From a virus (lineage: Duplodnaviria; Heunggongvirae; Uroviricota; Caudoviricetes): a DNA stretch of 31,920 bases. The notes below the pieces were generated by a model. The model was not told the DNA's origin. It saw only the letters and a program-made list of their open reading frames with translations, and did no database searches. This document shows positions 1 through 31,920 of the stretch, one piece after another. How positions within the stretch are numbered: position 1 is the stretch's first letter; the number at the start of each line of letters is the position of its first letter. Position numbers and translations under genes: made by a program. The DNA lies in IMG/VR virus record IMGVR_UViG_2534681762_000007; one strand, given 5' to 3'.

Positions 1-1284
1 TTACTTCTTCGCCTCTGCAACCACTTTACTACCCACGCCGCGGTTATTGTATTCCCACATGCGGTTGTAGTTAGTGTCATTCAGATTGCGCTGTATTTCG
101 TCGTTATCATCTACGCTGCCGGTATTACCCGCAAACGGACGATTAGAGATCACCGCATCGGCCCACGGTTTAGCCGTGTTAAAACCTTCGTTGATGGCGC
201 TATCACGGATCACCACCTGACCGTTGGTATTGGCATCAACATCCAGCGAGCGGCCCAGTTGCGCCACACCATCACCGAAAGCATTGAAACGGCTGTTTAC
301 GGCGAGGAAACCGTAGTAAATGTTGGACAGCGTAGCCGGTGCAAACACATACGCTTCTTGCTGAGTACGTGAGTTCACCACGCGGAATTCGGTGTTATCG
401 AACACCACTGCGCCGCGACCAGAAACGATATCCACATCCCCTTCAATGTAGCTGTTGGTCACCAGCGTACGCGGCTGACGATTCGTTTCCAGACGGTTCT
501 GCACACCGCTGTTGGTGACAAAGAAGGTGTTCTGACGACCGAGAATGTTAACGTTGTTAATCTGTACCTGGTCACCATCAGTACGCAGTGCCACCGCCGG
601 ATGGTTACCTGCATCTACGCTATCGCCCAGCGTGTTTTCGATGGTCAGATTTTGCAGTTGCAGGCCATTGTTTTGTGACCAGAAGACCGCAGAGCAGAGA
701 ACACCGATACTGTCGCTGCGTTTGCTCTGGCAGCTATCGTACATATACCACGCTGGTTTACCTGGCATATATTTGCCGCGCGGGTTGACGTCGTGACGCC
801 AGTCGGCAGGGCTCATGCCACCATCAAGGGAAAGCCCAATCTTCACATCAATCGGTTTTTCACCTGTACCGTACAGAGTAATTCCACCCGGAGCGGCAGG
901 GACATATACCGTTCCCTGATACTCACCAGGCATCACGGCAATATACTGGCGCTTGTTGGTACGCTTGATAATTGCCGCATCTACCGCCGCCTGAATCGTG
1001 GTATGCGTTACACCTTGAGTGCCCGCCGGGCCGACAACAAAGTCAGGTTGCGCAGGCAGGGTAATCGGGGAAGGATTCCACGCTGCTGCACCTGGTGTCA
1101 GGGATGCAAAATAGTGTTGAGCATCGAAATTCTGCGCTTCTTTTGCCGACAGAATCGGGCGAGAAGAGGTACCAGGCGCGGTTTGATCAGAAGGACGTTG
1201 ATCGGGCGGGGTTGAGCTACAGGCGGTCAGCGTCACGCCAAAAGCCAATGCCAGCGCCAGACGGGAAACTGAAAATGTGTTCAC
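1..1284 (-). CDS. ybhC: YbhC-type outer-membrane lipoprotein (pectinesterase-fold acyl-CoA thioesterase), host gene flanking attB-lambda
   Basis: 427-aa ORF with signal peptide and lipobox LTAC; matches my memory of E. coli YbhC; starts about 45 bp from the att core. Start codon in sequence is GTG. Confidence 0.85.
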   Translation of the reverse strand: MNTFSVSRLALALAFGVTLTACSSTPPDQRPSDQTAPGTSSRPILSAKEAQNFDAQHYFASLTPGAAAWNPSPITLPAQPDFVVGPAGTQGVTHTTIQAAVDAAIIKRTNKRQYIAVMPGEYQGTVYVPAAPGGITLYGTGEKPIDVKIGLSLDGGMSPADWRHDVNPRGKYMPGKPAWYMYDSCQSKRSDSIGVLCSAVFWSQNNGLQLQNLTIENTLGDSVDAGNHPAVALRTDGDQVQINNVNILGRQNTFFVTNSGVQNRLETNRQPRTLVTNSYIEGDVDIVSGRGAVVFDNTEFRVVNSRTQQEAYVFAPATLSNIYYGFLAVNSRFNAFGDGVAQLGRSLDVDANTNGQVVIRDSAINEGFNTAKPWADAVISNRPFAGNTGSVDDNDEIQRNLNDTNYNRMWEYNNRGVGSKVVAEAKK

Positions 1285-1315
1285 AGGTTGCTCCGGGCTA
1301 TGAAATAGAAAAATG

Positions 1316-1414
1316 AATCCGTTGAAGCCTGCTTTTTTATACTAAGTTGGCATTATAAAAAAGCATTGCTTATCAATTTGTTGCAACGAACAGGTCACTA
1401 TCAGTCAAAATAAA
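1316..1414. other. attL: attL (B-O-P') prophage-host junction; core GCTTTTTTATACTAA at 1331..1345 followed by P' arm
   Basis: Exact 15-bp lambda att core, then GTTGGCATTATAAAAAAGCATTGCTTATCAATTTGTTGCAACGAACAGGTCACTATCAGTCAAAATAAAATCATTATTTG, which I recall as the lambda P' arm. Confidence 0.92.
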
Positions 1415-1418
1415 ATCA

Positions 1419-2489
1419 TTATTTGATTTCAATTTTGTCCCACTCCCTGCCTCTGTCATCACGATACTGTGATGCCATGGTGTCCGACTTATGCCCGAGA
1501 AGATGTTGAGCAAACTTATCGCTTATCTGCTTCTCATAGAGTCTTGCAGACAAACTGCGCAACTCGTGAAAGGTAGGCGGATCCCCTTCGAAGGAAAGAC
1601 CTGATGCTTTTCGTGCGCGCATAAAATACCTTGATACTGTGCCGGATGAAAGCGGTTCGCGACGAGTAGATGCAATTATGGTTTCTCCGCCAAGAATCTC
1701 TTTGCATTTATCAAGTGTTTCCTTCATTGATATTCCGAGAGCATCAACATGCAATGCTGTTGGGATGGCAATTTTTACGCCTGTTTTGCTTTGCTCGACA
1801 TAAAGATATCCATCTACGATATCAGACCACTTCATTTCGCATAAATCACCAACTCGTTGCCCGGTAACAACAGCCAGTTCCATTGCAAGTCTGAGCCAAT
1901 ATGGTGATGATTCTGCTGCTTGATAAATTTTCAGGTATTCGTCAGCCGTAAGTCTTGATCTCCTTACCTCTGATTTTGCTGCGCGAGTGGCAGCGACAGG
2001 GTTTGTTGTTATATGGCCTTCAGCTATTGCCTCTCGGAATGCATCGCTCAGTGTTGATCTGATTAACTTGGCTGACGCCGCCTTGCCCTCGTCTATGTAT
2101 CCATTGAGCATTGCCGCAATTTCTTTTGTGGTGATGTCTTCAAGTGGAGCATCAGGCAGACCCCTCCTTATTGCTTTAATTTTGCTCATGTAATTTATGA
2201 GTGTCTTCTGCTTGATTCCTCTGCTGGCCAGGATTTTTTCGTAGCGATCAAGCCATGAATGTAACGTAACGGAATTATCACTGTTGATTCTCGCTGTCAG
2301 AGGCTTGTGTTTGTGTCCTGAAAATAACTCAATGTTGGCCTGTATAGCTTCAGTGATTGCGATTCGCCTGTCTCGGCCTAATCCAAACTCTTTACCCGTC
2401 CTTGGGTCCCTGTAGCAGTAATATCCATTGTTTCTTATATAAAGGTTAGGGGGTAAATCCCGGCGCTCATGACTTCGCCTTCTTCCCAT
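1419..2489 (-). CDS. int: Lambda integrase (tyrosine recombinase), apparently intact
   Basis: 356-aa ORF MGRRRSHERRDLPPNLYIRNNGYYCYRDPRTGKEF... matching lambda Int; adjacent to attL; start ATG at 2489..2487. Confidence 0.97.
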   Translation of the reverse strand: MGRRRSHERRDLPPNLYIRNNGYYCYRDPRTGKEFGLGRDRRIAITEAIQANIELFSGHKHKPLTARINSDNSVTLHSWLDRYEKILASRGIKQKTLINYMSKIKAIRRGLPDAPLEDITTKEIAAMLNGYIDEGKAASAKLIRSTLSDAFREAIAEGHITTNPVAATRAAKSEVRRSRLTADEYLKIYQAAESSPYWLRLAMELAVVTGQRVGDLCEMKWSDIVDGYLYVEQSKTGVKIAIPTALHVDALGISMKETLDKCKEILGGETIIASTRREPLSSGTVSRYFMRARKASGLSFEGDPPTFHELRSLSARLYEKQISDKFAQHLLGHKSDTMASQYRDDRGREWDKIEIK

Positions 2490-2623
2490 TTCTGATCCTC
2501 TTCAAAAGGCTACCTGTTACTGGTCGATTTAAGTCAACCTTTACCGCTGATTCGTGGAACAGATATTCTCTTCCATCCTTAACCGGAGGAGGGAATATCC
2601 TGCATTCGGGTAATGACTCCAAC

Positions 2624-3127
2624 TTATTGATAGTGTTTTATGTTCAGATAATGCCCGATGACTTTGTCATGCAGCTCCACCGATTTTGAGAACGACAGCG
2701 ACTTCCGTCCCAGCCGTGCCAGGTGCTGCCTCAGATTCAGGTTATGCCGCTCAATTCGCTGCGTATATCGCTTGCTGATTACGTGCAGCTTTCCCTTCAG
2801 GCGGGATTCATACAGCGGCCAGCCATCCGTCATCCATATCACCACGTCAAAGGGTGACAGCAGGCTCATAAGACGCCCCAGCGTCGCCATAGTGCGTTCA
2901 CCGAATACGTGCGCAACAACCGTCTTCCGGAGACTGTCATACGCGTAAAACAGCCAGCGCTGGCGCGATTTAGCCCCGACATAGCCCCACTGTTCGTCCA
3001 TTTCCGCGCAGACGATGACGTCACTGCCCGGCTGTATGCGCGAGGTTACCGACTGCGGCCTGAGTTTTTTAAGTGACGTAAAATCGTGTTGAGGCCAACG
3101 CCCATAATGCGGGCAGTTGCCCGGCAT
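2624..3127 (-). CDS. insB: IS1 InsB (transposase catalytic part, made as InsAB' by frameshift)
   Basis: 167-aa [67 protein letters not shown]... typical IS1 InsB. Confidence 0.93.
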
Positions 3128-3321
3128 CCAACGCCATTCATGGCCATATCAATGATTTTCTGGTGCGTACCGGGTTGAGAAGCGGTGTAAGTGAACTGCA
3201 GTTGCCATGTTTTACGGCAGTGAGAGCAGAGATAGCGCTGATGTCCGGCGGTGCTTTTGCCGTTACGCACCACCCCGTCAGTAGCTGAACAGGAGGGACA
3301 GCTGATAGAAACAGAAGCCAC
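3046..3321 (-). CDS. insA: IS1 InsA (transposition inhibitor / N-terminal part of transposase)
   Basis: 91-aa [46 protein letters not shown]... typical IS1 InsA with zinc finger. Confidence 0.93.
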
Positions 3322-3486
3322 TGGAGCACCTCAAAAACACCATCATACACTAAATCAGTAAGTTGACAGCATCACCCTGCATTCGCGCACCCATCGACGA
3401 ACTGTTTCAAGGCTTCTTGGGCGTCGCTGGCGAGCGTTCCACTCCTGAAGTGTCAAGTACATCGCAAAGTCTCCGCAATTACACGC

Positions 3487-3510
3487 AAGAAAAAACCGCC
3501 ATCAGGCGGC
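3487..3510 (-). terminator. Candidate intrinsic terminator for leftward transcripts upstream of xis
   Basis: Hairpin CCGCC-ATCA-GGCGG (3496..3509) flanked by an A-run on the plus strand (T-run on the minus strand); some Ts also follow on the plus strand. Confidence 0.4.
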
Positions 3511-3751
3511 TTGGTGTTCTTTCAGTTCTTCAATTCGAATATTGGTTACGTCTGCATGTGCTATCTGCGCCCACAGCATCCAGTGGTCATAGCAGTCGCT
3601 GATGTTCTCGGCTTCGATAACTCTGTTGAATGGTTCTCCATTCTATTCACCTGTGACTCGGAAGTGCATTTATCATCTCCATAAAAAAAACTCGCCGTAG
3701 CGAGTTCAGATATAATTTTCACCAAAGGCAGTAGTTGCTTTATGCTAAGAA

Positions 3752-4180
3752 TTATTCAATATCTATTCCTGTAATATCTTTTATTTTTTTTCTTGCAAAG
3801 CCTTTTGCTAGTGATTTTGAAACACTCATAAGAGTACTAATCCCCTCATCCTTAAAGTTTGTTTTTATAGCTTGCCAGACCTCCTTTTGACGTAAGTCAG
3901 CAATAAAATCATGCCCTCTTGCTGTCAACCTCAGTGGTACTTCGATCCAACTATATTCAACACCTTCCCCTAACTCGTTGGACATTATATGACCGAACCC
4001 AGGTTTTCCATCAACCCTAACTATTAATTCGTAGTCACATAATAATCGCATATGGAAAATAAAATTTTGGTCATATCTATTAAAGCCATTATCCTCTAGT
4101 TCACTAAGCATCGTGTCAGGGCCATAAGTTTTTTCGAATGCGATAAGTAGATCTTTTAGATATTGCTGGTCTAATTTCAT
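3752..4180 (-). CDS. Hypothetical 142-aa cytoplasmic protein in AT-rich int-proximal accessory cassette
   Basis: Clean ORF MKLDQQYLKDLLIAFEKTYGPDTMLSELEDNGF... with GGAGG Shine-Dalgarno about 6 nt upstream of ATG; no homolog recognised by eye. Confidence 0.6.
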   Translation of the reverse strand: MKLDQQYLKDLLIAFEKTYGPDTMLSELEDNGFNRYDQNFIFHMRLLCDYELIVRVDGKPGFGHIMSNELGEGVEYSWIEVPLRLTARGHDFIADLRQKEVWQAIKTNFKDEGISTLMSVSKSLAKGFARKKIKDITGIDIE

Positions 4181-4840
4181 TGCCGCCTCCGTGACATGTC
4201 ACAGAGATTTATATCATTAATTTTGTTTCGTGCCAGCCTTTGGTCACCCAGTATTGTGAGTCACCATTACACGGGCATGAATTAACAGGAACTCTCTCGC
4301 CGCACTTACGGCAACGTTTTCTGCTAATCGATTTTATACGCCAGCGCACACGTGCATCATCCTGGCGGCTCAGTAACGCTATGTACTCACCAAACTCGTA
4401 AGGCGCACGCCTGAAGCGGCGCGTGGCTCAGTTACGCTCCAGCATTTCAATTTCCTGAGCATCAAGTACAAGCTCCAGCTTACGCATACCGGATGATGCT
4501 TGCTTGGCTCTCTGATCGGCTTTGCGCTCTGCTGCTGATTTAGTCATTCTGCTTTTCCTGCATCAGGAGAAAGACAATCATGGCGGCGCGGATACTTCCG
4601 GTATCTTTTTACGCGATATTACCCTTCAATGACACATACAAGAAGACAGCCATCAGCAGGAATGAGTGAGGAATCGACAACCAGTAACGCTTAATTATCT
4701 ATAGTGTCGTATTTGCTTCATAAAATATGGCGAATAACACAAAGCCCGCAGCAGCTCATTGTGCGGACTTTTCTTATACTTACTTCCTGGAGATAATTCT
4801 ATGGAGGCATTAAATTAATGCTGTCATTGGTAATATCATA

Positions 4841-5455
4841 TTATCTAAAAGTCTTTCCACTTTTAACGTCTAGATATATTCTGTTCGACAACGTCATTCC
4901 TCCGCAATATGTGAAATAGATGTTTTCACCCTTATTGCTTGATGCCATCCACCCTCCAACTTCCTTAAAATCGCTCTCCGTGCAGACACCTTCACTTATT
5001 AACTTCCTAGCTGCCGAAGAAAACTCTTTTTTGTATATACGGTAGTCATCAGATCCTTTGATTAAGGTATCATTTCTGCTCGCATTTTCAGCAGGATCTG
5101 ATGGCCTTTCACTGCTAAGATCACTAAGTTTAACCCATTCTGAAAACTTGCCATTAACGATTCCGTTTTTTCTTGTGCAGGATTTATTACCTTCTTTAAT
5201 ATATTCGCTTTCCCCTCCCACACATGAGGCTGAATATGGCTCAGTTATACGAACCCATTCACCTTTTTTTTCTAGAAAATCTACGCCTTCCCTGAAAAAT
5301 AGTTTCCCAGCCACTCCACATTTACTTGAAGGGCAGGTATGTCTTTCCGTTCGATCAACAACAACCCAAAGTTTTGATTCATTTTTTGCCATTGCCGATG
5401 GTATTTGAGATGAGACAATTAACGTAAGCCCTAAAATTAGTGTTGATTTTTTCAT
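4841..5455 (-). CDS. Hypothetical secreted Cys-containing 204-aa protein (signal peptide, no lipobox)
   Basis: N-terminus MKKSTLILGLTLIVSSQIPSAMA-KNE is a classic Sec signal peptide; AAGGAAAT Shine-Dalgarno before ATG at 5455; six Cys in mature part; AT-rich. Confidence 0.65.
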   Translation of the reverse strand: MKKSTLILGLTLIVSSQIPSAMAKNESKLWVVVDRTERHTCPSSKCGVAGKLFFREGVDFLEKKGEWVRITEPYSASCVGGESEYIKEGNKSCTRKNGIVNGKFSEWVKLSDLSSERPSDPAENASRNDTLIKGSDDYRIYKKEFSSAARKLISEGVCTESDFKEVGGWMASSNKGENIYFTYCGGMTLSNRIYLDVKSGKTFR

Positions 5456-5705
5456 TGTAATTTCCTTTTACTTTTTACAAAGCATTTAATCATGACTGAT
5501 TATCTCTAAGCGTAGTAACAGCCTTGTGCGAAACATGTTACCAAATCGCCATTTCAGTGTATCCACAGTTAGGCTGCCACTTCAAGGATTCCTAGTTACA
5601 TGGTACGTAAGCGTAATATCCCGTTGGTTGGCAGGTAATAACTCTGATCAATTCTCCCTTGTCTTTTGCTCTTACGTATGCAAATCTTGTACACTCAACC
5701 TAGGC

Positions 5706-6008
5706 CTACAGTTCAGCAATACGCTTACTTCCATCCGAGATAACACCTTCGTAATATTCACGCTGCTCGTTGAGTTTTGATTTTGCTGCTTCCAGTTCAA
5801 CGCGCAGCTTTCCTACCGTTAGCGCAATTTCCTCGTTCTCCTGGTCGCGGCGTTTGATGTATTGCTGGTTTCTTTCCCGCTCATCCAGCAGTTCCAGCAC
5901 AATCGATGGTGTTACCAATTCATGGAAAAGGTCTGCGTCAAATCCCCAGTCGTCATGCATTGCCTGCTCTGCCGCTTCACGCAGTGCCTGAGAGTTAATT
6001 TCGCTCAC
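5706..6008 (-). CDS. ea22: Ea22-like protein, N-terminal ~100 aa only (C-terminal part replaced by accessory cassette)
   Basis: MSEINSQALREAAEQAMHDDWGFDADLFHELVTPSIVLELLDERERNQQYIKRRDQENE... matches my memory of the lambda Ea22 N-terminus; ORF stops at 5706 where lambda-like DNA ends. Confidence 0.6.
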   Translation of the reverse strand: MSEINSQALREAAEQAMHDDWGFDADLFHELVTPSIVLELLDERERNQQYIKRRDQENEEIALTVGKLRVELEAAKSKLNEQREYYEGVISDGSKRIAEL

Positions 6009-6226
6009 TTCGAACCTCTCTGTTTACTGATAAGCTCCAGATCTTCCTGGCAACTTGCACAAGTCCGACAACCCTGAACGACCAGGCGTCTTCGTTCATC
6101 TATCGGATCGCCACACTCACAACAATGAGTGGCAGATATAGCCTGGTGGTTCAGGCGGCGCATTTTTATTGCTGTGTTGCGCTGTAATTCTTCAATTTCT
6201 GATGCTGAATCAATGATGTCTGCCAT
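6005..6226 (-). CDS. TraR/DksA-type C4 zinc-finger protein (lambda orf61 position)
   Basis: 73-aa ORF with CCECGDPIDERRRLVVQGCRTCASC motif; position between ea22 and exo as in lambda. Confidence 0.75.
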   Translation of the reverse strand: MADIIDSASEIEELQRNTAIKMRRLNHQAISATHCCECGDPIDERRRLVVQGCRTCASCQEDLELISKQRGSK

Positions 6227-6324
6227 CTTCCATTAATCCCTGAATTGTTGGTTAATACGCTTGAGGGTGAATGCGAATAATAAAAAAGGAGCCTGTAGCT
6301 CCCTGATGATTTTGCTTTTCATGT

Positions 6325-6540
6325 TCATCGTTCCTTAAAGACGCCGTTTAACATGCCGATTGCCAGGCTTAAATGAGTCGGTGTGAATCCCATCAGCGTT
6401 ACCGTTTCGCGGTGCTTCTTCAGTACGCTACGGCAAATGTCATCGACGTTTTTATCCGGAAACTGCTGTCTGGCTTTTTTGATTTCAGAATTAGCCTGAC
6501 GGGCAATGCTGCGAAGGGCGTTTTCCTGCTGAGGTGTCAT
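6325..6540 (-). CDS. Small early-left protein (lambda orf63 position)
   Basis: 71-aa ORF from internal ATG at 6540 (MTPQQENALRSIARQANSEIKKARQQF...); the track ORF extends further upstream in the same frame. Confidence 0.55.
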   Translation of the reverse strand: MTPQQENALRSIARQANSEIKKARQQFPDKNVDDICRSVLKKHRETVTLMGFTPTHLSLAIGMLNGVFKER

Positions 6541-6616
6541 TGAACAAGTCCCATGTCGGCAAGCATAAGCACACAGAATATGAAGCCCGCTGCCAGAAAA
6601 ATGCATTCAGTGGTTG

Positions 6617-6808
6617 TCATACCTGGTCTCTCTCATCTGCTTCTGCTTTCGCCACCATCATTTCCAGCTTTTGTGAAAGGGATGCGGCTAACGTGTGAAA
6701 TTCTTCGTCTGTTTCTACTGGTATTGGCACAAACCTGACTCCAATTTGAGCGAGGCTATGTGCCATCTCGATACTCGTTCTTAACTCAACGGGAGATGCT
6801 TTGTGCAT
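6617..6808 (-). CDS. Small early-left protein (lambda orf60a position)
   Basis: 63-aa ORF MHKASPVELRTSIEMAHSLAQIGVRFVPIPVETDEEF... immediately downstream of exo in transcription order. Confidence 0.55.
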   Translation of the reverse strand: MHKASPVELRTSIEMAHSLAQIGVRFVPIPVETDEEFHTLAASLSQKLEMMVAKAEADERDQV

Positions 6809-6959
6809 ACAGCCCCTCGTTTATTATTTATCTCCTCAGCCAGCCGCTGGGCTTTCAGTGGATTTTGGATAACAGAAAGGCCGGGAAATACCCAGCCTCG
6901 CTTTGTAACGGAGTAGACGAAAGTGATCGCGCCTACCCGGATATTATCGTGAGGATGCG

Positions 6960-7640
6960 TCATCGCCATTGCTCCCCAAATACAAAACCAATTTCAGCCA
7001 GTGCCTCGTCCATTTTTTCGATGAACTCCGGCACCATCTCGTCAAAACTCGCCATGTACTTTTCATTCCGCTCAATCACGACATAATGCAGGCCTTCACG
7101 CTTCATGCGCGGGTCATAGTTGGCAAAGTACCAGGCATCTTTTCGCGTCACCCACATGCTGTACTGCACCTGGGCCATGTAAGCCGATTTTATTGCCTCG
7201 AAACCACCGAGCCGGAATTTCATGAAATCCCGGGAGGTAAACGGGCATTTCAGTTCAAGGCCGTTGCCGTCACTGCATAAACCATCGGGAGAGCAGGCGG
7301 TGCGCATATTTTCGTCGCGATAGATGATCGGGGATTCAGTAATATTCACGCCGGAAGTGAATTCAAACAGGGTTCTGGCGTCGTTCTCGTACTGTTTTCC
7401 CCAGGCCAGCGCCTTAGCATTAACTTCCGGAGCCACACCGGTGCAAACCTCAGCCAGCAGGGTGTGGAAGTAGGACATTTTCATGTCAGGCCACTTCTTT
7501 CCTGAGCGGGGCTTTGCTATCACGTTGTGAACTTCTGAAGCGGTGATGACGCCGAGCCGTAATTTGTGCCATGCATCATCCCCCTGTTCGACAGCTCTCA
7601 CGTCGATCCCGGTACGCTGCAGGATAATGTCCGGTGTCAT
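6960..7640 (-). CDS. exo: Lambda exonuclease (Red-alpha)
   Basis: 226-aa [68 protein letters not shown]... matches lambda Exo. Confidence 0.97.
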
Positions 7641-8422
7641 GCTGCCACCTTCTGCTCAGTGGCTTTCTGTTTCAGGAATCCAAGAGCTTTCACTGCTTCG
7701 GCCTGTGTCAGTTCTGACGATGCGCGAATGTCGCGGCGAAATATCTGGGAACAGAGCGGCAATAAGTCGTCATCCCATGTTTTATCCAGGGCGATCAGCA
7801 GAGTGTTAATCTCCTGCATGGTTTCATCGTTAACCGGAGTGATGTCGCGTTCCGGCTGACGTTCTGCAGTGTATGCGGTATTTTCGACAATGCGCTCGGC
7901 TTCATCCTTGTCATAGATACCAGCAAATCCGAAGGCGAGACGGGCACACTGAATCATGGCTTTATGCCGTAACATCCGTTTGGGATGCGACTGCCACGGC
8001 CCCGTGATTTCTCTGCCTTCGCGGGTTTTGAATGGTTCGCGGCGGCATTCATCCATCCACTCGGTAACGCAGATCGGATGATTACGGTCCTTGCGGTAAA
8101 TCCGGCATGTACATGATTCATTGTCCTGCTCAAAGTCCATGCCATCAAACTGCTGGTTTTCATTGATGATACGGGACCAGCCATCAACGCCCACCACCGG
8201 AACGATGCCGTTCTGCTTATCAGGGAAGGCGTAAATTTCTTTCGTCCACGGATTAAGGCCGTACTGGTTGGCGACGATCAACAATGCGATGAACTGCGCA
8301 TCGCTGGCATCACCTTTAAATGCCGTCTGGCGAAGAGTGGTGATCAGTTCCTGTGGGTCGACAGAATCCATGCCGACACGTTCAGCCAGCTTCCCTGCCA
8401 GCGTTGCGAGTGCTGTACTCAT
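7637..8422 (-). CDS. bet: Lambda Bet (Red-beta single-strand annealing protein)
   Basis: 261-aa [69 protein letters not shown]... matches lambda Bet; overlaps exo start by 4 nt. Confidence 0.97.
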
Positions 8423-8427
8423 CCGTT

Positions 8428-8724
8428 TTATACCTCTGAATCAATATCAACCTGGTGGTGAGCAATGGTTTCAACCATGTACTGGATGTGTTCTGCCATG
8501 CGCTCCTGAAACTCAACATCGTCATCAAACGCACGGGTAATGGCTTTTTTGCTGGCCCCGTGGCGTTGCAAATGATCGATGCATAGCGATTCAAACAGGT
8601 GCTGGGGCAGGCCTTTTTCCATGTCGTCTGCCAGTTCTGCCTCTTTCTCTTCACGGGCGATCTGCTGGTAGTGACGCGCCCAGCTCTGAGCCTCAAGACG
8701 ATCCTGAATGTAATAAGCGTTCAT
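8428..8724 (-). CDS. gam: Lambda Gam (RecBCD inhibitor), 98-aa short form
   Basis: [60 protein letters not shown]... matches lambda GamS; the upstream GamL-type extension is not in frame here. Confidence 0.93.
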
Positions 8725-8799
8725 GGCTGACCTCCTGAAAATGGCTGTGAAAATATCGCCCGCGAAATGCCAGGCTGATTAGGAAAACAGGAAAGGGGA

Positions 8800-9090
8800 T
8801 TAGTGATTCAGGCCGTTACCGCGTCCGTCGAGAAAAACTTCCACGAGCAAATCACGGGTATAAGTGCGCTCGATGCCGCGATGCAGATAAAGCCGTCCGC
8901 GTAAATTAGCTGATGCAGTCCAGGTACCATCTTTGTGTTTGACCAGCATTCCTGGCATGACCGCGCCGCGATTAACGGTCTGCGTTCCGTAATGTTGATG
9001 AACCATAAAAACTCCTGCCCGTAAGCTGGGCTGCTGAACATATAAAGACTTCTGCGCGTATTCAGGCGGTGGATGGCCGCCGGTTGTCAT
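8800..9090 (-). CDS. Hypothetical 96-aa protein occupying the kil/cIII position upstream of gam
   Basis: [45 protein letters not shown]... with GAGG about 10 nt upstream of ATG at 9090; the 136-aa track ORF is the same frame from a TTG with no RBS. Confidence 0.5.
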
Positions 9091-9283
9091 AACTAAGCCG
9101 CCTCGTTGAAGCGACTGAGGTATGAAGTGTTGAGTTGATTTCAGCTGGTCACACCGACGTTCACGCGTCCGCTTCACCCCTCGCACTTCCCGTAGCCTGC
9201 TGAAATTCAAGCTGCGGATCTAAGCGGTCATCGCAACGGTGAATCAGGTGGTTGCCGTATCGTTGTGTTGTTGCGACATGGTG

Positions 9284-9327
9284 ATAATAGCTATTGCTAT
9301 TGGTGATATCAATACTTATAGCTATTG
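9284..9327 (-). promoter_or_regulatory. PL-like sigma70 promoter with flanking operator palindromes (OL)
   Basis: On minus strand: -35 TTGATA (9312..9307), 17-bp spacer, -10 TATTAT (9289..9284); palindrome AATAGCTATT (9286..9295) overlaps the -10, ATAGCTAT (9318..9325) lies just upstream of the -35; 9-mer TTGCTATTG (9294..9302) recurs in OR. Confidence 0.5.
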
Positions 9328-9453
9328 ATTGATGTGTTTTGATATTAACTGTTTGATAGCAAAAAGAATTAATTTTGTGACTTGCATCGCATAGCGATAA
9401 CTGAAGGGAGGTTGTGGTGGTTTTTCGAACGGTTTGTGTGATGAGGGGAGGGG

Positions 9454-9483
9454 ACAAAAGAAAACCCGGCACGGTGGCCGGGT
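9454..9483 (-). terminator. Intrinsic terminator ending the repressor-side transcript (tImm-like)
   Basis: Stem CCCGGC / GCCGGG (9465..9470 and 9477..9482) with minus-strand T-tract TTTTCTTTT; begins 5 nt after the stop of the 313-aa ORF. Confidence 0.6.
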
Positions 9484-9487
9484 ATCT

Positions 9488-10429
9488 TTATTCGAATGGA
9501 AGATCTATTTGCCTTTGAGGATTCAACTGTTTTTTTACATGCTCAATTTCGAATATGGTTTTTATGGCATCTCCGATCATATATTGAGTTACTTTTAAAT
9601 CTACAAGTAACATATCACCTTTAGAAAAATTTAAGGTGTTGTTATCAATATCGCTGATGAATTTCTGGTCTTTTATTTCAGCCAAAAAGCTACTGGCACC
9701 ATCAGAAAACCGCCACCGGCTTCCTTCATTGAAGGAAATATTTTTAATTTGAAGGGCTTTCTCTACTGTGTACTCTGAAATTATTGATTCTGCTGGTAGA
9801 TTGACTTTGAAATAATGTGCTTCTTGCTTGTTGATCGTCATGAATGTCAAACCATCATCGACAGTAGAGGCAAAGCTGTCAATGCCTTCCTGCTCCAATG
9901 GCTTACTTATAACTTCTTGTAATGAAGAGCGAAGTTTAATATTTTTATAAAGTTCAATAACGTTACTGTCGTAGATCTCGCTTTCGTCATCAACAAAGAC
10001 TTCGATGTTGCTATCAGGCAAATTGTGTAATTTTTTTATTTTCCTTGGGCCTATCCATTTTATCAGTTGAATTAGGCCTTTGCATATTTTTTCTTTAGAA
10101 CCAGGACAGAGTCCAATAAAAGCAATCAAATTCGCAGCGGCTGTTGCTGAATCGCCGGATAAAAAATCAACAGCCTGTTTGAACCAAGATGTAGATGAGG
10201 CAACCAGATCTATTCCAAATGAGCCAGCTTTAAATGATGCATTGACTTTTACAGAAACAACAGTCTTGTTTCCGTAGAGAGTTTTACCGGCTTCCTCTAA
10301 TGCATCTGATAGTGATAGAAGGGCAGGAGCAAGGTCTCGCACGTTCATTTCATGCGTTTCCAGTGCCGGACCGTCGTATACTATCCTGAACTTCATATCA
10401 TTGGTTTCCGAATTGTTGCCCGCATCCAT
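9488..10429 (-). CDS. Orphan 313-aa protein of unknown function in the rexAB slot (between cI and PL)
   Basis: Long AT-rich ORF; ATG at 10429 preceded by AGGTGA with 8-nt spacer (the track ORF starts 12 nt upstream at a GTG); no motif assignable by eye; terminator immediately downstream. Confidence 0.75.
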   Translation of the reverse strand: MDAGNNSETNDMKFRIVYDGPALETHEMNVRDLAPALLSLSDALEEAGKTLYGNKTVVSVKVNASFKAGSFGIDLVASSTSWFKQAVDFLSGDSATAAANLIAFIGLCPGSKEKICKGLIQLIKWIGPRKIKKLHNLPDSNIEVFVDDESEIYDSNVIELYKNIKLRSSLQEVISKPLEQEGIDSFASTVDDGLTFMTINKQEAHYFKVNLPAESIISEYTVEKALQIKNISFNEGSRWRFSDGASSFLAEIKDQKFISDIDNNTLNFSKGDMLLVDLKVTQYMIGDAIKTIFEIEHVKKQLNPQRQIDLPFE

Positions 10430-10502
10430 TATGGCATTCACCTGATCACATATACAGTTAATTTACGATATTGTCTTAAATCTTAAAACTTCTATTGTAT
10501 GG

Positions 10503-11195
10503 CTACCCATGCTTCCTATACGTCTGCGGCATGCTCCCAATAACCTTACCGAAGATGAACACCCGGTTCATCTCGTCTTTCTCGATCGGGTCCCACGGCG
10601 AGTAGCTCTTGTTATCAGAGATAACCAGCAGCTTATCCTTCATCATTTGCAGACGCTTTACATGGGCTGTGTCGTCGTACAGAAACGCATAGATACCATC
10701 ACCGTCGAAAGATTTAACAGTGATATCAACGAACAGAAGATCACCTGGTTCGATCGTTCCTGACATGCTGTCACCACGTACGTTAATGATGCGGATATTT
10801 TCTGCCTTCCTGCCATCGAACATGTGACGAGCATCGTCAAACGAGTACTCAACCGAGCGTAGAACTTCTACAAACTCACGGTTGATGACTCCCGGCCCGG
10901 CACTCACTTCTATATCAAGAACGTCAATCTTGAAGTATTTGGGATGGTTGGCAGTAGGCTTCCCTAATTGTTGACCGTCATTTCTCATCGGGCCTATGCC
11001 TGATGAGAGCCACTCTGTTCGAACACCCAATGCATTAGCTATTTCAACAATTTTTGTTGAGCCGCGCGCGTTGCCGCTTGTCAGTCTCCAGATTGTGGGT
11101 TGAGCTACGCCAGACGCCTTTGCAAGAGCGCCTTGAGACATTCCAGATTGTTCCATCGCTAGGTTTAAGCGATCAGCAAGAGTTTCTTTTTTCAT
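10503..11195 (-). CDS. CI-type prophage repressor (N-terminal HTH, C-terminal LexA/S24 autopeptidase domain)
   Basis: HTH region LSQGALAKASGVAQPTIWRL; Ala-Gly cleavage site in VSAGPGV; GDSM serine motif and downstream KRL lysine; divergent from a cro-like gene. Start taken at ATG 11195 (MKKETL); in-frame TTG at 11231 is the alternative. Confidence 0.85.
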   Translation of the reverse strand: MKKETLADRLNLAMEQSGMSQGALAKASGVAQPTIWRLTSGNARGSTKIVEIANALGVRTEWLSSGIGPMRNDGQQLGKPTANHPKYFKIDVLDIEVSAGPGVINREFVEVLRSVEYSFDDARHMFDGRKAENIRIINVRGDSMSGTIEPGDLLFVDITVKSFDGDGIYAFLYDDTAHVKRLQMMKDKLLVISDNKSYSPWDPIEKDEMNRVFIFGKVIGSMPQTYRKHG

Positions 11196-11305
11196 AAGTT
11201 TTAATTTATACGCTTGCGTATTGATGGTCAAAACACGTTTTGCTATTGTTATGATTAATACGCATTGCTATTATTTATTCGTTGCAATACCAATAGGAAT
11301 TGATA
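11196..11305. promoter_or_regulatory. OR region between divergent repressor and cro-like genes (PR/PRM and operators)
   Basis: Plus strand -35 TTGATG (11221..11226), 17-bp spacer, -10 TATTGT (11244..11249) facing the cro-like gene; inverted repeat ATACGC-TT-GCGTAT (11208..11221); TTGCTATTG at 11240..11248 is identical to a 9-mer in the PL region. Confidence 0.55.
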
Positions 11306-11533
11306 ATGACAAATCAAACCATTCAACTCGCAATCAGTATTACAGGTAGTCAAAAACGACTGGCAGATCTATGCGGTGTAGCCCAACCCACTGTTTGGCG
11401 TTGGCTACACGGTGGCGGAATTGATGCCCGCTATGTAATGAAAATTGTCTCAGCCACTGGTGGAAAGATTAAACCAGCAGATATTCGTCCCGACCTCGCA
11501 CCATTGTTTAACGCGAGTAACTCTGCCGCCTAA
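11306..11533 (+). CDS. Cro-like HTH regulator (YdaS/Cro family)
   Basis: 75-aa ORF MTNQTIQLAISITGSQKRLADLCGVAQPTVWRWLHGG...; AGGA Shine-Dalgarno; divergent from the repressor gene. Confidence 0.75.
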   Translation: MTNQTIQLAISITGSQKRLADLCGVAQPTVWRWLHGGGIDARYVMKIVSATGGKIKPADIRPDLAPLFNASNSAA

Positions 11534-11557
11534 ACTGCGGCGTTAACTGATAAGGCA

Positions 11558-12103
11558 ATGACTATGCAACCACTTACATACCAACAGACTAGCGGATTTA
11601 GCCCGATTGCGGTGATAAATCGTTCTCAAACAAAACAAGCTCCAGGCCACGAAAAAATCCGTGATGCCGTCCGTGCCTGGTCGGCTGCAGATAATCAGGA
11701 TGTTGTTGCCGCACTCATTGTGAATGAGTATCGGGAGCAGGGCGGCGGCACCATCGATTTCCCTGATGATGTCAGCCGTGCACGCCAGAAGCTGTTCCGC
11801 TTCCTCGATAACAAATTCGATTCTGAAAAATACCGAAATAACGTGCGTGAACTGACCCCGGCAATTCTGGCGGTACTACCGCTGGAATATCGCGGCCACC
11901 TGGTTGAGCAGGATAGCTTCATGGCTCGGCTGGCTGAAATGGAAAAGGAACTCAGTGAGGCAAAACAGGCTGTCATTCTCAACGCACCACGCCACCAGAA
12001 ACTGAAGGAGATGAGTGAAGGCATTGTGTCGATGTTTCGTGTGGACCCGGATCTGGCTGGTCCACTGATGGCGATGGTTACCACCATGTTGGGGGCAATA
12101 TGA
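11558..12103 (+). CDS. YdaT-family protein in the CII position
   Basis: 181-aa ORF with NEYREQGGG and LTPAILAVLPLEYR motifs that I recall from Rac prophage YdaT; immediately follows the cro-like gene. Confidence 0.6.
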   Translation: MTMQPLTYQQTSGFSPIAVINRSQTKQAPGHEKIRDAVRAWSAADNQDVVAALIVNEYREQGGGTIDFPDDVSRARQKLFRFLDNKFDSEKYRNNVRELTPAILAVLPLEYRGHLVEQDSFMARLAEMEKELSEAKQAVILNAPRHQKLKEMSEGIVSMFRVDPDLAGPLMAMVTTMLGAI

Positions 12104-12189
12104 CAGGCTCAGAAATGGCGAAAGCCGGTCTGCGGGAACAGAGCCGACTTTCAGGTGCAAATCGTAACGCACTCATTGCGGGAGGAATT

Positions 12190-13119
12190 ATGGCAAACAC
12201 TGCTGAGATATTCAATTTTCCAGTGCCGGATGTGGCACAAAAGGAGCCGCGCGTGGCAGATCTCGATGATGGTTATACGCGCATTGCAAATGAGTTGCTG
12301 GAAGCTGTGATGCTGGCCGGATTAACACAGCACCAGCTTCTGGTCTTCCTGGCTGTCATGCGCAAAACATATGGCTTTAATAAAAAACTGGATTGGGTGA
12401 GCAACGAGCAACTTTCCGAGTTGACCGGGATATTGCCGCACAAGTGTTCTGCTGCAAAAAGTGTTCTGGTAAAGCGTGGGATTTTTATTCAGAGCGGGCG
12501 GAATATCGGCATTAATAATGTGATCAGTGAATGGTCAACATTACCCGAATCAGGTAAGAAAAATAAAGTTTACCTGAAAGAGGTAAATTTACCTGAATCA
12601 GGTAAGAAAAGTTTACCCAAATCAGGTAAAGGCGTTTACCCGAATCAGGTAAACACAAAAGACAAACTAACAAAAGACAATATAAAACCTTTTTCGTCCG
12701 AGAATTCTGGCGAATCCTCTGACCAACCAGAAAACGATCTTCCTGTGGTGAAACCAGATGCTGCAATTCAGAGCGGCAGCAAGTGGGGGACAGCAGAAGA
12801 CCTGACCGCCGCAGAGTGGATGTTTGACATGGTGAAGACCATCGCGCCATCAGCCAGAAAACCGAATTTTGCAGGGTGGGCTAACGATATCCGCCTGATG
12901 CGTGAACGTGACGGACGTAACCACCGCGACATGTGCGTGCTGTTCCGCTGGGCATGCCAGGACAACTTCTGGTCCGGTAACGTGCTAAGTCCGGCCAAAC
13001 TCCGCGACAAGTGGACCCAACTCGAAATCAACCGTAACAAGCAACAGGCTGGCGTGACAGCCGGCAAACCAAAATTCGACCTGACGAACACTGACTGGAT
13101 TTACGGGGTGGAGCTATGA
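12190..13119 (+). CDS. O: Replication initiator O, hybrid: non-lambda N-terminal/iteron-binding half, lambda-like C-terminal half
   Basis: MANTAEIFNFPVP...VADLDDGYTRIANELLEA resembles lambda O N-terminus but diverges; C-terminus ...KWGTAEDLTAAEWMFDMVKTIAPSARKPNFAGWANDIRLMRERDG... matches lambda O; strong GGAGG before ATG 12190. In-frame ATG at 12100 is the alternative start. Confidence 0.88.
   Translation: MANTAEIFNFPVPDVAQKEPRVADLDDGYTRIANELLEAVMLAGLTQHQLLVFLAVMRKTYGFNKKLDWVSNEQLSELTGILPHKCSAAKSVLVKRGIFIQSGRNIGINNVISEWSTLPESGKKNKVYLKEVNLPESGKKSLPKSGKGVYPNQVNTKDKLTKDNIKPFSSENSGESSDQPENDLPVVKPDAAIQSGSKWGTAEDLTAAEWMFDMVKTIAPSARKPNFAGWANDIRLMRERDGRNHRDMCVLFRWACQDNFWSGNVLSPAKLRDKWTQLEINRNKQQAGVTAGKPKFDLTNTDWIYGVEL
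12541..12652. repeat. ori: Replication origin iterons inside O: five copies of a 17-bp palindromic repeat TTACC(C/T)GAATCAGGTAA
   Basis: Repeats at 12541, 12570, 12589, 12613, 12636, followed by an A-rich tract (12653..12690), the classic lambdoid ori layout; repeat sequence differs from lambda ATCCCTCAAAACGAGGGA. Confidence 0.85.
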
Positions 13120-13817
13120 AAAACATCGCCGCACAGATGGTTAACTTTGACCGTGAGCAGATGCGCCGGATCGCCAACAACATGCCGGAACAGTACGACG
13201 AAAAGCCGCAGGTACAGCAGGTAGCGCAGATCATCAACGGTGTGTTCAGCCAGTTACTGGCAACTTTCCCGGCGAGTCTGGCTAACCGTGACCAGAACGA
13301 ACTGAACGAAATCCGCCGCCAGTGGGTTCTGGCTTTCCGGGAAAACGGGATCACCACAATGGAACAGGTTAACGCAGGAATGCGCGTAGCCCGTCGGCAG
13401 AATCGACCATTTCTGCCATCACCCGGGCAGTTTGTTGCATGGTGCCGGGAAGAAGCATCCGTTATCGCCGGACTGCCAAACGTCAGCGAGCTGGTTGATA
13501 TGGTTTACGAGTATTGCCGGAAGCGAGGCCTGTATCCGGATGCGGAGTCTTATCCGTGGAAATCAAACGCGCACTACTGGCTGGTTACCAACCTGTATCA
13601 GAACATGCGGGCCAATGCGTTGACTGACGCGGAATTACGGCGCAAGGCTGCCGATGAACTGTCCTGTATGACCGCACGAATTAACCGTGGTGAGGCTATA
13701 CCTGAACCAGTAAAACAACTTCCTGTCATGGGCGGTAGACCTCTAAATCGTGCACAGGCTCTGGCGAAGATCGCAGAAATCAAAGCTAAGTTTGGGCTGA
13801 AAGGAGCAAGGGTATGA
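13116..13817 (+). CDS. P: Lambda replication protein P (DnaB loader)
   Basis: 233-aa ORF MKNIAAQMVNFDREQMRRIANNMPEQYDEKPQVQQVAQIINGVFSQLLATF... matches lambda P. Confidence 0.97.
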   Translation: MKNIAAQMVNFDREQMRRIANNMPEQYDEKPQVQQVAQIINGVFSQLLATFPASLANRDQNELNEIRRQWVLAFRENGITTMEQVNAGMRVARRQNRPFLPSPGQFVAWCREEASVIAGLPNVSELVDMVYEYCRKRGLYPDAESYPWKSNAHYWLVTNLYQNMRANALTDAELRRKAADELSCMTARINRGEAIPEPVKQLPVMGGRPLNRAQALAKIAEIKAKFGLKGARV

Positions 13818-14116
13818 CGGGCAAAGAGGCAATTATTCATTACCTGGGGACTCATAAGAAATTCTGTGCGCAGGACGTTGCCGCGGTAACAGGCGCAACG
13901 GTAACCAGCATAAATCAGGCTGCGGCTAAAATGGCACGGGCAGGTCTTCTGGCTATCGAAGGTAAGGTCTGGCGAACGGTGTATTACCGGTTTGCTACCA
14001 GAGAAGAACGGGAAGGAAAGGTGAGCACGAATCTGATTTTTAAGGAGTGTCGCCAGAGTGCCGCGATGAAACGGGTATTGAGGGTATATAAAAGAACATC
14101 AATGGGTACACAATGA
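13814..14116 (+). CDS. ren: Ren (Rex-exclusion escape protein)
   Basis: 100-aa ORF MTGKEAIIHYLGTHKKFCAQDVAAVTGATVTSINQAAAKMARAGLLAIEGKVWRTVYYRFATREEREGK... matches lambda Ren with a divergent C-terminus. Confidence 0.85.
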   Translation: MTGKEAIIHYLGTHKKFCAQDVAAVTGATVTSINQAAAKMARAGLLAIEGKVWRTVYYRFATREEREGKVSTNLIFKECRQSAAMKRVLRVYKRTSMGTQ

Positions 14117-14183
14117 TGAAACAGGTGAGTTGAGTTCAAACTGTAGTACAATTCTCTCCAGTTTGAACAGGAAAGAATATTCT

Positions 14184-14516
14184 ATGAACCCTTATATTTA
14201 TCTTGGTGGTGCAATACTTGCAGAGGTCATTGGTACAACCTTAATGAAGTTTTCAGAAGGTTTTACACGGTTATGGCCATCTGTTGGTACAATTATTTGT
14301 TATTGTGCATCATTCTGGTTATTAGCTCAGACGCTGGCTTATATTCCTACAGGGATTGCTTATGCTATCTGGTCAGGAGTCGGTATTGTCCTGATTAGCT
14401 TACTGTCATGGGGACTTTTCGGCCAACGGCTGGACCTGCCAGCCATTATAGGCATGATGTTGATTTGTGCCGGTGTGTTGGTTATTAATTTATTGTCACG
14501 AAGCACACCACATTAA
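14184..14516 (+). CDS. emrE: Small multidrug resistance efflux transporter EmrE
   Basis: 110-aa product MNPYIYLGGAILAEVIGTTLMKFSEGFTRLWPSVGTIICYCASFWLLAQTLAYIPTGIAYAIWSGVGIVLISLLSWG... matches E. coli EmrE with 4 TM helices; the track ORF starts 54 nt upstream. Confidence 0.95.
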   Translation: MNPYIYLGGAILAEVIGTTLMKFSEGFTRLWPSVGTIICYCASFWLLAQTLAYIPTGIAYAIWSGVGIVLISLLSWGLFGQRLDLPAIIGMMLICAGVLVINLLSRSTPH

Positions 14517-14546
14517 AAATAATTTGTTTCTAAACGACTAAAATAT

Positions 14547-14585
14547 GGAGGCTCTTATATTTATATGAGCCTCGTTTTATGCTTT
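14547..14585 (+). terminator. Intrinsic terminator after emrE
   Basis: Stem GGAGGCTC / GAGCCTC (14547..14573) followed by GTTTTATGCTTTTTG. Confidence 0.7.
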
Positions 14586-14772
14586 TTGTTAATGTCTTTA
14601 TTTTTTTATGTATTCTTTTGTGCTTTCAAGATTATGGCGTAAGAAAATTGCAATACGATTATTGTTGTATATTCAAGATAATGTGACCTTAATTGTCTTT
14701 TTAAATAAAAATTAAACAAAAATTATATCCCACCACTAAGGTTTATAAAAGCATACGTTAGCAGGTGTCACC

Positions 14773-16299
14773 ATGAAAAAAGCCATAGCATATATGCGAT
14801 TTTCATCACCAGGTCAGATGTCTGGCGACTCATTAAACCGACAGAGAAGACTTATTGCTGAATGGTTAAAGGTAAATAGTGATTATTATCTTGATACCAT
14901 AACATATGAAGATTTAGGATTAAGTGCATTCAAAGGAAAGCATGCACAATCAGGAGCTTTTTCGGAATTTTTAGATGCTATAGAGCATGGTTATATATTG
15001 CCAGGAACTACATTGTTAGTTGAAAGTCTGGACAGACTTTCAAGAGAAAAAGTCGGTGAAGCGATTGAACGTCTGAAATTGATTTTGAATCACGGTATTG
15101 ATGTTATAACTCTTTGCGACAATACAGTCTATAATATTGACTCTTTGAATGAGCCATATTCATTAATAAAAGCCATACTTATAGCACAAAGGGCAAATGA
15201 AGAAAGCGAGATAAAGTCAAGTCGGGTTAAATTATCATGGAAGAAAAAACGGCAGGATGCACTGGAATCAGGTACGATTATGACGGCGTCTTGTCCGAGA
15301 TGGCTCTCCTTAGATGACAAAAGAACGGCTTTTGTTCCAGACCCCGACAGGGTGAAAACTATTGAGCTAATTTTTAAACTCAGGATGGAAAGGCGCTCAT
15401 TGAATGCAATAGCCAAGTATTTAAATGATCATGCTGTAAAGAATTTCTCAGGAAAAGAAAGTGCATGGGGACCTTCTGTAATTGAAAAATTATTAGCGAA
15501 TAAAGCTCTGATAGGTATATGCGTACCTTCATATCGTGCAAGAGGTAAAGGAATAAGTGAAATCGCTGGCTATTATCCCAGAGTCATATCAGATGATTTG
15601 TTTTACGCTGTACAGGAAATTCGGTTGGCACCTTTTGGTATTAGCAATAGTAGCAAAAATCCTATGTTGATAAATCTACTTCGAACAGTTATGAAGTGCG
15701 AGGCTTGTGGTAATACCATGATTGTTCATGCGGTATCTGGAAGTTTGCATGGCTATTATGTTTGTCCGATGAGAAGACTGCATCGATGTGACAGGCCATC
15801 AATAAAGAGAGATTTGGTTGATTATAATATCATTAATGAGTTGCTTTTTAATTGTAGTAAAATCCAACCAGTTGAAAACAAGAAAGATGCTAATGAAACT
15901 TTAGAGTTGAAAATTATTGAGCTCCAGATGAAAATTAATAATTTAATTGCTGCATTATCTGTTGCGCCTGAAGTTACCGCTATAGCAGAAAAAATCAGAG
16001 TATTAGATAAGGAATTACGAAGGGCTTCTGTATCATTAAAAACTTTGAAGAGTAAAGCGGTGAGTTCACTTGGTGATTTTCATGCTATTGACTTAACCAG
16101 TAAAAATGGGCGAGAGCTATGTCGTACACTTGCCTATAAAACATTCGAAAAAATCATAATCAATACAGATAATAAAACCTGTGATATCTATTTTATGAAT
16201 GGCATTGTTTTTAAACACTATCCTTTAATGAAAACAATATCCGCCCAGCAGGCGATAAGTACTCTCAAATATATGGTTGATGGTGAGGTTTATTTTTGA
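14773..16299 (+). CDS. ybcK: Large serine recombinase (YbcK-type, DLP12-like)
   Basis: 508-aa AT-rich ORF MKKAIAYMRFSSPGQMSGDSLNRQRRLIAEWL... with resolvase-type N-terminal catalytic Ser region and Cys-rich recombinase domain (CEACGNTM...CPMRRLHRC); matches my memory of K-12 YbcK. Confidence 0.9.
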   Translation: MKKAIAYMRFSSPGQMSGDSLNRQRRLIAEWLKVNSDYYLDTITYEDLGLSAFKGKHAQSGAFSEFLDAIEHGYILPGTTLLVESLDRLSREKVGEAIERLKLILNHGIDVITLCDNTVYNIDSLNEPYSLIKAILIAQRANEESEIKSSRVKLSWKKKRQDALESGTIMTASCPRWLSLDDKRTAFVPDPDRVKTIELIFKLRMERRSLNAIAKYLNDHAVKNFSGKESAWGPSVIEKLLANKALIGICVPSYRARGKGISEIAGYYPRVISDDLFYAVQEIRLAPFGISNSSKNPMLINLLRTVMKCEACGNTMIVHAVSGSLHGYYVCPMRRLHRCDRPSIKRDLVDYNIINELLFNCSKIQPVENKKDANETLELKIIELQMKINNLIAALSVAPEVTAIAEKIRVLDKELRRASVSLKTLKSKAVSSLGDFHAIDLTSKNGRELCRTLAYKTFEKIIINTDNKTCDIYFMNGIVFKHYPLMKTISAQQAISTLKYMVDGEVYF

Positions 16300-16410
16300 G
16301 TAATAATCACTTTTTCAACCGTGCTATAGTAAGAAAGTTAGGTAAGTACAATAAAATTATCTATCCTGAACGAAGCGTCCTGAGCTATGGTTTTACTATA
16401 GAGACTGCCA

Positions 16411-16734
16411 ATGGATGCTGGCGTTCTCGTTCTAGCAGTTCAACAATACCCAATCACAAAACAATTCACTGATAACGAACTTTGCACACTCGCCTGGTTA
16501 TGGCGAGCAGGGAATGTGATGTTAATTACCTACCAGAACGTTACTCCTCTTCTTCAGGTTGCGGAGCATCGTGAAGCTGGTCGCTTCACTTCTATCGAGC
16601 AAGAATATCCCCAGATACTCAATAAGGCACAGGCAATCCTTGCCAGAGAAACGGCACATGTAAAATTCCGGCCGTGGCAGGATGATAAGTGGAGTCGAGT
16701 TTTGCCGCATTTACGTTCGGATCGATTACAGTAG
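16411..16734 (+). CDS. Hypothetical 107-aa ORF (uncertain coding status)
   Basis: Open frame MDAGVLVLAVQQYPITKQFTDNELCTLAWLWRAGNVMLITY... with no recognisable RBS or homolog; the only ORF between ybcK and the ORF-free stretch. Confidence 0.35.
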   Translation: MDAGVLVLAVQQYPITKQFTDNELCTLAWLWRAGNVMLITYQNVTPLLQVAEHREAGRFTSIEQEYPQILNKAQAILARETAHVKFRPWQDDKWSRVLPHLRSDRLQ

Positions 16735-17195
16735 ATTCCAATTAACAATGAGAAACACATAGCCACCCCGTGGTATTGAAACCATATAATGTTGGATTTG
16801 AAAACAGATCTTTTTCCATGTATTAATAACTACATCCCCGCGAGTGATTCAAAAAGGAGGGCCCAATTTTGTCCGAGTTTTTGTATTCCCCCGCATGCCG
16901 CTGCGGAGCACTACATCTGAGTGTCTGACTAGGGGATAAAATTAGACTGGATAGTGAGAAGAAAGTGGCGTGCTAGGCTGTGCCGAGTGCTACCAGTACA
17001 CCCTGGGGGTGTGCAGCTTTCGCCGAGACTGTAGTGGGTATCGGTTAATGCACGAAAAACCGAGAGGTCAGACAACCAATTTGCCGTAGGATTGTTTCCG
17101 GTGCGATACCGGTGTACTAACTGAAAGCAATGCGAAAAAGCATAAACTCGGTCCTTCAGTCGCCCTACACACTATTTACTAAGAAGGGCTAAAGC

Positions 17196-17552
17196 ATGGA
17201 TACAATTATCACATGGATGGGAGATCGTCTGTTGGGGTGGATAACAAACAAATCCGATCTGCGGCAGAGGGCAATCACTGGATTAACTCCTGCGATTTAT
17301 TCAACAATTTTATATACTGAAAAATTAAAACGTGGTGAGCCTAATAACCCAAACGAAGAAGAAAAACTTTATAGGCTTTGGTATGAAGCGTCTTCCCAAG
17401 TCGTAGACTTTGATCGAGAGCTGGCTAAAAGATGTTTAGATAAATCAGAATATTGGCTTCATTCTGAATTATATAGCCCTGAGAAAGTTGGAGAGCTAAA
17501 CATTTCTTTGGTTGGTATGAAGGCAACGCTTGAAGGAATAAAGCACAATTAA
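17196..17552 (+). CDS. Hypothetical 118-aa protein (AT-rich orphan)
   Basis: ORF MDTIITWMGDRLLGWITNKSDLRQRAITGLTPAIYSTILYTEKLKRGEPNNPNEEEK... preceded by AAGAAGGG about 8 nt before ATG; no homolog recognised. Confidence 0.5.
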   Translation: MDTIITWMGDRLLGWITNKSDLRQRAITGLTPAIYSTILYTEKLKRGEPNNPNEEEKLYRLWYEASSQVVDFDRELAKRCLDKSEYWLHSELYSPEKVGELNISLVGMKATLEGIKHN

Positions 17553-17641
17553 AACCTTTGATTTGCGATAATCAACTCGCCATAATCATGTCATCGGAGC
17601 CTGAACAACTCCGGTGACTTCTGCGCTAAACGGGGACGTTT

Positions 17642-17743
17642 ATGCGCACACACAATCCAAACTCTCTTCTCCCTCCACAGATGCAGAAATGCACCTGCGA
17701 TATATTGTATCCAGCGTTTGACCTCTGCGGAGGTGAAGCGTGA
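17642..17743 (+). CDS. ylcH: Small protein YlcH (33 aa)
   Basis: [33 protein letters not shown]; position just upstream of ybcN as in DLP12 as I recall it. Confidence 0.55.
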
Positions 17744-18195
17744 ATCTCCCACAAGATGGCATCAAATTACATCGCGGTAACTTCACCGCTATCGGTCGGC
17801 AGATCCAGCCTTATCTGGAGGAGGGCAAATGCTTTCGCATGGTGCTTAAACCGTGGCGTGAGAAACGCAGTCTTTCCCAGAATGCACTCAGCCACATGTG
17901 GTACAGCGAAATCAGTGAATACCTCATCAGCAGGGGTAAAACGTTCGCTACTCCAGCTTGGGTAAAAGATGCTCTCAAACACACATATCTCGGTTATGAA
18001 ACCAAAGACCTGGTTGATGTCGTAACCGGTGATATCACCACTATCCAGTCGTTACGCCATACCTCCGATCTTGATACCGGAGAGATGTATGTCTTCCTGT
18101 GTAAGGTTGAAGCCTGGGCGGTGAATATTGGCTGCCACCTGACTATTCCGCAGAGCTGCGAGTTCCAGCTGCTCCGCGACAAGCAGGAGGCGTAA
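17740..18195 (+). CDS. ybcN: YbcN / NinB-family protein
   Basis: 151-aa ORF (GTG start) [61 protein letters not shown]... matches my memory of K-12 YbcN. Confidence 0.85.
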
Positions 18196-18365
18196 TGGCT
18201 ACACCGCTTATTCGTGTCATGAACGGACACATCTACAGAGTACCAGATCGTCGTAAGCGTAAACCGGAGCTGAAGCCTTCCGAAATACCAACACTGCTCG
18301 GATATACCGCCAGCCTGGTTGATAAAAAATGGTTGCGACTGGCAGCAAGGAGGAATCATGGCTGA
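18195..18365 (+). CDS. ninE: NinE
   Basis: 56-aa [59 protein letters not shown]; ATG overlaps the ybcN stop (TAATG). Confidence 0.85.
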   Translation: MATPLIRVMNGHIYRVPDRRKRKPELKPSEIPTLLGYTASLVDKKWLRLAARRNHG

Positions 18366-18648
18366 TTTGAGAAAAGCAGCGCGTAGTCGGGAATGCCAGG
18401 TAAGAATCCCTGGCGTATGTAATGGCAACCCTGAAACGTCTGTACTGGCACATATCCGGCTGACTGGATTGTGCGGCACCGGTACCAAACCGCCAGACCT
18501 GATTGCCACCATTGCATGTTCTGCCTGCCACGACGAAATCGACCGCCGCACACATTTTGTCGATGCTGCATATGCAAAAGAATGCGCGCTGGAAGGTATG
18601 GCGAGAACACAGGTTATCTGGCTGAAAGAGGGGGTTATTAAGGCGTGA
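18358..18648 (+). CDS. ybcO: YbcO (DUF1364 putative nuclease, nin region)
   Basis: 96-aa [67 protein letters not shown]...; the track lists it with a 13-codon upstream extension. Confidence 0.85.
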
Positions 18649-19007
18649 ATACCTACAGCATCACATTACCCTGGCCTCCGAGCAATAATCGCTATTACCG
18701 CCATAATCGCGGGCGCACGCACGTCAGCGCAGAGGGGCAGGCATACCGCGATAACGTCGCCCGAATCATTAAAAACGCAATGCTGGATATCGGCCTGGCT
18801 ATGCCTGTGAAAATCCGCATTGAGTGCCACATGCCGGATCGCCGTCGCCGTGATCTGGATAATCTGCAAAAAGCCGCTTTTGACGCACTCACTAAAGCAG
18901 GTTTCTGGCTGGATGATGCTCAGGTCGTTGATTACCGCGTTGTGAAGATGCCTGTTACCAAAGGTGGGAGGCTGGAACTGACCATCACCGAAATGGGGAA
19001 TGAATGA
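18645..19007 (+). CDS. rusA: Holliday junction resolvase RusA
   Basis: 120-aa [96 protein letters not shown]... matches RusA. Confidence 0.95.
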
Positions 19008-19144
19008 TGTTTGAGTTTTATATGGCAGAACGTCTTCGCCACCGCTGGGGGCGTCTGCGCTTATATCGTTTCCCCGGTTCTGTTTTGACCGATTACCGAA
19101 TACTGAAGAATTACGCCAAAACCCTGACAGGAGCAGGAGTATGA
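19004..19144 (+). CDS. ylcG: YlcG small protein
   Basis: 46-aa [49 protein letters not shown] overlapping the rusA stop. Confidence 0.7.
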
Positions 19145-19229
19145 AGTCAGAGATAACAATCAACTAATACTGTTTCGTTGATTTTTGCTTGTAATTGGCG
19201 TTCTGGTCTGATTTTTGTGGAGTAAGTTG

Positions 19230-19613
19230 ATGCGTGATATTCAGATGGTTCTTGAGCGTTGGGGAGCGTGGGCGGCTAATAATCATGAAGATGTGACCTG
19301 GTCGTCCATTGCCGCCGGTTTTAAGGGATTAATTACTTCAAAAGTAAAATCTCGCCCGCAATGTTGTGACGATGACGCGATGATCATTTGCGGGTGCATG
19401 GCCCGTCTGAAAAAGAACAACAGCGATTTGCACGATTTATTAGTAGATTATTATGTAGTCGGTATGACATTCATGTCACTGGCAGGTAAGCATTGCTGCT
19501 CTGATGGTTATATCGGGAAAAGGTTACAGAAGGCTGAGGGCATAATTGAAGGGATGTTAATGGCATTAGATATCCGGTTAGAGATGGATATCGTTGTTAA
19601 TAACTCTAATTAA
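19230..19613 (+). CDS. quuD: Late-gene antiterminator Q homolog (QuuD-type)
   Basis: 127-aa product [62 protein letters not shown]...; GGAG about 8 nt upstream of ATG 19230. Confidence 0.85.
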
Positions 19614-19800
19614 TACGCCAATTATTTACTAAAAGTTATTAAAAATGGGGCGTTGAAACGCCCCCAAAAATAAAGGGTAATATATAACAGAAGGTTTGTA
19701 TAGTTAGAAGCAAGGTTGTGCTTCTAAAGGAAGTGGCTTGAGGGAGCCACTTATATGTTGGGGAGGCAAAGCCTCCCACAACATATCTTTTAGTAATCAA
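19614..19800 (+). promoter_or_regulatory. Putative late promoter / qut / tR'-like region downstream of Q
   Basis: Position equivalent to lambda PR'-tR'; extended palindrome ATATGTTGGGGAGGC-AAA-GCCTCCCACAACATAT (19754..19787) followed by CTTTT on the plus strand; promoter hexamers not crisp. Confidence 0.35.
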
Positions 19801-19801
19801 A
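19638..19801 (-). ncRNA. ipeX: Possible IpeX-like sRNA / nmpC 3' UTR ending at an intrinsic terminator
   Basis: Minus-strand terminator GGGGCG-TTTCAA-CGCCCC plus ATTTTTAAT (19638..19664) lies about 140 nt past the nmpC stop; I recall IpeX as a ~167-nt RNA at the nmpC 3' end in DLP12. Confidence 0.3.
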
Positions 19802-20884
19802 TTAGAACTGGTAAACCATACCTACAGCAACGATATCATCGGTAGCAACGCCAGATGCTTTCGTGAAATCGCTCTTATCAATCAGGTTGATTTTGTAGTC
19901 AACAAAAGTGGACATATTTTTGTTGAAGTAATAGGTTGCACCTACATCAACATATTCAACCAGGTCCTGATCACCCCAAACACCCAAGTCTTTTCCTTTA
20001 GAATGCAGGTAAGCAACGGATGGACGCAGGCCGAAGTCGAACTGATATTGTGCAACAGCTTCGAAGTTTTGTGCTTTGTTGGCAATATGGTTATTACCAA
20101 AAACAGTCATGTTCTGGGTTTCAGAATAGGTGGTGGCCAGATAGATGTTGTTCGCATCATATTTCAGACCAGCTGCCCATACTTCAGCATTTTGACCAGA
20201 AGCATTCAGACCGTTGTTACCGTAGATAACCTGATTATTAGTGCGATCAGATTTAGCATAGGTTGCACCCACGCCGAATCCTTCATACTCATAAGTAGTT
20301 GAGAAACCGAAACCATCGCCATTAGCTTCAGTTACTTCATTTCGGTCATTTTTGCCCTGATACTGAGCTGCAAAGTTCAGGCCATCAACCAGACCAAAGA
20401 AGTCGTTGTTACGATAAGTTGCAACACCTGTGGTGCGACCAGTCATGAATACATCTGTTTGGGTCCAGGTATCGCCACCGAATTCTGGCAGAACGTCAGT
20501 CCACGCACCGATGTCGTATGCTACACCGTAGTTACGGCCGTAATCGATTGAGCCGTAGTCACCGAATTTCAGGCCTGCAAATGCAAGACGGGTTTTGTCT
20601 TTGGAGGAACCTTGAGATTCAGCGCGGTTGCCTTTGAATTCATATTCCCACTGACCGAAACCAGTCAGTTGATCGTTGATTTGGGTTTCACCTTTGAAGC
20701 CAAGACGGGCATAAGTAGTATCACCATCATCTGCATCATTAGAGGAGAAGTAGTGCTTAGCATTAACTTTCCCGTACAGATCCAGCTTGTTACTGTCTTT
20801 ATTATAAATTTCAGCTGCCTGAGCAGACATCGCCATCAGTACTGATGCAGCTACAGCAGAAATTGCCACTGTTAATTTTTTCAT
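19802..20884 (-). CDS. nmpC: Outer-membrane general porin NmpC/Lc-type, intact
   Basis: 360-aa ORF with signal peptide [23 protein letters not shown] and C-terminal ...VAVGMVYQF; typical OmpC/OmpF-family sequence; no IS interruption. Confidence 0.92.
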
Positions 20885-21472
20885 CGTGAGCCCTTTTTTT
20901 TGAACTATTATTAAAAAATGATGTCACTGCGCGATAAATATTCATCTAATCAATGTGATTATTTCAAGATGTAAGTTTTAGTTTCTCATTTAATTTGTGA
21001 AGTAGATCTCTATTTTTATCTGAACTTTTTCTATCGAAACCTATTTATGGCTCTTATTTGAACAAAAATAAACCTATTAGCTAATTTATATTAATGGCTG
21101 TTATTTATGGGGGTTCTATAATTCGGCAGTTTAATTTAAATCAACTAAAAATAACGTTTGAAATTATTTATTGGTTATTTGTTGAGGTTTTCTTATGTAT
21201 TTGTGGTGGAGTTTTGAACACTCGGTAGCATTCTCATAAATATCATTCAGTGGTTTACGTACGTAAAAAATTGGTTATGCTGTTAAGAGTGGTTACTTCG
21301 TCACACAGCTTAAACCCGCCGTCGAGCTGGTTTTTCCATTTTTTGAGTCTCGATATTAGCTGATAACTCAATACCTGAGTTATTCACTGACTCCGAGTCT
21401 GTTACGTTTCTGCTTTTTTGCGATACGTTGTATTCCCTCAATTTACACCCGCTTTGTCTGCGAGGTGGGGTT

Positions 21473-21688
21473 ATGAAATCCATGGATAAGTTAACAACGG
21501 GTGTCGCCTATGGCACCTCAGCAGGTAGTGCCGGTTACTGGTTTTTACAGCTGCTCGATAAAGTCACGCCCTCACAGTGGGCAGCAATAGGTGTGCTGGG
21601 TAGCCTGGTATTTGGCCTGCTGACGTACCTGACAAACCTTTATTTCAAGATTAAAGAAGATAAGCGCAAGGCTGCGAGAGGTGAATAA
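21473..21688 (+). CDS. essD: Holin (EssD-type)
   Basis: 71-aa product [71 protein letters not shown]; GAGGTGGGG RBS; first gene of the lysis cassette. Confidence 0.9.
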
Positions 21689-22185
21689 TGCCTCCATCAT
21701 TACGAAAAGCCGTTGCTGCTGCTATTGGTGGTGGAGCAATTGCTATAGCATCAGTGTTAATCACTGGCCCAAGTGGTAACGATGGTCTGGAAGGTGTCAG
21801 CTACATACCATACAAAGATATTGTTGGTGTATGGACTGTATGTCACGGGCATACAGGAAAAGACATCATGCTCGGTAAAACGTATACCAAAGCAGAATGC
21901 AAAGCCCTCCTGAATAAAGACCTTGCCACGGTCGCCAGACAAATTAACCCGTACATAAAAGTTGATATACCGGAAACAACGCGCGGCGCTCTTTACTTGT
22001 TCGTTTACAACGTGGGCGCTGGCAATTTCAGAACATCGACGCTTCTTCGCAAAATAAACCAGGGCGATATCAAAGGCGCATGTGATCAGCTACGTCGCTG
22101 GACATATGCTGGCGGTAAGCAATGGAAAGGTCTCATGACTCGTCGTGAGATTGAGCGTGAAATCTGTTTGTGGGGTCAGCAATGA
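21688..22185 (+). CDS. rrrD: Phage lysozyme / endolysin (RrrD-type, N-terminal signal-anchor-release segment)
   Basis: 165-aa [60 protein letters not shown]... follows the holin. Confidence 0.92.
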
Positions 22186-22643
22186 ACAGAGTAACCGCGA
22201 TTATCTCCGCTCTGGTTATCTGCATCATCGTTTGCCTGTCATGGGCTGTTAATCATTACCGTGATAACGCCATTACCTACAAAGCCCAGCGCGACAAAAA
22301 TGCCAGAGAACTGAAGCTGGCGAACGCGGCAATTACTGACATGCAGATGCGTCAGCGTGATGTTGCTGCGCTCGATGCAAAATACACGAAGGAGTTAGCT
22401 GATGCGAAAGCTGAAAATGATGCTCTGCGTGATGATGTTGCCGCTGGTCGTCGTCGGTTGCACATCAAAGCAGTCTGTCAGTCAGTGCGTGAAGCCACCA
22501 CCGCCTCCGGCGTGGATAATGCAGCCTCCCCCCGACTGGCAGACACCGCTGAACGGGATTATTTCACCCTCAGAGAGAGGCTGATCACTATGCAAAAACA
22601 ACTGGAAGGAACCCAGAAGTATATTAATGAGCAGTGCAGATAG
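22182..22643 (+). CDS. rzpD: Rz-type i-spanin
   Basis: 153-aa [58 protein letters not shown]... with N-terminal TM segment and coiled-coil; overlaps endolysin stop. Confidence 0.85.
22402..22584 (+). CDS. rzoD: Rz1-type o-spanin lipoprotein embedded in +1 frame of Rz
   Basis: 60-aa [27 protein letters not shown]... with lipobox VVGC and proline-rich body, fully nested in rzpD. Confidence 0.8.
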
Positions 22644-22674
22644 AGCTGCCCATATCGATGGGCAACTCATGCAA

Positions 22675-22968
22675 TTATTGTGAGCAATACACACGCGCTT
22701 CCAGCGGAGTATAAATGCCTAAAGTAATAAAACCGAGAAATCCATTTACGAATGTTTGCTGGGTTTCTGTTTTAACAACATTTTCTGCGCCGCCACAAAT
22801 TTTGGCTGCATCAACAGTTTTCTCCTGTCCAATTCCCGAAACGAAGAAGTGATGGGTGATGGTTTCCTTTGGTGTTACTGCTGTCGGTTTGTTTCCAACA
22901 GTAAACGTCTGTTGAGCACATCCTGTAATAAGCATTGCCAGAGCGGCAGAAAACAACATTTTTTTCAT
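22675..22968 (-). CDS. borD: Bor lipoprotein (serum-resistance family)
   Basis: 97-aa product MKKMLFSAALAMLITGCAQQTFTVGNKPTAVTPKETITHHFFVSGIGQEKTVDAAKICGGAENVVKTETQQTFVNGFLGFITLGIYTPLEARVYCSQ; lipobox ITGC. Confidence 0.9.
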   Translation of the reverse strand: MKKMLFSAALAMLITGCAQQTFTVGNKPTAVTPKETITHHFFVSGIGQEKTVDAAKICGGAENVVKTETQQTFVNGFLGFITLGIYTPLEARVYCSQ

Positions 22969-23330
22969 CTTATTATCCTGCATTGTTAAAAACGGCAGAA
23001 TCCTATGTGACAACAATTAAACGATAGTTAAATGGATTGATGAAAATTAAAACTATATAGGTGTACGCTCAGACTATTGGAGGAAGTTGGGGACACTCAG
23101 AATCCTGTGGAATGAAATAAACCGGTCTATCCGTCTATTACCCTTTTAGCTGCGCTGTATCGTCGCCGTATTCCCGCATTAACCATGACCGTAGCCCGAC
23201 GGGGAATTCCTTCTGCGTGAGTGTGCGGGAATAATCAAAAACGATGCACACCGGGTTTTACTGTGCTGACAGACGCAGGGTTACCCTCATAGTCGCTTTT
23301 CCGGTGCGATGGTGGAAGAAACCGGGATGT

Positions 23331-23525
23331 TCATCCATCATCACTTTGGATTGATGTATATGCTCTCTTTTCTGACGTTAGTCTCCGACGGCAGGCTTCA
23401 ATGACCCAGGCTGAGAAATTCCCAGACCCTTTTTGCTCAAGAGCGATGTTAATTTGTTCAATCATTTGGTTAGGAAAGCGGATGTTGCGGGTTGTTGTTC
23501 TGCGGGTTCTGTTCTTCGTTGACAT
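23331..23525 (-). CDS. Small hypothetical protein (YlcI-like) near right end of genome
   Basis: 64-aa ORF MSTKNRTRRTTTRNIRFPNQMIEQINIALEQKGSGNFSAWVIEACRRRLTSEKRAYTSIQSDDG; resembles a DLP12 small protein from memory. Confidence 0.45.
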   Translation of the reverse strand: MSTKNRTRRTTTRNIRFPNQMIEQINIALEQKGSGNFSAWVIEACRRRLTSEKRAYTSIQSDDG

Positions 23526-23724
23526 GAGGTTGCCCCGTATTCAGTGTCGCTGATTTGTATTGTCTGAAGTTGTTTTTACGTTAAGTTGATGCAGATCAAT
23601 TAATACGATACCTGCGTCATAATTGATTATTTGACGTGGTTTGATGGCGTAGATGCACGTTGTGACATGGAGATGATAATTATTATCATTTTTCGGGTCC
23701 TTTCCGGCGATCCGACAGGTTACG

Positions 23725-23736
23725 GGGCGGCGACCT
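23725..23736. other. cos: cosN cohesive-end site GGGCGGCGACCT (cos region about 23650..23900 with cosQ and cosB)
   Basis: Exact lambda 12-nt cohesive end preceded by ...TCCGACAGGTTACG and followed by CGCGGGTTTTCGCTATTTATGAAAATTTTCCGGTTTAAGGCG..., as at the lambda genome ends. Confidence 0.92.
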
Positions 23737-23913
23737 CGCGGGTTTTCGCTATTTATGAAAATTTTCCGGTTTAAGGCGTTTCCGTTCTTCTTCGTCATAA
23801 CTTAATGTTTTTATTTAAAATACCCTCTGAAAAGAAAGGAAGCGACAGGTGCTGAAAGCGAGCTTTTTGGCCTCTGTCGTTTCCTTTCTCTGTTTTTGTC
23901 CGTGGAATGAACA

Positions 23914-24433
23914 ATGGAAGTCAACAAAAAGCAGCTGGCTGACATTTTCGGTGCGAGTATCCGTACCATTCAGAACTGGCAGGAACAGGGAATGCCCGTT
24001 CTGCGAGGCGGTGGCAAGGGTAATAAGGTGCTTTATGACTCTGCCGCCGTCATAAAATGGTATGCCGAAAGGGATGCTGAAATTGAGAACGAAAAGCTGC
24101 GCCGGGAGGTTGAAGAACTGCGGCAGGCCAGCGAGGCAGATCTCCAGCCAGGGACTATTGAGTACGAACGCCATCGACTTACGCGTGCGCAGGCCGACGC
24201 ACAGGAACTGAAGAATGCCAGAGACTCCGCTGAAGTGGTGGAAACCGCATTCTGTACTTTCGTGTTGTCGCGGATCGCAGGTGAAATTGCCAGTATTCTC
24301 GACGGGATCCCCCTGTCGGTGCAGCGGCGTTTTCCGGAACTGGAAAACCGACATGTTGATTTCCTGAAACGGGATATCATCAAAGCCATGAACAAAGCAG
24401 CCGCGCTGGATGAACTGATACCGGGGTTGCTGA

Positions 24434-24459
<26 letters not shown>
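23914..24459 (+). CDS. nu1: Terminase small subunit Nu1
   Basis: 181-aa ORF MEVNKKQLADIFGASIRTIQNWQEQGMPVLRGGGKGNKVLYDSAAVIKWYAERDAEIENEKLRREVEELRQA... matches lambda Nu1. Confidence 0.97.
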
Positions 24460-28085
<3,626 letters not shown>

Positions 28086-28105
<20 letters not shown>

Positions 28106-29405
28106 TCTCCCGCATATTGCCAGTATGGCCTTTAATGAGCCGCTGATGCTTGAACCCGCCTATGCGCGGGTTTTCTTTTGTGCGCTTGCAGGCCAGCTTG
28201 GGATCAGCCGCCTGACGGATGCGGTGTCCGGCGACAGCCTGACTGCCGGAGAGGCACCCGCGGCGCTGGCGTTATCCGTTGATGATGACGGACCACGACA
28301 GGCCCGCAGTTATCAGGTCATGAACGGCATCGCCGTGCTGCCGGTGTCCGGCACGCTGGTCAGCCGGACGCGGGCGCTGCAGCCGTATTCGGGGATGACC
28401 GGTTACAACGGCATTATCGCCCGTCTGCAACAGGCTGCCAGCGATCCGATGGTGGACGGCATTCTGCTGGATATGGACACACCGGGCGGGATGGTGGCGG
28501 GAGCATTTGACTGTGCTGACATCATCGCCCGTGTGCGAGACATAAAACCGGTATGGGCGCTGGCCAACGACATGAACTGCAGTGCAGGTCAGCTGCTTGC
28601 CAGCGCCGCCTCCCGGCGTCTGGTCACGCAGACCGCCCGGACAGGCTCCATCGGCGTCATGATGGCTCACAGTAATTACGGTGCTGCGCTGGAGAAACAG
28701 GGCGTGGAAATCACACTGATTTACAGCGGCAGCCATAAGGTGGATGGCAACCCCTACAGCCATCTACCGGATGATGTCCGGGAAACACTGCAGTCCCGGA
28801 TGGATGCAACCCGCCGGATGTTTGCACAGAAGGTGTCGGCATATACCGGCCTGTCCGTGCAGGCTGTGCTGGATACCGAGGCTGCAGTGTACAGCGGTCA
28901 GGAGGCCATTGATGCCGGACTGGCTGATGAACTTGTGAACAGTACCGATGCGATCACCGTCATGCGTGATGCACTGGATGCACGTAAATCCCGTCTCTCA
29001 GGAGGGCGAATGACCAAAGAGACTCAATCAACAACTGTTTCAGCCATTGCTTCGCAGGCTGACGTTACTGGCGTGGTGCAAGCGACGGAGGGCGAGAACG
29101 CCAGCGCTGCGCAGCCGGACGTGAACGCGCAGATCACCGCAGCGGTTGCGGCAGAAAACAGTCGCATTATGGGGATCCTCAACTGTGAGGAGGCTCACGG
29201 ACGCGAAGAACAGGCATGCGTGCTGGCCGAAACCCCCGGTATGACCGTGGAAACGGCCCGCCGTATTCTGGCCGCAGCACCACAGAGTGCACAGGCGCGC
29301 AGTGACACTGCGTTGGATCGTCTGATGCAGGGGGCACCGGCACCGCTGGCTGCAGGTAACCCGGCATCTGATGCCGTTAACGATTTGCTGAACACACCAG
29401 TGTAA
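28086..29405 (+). CDS. C: Head protease/scaffold protein C (S49 peptidase family)
   Basis: 439-aa product (GTG start) TAELRNLPHIASMAFNEPLMLEPAYARVFFCALAGQLGIS... matches lambda C; currently read through from the frameshifted B as a 948-aa ORF. Confidence 0.9.
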
Positions 29406-29414
29406 GGGATGTTT

Positions 29415-29747
29415 ATGACGAGCAAAGAAACCTTTACCCATTACCAGCCGCTGGGCAACAGTGACCCGGCTCATACCGCAACCGCGCCCGGCGGGTTGAG
29501 TGCGAAAGCGCCTGCAATGACCCCGCTGATGCTGGACACCTCCACCCGTAAGCTGGTTGCGTGGGATGGCACCACCGACGGTGCTGCCGTTGGCATTCTT
29601 GCAGTTGCTGCTGACCAGACCAGCACCACACTGACGTTCTACAAGTCCGGCACGTTCCGTTATGAGGATGTGCTCTGGCCGGAGGCTGCCAGCGACGAGA
29701 CGAAAAAACGGACCGCGTTTGCCGGAACGGCAATCAGCATCGTTTAA
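29415..29747 (+). CDS. D: Head decoration protein D
   Basis: 110-aa product [110 protein letters not shown] matches lambda D. Confidence 0.95.
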
Positions 29748-29765
29748 CCTGACCCTTCATCACTA

Positions 29766-29789
29766 AAGGCCGCCTGTGCGGCTTTTTTT
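29766..29789 (+). terminator. Intrinsic terminator-like hairpin between D and E
   Basis: Stem GCCGC-CTGT-GCGGC followed by seven Ts (29783..29789). Confidence 0.65.
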
Positions 29790-29802
29790 ACGGGATTTTT
29801 TT

Positions 29803-30070
29803 ATGTCGATGTACACAACCGCCCAGCTGCTGGCGGCAAATGAGCAGAAATTTAAGTTTGATCCGCTGTTTCTGCGTCTCTTTTTCCGTGAGAGCTATCC
29901 CTTCACCACGGAGAAAGTCTATCTCTCACAAATTCCTGGACTGGTAAACATGGCGCTGTACGTTTCGCCAATTGTTTCCGGTGAGGTTATCCGTTCCCGT
30001 GGCGGCTCCACCTCTGAATTTACGCCGGGTTATGTCAAGCCGAAGCATGAGGTGAATCCGCAGATGACCC
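29803..30070 (+). pseudogene. E: Major capsid protein E, only N-terminal ~89 codons; truncated by IS66-family insertion
   Basis: MSMYTTAQLLAANEQKFKFDPLFLRLFFRESYPFTTEKVYLSQIPGLVNMALYVSPIVSGEVIRSRGGSTSEFTPGYVKPKHEVNPQMT matches lambda E; sequence then switches to IS DNA beginning GTAACCGGCTC at 30071. Confidence 0.88.
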
Positions 30071-30123
30071 GTAACCGGCTCATTTAAACCGTCTGGTCTG
30101 TTTCCTCCGGCTCTACAAAAATA

Positions 30124-30801
30124 ATGTCCATCATTTTTAATGGACACTATCGTATGAAACACCGGACCTGGATCACTGAAGCTTTACGTCTTCACTTTGA
30201 AGAACATTTACCCCGGGTTGTGGCCGGGCGTCGCCTGGGTGTACCAAAATCAACAGTTTGTAGTATGTTCGTGCGCTTTCGGAGAGCTGGCCTTTCGTGG
30301 CCTTTGCCCGCAGGCATGTCGGAGCAGGAACTTGATGCCTGCCTTTACGGACAATTTTCCACGGTACCAGTCGTACGTCCTGAAAGCACCGTTATATCCG
30401 AAGCCCCCGTGGTAAAAAACCGTCCCCGGCGGCCCAACTTCCCTTATGAGTTTAAAATCGCCTTAGTGGAGCAGTCACTGCAGCCCGGAGCCTGTGTGGC
30501 GCAGATCGCCCGGGAAAACGGAATCAACGATAACCTGCTCTTCAACTGGCGCCATCAATACCGGAAAGGTGGCCTGCTGCCTTCCGGAAAAAATATGCCG
30601 GCACTGCTTCCCGTGACGTTAACGCCGGAGCCGGATAATAAAATCCCGGCCCCCGCACAGGAACCAGAGCAGATAAATACACCGTCCGACAGTCTGTGTT
30701 GTGAGCTGGTTCTGCCGGCCGGAACTCTCAGGCTTAAAGGTAAACTGACGCCGGCGTTATTACAGACACTTATCCGCGAAATAAAAGGGAGCAGCCACTG
30801 A
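30124..30801 (+). CDS. IS66-family accessory protein TnpA (orf1)
   Basis: ORF containing ...RPNFPYEFKIALVEQSLQPGACVAQIARENGINDNLLFNWRHQYRKGG... typical of IS66 orf1; start uncertain (ATG 30124 or 30154); stop overlaps next ATG (ATGA). Confidence 0.75.
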   Translation: MSIIFNGHYRMKHRTWITEALRLHFEEHLPRVVAGRRLGVPKSTVCSMFVRFRRAGLSWPLPAGMSEQELDACLYGQFSTVPVVRPESTVISEAPVVKNRPRRPNFPYEFKIALVEQSLQPGACVAQIARENGINDNLLFNWRHQYRKGGLLPSGKNMPALLPVTLTPEPDNKIPAPAQEPEQINTPSDSLCCELVLPAGTLRLKGKLTPALLQTLIREIKGSSH

Positions 30802-31148
30802 TGATATCTCTCCCTGCAGGTTCGCGTATCTGGCTGGTTGCAGGTATCACCGATATGCGAAATGGCTTTAACGGCCTGGCATCAAAAGTTCAGAACGTCC
30901 TGAAGGATGACCCGTTCTCCGGACACCTGTTCATCTTCCGCGGACGCCGGGGTGACCAGATAAAAGTGTTGTGGGCTGACAGTGACGGACTGTGCCTCTT
31001 CACCAAACGCCTGGAGCGGGGCCGCTTCGTCTGGCCAGTCACCCGTGACGGCAAGGTGCACCTTACTCCGGCTCAGTTATCCATGCTTCTTGAAGGTATC
31101 AACTGGAAGCACCCGAAACGAACGGAACGCGCTGGAATCCGCATATAA
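30801..31148 (+). CDS. IS66-family TnpB (orf2)
   Basis: 115-aa ORF MISLPAGSRIWLVAGITDMRNGFNGLASKVQNVLKDDPFSGHLFIFRGRRGDQIKVLWADSDGLCLFTKRLERGRFVWP... characteristic of IS66 TnpB. Confidence 0.9.
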   Translation: MISLPAGSRIWLVAGITDMRNGFNGLASKVQNVLKDDPFSGHLFIFRGRRGDQIKVLWADSDGLCLFTKRLERGRFVWPVTRDGKVHLTPAQLSMLLEGINWKHPKRTERAGIRI

Positions 31149-31167
31149 CCCGTTGTAAAGTGAGGAT

Positions 31168-31920
31168 ATGGACACCTCACTTGCTCATGAGAACGCCCGC
31201 CTGCGGGCACTGTTGCAGACGCAACAGGACACCATACGCCAGATGGCTGAATACAACCGCCTGCTCTCACAGCGGGTGGCGGCTTATGCTTCCGAAATCA
31301 ACCGGCTGAAGGCGCTGGTTGCGAAACTGCAACGTATGCAGTTCGGTAAAAGCTCAGAAAAACTTCGTGCAAAAACCGAACGGCAGATACAGGAAGCACA
31401 GGAGCGAATCAGCGCACTTCAGGAAGAAATGGCGGAAACGCTGGGTGAGCAATATGACCCGGTACTGCCATCCGCCCTGCGCCAGTCTTCAGCCCGTAAA
31501 CCGTTACCGGCCTCACTTCCCCGTGAAACCCGGGTTATCCGGCCGGAAGAGGAATGCTGTCCTGCCTGTGGTGGTGAACTCAGTTCTCTGGGATGTGATG
31601 TGTCAGAGCAACTGGAGCTTATCAGCAGCGCCTTTAAGGTTATCGAAACACAACGTCCGAAACTGGCCTGTTGTCGGTGCGACCATATCGTGCAGGCACC
31701 AGTACCTTCAAAACCCATTGCACGCAGTTATGCCGGAGCGGGGCTCCTGGCCCATGTCGTCACCGGAAAATATGCAGACCATCTGCCGTTATACCGCCAG
31801 TCAGAGATATACCGCCGTCAGGGTGTGGAGCTGAGCCGTGCCACACTGGGGCGCTGGACAGGTGCCGTTGCTGAACTACTGGAGCCGCTGTATGACGTCC
31901 TGCGCCAGTATGTGCTGATG
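31168..31920 (+). CDS. IS66-family transposase TnpC (orf3), 5' part only; runs off window
   Basis: Open frame from ATG 31168: MDTSLAHENARLRALLQTQQDTIRQMAEYNRLLSQRV...CPACGGELSSLGCDVSEQLELI...; coiled-coil then zinc-finger as in IS66 TnpC; no stop before window end. Confidence 0.8.
   Translation, partial: MDTSLAHENARLRALLQTQQDTIRQMAEYNRLLSQRVAAYASEINRLKALVAKLQRMQFGKSSEKLRAKTERQIQEAQERISALQEEMAETLGEQYDPVLPSALRQSSARKPLPASLPRETRVIRPEEECCPACGGELSSLGCDVSEQLELISSAFKVIETQRPKLACCRCDHIVQAPVPSKPIARSYAGAGLLAHVVTGKYADHLPLYRQSEIYRRQGVELSRATLGRWTGAVAELLEPLYDVLRQYVLM

Follow-up and report, generated by a model that had tools for sequence, protein, structure and literature searches.

IS1 insertion in the excisionase gene of a lambda-type prophage of Escherichia coli ThroopD

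Overview of the prophage

A clean transposition of IS1 knocks out the excisionase gene xis of a prophage in Escherichia coli ThroopD, an ETEC reference isolate. The stretch of DNA analysed, called the window here, consists of the last 31,920 bases of the 523,891-bp draft contig AQEJ01000005.1 (assembly GCA_000355115.2), and its features are collected in Table 1. Three of its genes carry lesions, namely xis, the portal gene and gene E for the major capsid protein, as expected of a defective prophage. On the whole evidence, we consider it very probable that this is a defective lambda-type prophage in an early phase of decay through IS elements and deletion, in which the xis::IS1 insertion does not act as one reversible lock.

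Table 1. Features of the window, with positions counted from its first base.
Feature	Position	Strand	Basis or remark
ybhC, host gene, gal-side chromosomal flank of the lambda attachment site	1..1284	-	427 aa, 100% identity to AH62 ybhC
attL (B arm, core, lambda P' arm)	1320..1425	+	identity to lambda
attL 15-bp core, GCTTTTTTATACTAA	1331-1345		
int, full-length lambda-type tyrosine integrase, 356 aa	1419..2489	-	353/356 identity to lambda Int
xis 3' part, last base of codon 26 (repeated in the left copy) to codon 72 and stop	2467..2608	-	AH62
Candidate hybrid promoter (weak) directed at int, IS1-xis junction	2594..2622	-	sequence reading, speculative
Left target-site duplication copy, CTGCATTCG, 9 bp	2600..2608	.	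one copy in the AH62 empty site
IS1 (IS1A-like, 768 bp)	2609..3376	-	766/768 identity to K-12 IS1A; Pfam domains
insB' frame, within IS1	3127-2624	-	
A6C frameshift motif, within IS1	3070-3064	-	
insA, within IS1	3321-3046	-	
Right target-site duplication copy, CTGCATTCG, 9 bp	3377..3385	.	
xis 5' part, codons 1-28 and two bases of codon 29	3377..3462	-	reads on into IS1
TTGC-N6-TTGC motif, just upstream of the xis ATG	3475..3488	-	identical to lambda
Portal-protease fusion ORF, 948 aa	26559..29405	+	alignment with AH62
Major capsid gene E, cut (codons 1-89 and one base)	29803..30070	+	Pfam Phage_cap_E
IS66-family element (tnpA-like, TnpB_IS66, transposase start)	30071..31920	+	Pfam HTH_Tnp_1, TnpB_IS66

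Structure of the IS1 insertion

The IS1 copy begins with GGTAATGACTCC and ends with CAGCATCACC (2609-3376), both ends directly abut the perfect 9-bp repeat CTGCATTCG, and the chance of a 9-bp identity at two fixed positions is about 4e-6. The original prediction had put an IS1 at these positions inside xis, flanked by a perfect 9-bp duplication, and this was borne out, with two copies of the repeat in the window and one in the related AH62 prophage. It had further set the insertion at about codon 30, which was right as to the gene, while the exact place is codon 29, behind its second base.

All features of the IS1 family for which we looked were present, namely the length, the inverted repeats, insA and insB' with the A6C shift, and the 9-bp duplication; published IS1 elements are 768 bp long and produce duplications of 8-9 bp (PMC12428005). 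The element shares its direction of transcription with xis and int, the Pfam domains Zn_ribbon_InsA, HTH_Tnp_IS1 and DDE_Tnp_IS1 were recognized in it, and a simulated -1 frameshift at the A6C motif gave a 232-aa InsAB'. Its terminal inverted repeats are imperfect (17/23 positions match). Compared with IS1A of K-12, with which it shares the 768-bp length, the inverted repeats, insA/insB' and the A6C site, the window copy has a base change at 3115, which is silent in insA and lies outside InsAB', and a change at 3366, at the eleventh position of the left inverted repeat, which reduces the match of the repeats from 18/23 to 17/23. The predicted coding capacity of the window copy is the same as that of IS1A, with one change in the left inverted repeat. 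The internal bases of a multi-copy IS1 in a draft assembly could be a consensus of several copies.

When the interrupted gene was translated, the product was Xis1-29 followed by VMLSTY (35 aa in total, six residues encoded by IS1, stop at 3355-3357), which covers just positions 1-32 of the 77-position Pfam Exc profile. With the break in codon 29, no uninterrupted xis frame encodes the DNA-binding domain together with the C-terminal tail. The part of xis behind the element encodes residues 27-72 just as they stand in AH62 Xis (100% identity). As predicted, the frame is otherwise intact: removal of IS1 and one repeat gave a 219-bp gene encoding a 72-aa Xis, which matched the Pfam Exc profile (E 4e-41) and the PDB entries 1PM6 and 1LX8, and which is identical to lambda Xis at 71/72 residues, the sole change being G59S; the full-length Xis structure 1PM6 likewise carries S59. 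Exact-protein look-ups with the 35-aa truncated Xis and with the 51-aa ORF that runs over the left junction found no match for either, and gene callers probably skip both.

Empty site and distribution of the insertion

In E. coli AH62, a near-identical prophage aligns with window positions 1-2608 at 99.9% and picks up again at 3376, and the two alignments overlap by 10 bases, which are the 9-bp target plus one coincident base. At this site the xis gene of AH62 is uninterrupted and holds a single copy of the target, which argues that the IS1 insertion in ThroopD is no assembly chimera. AH62 served as empty-site reference for xis only; as an intact reference prophage it was dropped, being itself without a tail region.

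An artefact in which mis-joined repeat-containing contigs put IS1 into xis deserved consideration, as the source is a draft assembly, another IS breaks the same contig, and IS1 is a multi-copy element, for which the median E. coli genome has about 11 matching places. However, the two flanks are neighbouring halves of one gene, joined to the element with an exact 9-bp duplication of a single-copy target, and such a pattern is the signature of real transposition, whereas the collapse of repeats gives none. We therefore regard an assembly artefact as extremely improbable and treat the insertion as real.

When the entire xis::IS1 stretch was searched against 5,426 complete E. coli genomes, IS1 copies swamped the result, so 200-nt queries over the junctions were used, and neither junction was found in these 5,426 genomes. 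All apparent full-coverage matches of the junctions turned out to be pairs of pieces that together cover a longer stretch than the query, and none of them counts as the same insertion. In an exact scan, the 28-mer over the left junction was absent from the GTDB species representatives and from the JGI metagenome contigs. As far as the collections searched show, the xis::IS1 insertion appears to be specific to ThroopD.

Among the same 5,426 complete genomes, there were nine with an end of IS1 no more than a few hundred bases away from xis. Strain MB10 carries an IS1A inside the 5' end of int, strain 13C1065T an IS1B about 50 bp upstream of an intact xis, with the lysis genes directly next to it and an adjacent deletion, and strain EA13 an IS1A upstream of xis, followed by corA, again with an adjacent deletion. 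The xis gene is intact in AH62 and in the ETEC strains E7476 and TW14425. It is also intact in a 43-kb circular record of strain SZQ1, which has the same int-xis early-left module; this record was considered as a direct ancestor of the ThroopD prophage and rejected, since its head genes differ.

Integrase, attachment site and promoters of int

Homology to lambda sets in precisely with the first base of the core, position 27724, and the two sequences then agree through the P' arm and into int until they first differ at window position 1748. The core and the P' arm are identical to lambda, in keeping with the original prediction of an intact attL. The expectation of a full-length int was likewise confirmed: all six catalytic residues are present in the 356-aa product (R212, K235, H308, R311, H333 and Y342), Pfam recognized the arm-binding, central and catalytic domains, and the three changes from lambda Int are H164P, C197Y and I248V. 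Exactly this Int allele was found in 321 blocks of the protein-position collection, which points to a common circulating allele; among the places listed it lies beside a 72-aa Exc in 2/3 and beside ybhC in 3/3. With its cognate attachment site adjoining int, the locus reads as lambda's own site-specific recombination module, inserted at the usual attachment site of this phage.

We take the TTGC-N6-TTGC motif at 3488-3475 to be the cII box of the lambda pI promoter for int, and pL presumably lies further upstream than this box. The pI transcript of lambda starts just inside xis. On this assignment, IS1 separates int from both presumed promoters, pI and pL, and therefore the intact int ORF is no evidence of Int production. 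IS1 is polar, and the synthesis of Int from pI would probably be lower, while N-antiterminated transcripts from pL may still cross IS1 into int.

The original prediction had also held that Int reactions are still possible, for instance the integration of an incoming lambda into the resident att sites. The first part stands as far as the int and attL sequences are intact, but it is not secure, given the position of IS1 between int and pI/pL. For the second part the resident int is unneeded, as an incoming phage brings its own Int and Xis. The Xis of an incoming lambda could complement the resident xis defect in trans.

Further lesions and make-up of the prophage

ThroopD carries a lambdoid prophage of mosaic composition. 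It has a lambda int-xis-exo-bet-gam-kil left arm, an immunity region of its own that encodes an HTH/S24 repressor, the replication genes O/P, terminase and head genes of lambda type, and a DLP12-type block made up of emrE, ybcK, ybcN, ninE, ybcO, rusA, ylcG, quuD, a porin gene, essD and rrrD. Most of its genes are 96-100% identical to those of AH62, E7476 and TW14425. The rest of E, the tail region and attR, if present, would lie past the contig end, outside the window.

In the portal gene, a 55-bp deletion between 27952 and 27953 causes a frameshift at codon 465 into the frame of the S49 protease. The extra 55 bp were present in all of the complete genomes listed (15/15), with both sides matching at 100%, and the 948-aa fusion product is on record only for the ThroopD assembly and for the runs SRR447115 and SRR447116. 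The frameshifted portal gene is probably non-functional. The fusion keeps the whole conserved Pfam portal domain and translation of the protease from its own start is still possible, and the deletion may be less harmful for these reasons.

The gene for the major capsid protein is interrupted in codon 90 by the IS66-family element, which reaches the end of the window and thus of the contig; on its left side this element aligns with an IS66-like copy that strain EC4 carries. The Phage_cap_E match covers positions 1-88 of 329 only, and the alignment with lambda E breaks there. A search for the E/IS66-family junction in complete genomes gave 0 matches. The interruption of E is predicted to suffice to prevent particle formation. 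All three lesions, in xis, the portal gene and E, seem to be confined to ThroopD.

These lesions bear on the claim of the original prediction that a single, clean, reversible-looking event has locked the prophage in the chromosome, that is, that an otherwise functional lambda prophage is held by xis::IS1 while Int and attL stay active. The insertion is indeed clean and perfectly duplicated, int and attL are intact in sequence, and xis would be restored exactly by a precise loss of IS1 between the 9-bp repeats. However, the portal gene and E each bear one more inactivating lesion, a 55-bp deletion and an IS66-family insertion respectively, and these contradict a single lock; with E interrupted and the portal gene frameshifted, the restoration of xis would not yield a viable phage. 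Moreover, no attR is present in the window, which stops at the contig end, IS1 stands between int and its promoters, and the reaction with an incoming phage would run on the Int which that phage supplies. We thus judge it very improbable that xis::IS1 is the one lock on an otherwise functional prophage, and we retain the reading of a defective prophage in early decay.

The junction as a candidate promoter

The ends of IS1 contain an outward -35 box and are able to form hybrid promoters (PMC8764528). At the left junction we noted a weak candidate, directed towards int and composed of TTGGAG (2622-2617, in the right inverted repeat of IS1), a spacer of 17 nt and GATATT (2599-2594, in xis). It agrees with the consensus at 7/12 positions, and a promoter scan made no call for this candidate at 2622-2594.

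Such a junction would bear on whether the insertion was favoured by selection as a means of grounding the prophage, possibly together with an IS1-xis promoter for constitutive int. Apart from the candidate itself and the known capacity of IS1 ends, the occurrence of IS1 in or beside the int-xis module in other strains, the precedent of the IS2-linked int-constitutive mutants of lambda, and the grounded-prophage hypothesis, which recognises the loss of excision functions as a route to 'grounded' prophages (PMC6379469), are in line with this idea. Yet the match of 7/12 and the silence of the scan weigh against the promoter, and abundant IS elements in dispensable DNA are what neutral decay predicts too. 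In addition, the repressor, O, P, Q, holin and endolysin genes appear intact, and with replication in place the induction of the prophage would probably still kill the host cell. Grounding alone would leave induction lethal, which weakens the idea that the insertion shields the host.

We consequently hold a domestication by selection to be unlikely. The stricter form of the idea, in which the IS1-xis junction is a working hybrid promoter that provides constitutive Int without Xis, and in which the repeated IS1 hits around int-xis result from selection that favours prophages immobilised at the lambda site and not from neutral decay, appears to us to have quite a slim prospect of being right. 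If it were true, the hybrid promoter would create a natural integration-only state akin to the int-constitutive IS2 mutants of lambda. The preferred reading remains early decay through IS elements and deletion.

Consequences for excision

In lambda, assembly of the excisive complex requires that Xis, along with Int, IHF and Fis, bind the P arm of attR, and a xis-null prophage excises poorly. In ThroopD an IS1A-type element transposed into codon 29 of xis and made its usual 9-bp target duplication. The remaining 29-residue fragment of Xis would have lost most of the DNA-binding domain and the entire C-terminal tail, and the 35-aa product would be unable to build the excisive complex on the attR P arm, by which the attL x attR excision would be strongly lowered. 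Even after an excision, no particles would be expected from a prophage with a truncated capsid protein and a frameshifted portal protein.

The loss of Xis thus probably impairs excision, and the earlier claim that it hinders efficient excision agrees with established lambda genetics. How far the prophage is immobilised is a question of degree. The Sakai prophages Sp4 and Sp14, which are without a functional Xis, are reported to be excised by Int alone (PMC2669165), and therefore a residual excision is possible and 'locked' has to be understood in relative terms.

Since its Int, Xis and att are all those of lambda, the module could offer a natural xis-null allele on which to study the residual excision by Int alone, provided that the capsid and portal lesions are allowed for. 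The prophage at the lambda site of ThroopD deserves the annotation 'defective', and beyond annotation the finding has little import. It adds one more documented way in which a lambda-type prophage may be immobilised.

Comparison with known systems

Among the closest counterparts are the xis-minus lysogens of lambda, which have the same Int/Xis/att module and have lost the same gene, and in which the expected excision defect likewise goes along with encoded integration functions. They differ from the ThroopD prophage in that the lesion here is a natural IS1 that sits between int and its promoters, and in that it resides in a mosaic lambdoid prophage whose late-regulatory region is of DLP12 type and whose head genes bear extra lesions.

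A second parallel is provided by the int-constitutive mutants of lambda. The title of Pilacinski et al. 1977 (Gene 2:61) ties IS2 to such mutants, and in that work the IS2 reportedly lay in xis and supplied a promoter for int. As in ThroopD, an IS lies in the int-xis control region; in the lambda mutants it reportedly alters the expression of int and xis, whereas here the element is IS1 and the promoter at its junction is a weak candidate.

Taken as a whole, xis::IS1 is a fresh case of a well-known form of prophage decay. Grounded or cryptic lambdoid prophages have lost excision or morphogenesis genes by IS elements and deletion while keeping many early genes (PMC6379469, PMC2669165). The DLP12-type elements have the emrE-ybcK-ybcN-ninE-ybcO-rusA-ylcG-quuD-porin-essD-rrrD block in common with the ThroopD prophage. 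In contrast to DLP12, Rac and the Sakai Sp prophages, the ThroopD prophage stands much earlier in decay, with most of its genes more than 96% identical to those of its relatives.

Structure of the IS1 copy and the region upstream of xis

The IS1 copy that splits xis differed from IS1A of E. coli K-12 at only two positions, window 3366 and window 3115. The former corresponds to position 11 in the left inverted repeat of IS1 and falls within the region of the element's own promoter. The latter causes no amino acid change in insA and is not part of InsAB'. Just upstream of xis and of the cII-binding box of the int promoter pI, we found a terminator-like hairpin stretch, which had the same sequence as in lambda (see the table below).

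Further IS1 insertions inside or beside the lambda-type int-xis module were observed in three other E. coli strains: MB10, in which the 5' end of int contains IS1, 13C1065T, in which IS1 is located about 50 bp upstream of xis and an adjoining deletion extends to the lysis genes, and EA13, in which IS1 lies upstream of xis and is followed by corA.

Features of the prophage (window coordinates)
Feature	Position	Strand	Remarks
Terminator-like hairpin	3493-3512	minus	GC-rich, followed by a T run
317-aa ORF	9488-10441	minus	immediately follows the cI-like repressor gene (10503-11231)
DLP12-type late-regulatory region	14184-22200		emrE, ybcK, ybcN, ninE, ybcO, rusA, ylcG, quuD, porin gene, essD, rrrD
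OmpC/NmpC-like porin gene	19802-20884	minus	within the DLP12-type region
Portal-S49 protease fusion ORF	26559-29405		948 aa; 55-bp deletion between 27952 and 27953
Major capsid gene E and inserted IS66-family element	29803-31920		E interrupted within codon 90

Structural genes and related prophages

The deletion in the portal gene shifted its frame into that of the S49 protease, resulting in the fusion ORF. The deleted stretch was flanked by GCGGTGA and GCGGCGA, which form a short imperfect repeat. Records of the fusion product came only from ThroopD, the strain studied here, and from the runs SRR447115 and SRR447116. The IS66-family element in E comprised a tnpA-like ORF, TnpB_IS66 and the start of the transposase; because the draft contig stops within this element, the remaining prophage and attR lie outside the sequence seen.

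The related prophage of E. coli AH62 was without all that lies between the capsid gene and a partial tail-fibre gene, and is therefore also defective. In strain SZQ1, a 43,337-bp circular record, assembled as a separate circle and labelled as a plasmid, contained a lambdoid genome that had this int-xis early-left module and in which xis was intact.

Comparison with lambda and DLP12

The ORF beside the repressor gene matched PDC-S42, a candidate defence family of PADLOC (E 3e-86), as well as phrog_3243 (function unknown), and a Pfam search of it gave no match; in lambda, the same position is held by rexA and rexB. At the lambda attachment site, this prophage combines a late-regulatory block of the DLP12 type with lambda's own int-xis-att module.

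Follow-up and report, generated by a model that had tools for sequence, protein, structure and literature searches.

We consider it rather probable, though well short of secure, that the variable exo-xis region of a lambda-like prophage has been remodeled into an accessory mosaic, in which two independent cargo genes kept by selection lie on either side of a dead middle segment, and in which one of the two, coding for a putatively exported 204-aa protein, has a moron-like organization. The stretch analyzed, hereafter the window, is a 31,920-nucleotide Caudoviricetes sequence (IMG/VR record IMGVR_UViG_2534681762_000007). The features on which the account is built, all of them on the minus strand, are as follows.

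2609..3375, minus: IS1 inside xis (ORFs and comparison of the flanks with an uninterrupted relative)
3502..3669, minus: homologue of lambda orf-55 (lambdap35) with W9 changed to a stop (sequence comparison)
3688..3707, minus: lambda-derived hairpin and T-run directly after the left junction (hairpin/terminator scan)
3717..5708, minus: foreign insert of 1992 bp (blastn against lambda)
3752..4180, minus: 142-aa DUF2513 protein (PF10711, phrog_585; Pfam and PHROG match)
4209..4547, minus: phrog_536 pseudogene, 112 codons for a 112-aa Cys-rich protein (profile match; RefSeq 'internal stop')
4560..4690 (approximate), minus: humD/umuD-like S24 peptidase remnant that corresponds to roughly residues 47-85 of HumD, lacks both ends, and has an extra stop
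4741..4771, minus: predicted terminator-like hairpin, followed by UUUGUGUUAUU, 70 nt 3' of the stop codon of the 204-aa gene
4841..5455, minus: 204-aa protein, predicted exported, phrog_8310 (ORF with profile and homologue comparison); signal peptide 1-23, SH3b-like domain ~27-110, C-terminal alpha/beta domain ~125-204
5556..5585, minus: predicted promoter-like site TTGAAG-18 nt-TACACT upstream of the 204-aa gene
5706..6008, minus: ea22, cut to its N-terminal 100 codons with a new stop at the junction (blastn against lambda)

The window begins in the E. coli chromosome (ybhC, 1-1284) and passes into a lambda-like prophage at attB, with the gene order int (1419-2489), xis, exo-xis region, exo, bet, and gam. 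In blastn comparisons with lambda (NC_001416), positions 3376-3716 correspond to lambda 28992-29333 at 95.6% identity and positions 5709-6400 to lambda 30096-30787 at 97.5%, so that the breakpoints, placed at about 3710 and 5706 in the initial annotation, fall within 6 bases of those estimates, at 3716 and 5709. A 762-bp segment of lambda (29334-30095) has thereby been swapped for 1992 bp of other DNA, with the loss of ea8.5 (29374-29655) and of the 3' 82 codons of ea22 (29847-30395). The surviving ea22, correctly anticipated to be about 100 aa long, has exactly 100 codons and is flagged in RefSeq as an incomplete pseudogene. One study divides Ea22 into three parts, a short domain at the N-terminus, a coiled coil, and a domain at the C-terminus (PMC10834534), so that the last of these is the part lost here. 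Divergence of the Ea22 C-termini among lambdoid phages has already been documented (PMC7093339), and the exo-xis region is described in three reports as non-essential, variable in sequence, and diverging at the Ea22 C-terminus (PMC7093339; PMC10834534; PMC8614690). The replacement genes occupy the same slot in the same orientation as ea8.5 and ea22 but are unrelated to either, and the corresponding slot in other lambdoid phages holds different cargo.

The composition of the insert sets most of it apart from the lambda flanks (47-48% GC): the two ends have 36.6% (3717-4208) and 38.5% GC (4701-5708), but the middle (4209-4700) has 48%. Thus, the earlier description of an AT-rich block holds for the two outer parts and fails for the central one. 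We found no direct or inverted repeats bounding the insert and therefore rejected its reading as a transposable or integron-like cassette; a scan of positions 3300-6300 against Rfam likewise returned no RNA family. A separate event has affected the neighboring xis gene, where the flanks of the IS1 copy match the uninterrupted relative with an overlap of ~10 bp, which fits a target-site duplication. This insertion probably leaves the prophage unable to excise. Altogether, xis (IS1), orf-55 (W9 to stop), ea22, and phrog_536 are damaged in the window.

Within these limits the insert is a recombinational patchwork in which three or more pieces have been joined and two dead genes sit in mid-block, and not the single two-gene cassette that had been proposed. 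In minus-strand order it comprises ~110 bp without assignment, a 130-bp leader, the 204-aa gene with its hairpin, the humD/umuD-like fragment, phrog_536, and the 142-aa gene. Both intact genes were delimited exactly in the initial annotation and are intact coding sequences in RefSeq; the two decayed genes that fill the 660 bp between them, the DUF2513 membership of the 142-aa protein, and the IS1 in xis just upstream are additions of the present work. Of the 129 positions of the HumD model only 47-99 are present, with a score of 53 bits against an NCBIfam cutoff of 120; the copy in phage Chlobot matches the HumD family at E 2.4e-14, far under the cutoff, and no full-length HumD/UmuD' S24 peptidase domain is recovered above the NCBIfam or Pfam cutoffs. 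phrog_536, labeled 'transcriptional regulator' in PHROG, is inactivated at codon 40 (TGT to TGA, 4428-4430) and carries in addition the changes C50Y, C99Y, and G80R, with intact copies in phage Chlobot, strain PK8568, and plasmid pA18-1. The middle piece alone (4216-4605) is common to phiV10-, TL-2011b-, and epsilon15-like phages at ~90% identity; the whole insert is found, among deposited phages, only in Chlobot.

The 204-aa gene is preceded by a Shine-Dalgarno sequence, AAGGA, 8 nt 5' of its ATG, and that of the 142-aa gene, GGAGG, lies 7 nt 5' of the ATG, in keeping with the good ribosome-binding sites reported earlier for both. The 204-aa product opens with a short basic stretch, a hydrophobic core, and a cleavage region (MKK / STLILGLTLIV / SSQIPSAMA|K) that conform to the Sec/SPase I pattern on inspection and hydropathy, and inspection of the N-terminus finds no lipobox. 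None of its six cysteines (41, 46, 78, 93, 158, and 184) varies among 35 homologues of 42-87% identity, which extends to the family what had been noticed in the single protein. Several relatives bear a lipobox in place of the signal peptide, and the extracytoplasmic compartment of the family is thus conserved. In sum, all the sequence hallmarks of Sec export, disulfide bonding, and a periplasmic location are present, and we predict that the protein acts in the periplasm.

Further, the protein is assigned to the SH3-like beta-barrel fold; an SH3b match at E<=1 is obtained for 34 of the 35 relatives (best 5.9e-8), and the window protein itself scores 16 bits, short of the SH3_3 gathering score of 27. 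Together with the Sec and disulfide features, the SH3b fold makes the envelope a well-founded prediction for its site of action, as first proposed. The family departs from the SH3b domains (PF08239) of endolysins, lysostaphin, and NlpC/P60 hydrolases in having no catalytic domain, in a ~35-residue insertion (about residues 70-106) predicted to be disulfide-bonded, and in its predicted location as a Gram-negative periplasmic protein. SH3b domains also bind ligands besides peptidoglycan. The C-terminal domain of ~80 residues is marked by the motif SDD[YF]...GG[WF]...YFTYCGG and one conserved, predicted disulfide, and has neither a Pfam model nor a structural relative; this undescribed domain is the single unusual element of the finding. 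In some phage-contig relatives it stands alone behind a signal peptide or lipobox.

An exhaustive HMMER search gave 871 clusters of the two-domain family at 50% identity. Across 1.84 billion representatives, its fusions are to extra SH3b repeats, ankyrin repeats, a zinc ribbon, and unannotated N-terminal extensions, none of them to an enzyme, and are uninformative on a specific role. The protein has no match in NCBIfam or PADLOC, PHROG assigns no function to phrog_8310, and a literature search with the RefSeq accessions of both proteins found no mention of either. Receptor masking, superinfection exclusion, and a host-interaction function, all raised in the initial annotation, are accordingly guesses: no match to defense models, exclusion lipoproteins, or lysozyme inhibitors was obtained, and PADLOC-DB 2.0 returns zero families for all four proteins at E<=1. 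The sole PDB-profile matches of the 204-aa protein were to designed TIM-barrel helices, which we put down to compositional bias in the amphipathic helix 138-154. There is no support for ORFs on the plus strand that run antisense to the gene (e.g., 5058-5408); one is annotated in the Chlobot record and none by RefSeq.

The signals around the 204-aa gene suggest that it may be expressed on its own. The promoter-like site upstream is weak, with 8 of 12 consensus positions and an 18-nt spacer, and lies under the threshold of our promoter scan. The copy of the gene in an E. fergusonii P1-like element shares with the window the gene and ~130 bp upstream of it; within this leader both hexamers, TTGAAG and TACACT, are invariant while the spacer varies. 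The upstream regions of more distant homologues are unalignable, so that the motif could be checked in the E. fergusonii copy only. Downstream, the terminator-like hairpin has a predicted dG of -16.8 kcal/mol (z -2.15). Promoter-like site, gene, and terminator-like hairpin together constitute a moron layout, and of the two modes of expression first suggested, read-through from pL or promoters of its own, the latter is plausible given a hexamer pair that has traveled with the gene.

The moron concept reportedly arose from the comparative genomics of HK97 and HK022. As with the lambda morons bor and lom, an extra gene of foreign composition (38.5% GC) lies between sequences that are adjacent in relatives, lambda 29333 and 30096 being contiguous in related phages; it is bracketed by promoter-like and terminator-like signals, codes for a predicted envelope protein, and is carried by unrelated mobile elements. 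In contrast to bor and lom, it lies in the early-left (exo-xis) and not in a late region and arrived in a patchwork with dead genes; its product has no sequence relation to Bor or Lom.

Relatives of the 204-aa protein at 60-68% identity occupy several mobile settings across Escherichia, Pseudomonas, and Aeromonas. In Pseudomonas they lie directly 3' of tyrosine integrases in islands of ~5 kb, whose other genes give only weak KilA-N-like matches; in an Aeromonas prophage the gene is placed between those for the Q antiterminator and the holin; in another Pseudomonas prophage it adjoins endolysin and Rz-like genes; and in the E. fergusonii P1-like phage-plasmid it follows humD. These contexts show a gene that, judged by its neighborhoods, moves independently among prophages, integrase islands, and a P1-like plasmid. 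The idea of acquired cargo at a known variable site is thus borne out by foreign composition, by the replacement of lambda genes, and by the occurrence of the cargo genes singly in unrelated mobile elements. Metagenomes additionally contain, in the same identity range, chromosomal, non-mobile lipoprotein relatives, and the primary role of the family may therefore be ordinary envelope housekeeping.

We propose that recombination carried accessory DNA into the exo-xis region of an attB-integrated lambda-like prophage, and with it the 204-aa gene as a self-contained moron with promoter-like site and terminator-like hairpin. Its product would be exported by Sec, cleaved after Ala23, and stabilized by three disulfides, for which spacing suggests the pairs C41-C46, C78-C93, and C158-C184. 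The SH3b domain would tether it to peptidoglycan, leaving the C-terminal domain as the working end that engages a periplasmic partner. As to the purpose, our best guess, held with low confidence, is that it protects the lysogen at the envelope by excluding an incoming phage or by warding off a wall-degrading attack. T5 Llp and phi80/T1 Cor are likewise small, exported, Cys-containing phage proteins acting in the envelope (Llp: bioRxiv 10.64898/2026.03.26.714494), and some relatives of the 204-aa protein, along with the phage-contig proteins consisting of the C-terminal domain alone, are lipoproteins. The window protein differs from Llp and Cor in having no lipobox, in being three times larger, and in showing no detectable homology to them or known link to a receptor.

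If the protein does protect lysogens at the wall, a widespread family would join the short list of periplasmic phage-exclusion and immunity factors, and a function would be gained for a C-terminal domain whose family spans Escherichia, Pseudomonas, Aeromonas, and many metagenomes. A stronger version, in which this ~80-residue domain is an undescribed secreted module, deployed alone or tethered by SH3b, that represents a novel type of exclusion or immunity factor acting in the periplasm, strikes us as distinctly unlikely.

The alternative that survives best is that the 204-aa protein serves lytic growth: transcribed from pL and exported, it would act on the wall or adjust when lysis occurs, for instance by protecting the cell from premature lysis, lysis from without, or secondary adsorption during the production of progeny. 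The gene does lie in the pL operon in the orientation of exo-bet-gam and int, the exo-xis genes are among the earliest transcribed (PMC10834534), and relatives adjoin lysis genes in the Aeromonas prophage and the second Pseudomonas prophage. However, these positions have to be set against the conserved promoter-like site and the terminator-like hairpin that the gene has of its own, against its intactness in a prophage that has IS1 in xis and decay in the neighboring genes, and against the ~5-kb Pseudomonas integrase islands, which carry a relative without lysis genes. On balance, we regard a lytic role as unlikely.

A second alternative would make the protein an orphan immunity protein or inhibitor directed against the periplasm-acting, wall-degrading toxins of competitors, such as T6SS amidases and muramidases, lysozymes, or pesticin- and colicin M-like bacteriocins. 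This is very doubtful: neither sequence nor fold matches Ivy, MliC/PliC, PliG, LprI, or the known Tai/Tsi immunity families, the gene has no toxin or T6SS neighbor in the contexts examined, and the Pyocin_S and immunity genes at one Pseudomonas locus lie outside the island, beyond the integrase. What speaks for it is the general character of the family, small disulfide-bonded periplasmic proteins or lipoproteins on mobile elements, and the lambdoid phage ev099, which has at the same site a gene annotated as an LprI-family lysozyme inhibitor.

The other intact gene codes for a clear full-length member of DUF2513 (PF10711: 42.7 bits where the cutoff is 29.6, spanning positions 1-100 of the 100-position model; phrog_585: E 7e-34), a family that is itself without known function but is conserved across Enterobacterales. 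It, too, is found on its own, standing alone in the nin region of Citrobacter prophages and being retained in some E. coli prophages after a deletion took out the 204-aa gene. Eleven of 28 DUF2513 members match wHTH-PRTase_assc (best E 0.0011), and HTH_12 and HTH_20 are also hit, all below threshold; these matches suggest that the 142-aa protein is probably a winged helix. Most likely, it would be a small cytoplasmic winged-helix factor that binds nucleic acid and is made with the early (pL) transcript. DUF2513 has no sequence relative in the PDB, a full-text literature search for the name found no paper, and no named relative is present among the 120 matches listed of 500 in a profile search. 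We see no functional link between the two intact genes.

Selection on the two genes is visible in how they fare beside their neighbors. Of 40 loci that bear the cassette, 38 have an intact 204-aa gene; the DUF2513 gene is intact in 37 of 39, and 21 of the 40 copies of phrog_536 are broken or incomplete. With the 96%-identical alleles of Chlobot and PK8568 as reference, the 204-aa gene has a pN/pS of 0.15-0.18 and the DUF2513 gene one of 0.35-0.41, values drawn from only 12-15 substitutions per gene. These comparisons show both genes to be intact and, by the ratios, under apparent purifying selection while their neighbors decay. Neither ORF is a lambda housekeeping gene, and with both intact in about 95% of 40 loci and pN/pS spanning 0.15-0.41, the two behave as maintained cargo.

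It is thus highly improbable that the cassette is neutral, hitch-hiking DNA whose ORFs are intact merely from recent insertion and clonal spread, as might be argued from the 96-100% identity of the E. coli copies, the few substitutions available for pN/pS, and the visible decay of adjacent genes, since, in one set of loci and over one span of time, 21 of 40 copies of the middle gene are broken or incomplete, compared with 2 of 40 and 2 of 39 copies of the genes on either side, identity within the 204-aa family stays at 60-68% with no loss of any of the six cysteines across Escherichia, Pseudomonas, and Aeromonas, and DUF2513 is conserved across Enterobacterales. We give equally little credence to a single system of DUF2513, phrog_536, and the 204-aa gene, e.g., regulators controlling an exported effector: the three are co-linear on one strand and form an intact trio in Chlobot, PK8568, and plasmid copies, but each is also found apart from the other two, the 204-aa gene in Pseudomonas, Aeromonas, and P1-like elements, DUF2513 in Citrobacter prophages and E. 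coli deletion variants, and phrog_536 in phiV10- and epsilon15-like phages, and in the window phrog_536 is dead while the other two persist, with the humD fragment in between. Both readings are disfavored by these distributions.

Returning to the mosaic of two separately maintained cargo genes, its immediate use is in annotation, and it will not surprise phage biologists: the cargo is of an ordinary kind and is already annotated publicly, in more than 130 genomes, as hypothetical or DUF2513. What it documents is a well-delimited mosaic junction within the exo-xis region of lambda and a clear example of cargo genes that are kept while xis, orf-55, ea22, and phrog_536 decay. The full cassette is present in 130 of 5426 complete E. 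coli genomes, the 204-aa gene in 132, and the DUF2513 allele in 183. In one RefSeq genome the cassette is 99.9% identical to that of the window, with both genes identical and annotated as intact coding sequences. Beyond prophages, 16 large plasmids of Citrobacter, Klebsiella, Enterobacter, and E. coli carry the cassette next to IS5, along with part of the exo-xis region.

The 112-codon Cys-rich PHROG-536 gene in the middle of the cassette is inactivated in the window (4209-4547, minus strand) by a TGT to TGA change at codon 40, and two further cysteines are gone. Of the 40 related loci, 21 have a broken or partial copy; alleles of ~100% identity are affected as well as those of ~97%, so that more than one loss event may lie behind these copies. 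Phage Chlobot has an intact 112-aa version (3811-4289), which the deposited annotation divides in two: a 46-aa product is called 'transcriptional regulator' and a 105-aa one 'UmuD-like protein', the reading frame of the latter running through the humD remnant; this splitting is probably a mis-annotation.

The 204-aa protein, which is predicted to be exported, combines an SH3b-like domain with a C-terminal domain. Its gene has a umuD/humD-like gene close by in the lambda cassette, in a P1-like plasmid and also in a Pseudomonas prophage, three elements with no relation to one another. This nearness could be a coincidence or could reflect a common source module. The C-terminal domain also occurs by itself, in ~100-aa proteins of phage contigs that join it only to a signal peptide or lipobox; in one of these contigs (L063), the gene for a small two-TM membrane protein lies 3 bp before it.

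Loci with the 204-aa gene and a umuD/humD-like gene, or with the C-terminal domain only
Window, 4560-5455: 204-aa gene and humD remnant
L072, 5003-6168: 204-aa gene and umuD/humD-like gene
L069, 4444-7633: 204-aa gene and umuD/humD-like gene
L063, 4917-5225: C-terminal-domain gene
L067, 886-1215: C-terminal-domain gene

A ~5-kb island recurs in five Pseudomonas loci (L004 and L015-L018), with the gene order integrase, 204-aa homologue and then four or five genes, for which a family search gave no significant match and one weak KilA-N-like hit. On 16 large plasmids from several genera, the entire cassette is present with the adjoining exo-xis genes, as in pA18-1 (L071, NZ_CP022274, 7001-10226). 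The plasmid-borne cassette adjoins IS5, an ars operon and the Rac-derived trkG; the plasmids have captured a prophage fragment bearing it.

Upstream of the cassette in the window, xis is interrupted by IS1 (insA/insB; 2609-3375), with flanks that overlap by ~10 bp, and excision has probably been lost in this prophage. The homologue of lambda orf-55 (lambdap35; 3502-3669, minus strand) carries a stop codon in place of W9, which is also flagged in a RefSeq genome of 99.9% identity. Elsewhere, the same prophage has two further ORFs:

14773-16299, plus strand: 508-aa ORF
19802-20884, minus strand: 360-aa ORF

In relatives that match this part of the window, the annotation includes an OmpC-like porin and a ybcK-type recombinase, names given here for the stretch as a whole.

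Follow-up and report, generated by a model that had tools for sequence, protein, structure and literature searches.

HK022 and HK639 are lambdoid phages without an N gene. In both, PL is directly followed by a non-coding RNA, annotated or proven, and N is replaced by the cis-acting put RNA. In ST104, one of the P22-like Salmonella phages ST104 and SE1, PL is followed by a canonical nutL (boxA CGCTCTTTAA, boxB GCGCTGACAAAGCGC) and by gp24, an analogue of N, and the CII (C1) is of the lambda type. The Rac prophage of E. coli K-12 encodes members of the Pfam families YdaS and YdaT, with a KilR-family inhibitor in its left operon; no N is annotated, and a small RNA, KilS, is annotated with a terminator upstream of kilR. 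YdaT has been described as a CII equivalent (PMC9986795, PMC8630535), and leaderless cI-type mRNAs have been documented for lambda and CP-933P (PMC8630535).

We analysed a 31,920-nt stretch of Caudoviricetes DNA (the window) from a lambda-like E. coli prophage. Using blastn, window 5709-8806 was aligned with lambda 30096-33193 (97.6%) and window 12653-14089 with lambda 39119-40555 (95.2%), and no match to lambda was found between 8806 and 12653. The left breakpoint falls within the final 7 nt of kil, whose stop codon in lambda (33187) aligns with window 8800, and the right one is at the first base past lambda iteron 4 (lambda 39101-39118). The replication gene O (12190..13119, plus strand, Pfam Phage_rep_O) starts at 12190 or at 12100, both choices being seen in annotations. 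Its N-terminal half and five iterons (TTACCYGAATCAGGTAA, window 12541-12657) are non-lambda, and its C-terminal half is lambda from 12653 onward. These alignments agree with the initial annotation, which had proposed that a whole non-lambda immunity region, including the N-terminus of O, was swapped in at classical lambdoid junctions. The interval (8806-12653) contains a KilR-family inhibitor, OL/PL, a rex-slot gene, an S24 CI, counterparts of Cro (YdaS type) and CII (YdaT type), and the N-terminus of O. It is a complete module for lambdoid immunity and early control, its repressor belongs to the lineage of HK022, HK639, and ST104, and it was recombined into lambda-like flanks at the kil end and in mid-O past the iterons.

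Judged by sequence similarity, this N-less module is a common immunity type that was already known and is not new. It is ~97-100% identical to that of 4A7 and 4C10 (Bievrevirus), two phages that can be induced and form plaques, and close to that of Perceval (E. coli LF82). These three phages and 1W, 3W, PhiR68_2, and PhiR70_1 share ~97% nucleotide identity with the window over kil-gam-bet-exo, OL/PL, the leader, cI, cro, the ydaT-like gene, O, P, ren, emrE, and ybcK, and the CI of 4A7 is 100% identical to that of the window. DNA damage induces 4A7 and 4C10, which go on to form plaques, and in them this module sustains an entire inducible lytic cycle. Unlike the 4A7 group, the window prophage is at att-lambda, with a lambda-type int and an xis split by IS1, and its rex slot holds a PDC-S42-type gene where 4A7 has an ASCH-domain gene and a 353-aa gene. 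In the literature, we found no study of the regulation of this module.

The switch genes were identified much as first read from the sequence. The CI-type repressor (10503..11195, minus strand) has an HTH domain (HTH_3) and a self-cleaving peptidase domain (Pfam Peptidase_S24, 1.5e-18). The OR region (11203..11299) contains operators with TTGCTATTG half-sites, a predicted PRM-like promoter (11231..11203, minus strand), and a predicted PR promoter (11246..11274, plus strand). The predicted PRM start is at the cI ATG, suggesting a leaderless cI mRNA. To the right are a YdaS-family Cro analogue (11306..11533, plus strand; Pfam YdaS_toxin, 1e-14) and, after a 24-nt gap, a 181-aa YdaT-family CII analogue (11558..12103, plus strand; Pfam YdaT_toxin, 7.5e-30; phrog_163) that abuts O. 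The rex-slot gene (9488..10441, minus strand, 317 aa; phrog_3243) has no Pfam match, and its PADLOC match to PDC-S42 (E 3.4e-86) makes it a candidate anti-phage defence gene. The PL promoter (9312..9284, minus strand; TTGATA-17-TATTAT, 10/12 matches in the promoter scan) lies in a region (9284..9327) with the OL operators, whose repeats AATAGCTATTGCTATTG at 9286-9302 and 9311-9327 carry the half-site CAATAGC/TTGCTATTG in common with OR. Sequence and relatives show a switch in which a CI cleavable in the SOS response represses PL and PR through shared operators. Its PRM transcript, probably leaderless, also carries the candidate defence gene and stops at a terminator at 9464-9483, and the YdaS-type and YdaT-type proteins fill the roles of Cro and CII.

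The first gene of the PL operon encodes a KilR-family cell-division inhibitor of 68 aa (8800..9006, minus strand; phrog_294, E 1.3e-37), and its stop codon is inside the lambda-like DNA. It replaces the 96-aa unknown gene of the initial annotation: the ribosome-binding site AGGAG is 5 nt ahead of the ATG at 9006, and the 68-aa gene is intact in 60/60 relatives, with a diversity of 0.002, 0.007, and 0.041 at codon positions 1, 2, and 3. In-frame upstream extensions were rejected because they are broken in 10/60 relatives from ATG 9090 and in 22/60 from TTG 9210.

Between PL and kilR is an untranslated leader of ~270 nt (9007..9277, minus strand), in which some relatives have frameshifting indels or a stop codon. 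It occupies the slot of nutL and N in lambda, and the region downstream of PL, where only missing signals had been reported, contains conserved elements. The 5'-proximal hairpin GUCGCAAC...GUUGCGAU (9233..9277, minus strand), compared by eye, appears to be an expanded form of a family hairpin CGACAAC...GUUGUC, in which two pairs are changed on both sides and pairing is retained. The core (9127..9243, minus strand) is specific to the E. coli group, where it is present in 2210/5426 complete E. coli genomes (~41%), at >=90% identity wherever found. Its diversity is 0.017 vs 0.041 at kil/gam codon position 3, and it gives no thermodynamic folding signal (z -0.1 to -0.8). Next is a junction element (9045..9126, minus strand; fold z-score -2.83). 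Its first hairpin spans the Shine-Dalgarno sequence and the start codon (AUG, 9090) of a short upstream reading frame (MTTGGHPP...), and the hairpin GGCGG-CCAUCCA-CCGCC follows. By blastn, this element is common to phi80, HK225, HK639, and Enterobacter phages, where it comes after N or a terminator. The leader is joined to other operator sets at PL +1 (9276) or at 9243. Across immunity types it begins exactly at PL +1, as expected of a cis-acting transcript signal.

Directly 5' of the kil Shine-Dalgarno sequence is a compact two-helix motif, GUUC-AGC-A-GCCC-A-GCU-UAC-GGGC-A (9016..9039, minus strand), with a ACGCGCAG box upstream of it (9052..9059, minus strand; family consensus AACGCGCAGUAGG). 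It is a copy of the family motif GUUCCGCCAGCCUGGCGACAAGGGCA that has diverged, with both helices preserved through compensatory changes. It is invariant in 60/60 relatives, and diversity at 9044-9006 is 0.008. The best window match of model R2 (9106..9016, minus strand; 12.9 bits, E 0.25) is not significant alone. Sequence comparison places the 270-nt leader in a large, unannotated leader family, defined in this analysis and not in Rfam, that includes Gifsy-1/2. Gifsy-1/2 and mEp237 share the leader type and have no annotated N, and the order PL, leader, kilR is also found in Citrobacter, Kluyvera, Enterobacter, and Silvania.

The search for N gave the same answer as the first reading. With lambda N, phi80 N, P22-type gp24, and Nun as tblastn queries, all matches had E > 0.1; Pfam and PHROGs profile searches gave no N-family protein, and in the complete 4A7 genome only a Q-type antiterminator is annotated. 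No boxA was found in the module or nearby, no nut site (boxA/boxB) in the module, and no match in Rfam. A put covariance model that recovered HK022 putL and putR and HK639 putL at 67-95 bits reached at best 7.3 bits in the window, at the wrong place. Neither N nor nut has thus appeared, and the module has turned out to be a sequenced type carried by inducible phages. The late antiterminator Q is retained, as had been noted (19215..19613, plus strand; phrog_79, E 4e-53), and is of the QuuD type by the quuD annotation in E. coli A34.

The initial annotation had proposed that early leftward expression may be N-independent and limited by two intrinsic terminators. Both hairpins are real (9464-9483 and 3493-3512). 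The one at 9464-9483 (minus strand; a 7-bp G+C-rich stem followed by TTTTCTTTT), which is conserved in 4A7, is where the cI/rex-slot transcript stops; since it lies upstream of PL, PL transcripts cannot be limited by it. Three leftward terminators had been missed (6899..6877, 6304..6286, and 3707..3688). The hairpin at 6877..6899 (minus strand, 9-bp stem), just past exo, corresponds to lambda ~31264-31286 by the offset of the blastn alignment, which we take to be the position of the known site tL3 (Luk and Szybalski). This tL3 homologue is the first strong barrier to PL transcripts, and the terminator scan gave a second one at 6286..6304 (minus strand). Both are retained between PL and xis in the functional phage 4A7. 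In pKD46, tL3 is reportedly carried after exo.

N-independent early transcription, so proposed but with one of the two terminators wrongly assigned, is most likely, and we favour it as the mechanism. The best explanation of the locus, which we hold with moderate confidence, is a module of the HK022/HK639/ST104 lineage with an SOS switch, N-independent early transcription, and an expression-tuning leader. Early transcription would need no dedicated antiterminator of the N type. Rightward, all genes from PR to Q point the same way and form a single block, whose first genes are tightly spaced. On the plus strand from PR to quuD, an intrinsic-terminator scan, which is blind to Rho-dependent terminators, gave only weak 5-bp hairpins; without a strong intrinsic terminator in this block, Q would be reachable without N. 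Leftward, PL transcripts with the 270-nt leader would express kilR-gam-bet-exo and then be attenuated at the tL3 homologue and later terminators, and therefore the distal genes (accessory genes, xis, int) would depend on partial read-through. It counts against this picture that functional relatives excise and form plaques although they retain two good intrinsic terminators before xis; read-through may be efficient, or xis may have an unrecognised promoter. The lower diversity of the leader than of synonymous sites, and its start exactly at PL +1 across immunity types, also count against it. For the leader, the most probable role is to tune kil and early-left expression by way of RNA stability, translation, or Rho protection, and a role as antiterminator is judged less likely.

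It is possible, though unlikely, that the leader, or the two-helix motif with the ACGCGCAG box, is a cis-acting RNA that makes RNA polymerase termination-resistant. It would be an N-free analogue of HK022 put or nut, acting alone or with host Nus factors, and would let transcription pass tL3 and later terminators and reach xis and int. The leader is immediately downstream of PL, the position of nutL/putL; homology begins at PL +1 in phages with different operators, and in at least 120 viral contigs the motif family directly follows PL-like promoters, which belong to many immunity types. The invariance of the window motif and its compensatory changes, the terminators retained between PL and xis in functional relatives, and the RNA-only antitermination of HK022 and HK639, which are of the same CI lineage, point the same way, as does a type B sister leader that is a pseudoknotted RNA (covariation 0.261 vs 0.133 in shuffles, 0/500 as high). 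However, the leader has no similarity to put, its E. coli-specific core has neither excess folding stability nor measurable covariation, the model R2 match does not stand alone, and no second copy was detected downstream of PR with model R2. Moreover, a related GUUAGCCAGCGGCG segment, seen by eye, is also in the PL leaders of phi80 and HK225 (N) and HK639 (put), suggesting a general leader function rather than antitermination.

That the leader is mostly functionless debris of a deleted or replaced N/nutL segment, spread by prophage-module recombination, is improbable. The confinement of the core at >=90% identity to E. coli is consistent with recent spread, the leader tolerates 1-, 2-, and 5-nt indels, the core gives no structural signal, and other genera use leaders of 80-230 nt without the core and junction element. 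But diversity is 2.4-fold below that of codon position 3 of the flanking genes, no polymorphism was seen in 60 aligned sequences at 9140-9171 or, except for sites 9211, 9229, and 9238, at 9210-9239, and the kil-adjacent motif is conserved across genera. We consider it very unlikely that an unrecognised protein antiterminator, whether its gene lies within the module or in another part of the prophage, acts at the leader motif; candidates would be an Arg-rich peptide from TTG 9210, the long YdaT-type protein (181 aa vs 140 aa in Rac), or a small early protein. An Arg-rich reading does exist, contrary to the initial annotation: RLREVRGVKRTRERR, in ORF 8800-9210, is the most Arg-rich N-terminal stretch of the window, its RTRERRCDQ resembles RRRERRAEKQ of lambda N, the ORF is exactly at the N position, and its first ~27 codons are preserved in 56/60 relatives. 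It is not a conserved gene and was rejected as N, because a stop, a 5-nt insertion, or 1-nt deletions interrupt it in 22/60 relatives, the induced phage PhiR68_2 among them. Furthermore, its TTG start lacks a Shine-Dalgarno sequence, its Arg codons coincide with a CG-rich hairpin, it has no N-like NusA-binding or RNAP-binding part, and the only homologues found are near-identical copies in E. coli. Against the YdaT-type protein as candidate, YdaT has been documented to be an analogue of CII that binds DNA (PMC9986795).

By sequence, the closest relatives of the module are ST104, HK639, and HK022, and not Rac. ST104/SE1 has the closest repressor/operator type outside E. coli (CI 85%, Cro 69%), with an OL region homologous to that of the window up to the -35 element. 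Because ST104 pairs the same CI type with nutL and gp24, N modules appear exchangeable and dispensable. HK639 resembles the window in CI (45%), Cro (57%), and a 181-aa YdaT-type 'cII' (52%), and HK022 in its CI lineage (40%); unlike these phages, the window has no intergenic slot behind cro or the cII analogue in which a putR-like or 'M3-like' RNA could lie. The earlier label 'Rac-type' is true at the level of Pfam families only. Identities to Rac are 31-36% (YdaS 31%, YdaT 35%, KilR 36%) without nucleotide similarity, Rac has RacR as its repressor where the window has an S24 CI and nothing RacR-like, and it uses RecET where the window has lambda Red. The leader has the same operon place as lambda nutL/N, and by eye its GCCC...GGGC motif beside the ACGCGCAG box is arranged like lambda boxA/boxB. 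In contrast to lambda, there is no N protein or boxA consensus, and the loop of the motif is not a GNRA-like pentaloop and in the leader family pairs with upstream bases. Type B sister leaders start, by eye, like lambda/P22 PL leaders (AUCAGCAGGACGC...CCACC..GGUG). Like the window, Gifsy-1, Gifsy-2, mEp237, and many Enterobacteriaceae prophages have a 5' hairpin starting CAUCG..., and family leaders have an A(A/C)GCGCAG box and a GUUC two-helix motif before the first gene, which is often kilR as in the window. The helices are AGC/GCU and GCCC/GGGC in the window vs CGCC/GGCG and GCCU/GGGC in the Gifsy-1/2/mEp237 family, and the window leader has ~190 nt (core and junction element) inserted between the 5' hairpin and the box.

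Blastn against lambda placed a non-lambda module for immunity and early control between 8806 and 12653, an interval with zero alignment to lambda, and the initial annotation had correctly delimited it by breakpoints on the kil/gam side and inside O. To the left, 5709-8806 corresponds to lambda 30096-33193 (97.6% identity), and to the right, 12653-14089 corresponds to lambda 39119-40555 (95.2% identity). The left breakpoint is within the final 7 nt of kil, and the lambda kil stop (33187, window 8800) is also the stop of the unrelated kil gene of the window. The right breakpoint is the first base 3' of lambda iteron 4 (lambda 39101-39118). Since the window has five copies of its own non-lambda iteron, TTACCYGAATCAGGTAA, at 12541-12657 and lambda DNA from 12653, the iteron-binding half of O was swapped together with the iterons; the P-interacting half remained lambda. 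This exchange point is a classical lambdoid junction, and the module is an ordinary lambdoid modular exchange already present in public phage genomes. It is ~97% identical in phages 4A7 and 4C10 (Bievrevirus), Perceval, 1W, 3W, PhiR68_2 and PhiR70_1, and the CI of 4A7 is 100% identical to that of the window. DNA-damaging bacteriocins induce 4A7 and 4C10, and both phages are plaque-forming (bioRxiv 10.64898/2026.05.26.727859).

The window is a prophage at att-lambda, where its homology to lambda begins at the attP core (blastn), and it adjoins a ybhC-like host gene. The right arm is DLP12-like (14184-16299 and 19215-22643), with emrE, the ybcK recombinase, ybcN, ninE, rusA, quuD and essD-rrrD-rzpD, and an ompC/nmpC-type porin on the opposite strand. 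Thus, the window looks like an intact relative of the cryptic prophage DLP12 with lambda int, att and Red. A 768-bp IS1 element (2608-3375, InsA and InsB confirmed by Pfam) with a target duplication of 9 bp (lambda 28992-29000) interrupts the lambda-type xis, and therefore the prophage is probably excision-defective.

The module carries a CI/Cro switch of the SOS type, together with OL and OR, and shows the features of lambdoid immunity: cI and cro are divergent, OR and the distant OL/PL have a common operator type, and CI has an HTH and a self-cleaving S24 domain (Pfam). Half-site repeats of CAATAGC/TTGCTATTG are found at both 9286-9327 (OL/PL) and 11232-11299 (OR). The promoter scan placed PL (TTGATA-17-TATTAT, leftward) at 9312..9284 with the OL operators, and PR is at 11246..11274 (rightward). 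The predicted start of a PRM-like promoter (TTGACC-17-TAAATT, 11231..11203, -) is at or adjoining the cI ATG (11195), so that the cI mRNA may be leaderless like those of lambda and CP-933P (PMC8630535). Rightward from PR are a YdaS-type Cro analogue (Pfam YdaS_toxin, 1e-14), then after 24 nt a YdaT-type CII analogue of 181 aa (Pfam YdaT_toxin, 7.5e-30), and O. Leftward from OR are PRM, CI, the rex-slot gene, a terminator, OL/PL, the leader, a KilR-family gene and lambda gam. For O, some annotations give a start at 12100, which overlaps the ydaT-type gene, and others one at 12190, preceded by GGGAGGA; the latter would leave an 86-nt intergenic stretch (12104-12189, +) with the hairpin CGGUCUG-CGGGAA-CAGAGCCG. 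The palindrome TTGATTN6AATCAA, reported for CP-933P YdaT, has a perfect copy in the nin region (17558-17575, +), where it overlaps a promoter-like TTGATT-17-CATAAT, and a one-mismatch copy spans the cro start (11300-11317); none was found in the leader.

The rex slot is the only part where the module differs in these phage relatives, and in 4A7 it holds an ASCH-domain gene and a 353-aa gene instead. The rex-slot gene of the window (9488-10441, -, 317 aa) has no Pfam match. Its residues 15-316 match positions 3-300 of the 302 in PADLOC model PDLC05015 (E 3.4e-86), and this single-protein match places it in the candidate defence system PDC-S42. A candidate defence gene would here be under the control of the repressor operon.

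The KilR-family gene (8800-9006, leftward, 68 aa) follows the leader. It matches phrog_294 over the full length (E 1.3e-37) and Rac KilR with 36% identity (E 5e-11), and has no similarity to lambda Kil. With ~70 aa, a profile match and a place early in the left operon, it has the marks of a KilR/Kil FtsZ inhibitor. The gene is intact in all 60 aligned relatives, and its diversity (0.002, 0.007 and 0.041 at codon positions 1, 2 and 3) is a coding signature. What was first taken as an unknown 96-aa gene is this kil gene with its start moved to an in-frame ATG further upstream (9090), an extension that is broken in 10 of the 60. In Rac of E. coli K-12, the RefSeq sRNA KilS (7406-7503 of compared sequence L091) ends in an intrinsic terminator just 5' of kilR and is another non-coding element preceding a KilR-family gene. 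The leader had no blastn match to KilS or the Rac region.

No N, nut site or put was found in the module, and the initial annotation was right about the first two. Tblastn searches with lambda N, phi80 N, gp24 of ST104 (P22-type) and Nun all gave E > 0.1, and the early proteins of HK225 and HK639 gave nothing below E 0.1. An HMM search for N-family proteins, which had been suggested at the outset, found nothing N-like among Pfam and PHROGs profiles. The annotations of 4A7 and of E. coli A34, which has an identical leader, list a Q-type protein as the only antiterminator, and a Q homolog, quuD, is indeed retained in the window. The boxA sequence GCTCTTTAA (at most one mismatch) has zero matches within 8.8-12.7 kb, and five in the whole window versus 7.7 expected by chance. 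A CGCTCTTTA-like boxA with a boxB hairpin (GNRA-like pentaloop) downstream of it, which a nut system requires in both early transcripts, was not found there, and an Rfam scan of 8000-13500 returned chance matches only. ST104, with a near-identical repressor and OL, served as the positive control and has a textbook boxA/boxB and gp24 directly after PL. HK022-type put RNA acts via the beta' zinc-binding domain of RNA polymerase, without a protein factor, and is blocked by rpoC Y75N. As put RNA serves the closest characterised relatives, we built a covariance model (R1) from HK022 putL, HK022 putR and HK639 putL, put being a two-stem RNA of ~70 nt (GAACGGC...GUCGG...GGAUGA...CAAUG) downstream of PL (and PR). 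R1 scored 67-95 bits on these three RNAs, and its best match in the window reached 7.3 bits (E 3.5, 19016-19065), with neither strand nor position fitting put.

An Arg-rich ORF exactly at the N place (8800-9210) had been missed. Among the ORFs of the window it has the most Arg-rich N-terminal segment, RLREVRGVKRTRERRCDQ, close to RRRERRAEKQ of lambda N. The Arg-rich reading RLREVRGVKRTRERRCDQLK (9139-9210, -) is similar to the lambda N RNA-binding motif, and 32 nt underneath (9140-9171) are invariant in the 60 relatives. We do not think that this ORF is a gene. It would start at a TTG (9210) without a ribosome-binding site. Taken as an N-Kil fusion or N remnant, it is broken in 22 of the 60, some with a stop codon (among them the induced phage PhiR68_2), others with a 5-nt insertion or 1-nt deletions. 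The Arg codons coincide with a CG-rich hairpin, and the excess of codon-position-3 variation in 9127-9210 rests on two polymorphic sites. In a phage collection and 5.8 billion proteins, it had no relatives beyond near-identical E. coli copies.

The strong leftward terminator at 9483..9464 ends the cI/rex-slot transcript. It is upstream of PL and thus cannot limit PL transcription, as the initial annotation had proposed for a hairpin at 9454..9483; the second terminator named there, near 3487..3510, does lie downstream (3512..3493). The genes proximal to PL are kilR-gam-bet-exo, with leftward intrinsic terminators beyond exo. The one just past exo (6899..6877) is the homolog of lambda tL3, and this one and those at 6304..6286, 3707..3688 and 3512..3493 are all strong. 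The functional phage 4A7 retains the homologs of 6899..6877 and 6304..6286 between PL and xis. On the + strand, no strong intrinsic terminator was found between PR and quuD. Lambda has tR1 in the gap between cro and cII, whereas the window lacks such a gap.

The start of the PL transcript is a conserved, untranslated leader of ~270 nt (9277-9007, -) at the place of lambda nutL and N. Its 5' hairpin (9277-9233) is followed by a core (9243-9127) that was found in E. coli only, always with at least 90% identity, in 2210 of 5426 complete genomes (~41%). Diversity in the core is 0.017, versus 0.041 at synonymous-like sites. Since every copy is at least 90% identical, covariation in the core is unmeasurable. 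The core has no excess folding stability by its z-scores (-0.1 to -0.8), and a common G-to-A variant disrupts its candidate stem CCGCUU/AAGCGG without compensation. The composition of the leader as a Rho site is not distinctive (C/G ratio 1.3-1.7 in parts). The next part, a junction element (9126-9045), is common to phi80, HK225, HK639 and Enterobacter phages, where it comes after N or a terminator. It folds well (z -2.8), with the beginning of a short upstream ORF inside its hairpin. Besides the window copy (-), it was located in compared sequences L006 (3001-3058), L005 (3501-3600) and L089 (7830-7876), and it occurs in phages whose early-left regions are otherwise unrelated. The hairpin is variable in sequence and conserved in shape, and masks the start of an MTTGGHPP... 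ORF (21 aa in phi80 and HK225). A second junction hairpin, GGCGGCCAUCCACCGCC, is conserved, and the HK639 annotation calls it a terminator. Directly 5' of the kil ribosome-binding site, the leader has a ACGCGCAG box and a 24-nt motif (9039-9016).

In other genera, kil homologs have a PL-like promoter directly 5' of kilR, leaders of 80-230 nt and no N. These leaders have GUUCCGCCAGCCUGGCGACAAGGGCA in common, which a pattern search found in at least 120 viral contigs, always just after a PL-like promoter, with many operator types and a varying first gene downstream. Gifsy-1, Gifsy-2 and mEp237 also carry the leader motif. As we defined it, this Gifsy-type family has an A(A/C)GCGCAG box and, downstream of the box and a few nt from the first gene, GUUC with two short helices (S1 and S2). 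Most of the motif is fixed by the retrieval pattern, and therefore its invariance is no evidence in itself. S1 is CGCC/GGCG or CGCU/GGCG, and S2 is GCCU/GGGC, GCCC/GGGC, or GCC/GGC with both partners lost together. These variants fit two interlocking helices, and in the probable window copy (AGC/GCU and GCCC/GGGC) both can still form, given compensatory changes. A covariance model of sister PL leaders (R2) had its best window match at 9106..9016 (-), exactly at the motif, but the match was weak (E 0.25). By eye only, the PL leaders of two phages with N (phi80 and HK225) and of one with put (HK639) show a similar segment. In several genera (L095, L098, L099 and L101, ~2870-3000), a further conserved segment of ~95 nt lies between the motif and kilR. 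It pairs at long range (GCUUCGCGGUGGUG...CACCACCAGCGAAG), has an inner hairpin whose changes are compensated, and resembles a structured kil 5' UTR.

One branch of the sister leaders, type B, inserts an RNA of ~85 nt with three helices, two of which cross as a well-supported pseudoknot. In the type B alignment (A3), 97.5% of cells are standard pairs and seven pairs change on both sides. The covariation score was 0.261 versus 0.133 for shuffles, none of 500 shuffles was as high, and slid controls reached at most 0.096. The type B RNA is directly after PL-like promoters in many Enterobacteriaceae prophages (L101 2660-2790; also L103, L105, L106, L121, L125, L126, L164 and others), and its 5' part looks, by eye, like the beginning of the PL transcripts in lambda and P22. 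Rfam contains neither this RNA nor the leader motif (the sister leader of L101 was scanned), and neither matched put.

N-independent early-left expression, as first proposed, is the reading that we grade most likely, and we put the full scheme at slightly better than an even chance. Transcription from PR would arrive at Q unimpeded, without N, and transcription from PL would be attenuated past exo. The distal left genes would then rely on partial read-through or on unrecognised promoters, and the leader would serve the control of kil and early-left expression. A different view is that the leader, or the motif within it, acts in cis as a signal in place of N. The two terminators that functional relatives tolerate between PL and xis would then make sense, as would the start of the homology at PL +1; with no excess folding stability in the core and a weak R2 match, we consider this view possible but unlikely. 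That the conserved RNA at the PL start represents a novel kind of cis-acting signal, for N-independent processive antitermination or against Rho, is more doubtful again. The parts of such a signal, proposed just as tentatively, would be the 5' hairpin, the ACGCGCAG box and the two-helix pseudoknot-like motif (9016-9039), and in sister prophages the ~85-nt pseudoknotted RNA. A leader that is a functionless remnant, set beside the low diversity of the core and the conservation across genera of the motif next to kil, seems improbable. An unrecognised protein factor, beside the broken Arg-rich ORF, is the least probable of all.

If the leader is such a signal, it would take the nutL place in very many Enterobacteriaceae prophages, among them those of ~41% of complete E. 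coli genomes and Gifsy-1/2. The module is among the commonest early controls of E. coli prophages, and it supports induction, excision and plaque formation without N, nut or put, despite keeping lambda tL3 and another terminator between PL and xis. We found no study in the literature on how these phages read through, or manage without doing so. The leader family, with a covariation-supported pseudoknot in one branch, is a concrete and testable candidate. The N-less early-left control, with the unannotated leader RNA family to which the window leader probably belongs, is the point worth following.

Among known systems, Rac is distant. Its YdaS and YdaT have 31% and 35% identity to those of the window, and blastp found no match between its short RacR-type repressor, without a peptidase domain, and the window CI, which has S24. 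Therefore, the earlier label of Rac-type immunity is correct at the level of the YdaS and YdaT Pfam families only. HK022 (CI 40%) and HK639 (CI 45%, Cro 57%, CII analogue 52%) are closer, and the nearest relatives at the protein level are ST104/SE1 (CI 85%, Cro 69%). As for whether the module is a known immunity type with characterised regulation, it is not a characterised one, but it is a known sequence type, common to sequenced phages such as 4A7 and to thousands of E. coli genomes.

Follow-up and report, generated by a model that had tools for sequence, protein, structure and literature searches.

The immunity region of the virus genome analyzed here is built around a 16-bp pseudo-palindrome, AATAS-N6-STATT, which is its predicted operator and of which a repeated 9-mer noticed earlier forms one half. 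Our analysis covered a window of 31,920 nucleotides, i.e., the whole stretch of DNA, in which five copies of the unit were found in two control regions, namely at the leftward promoter PL and in the interval (OR) between the divergent genes for a cI repressor and a Cro-like protein. The copies keep a constant phasing, overlap the best promoters of the region, are conserved among related prophages and change together with the recognition helix of the repressor. Taken as a set, they are very likely the operators of a lambda-type bistable switch which, judged by sequence, belongs to the immunity type of phages ST104 and BTP1.

Genetic Context of the Control Regions

The features of the region are collected in Table 1. 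The cI and cro-like genes are divergent, with a gap of 110 bp between them. The product of cI is predicted to be a self-cleaving repressor with an HTH and an S24 (LexA-like) domain; it matches the Pfam families Peptidase_S24 (1.3e-18) and HTH_3 (1.8e-6), and the self-cleavage motifs are present in its sequence in the form of Ala-Gly (VSAGPG), Ser (GDSM) and Lys (VKRL). The nearest solved structure is that of the 434 repressor (phmmer E = 1.5e-5 to 1e-4 against 1per, 2or1 and 1r69, residues 7–68), and the one nearest to the Cro-like protein is Xfaso 1 Cro (3bd1). Between the HTH of cI and Cro 19 of 48 residues are common (E = 6e-9), and the stretch from helix 2 through the turn to helix 3 reads SQ..LA...GVAQPT[IV]WR. 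The two proteins fall into different Pfam families (HTH_3 and YdaS_toxin) despite this common helix-2/helix-3 sequence, and a similar pairing was observed in phage HK639 (QPAIQK in cI, QPAVHK in Cro).

The neighboring genes are those of a standard lambdoid early region. A YqaJ-type exonuclease, RecT and Gam are encoded to the left, while O and P follow to the right after a YdaT-like gene (11558–12103, plus strand; PF06254, E = 7.5e-30), which stands in the position of cII and is not lambda-CII-like. BTP1 and a Klebsiella phage with the same cI, Cro and operators carry a short CII-type gene in that position, indicating that the establishment module is exchanged independently of the immunity module. 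Just downstream of O, P and ren-like genes, Pfam families point to a small multidrug resistance (EmrE-like) gene (14184–14516, plus strand) and a large serine recombinase gene (14773–16299, plus strand), an arrangement that resembles the one in prophage DLP12 of E. coli K-12.

The cI operon is separated from PL by a 317-aa gene and its terminator (9464..10441). No Pfam match was found for this gene, and PDC-S42, the family to which it was assigned, is a PADLOC candidate defense family. The same cargo slot (rexAB/bstA) was found to hold genes for an ASCH protein and a hypothetical protein in phage 4A7, bstA in BTP1 and a ParA-like gene in the Klebsiella phage, all of them relatives with the same cI. 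Between the terminator of the cI operon and PL there is also a short palindrome, ATCGC-ATA-GCGAT (9386–9398), which is kept in 4A7 and in the hetero-immune phage IdasGreatGrand, where it lies in the common flank of the alignment.

Table 1. Genes, promoters and predicted operator sites of the immunity region, with positions in the window.
Feature	Sequence or product	Position	Strand	Location	Basis
PL cassette, immunity-specific	~95 bp	9277..9371		replaced whole in IdasGreatGrand, flanks nearly identical	alignment
PL	-35 TTGATA (9312-9307), 17-bp spacer, -10 TATTAT (9289-9284)	9284..9312	-		promoter scan, 10/12
OL1, predicted	AATAGCTATTGCTATT	9286..9301		over PL spacer and 4 bp of -10	pattern match; score 26.6, rank 2 in the window
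OL2, predicted	AATACTTATAGCTATT	9311..9326		25 bp from OL1; its first two bases form the end of the PL -35	pattern match; score 26.0
OL3 position, degenerate	GATGTGTTTTGATATT	9331..9346			in-register comparison of 24 PL regions; outside the top window scores
PL-distal conserved block	GATAGCAAAAAGAATT (GATAGCnAAAgGAATTTAtttt)	9355..9370		upstream of PL	22/30 loci, including hetero-immune HK639
Intrinsic terminator		9483-9464	-	after the 317-aa gene	terminator scan
Accessory gene	317 aa	9488..10441	-	downstream of cI, co-oriented	PADLOC PDC-S42, 3.4e-86
cI repressor, predicted	230 aa; N-terminal HTH (helix 3 QPTIWRL) and S24 autopeptidase domain	10503..11195	-		
PRM	-35 TTGACC (11231-11226), 17 bp, -10 TAAATT (11208-11203)	11203..11231	-		promoter scan
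OR3, predicted	TATACGCTTGCGTATT	11207..11222		overlaps PRM spacer and -10	pattern match; score 18.6; conserved in 26/27 aligned OR regions
OR2, predicted	AACACGTTTTGCTATT	11232..11247			pattern match; score 10.1; OR alignment
PR	-35 TTGTTA (11246-11251), 17 bp, extended -10 TGcTATTAT (-10 11269-11274)	11246..11274	+		promoter scan
OR1, predicted	AATACGCATTGCTATT	11257..11272		over PR spacer and 4 bp of -10	pattern match; OR alignment; score 29.0, best in the window
Candidate fourth right site	AATACCAATAGGAATT	11286..11301		over the cro ribosome-binding site	score 15.6, rank 5 in the window
Cro-like protein	75 aa; helix 3 QPTVWRW	11306..11533	+		Pfam YdaS_toxin 9.6e-15, P22_Cro 4e-3

The Predicted 16-bp Operator Unit

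In full, the consensus of the predicted operator reads AATA-S-C-n-A|T-n-G-S-TATT. A degenerate pattern, WAYAS-N6-STATT ([A/T]A[T/C]A[C/G]-N6-[C/G]TATT), has five matches in the 31.9 kb, all of them at PL or OR, compared to 0.7 expected, and the center-to-center distance is 25 bp throughout within OL and OR. A repeat finder likewise reported units of 17–19 nt that recur every 25 bp in both control regions. Since the degenerate pattern was drawn post hoc from the window's own five sites, three non-circular tests were run.

All inverted pairs of 4- and 5-mers were enumerated at spacings of 0–12, amounting to 16,640 tests. The dyad AATA-N8-TATT came first, with three of its three copies in the control regions (p = 3.4e-7, ~0.006 after correction), and no other repeated dyad was found in the control regions by this enumeration. 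A weight matrix was also trained on 35 distinct PL-side sites only, all from other genera. Its six best positions in the window, with scores from 29.0 at 11257 to 10.1 at 11232 (Table 1), all lie in the two control regions, and the best background score was 9.8; OR2 is the weakest of the five sites. In addition, the weight matrix shows a central A|T step, 90% conserved, which the pattern leaves unconstrained.

Relatives were collected by a search with the N-terminal 71 residues of cI alone, which yielded 24 loci; 23 of these are prophages, and they represent about 20 genera of enterobacteria. In these loci (~160 kb) the window-derived pattern had 63 matches at OR, directly upstream of cI, at fixed offsets and with 25/25 phasing, and 50 on the PL side, clustered downstream of cI; there were none elsewhere in the ~160 kb. 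A motif search across related prophages had been named in the original prediction as a test by which it might be refuted, and it showed the motif to be retained across homologous immunity regions.

An alignment of 27 OR sequences shows conserved 16-mers and PRM hexamers, but hypervariability in the 9-bp spacer between OR2 and OR1 and in the stretch past the PR -10; the conservation at OR partly reflects the common ancestry of the whole module. Comparison of both OR and PL showed half-sites that stay fixed while spacers and site centers diverge. Phage 4A7 and its relatives encode a cI identical to that of the window, and the cI of Salmonella phage BTP1 is 85% identical overall with an identical HTH. 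In the 4A7 group, BTP1 and the related Klebsiella phage ST11-VIM1phi8.2, the three OR sites recur and differ in their central bases only (in BTP1, OR2 is identical to that of the window, and OR1 and OR3 differ only centrally), and their PL sites have other centers and unchanged phasing. Of 5,426 complete E. coli genomes, 723 (13%) contain the OR region.

Co-variation of the Sites With the Recognition Helix

Our comparison of loci indicates that the sites co-vary with the recognition helix of the repressor. The residues QPTIWR are present in helix 3 of cI in 23 of 23 loci. In IdasGreatGrand the C-terminal domain of cI is almost identical and the helix reads QAAIQKI; the motif is absent, and OR and PL carry repeats of their own. 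The PL region of this phage differs from that of the window only in a swapped cassette of ~95 bp (9277–9371). The cI of HK639 has the helix QPAIQKM, and its locus lacks the motif and carries ATAAC-N4-GTTAT sites at the same positions. With different helices and operators, HK639 and IdasGreatGrand are presumably hetero-immune. The helix sequences of the two proteins also suggest joint evolution of the recognition helices of cI and Cro, or their exchange within immunity modules.

The same comparison bears on the identity of the binding protein. As both cI and Cro carry the same helix-3 motif, sequence cannot tell cI sites from Cro sites, and a match to the IHF consensus is present near PL; either Cro alone or a host factor (IHF, Fis) might then occupy the sites, with cI binding elsewhere. 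We consider this highly improbable. The loci were found through the N-terminal domain of cI alone, and 23 of 23 carry the motif. Locus L026, which combines the cI helix with an unrelated Cro, has lost the regular three-site array but retains sites at PL and over the PR -10. A host protein, moreover, would not co-vary with a phage HTH, and the control regions offer no second repeated dyad. Recognition by cI remains the preferred reading. Given the close match between the two helices 3 (QPTVWRW in Cro, QPTIWRL in cI), Cro is very probably a second ligand of these sites, in keeping with what is known for the 434 repressor and its Cro.

The Repeated 9-mer and the Short Palindromes

The strings from which the original prediction started are present exactly as it placed them: a string check found the 9-mer TTGCTATTG at 9294–9302 and 11240–11248, and the palindromes AATAGCTATT at 9286–9295 and ATAGCTAT at 9318–9325 on the PL side. 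A further copy of ATAGCTAT lies at 9288–9295. The exact 9-mer alone is of marginal significance, with two copies compared to 0.31 expected and the same number reached in 5 of 100 dinucleotide shuffles. Copies with up to one mismatch cluster strongly: 16 occur in the 31.9-kb window, and seven of these fall in the ~100 bp which the two control regions comprise. For the hexamer GCTATT, no enrichment was seen across the window (15 copies compared to 16 expected). The 9-mer is made up of a central TTG, the outer pentamer CTATT and one flanking G, and a third copy with one mismatch, TTGCTATTA, is found at 11265–11273, where the -10 of PR falls (TATTAT, 11269–11274).

That AATAGCTATT and ATAGCTAT, both short perfect palindromes, are the functional units together with the 9-mer is, in our view, even less probable than binding by Cro or a host factor only. 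It is true that the strings exist, that the 9-mer occurs at both control regions and that ATAG-N0-CTAT (ATAGCTAT) occurs twice in the window, at PL only; this dyad ranked second in the enumeration (uncorrected p = 4.8e-5), and its significance is lost when the 16,640 tests are corrected for. However, the palindromes, which had been described at both the PL-like and the OR regions, are at OR in no locus, and at PL AATAGCTATT was found in only 3 and ATAGCTAT in only 5 of the 24 relatives. Only 3 of 24 relatives have the exact 9-mer at both regions, and its second position varies freely at OR2, where the OR alignment contains TTG, TAG, TCG and TGG. The 16-mer explains all the copies and adds OR3, OR1 and OL2. 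On the grounds of conservation and of the dyad enumeration, neither the 9-mer nor the short palindromes were retained as candidates for the binding unit, and the sequences indicate that AATAGCTATT and ATAGCTAT are incidental, probably by-products of a half-site standing beside a particular site center.

The proposal that the 9-mer is an operator half-site for an S24/HTH repressor was thus sound as regards the half-site, whereas the complete unit appears to be the 16-bp dyad. The halves within OL1 and OR2 had been recognized, but OR3, OR1 and OL2 had been overlooked as units, and so had the 25-bp phasing. The least probable explanation is that the sites are look-alikes of promoter elements, or chance occurrences in AT-rich intergenic DNA, without a dedicated binding protein: the exact 9-mer is indeed marginal relative to chance and the site ends do serve as promoter bases (TT before the G of the -35, TATT before the AT of the -10), but OR3 and the left halves of every site are no promoter elements and yet are conserved, the 25-bp phasing is exact over ~20 genera, and a change of helix is accompanied by replacement of the motif with another repeat while the promoters stay.

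Predicted Promoters and Operators of the Right Control Region

A promoter scan of positions 9150–11400 gave four candidates, three of which are on the 16-bp sites; the hexamers reported are consensus matches only. PL and PR have an identical geometry, in which O2 is followed after 9 bp by O1, the -35 starts with the final two T's of O2 and the -10 with the final four bases of O1 (TATT). At OR, OR2 adjoins the -35 of PRM, its final two bases start the -35 of PR, and it holds the second 9-mer (11240–11248). The PR sequence TTGCTATTAT is invariant or almost so in the OR alignment, and both GGTCAA (PRM -35) and AATTTA (PRM -10) are conserved.

These positions differ from those first assigned. The rightward -10 had been read as TATTGT (11244–11249), but the best -10 of PR is at 11269–11274, and BTP1 reads TATTGC at the former position. 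Combined with a -35 of TTGATG, TATTGT agrees with the consensus at 8 of 12 positions; this candidate for PR was not listed by the promoter scan, is not conserved and was rejected. On the left, the 9-mer had been thought to cover the -10 and the palindromes to flank the promoter. In fact, the 9-mer sits in the PL spacer, and the palindromes overlap the -10 and spacer and adjoin the -35 on its upstream side. The repeats therefore do not back the earlier promoter assignments, and the sites favor a PR -10 at 11269–11274 and a PL -10 at 9284–9289.

The ATG of cI (A at 11195) is only 7 nt past the -10 of PRM, so that the predicted start of PRM is at most a few bases away, and it is not preceded by a Shine-Dalgarno sequence. 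Because of this arrangement, a leaderless or near-leaderless cI mRNA appears likely.

The element AATAC-N6-GAATT over the cro ribosome-binding site may be regarded as a tentative candidate for a true operator, the fourth on the right side and confined to this immunity group, although we think it rather unlikely. Its AATAC is kept in most relatives with variable flanks, and only in the present immunity group; the element at 11286–11301 is absent from HK639 and IdasGreatGrand. The AGGAA part can be explained by a Shine-Dalgarno function as well. If the element were genuine, cI or Cro would bind ~29 bp downstream of OR1, in the PR leader, adding a roadblock or translational layer of a kind lacking in lambda, and the fourth site along with the five-site consensus would provide the ST104/BTP1 immunity type with its first operator map.

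The Left Control Region

OL1 contains the first 9-mer (9294–9302) and the palindrome AATAGCTATT. In a gapless alignment the OL1 and OL2 positions are occupied in 24 of 24 related PL regions, with varying centers, and the hexamers of PL are likewise present in all 24 relatives (-35 TTGATA or TTGCTA, -10 TATTAT or TATTGT). A third strong site exists in many relatives, such as AATAGCAATTGCTATT at the OL3 position of Enterobacter-type relatives. In the window, the degenerate sequence at this position is probably weak or non-functional.

Upstream of PL, the conserved block at 9355–9370 was considered as a fourth left operator and rejected, as the hetero-immune HK639 retains it. Being kept across genera and in HK639, the block appears to be independent of immunity specificity. 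An IHF-consensus match (WATCAANNNNTTR) at 9346–9358 on the minus strand overlaps it; 16 of 24 loci have this match in the equivalent position and eight lack it. The PL-distal block may hold an IHF site.

Downstream of PL, a leader of ~280 nt (9007–9283, minus strand) precedes a Kil-like 68-aa ORF (8800–9006; annotated as Kil in 4A7), and no N gene was found after PL. A put-like antiterminator RNA of the HK022/HK639 type was considered for this N-less leader and was rejected on similarity, fold and Rfam: the leader showed no significant similarity to the putL-like RNA of HK639, its fold had z = 0.17, and no Rfam match was obtained.

Proposed Mechanism of the Switch

For binding, occupancy order, cooperativity and PRM activation we infer a scheme from the lambda and 434 paradigms. 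A cI dimer would bind each 16-bp pseudo-palindrome. In the lysogen, cI dimers would fill O1 and O2, probably cooperatively, and PR and PL would be occluded. The cI bound at OR2 would be positioned to stimulate PRM, giving rise to a leaderless or near-leaderless cI mRNA that would run on into the accessory gene, and OR3 would provide negative autoregulation at high cI levels. RecA-stimulated self-cleavage of cI at the Ala-Gly bond, via the Ser and Lys of the motifs described above, would lift repression and lead to induction, after which Cro would shut off PRM. In BTP1 lysogens, cI and the gene downstream of it are transcribed from a single TSS (PMC7067206); expression from the prophage is high for cI and low for cro and N.

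Significance and Comparison With Known Systems

The ST104 repressor type is a recognized type of P22-like Salmonella phages (PMC10307801), and BTP1 shares it (PMC5322425). This immunity type is widespread, being found in E. coli, about 20 enterobacterial genera, the Salmonella phages ST104, SE1, ST160 and BTP1, and Klebsiella phages. In the literature searched, we found no report of an operator sequence for the ST104/BTP1 type, although one may still exist, and a search with the motif strings returned unrelated primer-type matches only. The operators of this common immunity type appear to be unmapped so far.

Our analysis yields a precise, testable operator consensus together with a map of promoters and operators. 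With such a map, sequence alone could serve for the prediction of homo- and hetero-immunity, switch regions could be annotated, and orthogonal repressor/operator parts could be built. It also allows one to ask why BTP1, which is noted for unusually high spontaneous induction, induces so often. The feature is real and well supported, but it is an ordinary lambda-style switch, and the lambda paradigm gains no new concept from it.

The operators of phage 434 are 14 bp long, ACAA-N6-TTGT, with conserved outer bases around a variable center of 6 bp, and its repressor and Cro have helix-3 residues in common, as do those of the window. The 434 repressor is the nearest solved homologue of the DNA-binding domain of the present cI, and both systems have conserved outer bases and a 6-bp center. 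However, the sites of the window do not match ACAA-N6-TTGT, pointing to a similar geometry with another specificity: the outer bases are AATAS instead of ACAA, and helix 3 reads QPTIWRL instead of QQSIEQL. In addition, the Cro of the window is in the YdaS/Xfaso-1-Cro family and is not a close copy of the repressor domain.

As in lambda, cI and cro are divergent around three phased pseudo-palindromic sites, with a second cluster at PL ~2 kb off. Both switches have O1 over the -10 and spacer of the lytic promoter, O2 between two -35s and O3 over the -10 of PRM. A self-cleaving S24 repressor, a cI start without Shine-Dalgarno sequence beside PRM and an accessory gene after cI (rexAB in lambda) are also common to both. 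The sites of lambda, however, are of the 17-bp TATCACCGCCAGTGGTA type, whereas those of the window are 16 bp, AATAS-N6-STATT, with a uniform spacing of 25 bp. Unlike lambda, the window has only two good OL sites, has no N after PL and carries a YdaT-like gene in the cII position.

HK639 and IdasGreatGrand share with the window the module architecture, related cI C-terminal domains, the Cro family and the PL-distal block, and they differ from it in recognition helices and operators (ATAAC-N4-GTTAT in HK639). In the phages of the ST104 type (ST104, SE1, ST160, BTP1), the N-terminal domain of cI is 89% identical to that of the window, the HTH is identical, and the motif and phasing of OR1–OR3 and OL are the same. 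The window differs from these phages in that it is without N, in that PDC-S42 rather than bstA follows cI, and in being a lambda-like E. coli prophage with RecT, Gam, O and P.

Follow-up and report, generated by a model that had tools for sequence, protein, structure and literature searches.

A single-gene cassette of the PDC-S42/LAPAL family in the rexAB position of a prophage immunity region: a candidate phage-exclusion gene

A 313-aa gene occupies the position between the CI-type repressor and the immunity terminator of this prophage, and the reading that we favor, at a probability of roughly 0.55, is that it is a horizontally acquired, single-gene moron encoding a lysogen-expressed phage-exclusion protein that would act through a C-terminal OB-fold and the so-called LAPAL domain. 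The gene belongs to a large family that two published predictors of defense genes single out, and it sits in an exchangeable cassette whose boundaries coincide with the repressor stop codon and the terminator stem. The features of the immunity region within the window, that is, the whole stretch of 31,920 nucleotides analyzed here, are as follows.

9278..9326, minus strand: OL/PL block with a PL-like promoter, TTGATA-17-TATTAT (9312-9284), from a promoter scan and as a repeat of OR
9455..9483, minus strand: Rho-independent terminator, the equivalent of tImm, from a terminator scan and folding; a conserved flank
9484..10502: exchangeable cargo cassette of about 1.02 kb, running from the terminator stem to the repressor stop codon
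9488..10429, minus strand: the 313-aa gene, PDC-S42 / LAPAL_fam / phrog_3243 family, from profile matches, RefSeq identity, an AF2 model and purifying selection
10430..10502, minus strand: 73-nt leader from the cI stop to the start of the gene, with the Shine-Dalgarno sequence AGGTGA; part of the cargo cassette
10503..11195, minus strand: CI-type prophage repressor with HTH_3 (Pfam E 1.5e-6) and Peptidase_S24 (E 1.5e-18)
11224..11272: OR/PRM-PR operator block in the interval between repressor and cro, with direct repeat D1 and inverted repeats I1 and I3
11300-11533: cro-like HTH gene, divergent from the repressor

The order cI, cargo, terminator, OL/PL is that of lambda, which bears out the assignment to the rexAB slot made in the sequence-only reading, and the ORF, its Shine-Dalgarno sequence, the repressor and the terminator were all recovered at the same coordinates. 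The PL-like promoter that had been placed beyond the terminator likewise turned up, in a block of 49 nt (9278-9326) that shares 71% identity with the OR block (11224-11272) and contains inverted repeats; two divergent promoter-like sites, 11231-11203 (-) and 11246-11274 (+), were detected near OR by the promoter scan. The repressor, annotated in RefSeq as an XRE family regulator, starts in that annotation at the ATG at 11195, and the longest ORF begins at a TTG at 11231. The immunity operon adjoins Red-type recombination genes. The terminator stem (9483-9464) includes six G-C pairs and is followed by TTTTCTTTT; its predicted folding energy is -18.7 kcal/mol (z = -4.7), with none of 200 shuffled sequences as stable, and the stop codon of the 313-aa gene lies only 4-5 nt away.

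The ORF runs from an ATG at 10429-10427 to a TAA at 9490-9488, and its product is identical to the RefSeq protein WP_000338655.1, for which the same start was chosen; the GTG at 10441, in the same frame, could serve as an alternative start. The ATG is 73 nt from the repressor TAG (10505-10503) and 8 nt from the Shine-Dalgarno sequence at 10443-10438. Given a dN/dS of 0.029 relative to a 93%-identical orthologue (dS 1.2) and thousands of family homologues, comparative sequence evidence identifies the ORF as a genuine gene, not a chance open frame. As the sequence-only reading had held, the gene is AT-richer than its flanks, with a GC content of 0.379 (GC3 0.347) vs 0.472 (GC3 0.510) for cI, 0.520 for exo-bet-gam and 0.482 for the whole window. 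In the leader, scans found no terminator-like or promoter-like site at threshold, RNA folding gave no stable structure (z = +0.88), and an Rfam scan of leader and spacer returned zero matches. Because the leader harbors neither a terminator nor a stable hairpin, co-transcription with cI is plausible and fits the anatomy; from the location of the cassette between the repressor stop codon and the shared terminator, we infer that the gene is most likely transcribed along with the repressor in lysogens.

How exchangeable is the content of this slot? The junctions were mapped by comparing the cassette with the empty slot and with four other cargo types, seven loci in all. The homology of the flanks stops at 9483-9488 in all seven loci, the terminator at 9455..9483 is common to every cargo type in these loci, and the junctions, namely the cI stop codon and the terminator stem, are fixed across six slot states. 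The flanks of the slot are present in 2,210 of the 5,426 E. coli genomes, and the PDC-S42 cargo in 34 of the 5,426, many of them STEC or clinical isolates; in other phages the slot is empty or holds PDC-M11 (GevT/GevA), PDC-M63 or still other cargo, and there are sister phages with the same cI that do not carry the PDC-S42 gene. In the slot, PDC-M11A and PDC-M11B are annotated as the GevT toxin and the GevA antitoxin, respectively; the GevTA name and the PhiR phages probably go back to Brenes and Laub in 2025. The PDC-M11 and PDC-M63 cassettes share the junctions of the cassette described here and are oriented like the repressor, but are two-gene systems (PDC-M63 being a DUF6932 pair), whereas the present cassette contains exactly one ORF between its junctions at 9484..10502. 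In hhalign comparisons, the PDC-S42 protein is unrelated to the other cargo proteins of the slot (probability <= 1.3%).

These comparisons lend substance to several earlier claims. Horizontal acquisition is supported jointly by the AT-rich composition and by junctions that fall precisely on the cI stop codon and on the terminator common to all cargoes; the single-gene claim by the sole ORF of the cassette, which has no conserved partner; and the view of the slot as a site of varied exclusion cargo by the finding, at the same place, of PDC-M11 and PDC-M63, themselves candidates for defense. This cargo hotspot in E. coli is a clean natural experiment, in which the same frame of repressor and terminator holds at least six interchangeable cargoes, three of them independently flagged as defense candidates. 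It therefore offers an inexpensive site for finding new systems and trying them out under their native regulation.

The label of an orphan gene, by contrast with these claims, has to be dropped: the family comprises 5,210 clusters at 50% identity and is represented by entries in three libraries. A PADLOC scan, which had been proposed along with the sequence-only reading, yielded a full-length match to PDC-S42 (HMM PDLC05015; E 3.2e-86, 287.5 bits, residues 11-312 aligned with positions 3-300 of the 302 in the profile), and since this is the sole match up to E 10, the protein matches no PADLOC model of a known system. It also matches NCBIfam NF053583, LAPAL_fam, at 270.5 bits (cutoff 60) and PHROG 3243 (phrog_3243) at E 1e-116, and is a full-length member of all three families with no sequence difference. 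Nothing in Pfam scored above threshold, the best being a sub-threshold match to DUF2004 (13 bits), and a sequence-profile search of the PDB produced no meaningful match. DefensePredictor assigns WP_000338655.1 a log-odds score of 6.42 (cutoff 4) and lists it as "Predicted novel defense gene"; the protein is absent from Table S6 of that work and was not picked for testing. The status of the gene as a defense candidate, then, now has the backing of two independent published predictors. The implied novelty fares worse, because the exact protein was already publicly listed as a predicted defense gene. PDC-S42 is one of 145 PDCs, all of them candidates, that were defined by embedding in BREX, DISARM or type I RM loci (Payne et al.), and with the validation rate of the DefensePredictor pipeline at 45%, about half of the predicted defense transcription units fail. 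A literature search for PDC-S42, LAPAL, phrog_3243, NF053583, WP_000338655 or GevT found no paper.

The family extends from Proteobacteria to CPR bacteria and includes members in phages of Gram-positives; its members are about 300 aa long and without fusions among the best 150 of the 5,210 clusters. Placement in an immunity region on the repressor strand recurs in at least eight other prophage lineages besides the one described here. Homologues directly follow unrelated repressors in prophages of Salmonella, Pseudomonas (two prophages) and Halopseudomonas, as well as in Burkholderia multivorans, B. gladioli and B. cepacia and in a Rac-like element of E. coli; in the phages of Gram-positives, the homologue is found within or beside the lysogeny module. 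A crude scan nevertheless puts repressor linkage at only about 10-15% of species-level loci. A crude ORF-based census of neighbors, covering 80 species loci, suffered from shadow ORFs where the GC content of the genome is high, and precomputed gene calls took its place where possible. Elsewhere, homologues form AT-rich inserts, found in the head modules of Mu-like prophages, in a T4SS operon and in a carAB operon; one is located directly upstream of hsdR, whereas the copy in the window belongs to a prophage, not to an RM locus, and another adjoins a BstA_C protein. A search across genera for a conserved downstream neighbor found none.

The Mu-like contexts bear on the name under which the family is filed in NCBIfam, "putative phage structural protein". 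In these prophages, the homologue belongs to the late head operon, with G and the I protease as its neighbors and the same orientation as theirs, and a promoter scan detected no promoter of its own at threshold; taken together with the NCBIfam label, this position might suggest a virion structural or morphogenesis protein. However, even without the gene the head module has its full set of parts (portal, F, G, I, T), and, at a GC content of 0.48 vs 0.60-0.65 for its surroundings, the inserted gene is AT-rich. The recurrent location in immunity regions, the contexts outside phage modules (T4SS, RM, carAB), the sister phages that have the same cI but not the gene, and fold searches that detected no capsid, tail or scaffold fold all point the other way. 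We consider this reading highly improbable, largely refuted already by genomic context, and the NCBIfam name, accordingly, misleading; the present analysis corrects it.

The same breadth of distribution is relevant to the view that the gene is a lysogenic-conversion factor unrelated to phages, involved in stress tolerance or virulence, or else selfish cargo without benefit. The gene is moron-like and AT-rich, its E. coli carriers are few (34 of 5,426 genomes) and many are STEC or clinical, half or so of the predicted defense units do not survive validation, and bstA, which occupies an analogous slot, has been linked to virulence phenotypes in work cited by Owen et al. (PMC8585504). Yet the predicted product is cytoplasmic and lacks a secretion signal; the family is very widespread among non-pathogens from the environment, including Methylobacter, Desulfobacterales and CPR bacteria; the strong purifying selection (dN/dS 0.029) argues against junk; and some homologues reside in RM or defense contexts, next to hsdR or BstA_C. 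On balance, a conversion factor or selfish cargo appears rather unlikely.

The predicted structure of the protein provides clues of a different kind. The AF2 model (pLDDT 83.7) divides into the following parts.

Residues about 12-80: N-terminal α/β domain with the YDGPAL...RDLAPAL motif
Residues about 90-125: hydrophobic Gly/Ala-rich segment
Residues about 130-210: middle α/β domain
Residues about 215-302: C-terminal OB-fold

In the family alignment, L33 and P35 of the RDLAPALLSL string (residues 31-40) never vary, and A34, A36 and L37 hardly do. The Foldseek search on a predicted structure that had been suggested at the outset revealed the C-terminal OB-fold: in the model, this domain has the OB topology, a five-stranded β-barrel with a helix between β3 and β4. 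Its conserved aromatic and basic residues (F233, K238, W239, F257 and K270) are compatible with binding of single-stranded nucleic acid. The domain is acidic, with a pI of about 5, which is unusual among ssDNA binders. Moreover, the best Foldseek matches include protein-binding OB domains (RPA70N), and on both these grounds the ligand of the domain is ambiguous. Two strings that had earlier been pointed out as weak, possibly chance, catalytic motifs, R-x5-H and D...E-x-K, do not correspond to conserved positions of the family and are rejected in that role for this reason. Fold searches and Pfam revealed no recognisable toxic effector.

The hydrophobic segment at residues 90-125 invites the proposal that, together with the basic cluster that follows it, it anchors the protein in the inner membrane, where the protein would block DNA entry or depolarise the cell; this would still be defense, although the main sensing of replication intermediates would then not fall to the OB domain. 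In 24 of 56 family members the segment exceeds a KD19 value of 1.6 (e.g., LVTILGFGGGAVVGLVQLI, 2.07), small-xxx-small patterns of Gly, Ala and Ser and a conserved KWLxGRK / RKLGGRR flank are discernible, the confidence of the AF2 model is lowest here (pLDDT 51-64), and comparable slots carry membrane-type exclusion genes, such as sieB in the K-12 Rac prophage. In the protein at hand, however, the hydropathy maximum (KD19) is only 1.31, the segment is split by the charged loop PGSKEKICKG into hydrophobic arms of only about 11 residues each, and the model places the second arm (118-127), with high confidence, against the middle domain. Hydropathy and sequence scans found no segment of transmembrane grade, no signal peptide and no lipobox, and PDC-S42 is, again, the only PADLOC match, to the exclusion of the models of known systems. 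With the hydropathy evidence so ambiguous, the transmembrane interpretation is kept as an alternative only, and an unlikely one.

The OB-fold, for its part, being of the SSB/RPA type, would also suit an accessory of prophage maintenance or of the lysogenic switch that modulates induction, or protects or handles the single-stranded DNA of the prophage itself while it is induced or recombines, and the place of the gene in the immunity operon beside the Red-type recombination genes, along with the lack of a recognisable toxic effector, could be interpreted in the same sense. Against this, phages that have this repressor often leave the slot empty or fill it with cargo of an unrelated kind, so that the gene is dispensable for the switch; the family also occurs away from lambdoid switches, namely in Mu-like head modules, in the T4SS and carAB operons and next to hsdR; and the gene was flagged by both defense predictors. 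A role in the switch thus strikes us as improbable.

A phage-exclusion moron is the reading that we favor, although the acidic OB domain, the small share of repressor-linked loci, the position in the late head operon of Mu-like prophages and the NCBIfam label count against it; the scenario can be outlined as follows. The PDC-S42 cassette would be an accessory moron inserted between the repressor stop codon and the shared immunity terminator, and its product, one of the many PDC-S42/LAPAL proteins, would be cytoplasmic, about 35 kDa in size and able to act on its own. Most likely, it would protect the lysogen from other phages, by exclusion or abortive infection. We infer that the well-conserved OB-fold at the C-terminus binds something that arises in the course of infection, be it single-stranded nucleic acid, replication or recombination intermediates, or a phage protein, upon which the conserved N-terminal LAPAL domain and the hydrophobic Gly-rich hairpin might block phage development non-enzymatically, through oligomerisation, sequestration or membrane association. 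Should this prediction hold, the protein would be a compact, one-gene, non-enzymatic defense protein from a broad family without a characterised member, carried by prophages exactly where lysogen-expressed cargo is placed; given its presence in prophages of STEC and clinical E. coli, it could affect the host range in phage therapy. A more ambitious reading, possible but doubtful, is that PDC-S42/LAPAL constitutes a new enzyme-free, single-protein immune module, in which the OB-fold would sense an intermediate of phage replication or recombination, or else a conserved phage protein, and an N-terminal LAPAL effector of a type not described before would stop the infection, for instance, via triggered oligomerisation or membrane insertion of the glycine-rich hairpin. 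If so, by residing in the repressor operon the module would couple protection from other phages to lysogeny, and it would rank among the most widespread of those that are uncharacterised.

Comparison with known systems puts these proposals in perspective. SSB, RPA, PriB and Rim1 show 5-16% identity to the OB domain, which has no Pfam SSB match and, unlike these proteins, is acidic and embedded in a three-domain protein. The sieB gene of the K-12 Rac prophage is an exclusion gene of a comparable slot but lies on the opposite strand. In lambda, lysogens express rexA and rexB from PRM, and the two genes serve to exclude other phages; RexAB consists of two proteins, the sensor RexA and the polytopic membrane channel RexB. 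These genes occupy the same slot as the gene studied here, between cI and the immunity terminator and upstream of OL/PL, but, unlike RexAB, the present gene encodes one soluble-looking protein without a convincing transmembrane segment, and one that no PADLOC model of a known system matches up to E 10. The layout also resembles that of bstA, a single gene downstream of the repressor of prophage BTP1 and its relatives, with a terminator of its own, that is highly expressed in lysogeny and whose product causes abortive infection, working where phage DNA is replicated (Owen et al., 2021; PMC8585504): here, too, a single gene is found 3' of the repressor, with a terminator after it. BstA contains KilA-N and BstA_C, neither of which gave a Pfam match in our protein at E <= 1, and the two are unrelated in sequence and domains, an OB-fold being present at the C-terminus instead; nevertheless, both proteins combine a domain of the nucleic-acid-binding type with a domain of unknown function.

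The evidence best supports reading the 313-aa ORF as the gene of a phage-exclusion or abortive-infection protein that would act alone and be expressed in lysogens, with the probability of a defence function put at about 0.55-0.6. Less likely rivals are an exclusion protein acting at the membrane, an accessory of the switch or of prophage maintenance, a conversion factor unrelated to phages, and a virion protein. The mapped elements of the immunity region of the window are as follows.

9488-10429, minus strand: the ORF, 313 aa, ATG at 10429-10427 and TAA at 9490-9488 (gene calls and sequence)
10503-11195/11231, minus strand: CI-type repressor with HTH_3 and Peptidase_S24 domains (Pfam), upstream of the ORF
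9483-9464, then TTTTCTTTT: terminator hairpin with six G-C pairs, 4-5 nt past the ORF stop (terminator scan)
9312-9284: PL-like promoter, TTGATA-17-TATTAT, past the terminator (promoter scan)

In RefSeq the identical CDS carries the accession WP_000338655.1. The TAG stop of the repressor (10505-10503) leaves a leader of 73 nt ahead of the ORF, in which AGGTGA (10443-10438) stands 8 nt ahead of the ATG and which shows no stable RNA structure (z = +0.9), no terminator-like site in the scan and no Rfam match. The terminator hairpin folds at -18.7 kcal/mol (z = -4.7), and 0/200 shuffles fold equally well. The PL-like promoter lies inside an operator block of 49 nt (9278-9326), a repeat of the OR block (11224-11272) with 71% identity. 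Thus, the positions of these elements give the order OR - cI - ORF - terminator - OL/PL, which is the layout of the lambda immunity region, cI-rexA-rexB-tImm. The sequence-only reading had described this anatomy accurately: the ORF, the Shine-Dalgarno sequence, the terminator, the PL-like promoter and the AT-richness were all found at the expected places. Just PL-proximal of the terminator is a purine-rich tract, GATGAGGGGAGGGGACAAAAG (plus strand; 9440-9463), that varies slightly among loci. The ~280 nt that separate PL from the kil-like gene at 8800-9006 are untranslated (9006-9284), no N-type antiterminator ORF being annotated there. The gene in the cII position (11558-12103), annotated as encoding a YdaT-domain protein, bears conflicting database names, 'toxin YdaT domain-containing' in RefSeq and 'CII-like transcriptional activator' in phage 4A7.

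The description of the gene as an orphan has to be abandoned, the protein being a full-length member of PADLOC, NCBIfam and PHROG families: it matches the single-gene phage-defence candidate PDC-S42 (E 3.2e-86) and phrog_3243 (annotated function unknown; E 1e-116) over the full length, and scores 270 bits against a cutoff of 60 with NF053583 ('LAPAL motif-containing putative phage structural protein'); Pfam holds no model for the family. The PDCs, which Payne et al. (bioRxiv 10.1101/2024.01.29.577857) call 'untested phage defence candidates', number 145 and were proposed because they are embedded in loci of BREX, DISARM or type I RM systems (guilt-by-embedding). Independently of these, WP_000338655.1 appears as 'Predicted novel defense gene' in Table S5 of DefensePredictor (DeWeirdt, Mahoney and Laub, Science 2026; PMC13092281), where its mean log-odds of 6.42 exceeds the stringent cutoff of 4 and neither a Foldseek hit nor homology to known defence proteins is recorded; the protein is not among the 94 transcription units picked for testing (Table S6) in that study, where the overall validation rate was 45% (PMC13092281). 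The earlier guess of phage exclusion or abortive infection was therefore reasonable but not new, because these two public resources had already proposed defence for the same protein. Our literature search found no mention of PDC-S42, LAPAL, phrog_3243, NF053583 or WP_000338655.1 in main texts.

The GC content of the ORF is 0.379 (GC3 0.347), compared with 0.472 for cI (GC3 0.510), 0.520 for exo-bet-gam (bet GC3 0.580) and 0.482 for the window. The ORF is a real gene: dN/dS against a 93% identical Pseudocitrobacter orthologue is 0.029, at a dS of 1.2 that places synonymous sites near saturation. An exhaustive profile search over 1.84 billion cluster representatives recovered 5,210 family clusters at E <= 1e-3, of which 1,683 pass E <= 1e-30; the best 150 of the 5,210 span 229-354 aa, mainly 295-320, and contain no fused domains. 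Relatives occur in 302 of ~185,000 species genomes, among them those of Enterobacterales, Pseudomonas, Burkholderia, Acinetobacter, Neisseria, methanotrophs, Desulfobacterales and CPR bacteria, and temperate phages of Lactobacillus, Listeria and Bifidobacterium encode relatives at 27-33% identity. In E. coli the gene is rare (34/5,426 complete genomes), every copy being chromosomal and at least 99% identical; one examined copy lies inside a lambdoid prophage at the argU/DLP12 site. In one of the 34 carriers, STEC388 (NZ_CP041425.1), an IS1A element splits the gene match in two.

So what else occupies this slot? The sequences flanking the cassette are present in 2,210 of the 5,426 E. coli genomes, the present cargo in only those 34, and sampling of flank-bearing genomes without it yielded the following states.

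Empty (L108): 115 bp separating the junctions
PDC-M11A/B: a 353-aa protein and an ASCH protein (E 3e-133 and 7e-52), labelled 'GevT toxin / GevA antitoxin' in the annotation of phage PhiR47_2
PDC-M63A/B: a DUF6932 protein and a 310-aa protein (PADLOC match)
L105:708-1427 (E. coli): a pair of 87 and 147 aa
L106:1060-2073 (E. coli): a single 337-aa gene

The cargo genes of all sampled states are on the repressor strand, and their products are mutually unrelated by hhalign (probability <= 1.3%). The junctions coincide in all pairwise alignments, the left one falling at the stem of the terminator (9483-9488), so that the terminator is part of the conserved backbone, and the right one at the stop codon of the repressor (10503-10507). 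Lying between that stop codon and the backbone terminator, the cargo therefore lands inside the repressor transcription unit, and this placement of the junctions is the strongest structural argument that it would be expressed in lysogens. Neither the 337-aa protein nor the 87-aa plus 147-aa pair matches anything in Pfam or PADLOC; both are fresh candidates, given that the other cargoes of the slot are candidate defence genes. The 'empty' slot (L108:638-752, E. coli CCUG 73778) looks like a deletion remnant of the PDC-M11/GevTA cassette rather than a never-occupied site, because both its ends match the ends of that cassette, ACGC.GTTAGGTAAAGATAT... and ...TTGATAATTTTTAATTGGTA.

Precomputed gene calls for 10 protein clusters place a homologue (39-60% identity) directly 3' of a CI-type repressor in 8, sharing its strand and pointing away from cro: an E. 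coli Rac-like prophage (K-12 Rac has ydaG-ydaF-sieB in that place), Salmonella, Pseudomonas savastanoi (two different prophages), Halopseudomonas, Burkholderia multivorans, B. gladioli and, counted with them, B. cepacia, where the gene in the repressor position has no Pfam hit. The repressors concerned have no relationship to one another. The two exceptions are the end of a degraded Yersinia prophage and a small Acinetobacter pittii island (L004-L009:8001-11067), which may be a mini defence island and where the homologue accompanies two proteins, one with a HIRAN and one with a BstA_C domain; what comes after the island at this site varies, being one of several prophages or other DNA. Lactobacillus phage A2 has its homologue between endolysin and int, and in a Listeria phage it ends the repressor-side operon, ahead of int. 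A cruder census of 73 species-level loci found an HTH/S24 gene upstream on the same strand in only ~10-15%, which argues for promiscuous cargo that is not strictly immunity-linked. One homologue is immediately upstream of hsdR, another beside a serine recombinase, and one in Polynucleobacter sp. 86C-FISCH (L068:3998-4912) sits in a T4SS operon for conjugation, flanked on one side by TrbL/VirB6 with a small membrane ORF and on the other by VirB8/CagX. In the Nitrospinota MAG CALOCG010000024 (L027:3995-4921) the gene stands in a pyrB-pyrC-carA-[gene]-carB operon, its start overlapping the carA stop by 4 nt, an odd site for a mobile accessory gene. No downstream partner conserved across genera was found.

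In Mu-like prophages the gene is inserted in the head module on the same strand, Portal_Mu - F - G - [gene] - I protease - gpT, between G (Phage_tail_S) and the I protease (L077:3971-4915; also L038 and L094); this context is probably the origin of the NCBI 'structural' label. We reject the reading as a virion protein because this module lacks nothing when the gene is left aside, and because the inserted DNA has a foreign composition (GC 0.48, measured in L077, against 0.60-0.65). The promoter scan found no promoter-like site for the gene in L077.

AlphaFold2, run on the ORF protein with a 56-sequence alignment, gave a model (pLDDT 83.7, pTM 0.67) in four parts.

~12-80: N-terminal β-α-β-β unit, in which lies the family's best-conserved motif, YDGPAL...MxVRDLAPAL (D19, G20, L23, M28, L33 and P35 invariant in the alignment)
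~90-125: uncharged Gly/Ala-rich stretch, then a basic cluster; low confidence
~130-210: middle α/β domain; very confident
~215-302: C-terminal barrel of five strands, β3 and β4 being joined through a helix (OB-fold); very confident (F233, K238, W239, D243, G244, D254, F257, K270 and D272 invariant or nearly so)

The protein is acidic (pI 5.0), with no signal peptide. A membrane-acting exclusion protein is a rival suggested by the hydrophobic stretch at ~90-125, which exceeds a TM-like threshold in 24/56 relatives; in the ORF protein its peak is only KD 1.31 and a charged loop breaks it, so that membrane association is a minority possibility. In the best-supported reading the C-terminal OB-fold would bind an infection-specific ligand and the N-terminal half would act non-enzymatically; this OB-sensing mechanism, taken specifically, is less likely than not.

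To this very large family, which has no characterised member, the present analysis adds the predicted OB-fold assignment, the exact cassette junctions, a hotspot with several states and with three PDCs among its cargoes, the linkage to repressors in different genera and the rebuttal of the 'structural' annotation. Among known systems, BstA is the closest validated analogue by locus design, although Pfam comparison reveals no sequence or domain relationship. Lambda RexAB shares the slot with the ORF but not the architecture.

Follow-up and report, generated by a model that had tools for sequence, protein, structure and literature searches.

What occupies the interval between ybcK and ylcH in a prophage whose surroundings are those of K-12 DLP12, and is this a position at which prophages exchange cargo? 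In the window (the whole 31,920-nt stretch of caudoviricete DNA that was analyzed; IMG/VR record IMGVR_UViG_2534681762_000007), an earlier note had described the DLP12 gene order on either side of the interval, and RefSeq annotates the same order in E. coli AH65, a genome with 100% identity; both flanks have 96-97% nucleotide identity to K-12 DLP12. As the note also stated correctly, K-12 carries ybcL and ybcM between ybcK and ylcH; YbcL is a PEBP-like periplasmic protein and YbcM an AraC-type regulator. In their place the earlier note had described cargo consisting of two unrecognised ORFs, here called ORF107 and ORF118 (107 aa and 118 aa). Both exist on the plus strand with ATG start codons (Table 1), and they are the two CDSs that RefSeq/PGAP places in the interval, with nothing annotated between them. 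Neither is a diverged form of the K-12 genes: K-12 homology to the window stops at 16338 and resumes at 17557, with none detected by blastn in between, and BLASTP gave only E ≥ 5 for similarity of ORF107, ORF118, or a 58-aa ORF (16296..16472) to YbcL or YbcM. The 58-aa ORF had no family match. What the description as two ORFs missed is the 460-bp gap between them, which holds a conserved candidate non-coding RNA gene. We consider it probable that the allele in this slot is a composite of a dead antirepressor piece, an autonomous structured RNA gene, and ORF118, with a role in conflict as its most likely function.

Table 1. Features of the ybcK-ylcH interval and its borders, in window positions.
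Feature	Position	Strand	Description
ybcK	14773..16299		5' neighbor of the interval
Interval between ybcK and ylcH	16300-17641		1342 bp
Junction sequence after the ybcK stop	16300..16410		K-12 DLP12 homology ends at 16338 (blastn)
ORF107	16411..16734	+	5'-truncated Bro-N/P22AR_C (antirepressor/Roi-type) remnant; RefSeq WP_001351655.1
Left mosaic junction	16706..16724		blastn ends at 16706, 16714, 16716, and 16724 in loci L004-L009
Putative sigma-70 promoter	16798..16833	+	-35 TTGAAA (16798-16803), spacer 17-18 nt, -10 TATTAA/ATTAAT (16821-16827)
Structured non-coding RNA gene, candidate new family	16834..17166	+	~333 nt; conservation, covariation, no Rfam match
Possible hairpin	17150..17190	+	GGTCCTTC (17150-17157) pairing with GAAGGGCT (17183-17190); RNAfold of 17150-17200, -9.0 kcal/mol
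ORF118	17196..17552	+	Protein-coding; RefSeq WP_000379700.1, PHROG 12412
Right mosaic junction, at the ORF118 stop codon	17549..17558		blastn starts in K-12 and loci L004-L009
Boundary segment 5' of ylcH	17553..17641	+	Common to K-12 and most DLP12-like prophages
ylcH	17642..17743		3' neighbor; followed by ybcN, ninE, ybcO, rusA, ylcG, and quuD

The proposal that this is a cargo-exchange position is borne out by other E. coli prophages, in which the same flanks enclose other cargo and homology breaks off sharply; the left junction lies where homology with loci carrying other cargo ends. Alternative cargo includes a BstA homolog in another E. coli prophage (PADLOC E 3.6e-121) and a HEPN protein (Pfam 3e-6) with a 133-aa partner; further alleles comprise a 260-aa protein, a 169-aa protein, ybcL with ybcM, and the RNA plus ORF118. 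BstA has been shown experimentally to be an abortive-infection protein (PMC8585504). The boundary segment 5' of ylcH, which includes a promoter-like site at 17558-17586 (promoter scan), is duplicated 5' of the ant gene in loci L007-L009. Among 5426 complete E. coli genomes, 98 contain the whole 1342-bp interval, and its last ~85 bp alone were matched in about 2800 E. coli genomes. The slot is thus a true exchange position in a lambda-like E. coli prophage and an accessory/defence hotspot; in DLP12-type lambdoid phages it is bounded by the replication/ren block on one side and the ylcH-ninB block on the other. Alleles would be swapped by homologous recombination at the conserved junctions, with the 3' end of the P22AR_C gene as the left site and the segment upstream of ylcH as the right site. 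In its conserved flanks, interchangeable unrelated cargo, and sharp breakpoints, the slot resembles the lambdoid moron/defence slots, such as the cI-N slot with rexAB or bstA, a likeness that extends to the BstA homolog found here in another prophage. Unlike the cI-N slot, it is not beside the repressor: it lies 3' of the replication genes, ren, emrE, and ybcK, and 5' of ylcH and the ninB-like ybcN. It also differs from known defence slots in that the window's own allele has no match to any defence model (PADLOC).

The first of the two ORFs proved to be recognisable after all. Residues 15-85 of ORF107 match P22_AR_C (PF10548; E 1.1e-15, 57.9 bits versus a cut-off of 22.4), and the protein also matches PHROG 7640 and the C-termini of Ant proteins. 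Its sequence shares 85% identity with residues 101-202 of a 202-aa protein that combines Bro-N (E 1e-13) with P22AR_C and occupies the same slot position in other prophages, and its start is the equivalent of residue ~97 in that full-length protein. A search of ORF107 for an N-terminal DNA-binding domain of the Bro-N, ANT, or KilA-N type found P22AR_C alone, the N-terminal domain of the antirepressor being missing where the emrE-ybcK block abuts ORF107. Because ORF107 aligns only with the C-terminal half of its full-length relative, we regard it as a truncated remnant and not as cargo in its own right; judged by its sequence, it is a dead piece, the 3' half of an antirepressor-type gene. It matched no PADLOC-DB 2.0 family at E ≤ 1. 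ORF107 has the P22AR_C domain in common with the P22 Ant C-terminal domain family, whereas Bro-N is absent from it; the Roi-like proteins of HK022 are of the same Bro-N/P22AR_C type.

The RNA element is conserved in loci of E. coli, a Klebsiella phage, Enterobacter, and Obesumbacterium, in which it shows long invariant blocks. It is more conserved than adjacent true coding sequence, and within the same pair of loci its identity is 99.1%, versus 89.4% and 93.2% in the flanks. The consensus structure had 97.2% of cells paired (35-45% in slid controls), compensatory change at 16 pairs and in 112 cells (1-6 pairs and 5-20 cells), and a covariation score of 0.208 (about 0.05); the shuffle control provides a comparison and not a probability. 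The family is narrow (about 28 distinct sequences from roughly 7 lineages, all Enterobacterales), so this covariation rests on few independent events; 95 base pairs of the RNA are maintained by compensatory changes. The structure model divides the RNA into two predicted domains, at its positions 1-104 and 112-328. In a hold-out analysis, a structure derived from 5 sequences left 9 held-out sequences 94.1% paired, with 4 novel compensatory pairs as opposed to 0-1 in slid controls. When the structure was predicted solely from the E. coli copies, which are nearly identical, it transferred less successfully (81% paired), and for this reason only the multi-lineage consensus was used. The strands are asymmetric, with G.U at 260 versus A.C at 7, which would not be expected of a DNA site or of the opposite strand. 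The covariance-model match to the RNA is 395.8 bits.

Known RNA classes do not account for the element. Searches with cmscan of Rfam 15 (4227 models) gave no matches for 15800-18200 at E ≤ 1 or for 16780-17220 at E ≤ 10, and ARAGORN identified no tRNA or tmRNA genes in the window. A likeness to E. coli tmRNA, noticed by eye in short strings, was discounted, the strings not being collinear and neither covariance models nor ARAGORN giving a match. The RNA was found in 159 E. coli genomes, and the 40 of these whose rows were inspected have no annotation for it; carriers include the strains AH65, NCTC9699, NCTC11121, NCTC9966, and EC93. It is also present in 22 metagenome contigs, and two deposited phage genomes, Escherichia phage Turner (PP925837) and Escherichia phage IdasGreatGrand, contain the module. 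Four conserved-block patterns used to seek distant relatives in IMG/VR returned the same ~65 contigs each time, and there were no matches among one representative genome per species. Among the papers searched, none contained the sequence strings of the RNA or the protein accessions, or dealt with variation at this DLP12 position.

The boundaries of the RNA gene are predictions. Its start is predicted at about A16834, downstream of promoter hexamers that are kept across lineages in the alignment (TTGAAT / TTTAAT elsewhere) while the spacer sequence varies freely, and conservation of the RNA sets in abruptly about 7 nt 3' of the promoter. A strict consensus promoter scan did not flag this putative promoter. 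Intrinsic terminators of differing sequence lie directly 3' of the RNA in at least five lineages, including between the RNA and the gene in lineages with 183-aa and 178-aa proteins; no such terminator is present in the window or in any ORF118 lineage. With its own conserved sigma-70-type promoter (predicted) and its own terminator in several relatives, the RNA appears to be an autonomous gene.

ORF118 had been singled out beforehand as the better gene of the two, and this holds: with variable sites distributed 33/27/83 by codon position and same-length homologs down to 51% identity, it is by these signatures a genuine protein gene. It is predicted to form a four-helix bundle (AlphaFold2, pLDDT 78.8), for which the fold matches were generic helical bundles. 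A search of 1.84 billion representatives with hmmsearch gathered 328 clusters (50% identity) at E ≤ 1e-3. The family motif is T..Y ... E..L..LW..AS ... D..LA.rC..K..yW, with near-invariant columns Y40, E55, W62, A65, L76, K83, and W87, and ORF118 fits this profile. The domain occurs as the sole domain, or at the N-terminus of proteins with TIR, alpha/beta-hydrolase, or multi-TM C-termini; 105 of 143 representatives are stand-alone, and the fusions are a minority (22 of 143 exceed 200 aa). The domain is not represented by any Pfam or PADLOC model, and ORF118 itself matched no PADLOC-DB 2.0 family at E ≤ 1. Within this uncurated family of helical domains, ORF118 is one of the stand-alone members. 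The concept of effector-associated N-terminal helical domains in bacterial conflict systems was reportedly introduced by Kaur, Burroughs, Iyer and Aravind, and the ORF118 domain is similar in occurring alone or N-terminal to TIR, alpha/beta-hydrolase, and multi-TM modules. It differs in having no Pfam or PADLOC model and in being mostly stand-alone, and it is likened to these domains by architecture, not by membership of a named EAD family.

We posit that the lysogen transcribes the RNA from a promoter belonging to the RNA gene, and that the RNA is probably a folded, trans-acting, protein-binding molecule rather than a plain antisense RNA. Such a mode of action is suggested by the long invariant unpaired blocks, the multi-helix architecture, and the lack of a conserved complementary target in the phage. 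Candidate antisense targets within the phage amounted to 11-13-mers at chance level, and a 12-nt match to ybcN (18039-18050) was rejected: loci that lack the RNA have it too, and in several RNA-bearing loci ybcN does not contain it. The RNA and ORF118 would most likely serve phage-phage or phage-host conflict, by exclusion, abortive infection, or counter-defence. We infer such a role from the BstA and HEPN cargo found elsewhere in the slot and from the TIR, TM, and hydrolase fusions of the ORF118 family, that is, from context and through guilt by association.

The strongest competing interpretation, which we regard as possible though clearly less probable, is that the RNA is a cis-acting leader, or a partner similar to that of a type III toxin-antitoxin (TA) system, which gates a downstream effector, so that a constant RNA half is joined to a swappable effector half. 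Five different downstream genes have been found with the RNA, always on the same strand and starting close by, 29-52 nt 3' of it (111 nt in one case), and the linkage with ORF118 is kept across three genera at 70-79% protein identity, both of which favor this arrangement. In the window, where the distance is 29 nt and a terminator is lacking, ORF118 would be co-transcribed from the RNA promoter, and the RNA might be no more than a long 5' leader to that gene. Moreover, the possible hairpin listed in Table 1 is predicted to occlude the ORF118 Shine-Dalgarno sequence and to compete with the closing helices of the RNA; however, the Enterobacter and Obesumbacterium versions have no equivalent pairing. 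The ToxIN layout consists of a promoter, an RNA, a leaky terminator, and a small gene, and relatives of the present RNA share with ToxIN, CptIN, and TenpIN a promoter, a ncRNA, an intrinsic terminator (leaky-looking), and a small same-strand protein gene. In contrast to the type III antitoxin, an array of 30-50-nt repeats, the present RNA is a single 333-nt multi-helix molecule in which no direct or tandem repeats were found (16834-17166), and the window copy is without the terminator. The terminators of other lineages vary in sequence, and a conserved anti-terminator pairing could not be identified.

The identity of the downstream genes also argues against such gating. Aside from ORF118, they encode a 183-aa protein with an RX4H motif, a 178-aa protein with two TM segments, and proteins of 177 aa and 95 aa, for which no homology was detected among themselves or to the ORF118 family, so that an RNA of almost constant sequence would need to work with proteins that are not related to each other. 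These proteins are likewise unrelated to ToxN, AbiQ, and CptN; neither they nor ORF118 match ToxN, AbiQ, or any other PADLOC toxin model, or a Pfam toxin. A "HEPN-like" label for the 183-aa Klebsiella protein was discarded: its RHNLLH motif was seen by eye only, and Pfam, PADLOC, and PDB were silent. In one locus (L022) the gene 3' of the RNA is an ordinary nin-region DUF1367 gene, and in about 62 E. coli genomes the RNA is intact although ORF118 is deleted; it keeps 99% identity next to such a deleted ORF118 pseudogene. ORF118 relatives also occur without the RNA. A bolder extension, which we consider unlikely, is that the RNA founds a new class of large structured RNAs of enterobacterial lambdoid phages, and that, in a modular conflict system of RNA and protein, it is the unchanging half that senses or gates, with the downstream effector (ORF118, the RX4H-motif protein, two-TM proteins, and others) as the half that is exchanged. 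If true, this would be a modular system with type III TA-like or retron-like logic that operates without repeats and without a reverse transcriptase.

There is little to recommend the interpretation that the conserved 333 bp act at the DNA level (as a protein-binding, recombination, or replication site) or are the relic of a decayed protein gene, and we consider it very improbable. It accords with the single-sequence folding energy, which is unremarkable (z = -0.73 and -0.77; minus strand +0.38); these z-scores are uninformative, and thermodynamic stability was set aside as evidence for an RNA. A 61-aa ORF with a GTG start crosses part of the element in some lineages, and in the annotation of phage Turner two small ORFs are placed there. 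However, neither this ORF nor the small ORFs of the window (43 aa and 39 aa) are conserved or periodic, and they are interrupted in other lineages (e.g., GACTAG in the window in place of GACCAG). The element has no codon periodicity (variable columns split 46/44/46 among the three phases), and each reading frame carries stop codons in some lineages at least. The compensatory base pairs, the strong excess of G.U over A.C, the conserved promoter on its 5' side with same-strand terminators on its 3' side, and the conservation in excess of adjacent real coding sequence all argue for an RNA product. Least credible of all is that the interval is merely two protein cargo genes and ordinary intergenic spacer, as RefSeq/PGAP would have it with exactly these two CDSs, given that ORF107 lacks the Bro-N domain of its full-length relatives and that no other part of the interval is as well conserved as the "spacer", which also shows covariation.

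The preferred reading, a composite allele with an autonomous RNA gene, places this RNA beside ROOL, GOLLD, the HEARO/omega RNAs, and retron msr-msd, which are likewise large (a few hundred nt), structured, borne on mobile elements, and supported mainly by covariation. It matches none of these, is confined to enterobacterial lambdoid phages, and has no reverse transcriptase, IscB/TnpB, or other dedicated partner conserved beside it. For annotation, these findings mark the 107-aa "P22AR C-terminal domain-containing protein" as a fragment of a gene, and indicate that long "intergenic" stretches in prophage cargo slots merit RNA-level comparative analysis: little DNA has been annotated as heavily as that of E. 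coli prophages, yet this 333-nt RNA is absent from Rfam 15. ORF118 offers a foothold on an uncurated helical family whose TIR, hydrolase, and membrane fusions hint at immune or counter-immune signaling. If transcribed, the RNA would represent a new family of large structured RNAs, in a host amenable to genetics, and, as it adjoins a position at which abortive-infection genes such as bstA are exchanged, its function would be directly testable.

Between ORF107 and ORF118, the two ORFs in the slot that separates ybcK from ylcH, lies a candidate RNA of ~333 nt (hereafter, the RNA). The intervening 460 bp hold no ORF longer than 48 aa and have a G+C content of 0.51, against 0.38 for ORF118. By BLAST, most of this sequence is ~78% identical to Klebsiella phages that lack ORF118, and in Enterobacter and Obesumbacterium loci with ORF118 homologues the upstream ~360 bp are kept too. 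Variable columns of the alignment fall 46/44/46 by phase and every frame is interrupted in some lineage, so that the element is not coding.

A consensus from 26 distinct sequences (RNAalifold) comprises 95 pairs in 18 helices, with standard pairs in 97.2% of cells, compared with 35–45% when partners were slid; two-sided changes occur at 16 pairs (112 cells), versus 1–6 pairs (5–20 cells) in slid controls; and the covariation score is 0.208, versus about 0.05 (slid), the observed values being reached in 0 of 500 shuffles. The fold predicted from five sequences alone recovered 95/95 consensus pairs, and nine unseen sequences were 94.1% paired (35–44% slid), with four pair positions at which both bases were new relative to training (0–1 when slid). 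G.U cells outnumber A.C cells (260 vs 7), and the RNA is therefore on the plus strand. The folding energy of a single sequence does not stand out (z about −0.7). The RNA is thus a non-coding, structured, plus-strand element, and the covariation and invariant blocks reveal that the earlier note, which described the cargo as two ORFs, had overlooked part of it.

No described family includes the RNA: Rfam 15 gave no match, even at E ≤ 10, nor did ARAGORN, and its covariance model, which scored the window copy at 395.8 bits, had no match in K-12 or in loci with other cargo. We found no paper containing the RNA sequence, either protein accession, or this DLP12 polymorphism. The RNA is present as a single copy in each of 159 of 5426 complete E. 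coli genomes, and no annotated feature underlies the match in the 40 carriers inspected. Conserved-block pattern scans identified ~65 IMG/VR contigs and 22 metagenome contigs, with zero matches among genomes sampled one per species. One viral contig, L065, has a recombinant or truncated copy, in which the 5′ 305 nt are 99% identical and the 3′ end is swapped for unrelated sequence.

The putative promoter retains −35 (TTGAAT/TTGAAA) and −10 (TTTAAT/ATTAAT) hexamers, whereas the 17–18-nt spacer varies freely. Overlapping the −35 region is an AT-rich inverted repeat (AACCATAT...ATATGGTT), which is present in several lineages (equivalents in comparison loci L022, L046, and L012), takes a degenerate form in the window, and might serve a regulator as its operator.

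Coordinates of features in the window and in comparison loci
Feature	Sequence	Position	Strand	Remark
ybcK–ylcH interval	window	16300–17641		1342 bp
Direct repeats	window	12541–12657		four to five, ~22 nt (TTACCCGAATCAGGTAA...)
ylcJ	window	14565–14715		between emrE and ybcK
K-12 nucleotide homology	window	to 16338; from 17557
ORF107	window	16411–16734	+	RefSeq: P22AR C-terminal domain-containing protein
Start of homology to 202-aa gene	window	16412
Match to phages Turner, IdasGreatGrand	window	16700–17560		central 861 bp
Left breakpoints (blastn)	window	16706–16724		final ORF107 codons
AT-rich inverted repeat	window	16778–16803
Klebsiella phage match	window	16808–17162
RNA, conserved start	window	16834	+	abrupt, at ATCCCCGCGAG
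RNA, conserved end	window	about 17164	+	CAGTCGCC
RNA positions 112–123	window	16945–16956		GACUGGAUAGUG
Complementary site in ybcN	window	18039–18050		12 nt
Putative Shine–Dalgarno-occluding hairpin	window	17150–17157 with 17183–17190
ORF118	window	17196–17552	+	RefSeq: hypothetical protein
ORF118 3′ deletion	window	17389–17511		~123 bp
Right breakpoints (blastn)	window	17549–17558		precisely on ORF118 stop
ylcH upstream region and 5′ end, copied in L007–L009	window	17582–17725
Porin gene (nmpC/ompC type)	window	19802–20884	−	360 aa
Shortened ORF118 allele	L003	3559–3759
BstA homologue	L004	3634–4563		E. coli YZLc23-1; equivalent to window 16725–17556
HEPN and 133-aa genes	L007	3621–4417
Partial ylcH copy	L007	2159–2296
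Partial ylcH copy	L008	2213–2302
Partial ylcH copy	L009	3001–3138
Partial RNA copy	L065	3066–3402

The main alternative would make the RNA a cis leader, or a type III TA-like partner, of whichever gene comes next. Spacing to that gene is constantly close, and the RNA–terminator–gene layout and a possible Shine–Dalgarno-occluding hairpin in the window would suit such a role; however, the hairpin is not conserved, the RNA is without the repeats of type III TA, and the genes that follow encode unrelated proteins. These include ORF118 (29–32 nt after the RNA, without a terminator); a 183-aa protein bearing an RHNLLH motif, or a 178-aa protein that has TM segments at either end, each with a terminator between; a 177-aa protein; a pair of proteins of 95 and 162 aa; and, directly next in one lineage, an ordinary nin-region DUF1367 gene. 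None shows kinship to another or to the ORF118 family. At least five lineages have GC-rich hairpin and T-run terminators, differing in sequence, directly 3′ of the RNA. The RNA also persists beside dead ORF118: when the window is compared with one locus of this kind, the RNA is 99.1% identical, against 89.4% for the upstream flank and 93.2%, with indels, for the ORF118 remnant. Constraint on the RNA is therefore separate and stronger, and the RNA is independent of ORF118.

Given the long invariant unpaired blocks in the RNA, and as no conserved antisense target was found, we infer that it would act in trans as a folded, probably protein-binding molecule. Its conserved promoter would drive transcription in the lysogen, with ORF118 probably co-transcribed in the window allele. 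A fully complementary 12-nt site in ybcN, matching a segment that includes an invariant RNA block, was judged to be chance because its conservation does not follow that of the RNA.

ORF118 is a real gene, as the earlier note had favored: variable nucleotide sites by codon position (33/27/83 across five lineages) bear the signature of purifying selection on the protein, and most of its 21 close homologues (the only ones among 5.8 billion proteins; Escherichia, Enterobacter, and Obesumbacterium) are exactly 118 aa, at identities down to 51%. It belongs, as a stand-alone protein, to a far broader, uncurated helical domain family, with 328 clusters sharing a common motif (E ≤ 1e-3; 1.84 billion cluster representatives searched by profile) and no covering Pfam, PADLOC, or PDB entry. 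Among 143 representatives, 105 are ≤140 aa, and 22 exceed 200 aa with the domain N-terminal; C-terminal partners include 2–3 predicted TM segments (~12 proteins), TIR (2), or alpha/beta hydrolase (1–2). Distant relatives (42 and 51% identity) are also in prophage operons, immediately after another gene. The partners of the domain suggest conflict systems, in which the stand-alone phage protein might act as an adaptor, or as a decoy for effectors of this kind. In a common allele (~62 E. coli genomes), a deletion plus frameshifts cut ORF118 to 60–66 codons and the RNA is intact; a TagO/VasI-like lipoprotein gene there replaces emrE-ybcK-ORF107.

ORF107, previously unrecognized, is assigned to P22AR_C by Pfam (E 1.1e-15); it also resembles Ant PHROGs at their C-terminal ends, and is 85% identical to residues 101–202 of a 202-aa Bro-N + P22AR_C protein that holds the same position in other prophages. 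DNA homology to that gene starts at 16412, so that the N-terminal Bro-N domain is missing beside the emrE-ybcK block; we treat ORF107 as a 5′-truncated remnant, a member of the P22AR_C/Bro family as a fragment only.

The window represents an E. coli lambdoid prophage of the DLP12 type, and the interval is 100% identical to several complete genomes (e.g., strain AH65). RefSeq gene order in an identical genome (replication O/P, ren-like, emrE, frameshifted ylcJ, and ybcK to the left; ylcH, ybcN, ninE, ybcO, rusA, ylcG, quuD, then porin to the right), together with the limits of K-12 homology, bears out the coordinates and flanks noted earlier. K-12 does carry ybcL and ybcM between ybcK and ylcH, as the earlier note states, and neither ORF matched YbcL or YbcM (BLASTP), which speaks against diverged copies of these genes. 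In K-12, ylcJ is intact, and the porin gene is split by IS5. The intact porin gene in the window and the 99.8–99.9% identity of the central 861 bp to the deposited genomes of Escherichia phages Turner and IdasGreatGrand suggest that the prophage may be functional, not cryptic. Repeats with internal palindromes in the O-like replication gene look like lambda-type origin iterons.

Of 5426 complete E. coli genomes, only 98 contain the interval in full, and ~2800 match solely its final ~85 bp. Alternative alleles, chosen with the same right flank, substantiate the proposed cargo exchange: besides the K-12 pair ybcL and ybcM, the slot holds, beyond ybcK and the same P22AR_C fragment, a 309-aa BstA homologue (PADLOC E 3.6e-121), a 260-aa protein, or a 169-aa protein and, beyond a full-length 202-aa Bro-N + P22AR_C gene, a HEPN protein (Pfam E 3e-6) with a 133-aa partner, or the 169-aa protein. 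The slot allele is composite, with grouped breakpoints at its junctions. BstA is an experimentally characterized prophage abortive-infection protein (PMC8585504); thus, the slot trades defense-type cargo. The L004 BstA homologue is distant from the prophage repressor; BstA is usually described beside it. In L007, the HEPN (138 aa) and 133-aa genes overlap and look like a two-gene toxin–antitoxin or defense module, with a weak HEPN match to PADLOC candidate PDC-M28A. In L007–L009, the full-length Bro-N/P22AR_C (ant) gene is preceded by an extra, incomplete copy of the 5′ end of ylcH and the region upstream of it, so that the ant-plus-cargo block is bracketed by ~90–140-bp direct repeats, a plausible substrate for cargo exchange or loss via homologous recombination.

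The slot behaves like other mosaic accessory slots of lambdoid phages, and cargo exchange with two unknown ORFs, as first described, is ordinary lambdoid mosaicism, in part mis-described. Given that the slot elsewhere holds BstA or HEPN genes, and given what the ORF118-type domain is fused to in other proteins, the RNA and ORF118 may serve phage–phage or phage–host conflict, and it is the unannotated structured RNA that deserves follow-up in this slot.

What the first reader, a model, noticed from the sequence alone, without database searches (positions are those of the whole stretch)
16735..17195. About 460 bp with no ORF on either strand inside the densely coded nin region: candidate structured RNA or regulatory element
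Seen: the six-frame track has no ORF of 60 aa or more between 16735 and 17195, unusual for a phage genome that is otherwise gene-dense. The stretch is GC-balanced, unlike the AT-rich genes on either side, and contains short GC-rich stems such as ACACCC-TGG-GGGTGT (16998..17012) and CCGGT-GCGAT-ACCGG (17098..17112). Inference: could encode a non-coding RNA, a long structured 5' leader for the following 118-aa gene, or a decayed gene. I could not match it to tRNA, REP/ERIC, retron or riboswitch patterns by eye.
Basis: seen in the sequence. Interest (0 to 1): 0.55.

Follow-up and report, generated by a model that had tools for sequence, protein, structure and literature searches.

The report
New folded RNA gene in prophages
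The "empty" 460 bp is not empty: it holds a gene for a roughly 330-nucleotide, intricately folded non-coding RNA that many lambda-like prophages of E. coli, Klebsiella, Enterobacter and relatives carry, that matches no catalogued RNA family, and whose job is still unknown.

Summary
The gap is real and is not a decayed gene. Window 16834-17165 (+ strand) encodes a ~332-nt structured RNA. It is present in 159 of 5426 complete E. coli genomes (never annotated), 4 phage records, about 70 IMG/VR and 26 metagenome loci, and in Klebsiella, Enterobacter and Obesumbacterium prophages. It lies upstream of ninB, with zero to several unrelated genes in between.

On sequence-only alignments, 88 proposed pairs in 17 helices are 97-98% paired, against 31-46% when partners are slid. 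Nineteen pairs show compensatory double changes. There are 325 G·U cells against 3 A·C cells, which fixes the strand. Two inter-domain contacts are supported: a 6-bp kissing loop with four co-varying variants, and a 7-bp pseudoknot.

A sigma-70-like promoter motif sits at a fixed distance upstream. Eighteen of 28 distinct variants end in a strong intrinsic terminator. The window's lineage lacks the terminator, so the RNA runs into the 118-aa ORF.

No Rfam family, tRNA, tmRNA, tandem repeat, Pfam domain or codon periodicity was found.

Best reading: an autonomous, moron-type gene for a compactly folded RNA that acts as a free RNA. A cis-acting leader role is the main rival. Function is not established.

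The parts
16798..16803 (+). candidate -35 hexamer TTGAAA of the RNA's own promoter
   Evidence: A right-justified alignment of 23 upstream regions shows GTTG.A conserved at -36..-31 while the 17-18 nt spacer is not conserved. The simple consensus scanner did not call it.
16821..16827 (+). candidate -10 element (TATTAA / ATTAAT; TTTAAT or TTAAAT in relatives)
   Evidence: TT.AAT is conserved at -12..-7 relative to the invariant RNA 5' end. Weakness: position -11 is T, not A. In L097/L070 an IS3-family element is inserted exactly here.
16834..17165 (+). the structured non-coding RNA (about 332 nt), the core of the finding
   Evidence: It is conserved as a unit at 72-100% identity, with 172 of 332 columns invariant. 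It has 88 pairs in 17 helices, 97-98% of cells paired against 31-46% in slid controls, and 19 pairs with compensatory changes. G·U cells number 325 against 3 A·C cells. RNAalifold gives -79 kcal on the + strand against -58 on the - strand. There is no Rfam match.
16834..16937 (+). domain 1: closing helix P1 (16834-16839/16932-16937), long arm P2-P4, hairpin P5 (16899-16907/16916-16923)
   Evidence: P1 and P2 are nearly invariant. P3 and P5 vary by G·U/A-U/G-C changes, and P5 has one compensatory pair.
16855..16928 (+). Shine-Dalgarno-like AGGAGG (16855-16860) plus a UUG-initiated 19-codon mini-ORF (16869-16928, MSEFLYSPACRCGALHLSV); probably not a conserved peptide
   Evidence: The sequence shows a perfect SD 8 nt before UUG. 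Across lineages residues 13-16 change radically (G/R/E, A/V, L/P/Q/S, H/P). Three variants truncate the ORF at codon 13. Synonymous sites of codons 1-12 are invariant, which indicates constraint at the RNA level. The ORF spans P4, P3, P2, P5, the kissing loop and the pseudoknot strand, so translation and folding would exclude each other (inference).
16909..16914 (+). kissing-loop strand 1 (P5 loop, CACUAC)
   Evidence: It pairs with 17031-17036. Four perfectly complementary variants occur: CACUAC/GUAGUG, CACCAC/GUGGUG, CGCAAC/GUUGCG and CAUCAC/GUGAUG. All cells are paired, and 3 of 6 pairs show double changes.
17031..17036 (+). kissing-loop strand 2 (P12 loop, GUAGUG)
16924..16930 (+). pseudoknot strand 1 (UCUGACU)
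   Evidence: It is complementary to 17066-17072 and both strands are otherwise invariant. The L118-L120 lineage carries C->U here together with G->A in the partner. C/U variation at the end pairs with G. Support rests on a single compensatory event, so it is moderate.
17066..17072 (+). pseudoknot strand 2 (GGUCAGA)
16945..17161 (+). domain 2: closing helix P7 (16945-16950/17156-17161) enclosing P8-P12 and P13-P17
   Evidence: The best covariation is in P8 (16961-16969/17013-17021), P9, P11, P12 (17022-17030/17037-17045), P13 and P16.
17166..17195 (+). short linker with the ribosome-binding site of the 118-aa ORF; an intrinsic terminator sits here in most relatives but is absent in this window
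   Evidence: Terminator hairpins of -12.6 to -23 kcal (tail folded alone) are found in 18 of 28 distinct variants; one search gave -14.3 to -23.6 kcal with z -3.1 to -5.2 for four of them. The window tail folds at only -6.7 to -6.9 kcal, z -0.8.
17196..17552 (+). 118-aa ORF, co-transcribed with the RNA in this lineage
   Evidence: It belongs to phrog_12412 and has no Pfam, NCBIfam or PADLOC hit. It is predicted to be a four-helix bundle (pLDDT 80) with no significant PDB fold match. Homologues at 69-79% identity directly follow the RNA in L064, L059, L112 (Enterobacter bugandensis) and L110 (Obesumbacterium proteus). A 51% homologue sits elsewhere without the RNA. It is truncated to 66 aa in the L106-type E. 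coli prophages, which keep the RNA.
16411..16734 (+). upstream neighbour: 107-aa remnant with only the P22 antirepressor C-terminal domain (context, not part of the RNA)
   Evidence: Pfam PF10548, E 1e-15; RefSeq annotation.

Best explanation
Window 16834-17165 (+ strand) is a gene for a ~332-nt non-coding RNA of a family that is not in Rfam.

Shown here:
- It is conserved as a discrete unit in lambdoid prophages and phages of several Enterobacterales genera, while the genes on both sides change.
- It folds into two domains (about 104 and 217 nt, 17 helices).
- The domains are tied together by a 6-bp loop-loop kissing helix and a 7-bp pseudoknot.

Inferred from sequence:
- It is transcribed from its own sigma-70-type promoter (-35 at 16798-16803, -10 at 16821-16827), starting at the invariant AUCCCC.
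- In most lineages transcription stops at a strong intrinsic terminator a few bases after the conserved ...CCAGUCGCC. That makes it a self-contained 'moron' transcription unit placed just upstream of the nin genes.
- In this window's lineage the terminator is missing, so the same RNA is also the 5' part of the 118-aa ORF transcript.

Most likely mode of action (inference, not shown): it works as a free, compactly folded RNA. It would bind a protein or small ligand, or act as a catalyst, rather than pairing with mRNAs as an sRNA does. It would serve the prophage in the lysogen or early in infection, independently of the neighbouring genes.

My estimates: about 0.95 that it is a genuine structured RNA on the + strand; about 0.5 that it acts mainly as an autonomous trans-acting RNA.
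For: Conservation as a unit:
- 159 of 5426 E. coli genomes carry it, always unannotated.
- It is in phages Turner and IdasGreatGrand and in Klebsiella phages Kp4856-1 and Kp4862-1.
- It is in IMG/VR and metagenome loci.
- It is in Enterobacter bugandensis and Obesumbacterium proteus genomes.
- Homology stops a few bases before the terminator and at the promoter.

Structure:
- RNAalifold finds 81 pairs, 13 of them compensatory.
- Counting on MAFFT alignments that were not fitted to the structure gives 97-98% of cells paired, against 31-46% in slid controls.
- 14-19 pairs have double changes. 126-135 cells show double changes, against 0-23 in slid controls. None of 500 shuffles reaches the observed value.
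- The kissing loop and pseudoknot are 100% paired with four double-change pairs; slid controls give none.

Strand: 325 G·U cells against 3 A·C cells.

Not coding: no 3-periodicity, no Pfam hit, and the mini-ORF peptide is not conserved.

Autonomy:
- The -35 and -10 motifs keep a fixed position with a non-conserved spacer.
- Canonical terminators occur in 18 of 28 distinct variants. They persist in full-length folds with no competing antiterminator.
- Downstream genes are unrelated families: 118 aa, 176/183 aa, 95 aa and 191 aa.
- In L119 the RNA and its terminator are followed directly by ninB, with no cargo gene.
- In L106-type E. coli prophages the 118-aa ORF is truncated. The RNA there stays 98.8% identical to the window copy. 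Of its three changes inside the RNA, two are in helices and keep the pair by wobble.
Against: - There are no expression data. The promoter is only a motif, its -11 position is T rather than the usual A, and the consensus scanner did not call it.
- In this window and four other lineages there is no terminator, and the RNA is fused to the 118-aa ORF. That fits a leader role.
- In terminator-bearing lineages the next ORF starts within about 25-60 nt, with no room for its own promoter, so its expression depends on read-through.
- A perfect SD plus UUG mini-ORF inside domain 1 is kept open in 25 of 28 distinct variants. This hints at a link to translation that a pure trans-acting RNA would not need.
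- No partner protein, ligand or target has been identified.
- The sequences fall into only about 8 lineages. Single-event covariations such as the pseudoknot pair are weak on their own: many off-structure column pairs co-vary equally well by shared descent.
Confidence: 0.55

Rival explanations
1. Cis-acting regulatory leader. This could be riboswitch-like, a translation-coupled attenuator, or Rho-dependent. The folded RNA, perhaps through translation of its 19-codon mini-ORF or binding of a ligand, would decide whether transcription or translation continues into the gene(s) downstream. In this window that gene is the 118-aa ORF.
For: - The RNA is always in the same orientation and directly upstream of an ORF that has no promoter of its own.
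- In five lineages it is fused to the 118-aa ORF without a terminator.
- The order promoter, structured RNA, terminator, ORF is the usual riboswitch layout.
- A strong SD plus UUG mini-ORF overlaps both tertiary contacts, so translation would unfold the RNA.
- Two domains held by a kissing loop and a pseudoknot recall large riboswitches (own knowledge).
Against: - Downstream genes belong to unrelated families (hhalign probability 0.2), and in L119 there is none before ninB.
- The RNA is kept nearly unchanged where the 118-aa ORF is truncated.
- Terminators differ in sequence between lineages without matching changes in the RNA. They persist in full-length minimum-energy folds, so no terminator/antiterminator switch is visible.
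- All nin-region genes share one orientation and lack their own promoters anyway (own knowledge of lambdoid operons).
- It matches none of the riboswitch families in Rfam.
Confidence: 0.3
2. An mRNA, or dual-function RNA, for a 19-aa micropeptide (MSEFLYSPACRC...LSV) with a long structured 3' region, in the manner of small toxin or leader-peptide transcripts.
For: - A perfect AGGAGG lies 8 nt before UUG.
- The ORF and its stop position are kept in 25 of 28 distinct variants, and the N-terminal 12 residues are nearly invariant.
- A similar SD-hairpin, UUG and UUUUUG module precedes a 12-codon ORF on Alteromonas plasmids.
Against: - Residues 13-16 change radically, and three variants stop at codon 13.
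- Synonymous positions of codons 1-12 are invariant, and the variable codons are exactly the co-varying P5 stem and kissing loop. The constraint is therefore on the RNA.
- The peptide is not hydrophobic like type I toxins (sequence).
- A 19-codon open frame has a chance probability of about 0.4 (own calculation).
- About 240 nt of strongly co-varying RNA lie outside the ORF.
Confidence: 0.1
3. A decayed fragment of a protein-coding gene (pseudogene) that is conserved only because it is young.
For: - The neighbouring 107-aa ORF is itself a remnant of an antirepressor gene.
- In some relatives a 95-137 aa minus-strand ORF spans the element.
Against: - Substitutions show no codon periodicity (46/41/47 variable columns per phase, p = 0.79).
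- No Pfam hit was found for any frame, including the 108-aa minus-strand ORF.
- ORFs are interrupted at different places in each lineage.
- Conservation alternates between invariant blocks and co-varying stems over 72-100% identity.
- G·U asymmetry points to a + strand RNA, opposite to the long ORFs.
Confidence: 0.01
4. A DNA-level element, such as a secondary origin, a recombination or packaging site, or a cluster of protein-binding sites, rather than an RNA.
For: - It lies between the replication genes and the recombination genes.
- A serine recombinase gene (ybcK) lies 0.5 kb upstream in this window.
Against: - 325 G·U against 3 A·C cells in the helices: a DNA hairpin or duplex site would not tolerate one and exclude the other.
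- Loop-loop and pseudoknot covariation was found.
- There are no iterons or tandem repeats.
- ybcK is absent from most other loci that carry the element.
Confidence: 0.02
5. A member of a known phage or defence RNA class in disguise: an RNA anti-CRISPR (repeat mimic), a type III antitoxin, a put-like antiterminator RNA, or an Hfq-dependent base-pairing sRNA.
For: - P1 and its flanks (AUCCCCGCG...CCAGGGGAUAAA) resemble the E. coli type I-E repeat, recalled from memory.
- It sits at the position where lambda has terminator tR2 (own knowledge).
- Terminators with U-tails are typical of sRNAs.
Against: - Similarity to the repeat is no better than in 1-17% of shuffles, and the linker after GGGGAU is variable.
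- There are no tandem repeats.
- It is five times longer than put RNAs or typical sRNAs, and most of it is base-paired.
- No conserved complementarity to neighbouring genes was found: 11-13-mers at chance level, and the ninB match is not conserved.
- Rfam sRNA models hit only the terminator, at 11-25 bits against cut-offs of 50-70.
Confidence: 0.03

Closest known systems
Large 'ornate' prophage-associated RNAs of unknown function (ROOL, GOLLD; also OLE, raiA)
   Same: It is a long (>300 nt), multi-helix RNA with invariant unpaired blocks and long-range tertiary pairings. It is carried by temperate phages and prophages as a discrete transcription unit, and its function cannot be read from its neighbours.
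   Different: No sequence or structure match to the Rfam models. It is smaller (332 nt against roughly 580-800 nt for ROOL and GOLLD). It occurs in Enterobacterales lambdoid phages rather than Firmicutes. It contains an SD plus mini-ORF. Multimerisation, as shown by cryo-EM for ROOL and GOLLD (bioRxiv 10.1101/2024.12.08.627333, seen), was not tested here.
Morons of lambdoid phages (autonomous promoter-gene-terminator units such as bor, lom, rexAB) and moron-type prophage sRNAs (DicF, IpeX, AsxR/AgvB, Pas sRNAs, svsR)
   Same: It is an insertion between conserved phage genes with its own promoter motif and terminator. Its presence is patchy among otherwise related prophages. It lies in a known hot spot between the replication genes and ninB, where other phages carry PD-lambda-1, Rha and other genes.
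   Different: The product is a 332-nt highly structured RNA, not a protein and not a 50-200 nt base-pairing sRNA. svsR is a 77-nt hairpin at the 3' end of cI (PMC12803456). Pas sRNAs are short terminator-bearing sRNAs.
Large riboswitches and leader RNAs whose tertiary contacts couple to an expression platform (e.g. cobalamin and lysine riboswitches, T-box)
   Same: The order is promoter, structured RNA, intrinsic terminator, ORF. A kissing loop and a pseudoknot hold the sub-domains together. An SD-containing segment lies inside the fold.
   Different: No terminator/antiterminator alternative is seen. Downstream genes are unrelated or absent. It is larger than any single known aptamer (own knowledge). 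There is no Rfam match.
HK022 put RNAs (cis-acting RNA antiterminators of lambdoid phages)
   Same: It is an RNA element of a lambdoid phage lying just upstream of a terminator in the early rightward operon.
   Different: put RNAs are about 70 nt, form two stem-loops, lie next to pL and pR, and have no promoter of their own (own knowledge). This RNA is five times larger, has a promoter motif, and lies in the nin region. No homology test was possible.
Type III toxin-antitoxin RNAs (ToxI, CptI, TenpI) and the RNA-regulated AbiF system of C. difficile prophages
   Same: The layout is promoter, RNA, terminator, small ORF of unknown function, on a prophage.
   Different: There are no tandem repeats. 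The downstream ORFs are unrelated to each other and to known toxins in Pfam, PADLOC, NCBIfam and PDB. The RNA also occurs without any such ORF.

Membership tests
Any Rfam 15 family (4227 models, including riboswitches, ribozymes, RNase P, 6S, tmRNA, group I/II introns, ROOL, GOLLD, OLE, raiA, HEARO, enterobacterial sRNAs) | Score at or above the family's gathering threshold | tested here: not met
   There are no matches in the whole window at gathering thresholds. Permissive scans of three divergent copies give only noise or terminator-level hits of 11-25 bits against cut-offs of 37-90.
tRNA / tmRNA | Cloverleaf or tRNA-like domain detectable by ARAGORN | tested here: not met
   No genes were found in the window.
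Protein-coding gene or pseudogene | Codon-periodic substitution pattern, conserved reading frame, homology to proteins | tested here: not met
   plus the broken ORFs seen.
Structured non-coding RNA (generic) | Helices maintained by compensatory and wobble-compatible changes across homologues, beyond slid and shuffled controls; strand asymmetry of G·U | tested here: met
Moron (autonomous transcription unit in a phage genome) | Own promoter | tested here: inconclusive
   -35 and -10 motifs are conserved at a fixed distance from the RNA 5' end with a variable spacer. However, -11 is T, the scanner is negative, and there are no transcript data.
Moron (autonomous transcription unit in a phage genome) | Own terminator | tested here: met
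   This is met in 18 of 28 distinct variants. It is not met in this window's own lineage.
Moron (autonomous transcription unit in a phage genome) | Patchy presence between conserved phage genes | tested here: met
   2950 E. coli records match part of the 1.44-kb query around the RNA, but only 159 genomes carry the RNA. Other cargo occupies the same site in PhiR26_1 and PhiR5_1.
Riboswitch / transcription attenuator | Mutually exclusive terminator and antiterminator involving the conserved RNA | tested here: not met
   Terminator hairpins persist in full-length minimum-energy folds. Terminator sequences differ between lineages without matching changes in the RNA.
Riboswitch / transcription attenuator | Consistent association with functionally related downstream genes | tested here: not met
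   The downstream families are unrelated, and L119 has none before ninB.
Riboswitch / transcription attenuator | Ligand-dependent structural change | not testable with these tools
   This needs in-line probing or reporter assays.
Type III antitoxin RNA (ToxI-like) | Tandem direct repeats processed by an adjacent endoribonuclease toxin | tested here: not met
   There are no tandem repeats. Downstream proteins match no known toxin family.
RNA anti-CRISPR (Racr, solitary repeat unit) | Sequence and hairpin mimic of a host CRISPR repeat | tested here: not met
   The best local match to the E. coli I-E repeat (recalled from memory) is 8-10 nt, and 1-17% of shuffles do as well. Family features are from PMC10651486.
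Hfq-type base-pairing sRNA | Conserved single-stranded seed complementary to conserved targets | tested here: inconclusive
   Only targets inside the window and loci could be screened. Complementarity is at chance level and not conserved. Host-wide targets were not searched.
Retron ncRNA (msr-msd) | Adjacent reverse transcriptase and 5'/3' inverted repeats a1/a2 | not tested
   No reverse-transcriptase search was run. None of the annotated or Pfam-marked neighbours is a reverse transcriptase. The 5' and 3' ends of the RNA do not pair with each other in the supported structure.
HK022 put antiterminator RNA | About 70 nt, two stem-loops just downstream of pL/pR, acting in cis on RNA polymerase | not testable with these tools
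   No model was available. Size and position differ (own knowledge).

The most novel reading that the evidence does not exclude
This is the founding example of a new class of compactly folded RNA of temperate enterobacterial phages. It has two domains locked by a kissing loop and a pseudoknot, with an internal ribosome-binding site and mini-ORF whose translation would unfold it. On this reading its activity is ribozyme-like, an RNP core, or a sensor of translation or a ligand, used in phage-host or phage-phage conflict. It would then be not just another regulatory sRNA or leader.
Probability: 0.25. Interest if true: 0.85.

Novelty: new variant of a known kind. Interest (0 to 1): 0.68.

Why it matters
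E. coli and its lambdoid phages are among the most thoroughly annotated systems in biology. Even so, a 332-nt RNA with 17 helices and two tertiary contacts sits unannotated in about 3% of complete E. coli genomes. It is also in Klebsiella, Enterobacter and Obesumbacterium prophages and in isolated phages.

RNAs of this size and complexity are usually ribozymes, RNP cores or elaborate sensors. Large prophage-borne RNAs such as ROOL and GOLLD remain functionally unexplained, and this one occurs in genetically tractable hosts and phages where its function can be tested directly.

There is also a practical point. Gene callers place spurious small CDSs on it: two in phage Turner. The site is a moron and defence-gene hot spot, so recognising the RNA changes how neighbouring 'hypothetical' genes should be read.

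Tried and rejected
- Rfam at gathering and permissive thresholds on three divergent copies found nothing.
- ARAGORN and Tandem Repeats Finder found nothing.
- Two species-representative genome scans gave 0 hits and 10 chance hits (Saccharibacteria, Bradyrhizobium and others), confirmed as chance by nhmmer.
- An nhmmer profile search of all held loci and the window found no extra or more distant copies, except a 43-nt module on Alteromonas plasmids.
- Decayed-gene reading: rejected.
- Conserved micropeptide: unlikely.
- CRISPR I-E repeat mimic: the resemblance is not significant.
- Base-pairing to genes in the window: 11-13-mers at chance level, and a 12-nt match to ninB is not conserved in other lineages.
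- Link to the 118-aa protein: its fold is a plain four-helix bundle with no significant PDB neighbour. It has no family hit, and a distant homologue exists without the RNA.
- Common origin of the 118-aa and 176/183-aa downstream proteins: rejected (hhalign probability 0.2). The RHNLLH (Rx4H, HEPN-like) motif in the 176-aa protein has no support from profile searches.
- Literature: svsR, Pas sRNAs, the phage sRNA review and the 50-genome ncRNA survey do not describe this RNA. One possibly relevant 2026 preprint (10.64898/2026.09.22.753630) could not be read.
- The simple promoter/terminator scanner missed both the promoter motif and the obvious terminator of L004. The stem probably extends into the U-tract; folding confirmed the terminator.
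- An all-against-all covariation screen gives many spurious pairs because there are only about 8 lineages. It was used only to find the kissing loop, which was then tested separately.
Full report
**1. The observation**

The window is a DLP12-like lambdoid prophage of E. coli. It is 100% identical over 1.44 kb to several RefSeq chromosomes. There the gene order is O, P, a ren-like gene, emrE, ybcK (serine recombinase), a 107-aa P22-antirepressor C-terminal remnant, then nothing for 461 bp, then a 118-aa hypothetical gene, ybcN/ninB, ninE, ybcO and rusA.

Inside 16735-17195 the longest ORFs are 48, 43 and 39 aa. Only a 70-aa minus-strand ORF intrudes, by 32 nt. GC is 0.47-0.52 in the stretch. 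It is 0.35-0.39 in the 118-aa ORF and 0.30-0.34 in ybcK, but the ORF immediately upstream is also about 0.47.

**2. It is conserved as a unit while its neighbours change**

The 461 bp occur in 159 of 5426 complete E. coli genomes, and nothing is annotated there in any of them. They also occur in phages Turner and IdasGreatGrand. Klebsiella phages Kp4856-1 and Kp4862-1 carry a copy at 78% identity.

Pattern scans recovered the following:
- About 70 IMG/VR loci and 26 metagenome loci.
- Through the neighbouring 118-aa protein, copies in Enterobacter bugandensis and Obesumbacterium proteus genomes.
- No true copy in the species-representative genomes.

Homology begins at a promoter-like motif and ends a few bases before a terminator. 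Core identity between lineages is 72-100%, and 172 of 332 columns are invariant.

Upstream genes differ between loci. They include the P22AR remnant, a dATP/dGTP pyrophosphohydrolase (intact or as a pseudogene), and others. Downstream genes differ too: 118 aa, 176/183 aa, 95 aa, 191 aa, or none.

**3. It is a structured RNA on the + strand**

RNAalifold on a plain MAFFT alignment predicts 81 pairs, 13 of them with compensatory changes. The + strand folds better than the - strand (-79 against -58 kcal).

I counted a 17-helix, 88-pair model on two alignments made without reference to structure.
- 98.3% and 97.2% of cells are paired, against 31-46% when the 3' partners are slid by 1-3 columns.
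- 14 and 19 pairs have changes on both sides.
- 126 and 135 cells show double changes, against 0-23 in slid controls.
- None of 500 shuffles reaches the observed covariation score.

The helices hold 325 G·U cells but only 3 A·C cells. That rules out the opposite strand and a DNA-level structure.

**4. Two long-range contacts tie the two domains together**

The first is a pseudoknot. An invariant UCUGAC(C/U) in domain 1 (16924-16930) is complementary to the invariant GGUCAGA in domain 2 (17066-17072). The most divergent lineage (L118-L120), found with a pattern for the 5' module, carries UCUGAUC and GAUCAGA, which is a C-G to U-A exchange at the paired position.

The second is a kissing loop. 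The loop of hairpin P5 (16909-16914) and the loop of hairpin P12 (17031-17036) are complementary over 6 nt in four different versions:
- CACUAC/GUAGUG
- CACCAC/GUGGUG
- CGCAAC/GUUGCG
- CAUCAC/GUGAUG

Together the two contacts make 13 pairs. All are 100% paired and four show double changes. Slid controls give 25-44% paired and no double changes.

The kissing loop is well supported. The pseudoknot rests on one compensatory event plus wobble-compatible changes. With only about 8 lineages, single events can arise by shared descent.

**5. It is not coding**

- Variable columns are spread evenly over the three codon phases (46/41/47; p = 0.79).
- None of eight ORF fragments from three lineages, including a 108-aa minus-strand ORF, hits Pfam.
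- A perfect AGGAGG lies 8 nt before a UUG that opens a 19-codon frame (16869-16928). However, residues 13-16 change radically between lineages, three variants stop at codon 13, and synonymous sites of the first 12 codons are invariant.
- The variable codons are exactly the co-varying P5 stem and kissing loop. The constraint is therefore on the RNA.
- The frame covers P4, P3, P2, P5 and both tertiary strands, so a translating ribosome would unfold domain 1. This is noted as a possible functional link. It is an inference.

**6. Transcription signals**

Upstream regions from 23 loci were aligned without gaps from the RNA's first base. They show GTTG.A at -36..-31 and TT.AAT at -12..-7. The 17-18 nt between them and the sequence further upstream are not conserved. 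In the window these are TTGAAA (16798-16803) and TATTAA/ATTAAT (16821-16827).

The motif has T instead of A at -11, and the consensus scanner did not call it. The promoter is therefore inferred, not shown.

Eighteen of 28 distinct variants carry a canonical terminator (A-tract, GC stem, U7-8) 6-12 nt after the conserved ...CCAGUCGCC. These fold at -12.6 to -23 kcal when the tail is folded alone (one search gave z -3.1 to -5.2 for four of them). They persist in full-length minimum-energy folds with no competing pairing.

The window's lineage and four others (L064, L059, L112, L110) have no terminator. There the 118-aa ORF follows after about 30 nt.

**7. Leader or free-standing RNA?**

Points in favour of a leader:
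- The fusion to the 118-aa ORF across five RNA lineages and three genera.
- The absence of promoters in front of the downstream ORFs.
- The mini-ORF.

Points in favour of an autonomous RNA:
- The strong terminators.
- The unrelated downstream families (hhalign probability 0.2).
- L119, where the RNA and its terminator are followed directly by ninB.
- The L106-type E. coli prophages. There the 118-aa ORF is cut to 66 aa, while the RNA is 98.8% identical to the window copy. Two of its three changes inside the RNA are in helices and keep the pair by wobble.
- A 51%-identical homologue of the 118-aa protein that sits near an integrase gene without the RNA.

I therefore rank the readings as follows:
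- Autonomous, trans-acting folded RNA: about 0.5.
- Cis-acting leader: about 0.3.
- Micropeptide or dual-function RNA: about 0.1.
- Pseudogene, DNA element or a known RNA class in disguise: a few per cent together.

**8. Comparison with what is known**

No Rfam 15 family matches any of three divergent copies. It is not a tRNA or tmRNA. It has no tandem repeats like type III antitoxins. A resemblance of helix P1 to the E. coli type I-E CRISPR repeat is not significant. It has no conserved complementarity to neighbouring genes.

The published prophage RNAs I could read about are short and lie elsewhere. These are svsR (77 nt at the 3' end of cI; PMC12803456), the Pas sRNAs, and those in a 2025 review of phage sRNAs.

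In kind it is closest to two things. One is moron-type transcription units of lambdoid phages. The other is the large prophage-borne RNAs of unknown function (ROOL, GOLLD). It shares no detectable homology with either.

The 118-aa protein is a predicted four-helix bundle with no informative neighbour. The 176-aa protein of the Klebsiella type has an Rx4H-like motif, but profile searches give it no support.

**9. Verdict**

It is a previously uncatalogued, complex-folded RNA gene of temperate enterobacterial phages. The fold, the strand and the family limits are well supported. The promoter, the mode of action and the biological role are inferred or open. All of them can be tested directly in tractable hosts and phages.

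Noticed in passing
L097 5553-6807 (also L070); corresponds to window 16822-16825: In two loci a ~1.25-kb IS3-family element is inserted exactly in the RNA's candidate -10 element, with a 3-4 bp target duplication. It has OrfA of 103 aa, OrfB of 275 aa, and terminal inverted repeats TGTAGTGG/CCACTACA. The RNA downstream is intact (99.7% identical), so the element either silences it or gives it a new promoter.
   Followed up: partly
L117 2480-2660 (Alteromonas mediterranea plasmid pAMDE1, NC_019394.1 about 98800-98990): An unannotated intergenic region on four Alteromonas conjugative plasmids shares only the 43-nt 5' module of the RNA: the CAAAAAGGAGG hairpin, UUG, and ACC-AAG-UUU-UUG. BLAST gives E 6e-4, and nhmmer gives 1.9e-9 in a small database. 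The module precedes a 12-codon ORF (MTKFLNYTRHPE) and a different GC-rich folded stretch. It may be a shared translation-initiation or hairpin module, or a chance match.
   Followed up: partly
about 50 nt upstream of the RNA start in L064, L056, L062, L067, L112, L118-L120 and others; not present in the window: Most lineages have an inverted repeat ACCATAT-N3-5-TATGGT (or TATAGT) ending at the -35 hexamer, preceded by an A-tract. This could be an operator or activator site and an UP element, which would mean the RNA promoter is regulated.
   Followed up: no
L006 3055-3186 and 3236-3355 (phage Turner PP925837.1): The deposited annotation of phage Turner places two small 'hypothetical protein' CDSs (43 and 39 aa) inside the RNA gene. 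They correspond to non-conserved ORFs and are probably gene-caller artefacts.
   Followed up: yes
L004 4437-4967 and homologues in L118, L120, L093, L025, L084: The 176-aa protein (183 aa from an upstream ATG) that follows the RNA's terminator in two divergent RNA lineages has an invariant IRLRHNLLHANKYE segment, which is an Rx4H motif like HEPN RNases. It has no hit in Pfam, NCBIfam, PADLOC or PDB sequences.
   Followed up: partly
window 16411-16734: The 107-aa ORF upstream is only the C-terminal domain of a P22-type antirepressor (PF10548). Related phages PhiR26_1 and PhiR5_1 have full Rha/antirepressor genes at this position. It is therefore a gene remnant next to the RNA, and the same site carries PD-lambda-1 in PhiR26_1.
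   Followed up: partly
window 14130-16299: The multidrug efflux gene emrE and a 508-aa large serine recombinase (ybcK) sit between the replication genes and the RNA. This is unusual cargo for the early operon of a lambdoid phage. Most other loci that carry the RNA do not have them.
   Followed up: no
window 17553-17740; L119 1066-1208: The ~190-bp stretch upstream of ninB is conserved between this window, L119 and phage 82 (X92588.1). It contains the hairpin CGGAGCCUGAACAACUCCG. The old phage 82 record marks promoter signals and a 'possible regulator-binding site' there. In the window this is the first place where transcripts from the RNA promoter could end.
   Followed up: no
L106, L102 and related E. 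coli loci, about 30 nt after the RNA: In the 96-99% identity group of E. coli prophages, the 118-aa ORF is truncated to 66 aa. Its remaining part is only 82% identical in protein, while the RNA is 98-99% identical. This suggests a recombination junction right at the RNA's 3' end.
   Followed up: partly

Follow-up and report, generated by a model that had tools for sequence, protein, structure and literature searches.

Gene content of the window

The window (the whole stretch of 31,920 nucleotides analysed here) starts with ybhC (Pfam Pectinesterase), followed by the gene of a lambda-type tyrosine integrase; together we take these to mark the left flank of the phage lambda attachment site. Over its last 12,118 bases the window is identical to the terminal part of contig AQEJ01000005.1 (523,891 bp; assembly GCA_000355115.2) of Escherichia coli ThroopD, a strain that has been included in comparisons of enterotoxigenic E. 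coli (ETEC) and in which a 92-residue version of the truncated E protein is annotated. The features of the prophage that are discussed below are listed in Table 1. A repressor-like gene looks intact. A gene for a large serine recombinase is present in addition to that of the tyrosine integrase, and a general porin gene, located just upstream of the lysis cassette on the opposite strand, is moron-like cargo.

Table 1. Coordinates of prophage and insertion sequence features in the window.
Feature	Coordinates	Strand	Evidence or description
Lambda-type tyrosine integrase gene	1419-2489		follows ybhC
IS1, 768 bp, inside xis	2609-3376		9-bp duplication CTGCATTCG at 2600-2608 and 3377-3385
Repressor-like gene	10503-11231		HTH and Peptidase_S24
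Large serine recombinase gene, 508 aa	14773-16299	+	Resolvase, Recombinase, Zn_ribbon_recom
General porin gene, 360 aa	19802-20884	-	Porin_1, E = 3.6e-152
B-C fusion ORF, 948 residues	26559-29405		B residues 1-465, 44 out-of-frame residues and the whole of C
Surviving GCGGTGA repeat copy	27948-27954		site of the 55-bp deletion
Head decoration gene D, intact	29409-29747	+	Pfam HDPD, E = 4.1e-22; upstream neighbour of E
G+C-rich hairpin followed by a T run (GGCCGCCTGTGCGGCTTTTTTT)	29764-29800		terminator-like, between D and E
5' fragment of major capsid gene E, codons 1-89 and first base of codon 90	29803-30070	+	100% identity to lambda gpE residues 1-89; 0 of 268 mismatches against E. coli MS 119-7
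Truncated ORF E', 89 E residues and 5 IS-encoded residues (RNRLI)	29803-30087	+	stop TAA at 30085-30087
Predicted 8-bp target site GATGACCC	30063-30070	.	prediction based on the perfect 8-bp duplications that flank four complete ISCro1 copies
Left 1,850 bp of a 2,699-bp ISCro1-type IS66-family element, cut by the contig end	30071-31920	+	near-identity to complete copies
Left terminal inverted repeat, GTAA start	30071-30096	+	identical terminus adjoins the duplications of L001, L034, L035 and L036
tnpA, 225 aa, accessory protein with helix-turn-helix	30124-30801	+	NCBIfam NF038385 (IS66_access_TnpA); Pfam HTH_Tnp_1
tnpB, 115 aa, IS66 accessory protein	30801-31148	+	Pfam TnpB_IS66, E = 4.7e-40; NCBIfam NF033819 (IS66_TnpB)
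tnpC, DDE transposase, first 251 of 523 codons, running off the contig end	31168-31920	+	Pfam LZ_Tnp_IS66, zf-IS66 and DDE_Tnp_IS66

Gene E is broken after codon 89

The ATG of E lies 56 bases past the stop codon of D. Alignment with the intact E of E. coli MS 119-7 revealed that the window diverges from it exactly after position 30070, where the intact gene continues with TGCGTCGCC and the window with GTAACCGGCTC (also given as GTAACCGGCTCATTTAAACC). The sequence-only reading had let the lambda E sequence end at 30070 and the gene be truncated after about 89 codons, and both claims hold to the base. The resulting E' ORF has 94 codons. Comparison of its product with the 341-aa major capsid protein gpE of phage lambda (PDB 7vi9 and 7sj5) revealed that (i) residues 1-89 of E' are identical (89/89) to those of gpE; (ii) residues 90-341 of gpE are missing from the ORF, and RNRLI followed by the stop codon stands in their place; and (iii) residues 5-92 of E' align to positions 1-88 of the 329 positions of the Phage_cap_E profile (Pfam, 65.5 bits). 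A full-length, shell-forming gpE of ~341 aa is absent, the ORF stopping after 94 codons. The terminator-like hairpin between D and E also occurs upstream of the intact E in MS 119-7.

The DNA that follows is the left part of an ISCro1-type element

Elements of the IS66 family have imperfect terminal inverted repeats beginning with 5'-GTAA and generate an 8-bp target-site duplication. They carry the ORFs tnpA, tnpB and tnpC, of which tnpA and tnpB overlap, and TnpC contains the DDE_Tnp_IS66 catalytic domain. The DNA downstream of position 30070 encodes three consecutive plus-strand ORFs in this IS66 order, and the ATG of tnpB overlaps the stop codon of tnpA in the sequence TGATG (30799-30803). 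The tnpA product scores 294.7 bits on NF038385, for which the cut-off is 150, and tnpB is identical to that of the complete copy at locus L001. The part of tnpC within the window encodes the leucine-zipper and zinc-finger domains and positions 1-65 of the 284 positions of the DDE_Tnp_IS66 profile. Its product scores 169.3 bits, below the 180-bit cut-off of NF033517 (transpos_IS66), because the protein is cut by the contig end; the full-length L001 homologue scores 477.9 bits. The Pfam and NCBIfam profiles thus agree with the earlier claim that IS66-type TnpA, TnpB and TnpC follow E, and the NCBI naming narrows the element to the ISCro1 type, the same DNA being annotated as "IS66-like element ISCro1 family" by NCBI in complete E. 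coli genomes.

Four complete ISCro1 copies (L001, L034, L035 and L036) served for comparison; each is 2,699 bp long, starts with GTAACCGG and ends with …GAGTCGCTTAC. The element in the window shares with NCBI-annotated ISCro1 the tnpA-tnpB-tnpC order, the overlap between tnpA stop and tnpB start, the GTAA start of the left terminal repeat and 99.3-99.9% nucleotide identity, but only the left 1,850 of the 2,699 bp are present. Its left repeat at 30071 agrees with the left repeats of the four complete copies and matches the right repeat of a complete copy at ~18 of 26 positions; its own right repeat lies beyond the contig end. The 1,850 bases differ from the four complete copies by 12-13 mismatches (99.3% identity), 10 of which fall within the last 260 bases of the window (31664-31878), in tnpC. 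Since copies in other ETEC chromosomes and plasmids are 99.7-99.9% identical to the element over the whole stretch, these clustered differences look like a real ISCro1 subtype and not like noise at the contig end. Compared with the MS 119-7 copy, there are two substitutions in TnpA and one in TnpC.

The boundary of the element is fixed at 30071 by the end of homology to intact E together with the terminus that the duplications define elsewhere. Some matches appeared to extend 4-17 bases upstream of 30071, which suggested either an upstream boundary or a target preference. We rejected both: a boundary shift is ruled out by the alignment with intact E and by the four duplication-flanked copies, and the duplications have no motif in common; the apparent extensions arise because ranking by coverage selects for them. 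A search of the literature on the mechanism of IS66-family elements yielded nothing useful. Gene E of the lambda-like prophage is confirmed to be interrupted after codon 89 by an ISCro1-type element of the IS66 family.

ISCro1 copies in related head gene clusters and elsewhere

ISCro1, named in Citrobacter rodentium ICC168, is the most expanded insertion sequence of C. rodentium (PMC3072379), and an insertion of it into the regulatory region of afa has been described in ST131 (PMC8764528). The element of the latter study is given as 2,824 bp, longer than the 2,699 bp measured here for each of the four complete copies. ISCro1 is common in E. coli: the median is 2 places per complete genome and the maximum 25.

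The four complete copies lie in or beside the head genes of lambda-like prophages: one in D, flanked by the duplication GGAGGCTG; two at separate sites in C, flanked by CCACAGAG and CAATCAAC; and one between FI and FII, flanked by CGATAACC. The 8-bp duplication is perfect in all four cases, and no motif is common to the four. The closest counterpart of the present locus is the D::ISCro1 prophage of ETEC H10407, MS 119-7 and four other complete genomes, which has the same IS in the same orientation and in the same head-gene cluster. This prophage is 99.5% identical to the window over D and E', and in it the IS inactivates a head gene adjacent to E. It differs from the window in that the target is D, with the duplication given above, both IS ends are assembled and E is intact.

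Among the 5,426 complete E. coli genomes, 11 carry ISCro1 in the C-D-E-FI region, where independent insertions have hit at least four other sites in the orientation observed here. The search was designed such that only same-orientation insertions are detected, and the uniform orientation of these head-region insertions may therefore reflect selection by the search design rather than a preference of the element.

Simple insertion or rearrangement

The likeliest history of the locus is that an ISCro1-type element transposed into the E gene of a lambda-like prophage of ETEC ThroopD, which resides beside ybhC at the attachment site of lambda. The element would have inserted after base 268 of E, before base 269, and in the orientation of the late operon. 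A plain insertion by a DDE transposase would duplicate the 8 bp GATGACCC, and the remaining 253 codons of E would resume directly after the 2,699-bp element. Under such a simple insertion, the right junction is predicted to read …GAGTCGCTTAC-GATGACCC-TGCGTCGCC, that is to say, the right end of the IS, …GAGTCGCTTAC, would join GATGACCCTGCGTCGCC; the synthetic right junction built accordingly would be GGTTCTGACGAGTCGCTTAC-GATGACCC-TGCGTCGCCTGCCGGATGAAG. Duplication of GATGACCC would restore the Met88 start codon ATG, so that the 3' part of E would be read as a predicted 254-residue ORF starting with MTLRRLPDED.

The earlier statement that the right end of the IS and the rest of E lie outside the window applies to the source contig as well, which itself stops at 31920, 1,850 bp into the IS, and includes neither. 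The other five contigs with the same junction end 28-133 bases into the IS, and the right flank of the IS is absent from all contigs that carry the left junction. The end of the window inside the IS is explained by a short-read assembly that broke in a multicopy repeat.

We searched for both junctions in larger collections. Within the 5,426 complete E. coli genomes, none covered at least 80% of a 221-bp query spanning the left junction. Eleven complete-genome records that seemed to cover a larger junction query turned out to carry ISCro1 at other sites (in C, in D or at FI/FII) and were discarded. As exact patterns, the left junction was found neither in the GTDB species representatives nor in IMG/VR, and the predicted right junction neither in the JGI metagenomes nor in IMG/VR. 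The predicted 254-aa 3' E ORF is present in the protein collection (P0150), and 254-aa E fragments are common. As a trace of the right junction these fragments were rejected, since all 24 contigs that could be read (24/24) have a different, unrelated upstream junction, formed with a satellite-like element near codon 81. Nine versions of the 254-aa ORF extended upstream into the IS end or the contig edge were absent from the protein collection, an absence that weighs little because the genes in L016 and L017 were called from the ATG despite 24 nt of open frame upstream. Likewise, the failed searches for the right junction are weak evidence because the same collections also lack the left junction; collections without the left junction probably lack this lineage altogether.

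These data bear on two rival explanations. A chimeric contig end, in which reads from E were joined to reads from an IS, has in its favour that the contig stops inside a repeat, the kind of place in which most misjoins arise. An identical left junction with the exact 94-aa product, however, is present on six public contigs, namely in 2 NCBI assemblies and 4 Logan run assemblies. Because the same junction recurs in contigs from several samples, through independent assemblies and sequencing runs, and lies exactly at the canonical IS terminus, an assembly artefact is effectively refuted.

The more serious rival is a rearrangement, in which ISCro1 entered E or a nearby site first, and recombination between ISCro1 copies or an IS-mediated adjacent deletion then deleted the 3' part of E or moved it elsewhere, perhaps together with the tail genes, so that the right end of the IS now joins unrelated DNA. 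Consistent with this explanation, neither the right end of the IS nor the duplicate of GATGACCC nor the remainder of E was seen at any point, and no route, by pattern or by protein search, led to the right junction; the left junction occurs in no complete genome, so that both ends are shown in no complete assembly; the prophage has other decay lesions; and ETEC genomes have many ISCro1 copies, at up to 25 places per genome, so that the right flank could have been exchanged by recombination between copies. Against it, the failed searches were made in collections that do not hold the left junction either, and the four complete ISCro1 copies in the same neighbourhood are all simple insertions with perfect 8-bp duplications. 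We consider a rearrangement a minority possibility, to which roughly one chance in five might be given, and a plain ISCro1 insertion into E with an 8-bp duplication the likeliest reading by a good measure, favoured because the four complete copies found in this head-gene cluster in sister prophages are plain insertions without exception.

Satellite-like element joined to truncated E in other genomes

Outside the window, we observed hundreds of E. coli and Shigella contigs with a 5'-truncated E followed by intact tail genes from FI to J (L008-L033). The junction in these contigs is near codon 81 of E, ~30 bp upstream of the IS site in the window, and the truncated gene lies directly downstream of a satellite-like element located at tRNA-Arg, beside fimZ (for example, L029 from E. 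coli IAI39, NC_011750.1, locus coordinates 7884-33500). The satellite-like element encodes an integrase, an Icd-like protein, a D5-type primase, SSB, its own E-like capsid protein (346 aa), a D-like protein and an AlpA-like protein. One variable gene occupies the junction between the satellite and E, encoding TIR, GmrSD plus HEPN, Abi_C, FRG, AF_1680 or a product of unknown type. The boundary between satellite and prophage looks like a defence-gene hotspot. That codons 80-90 of E are a recurrent breakpoint is a highly speculative suggestion, on a par with the decoy role considered below for the E stub.

Other lesions of the prophage and their order

Two further defects that the sequence-only reading had named, an IS1 in xis and a damaged B gene, were traced to defined events. 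The IS1 is flanked by a 9-bp duplication, and when the IS1 is removed in silico along with one of the two duplicated 9-mers, a 72-aa Xis is recovered; the exact xis::IS1 junction was found in none of the complete E. coli genomes. The portal gene B is fused to C, which encodes the protease/scaffold, by a 55-bp deletion between two GCGGTGA repeats, of which one copy survives; the deletion moves B into the reading frame of C. This deletion is present in L002, L006 and L007, the source contig included, and in no complete genome, all complete genomes inspected being undeleted.

The contigs that share the E::IS junction allow the lesions to be ordered in part. In L003, L004 and L005, the gene calls keep B (533 aa) apart from C (439 aa), and in L003 and L005 the E::IS allele is combined with an undeleted 3' region of B that exactly matches the L018 sequence. 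The insertion in E is thus older than the B-C deletion, since E::IS also occurs in sister contigs where B and C are still intact.

Consequences for the prophage

Lambda cannot assemble heads in the absence of the E protein, and its excision requires Xis. On the basis of this established lambda biology, the ThroopD prophage would be unable to excise normally or to build capsids and particles; without full-length E, the procapsid shell could not form and no particles would be produced. A different role could be imagined for the stub of 94 residues (gpE 1-89 plus RNRLI), which might poison the capsid assembly of a superinfecting lambdoid phage and so act as a weak anti-phage decoy. We regard this as very improbable; if true, the stub would be made when a superinfecting lambdoid phage switches on the late operon, and the allele would not be pure debris.

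The insertion in E is routine prophage decay, a known element in a known gene, and implies no new biology. It explains where the contig, and hence the window, ends. The ThroopD prophage is defective by at least three independent lesions, whose order is partly given by the precedence of E::IS over the B-C deletion, and its E gene adds one more case of ISCro1 eroding the head genes of lambda-like prophages in ETEC.
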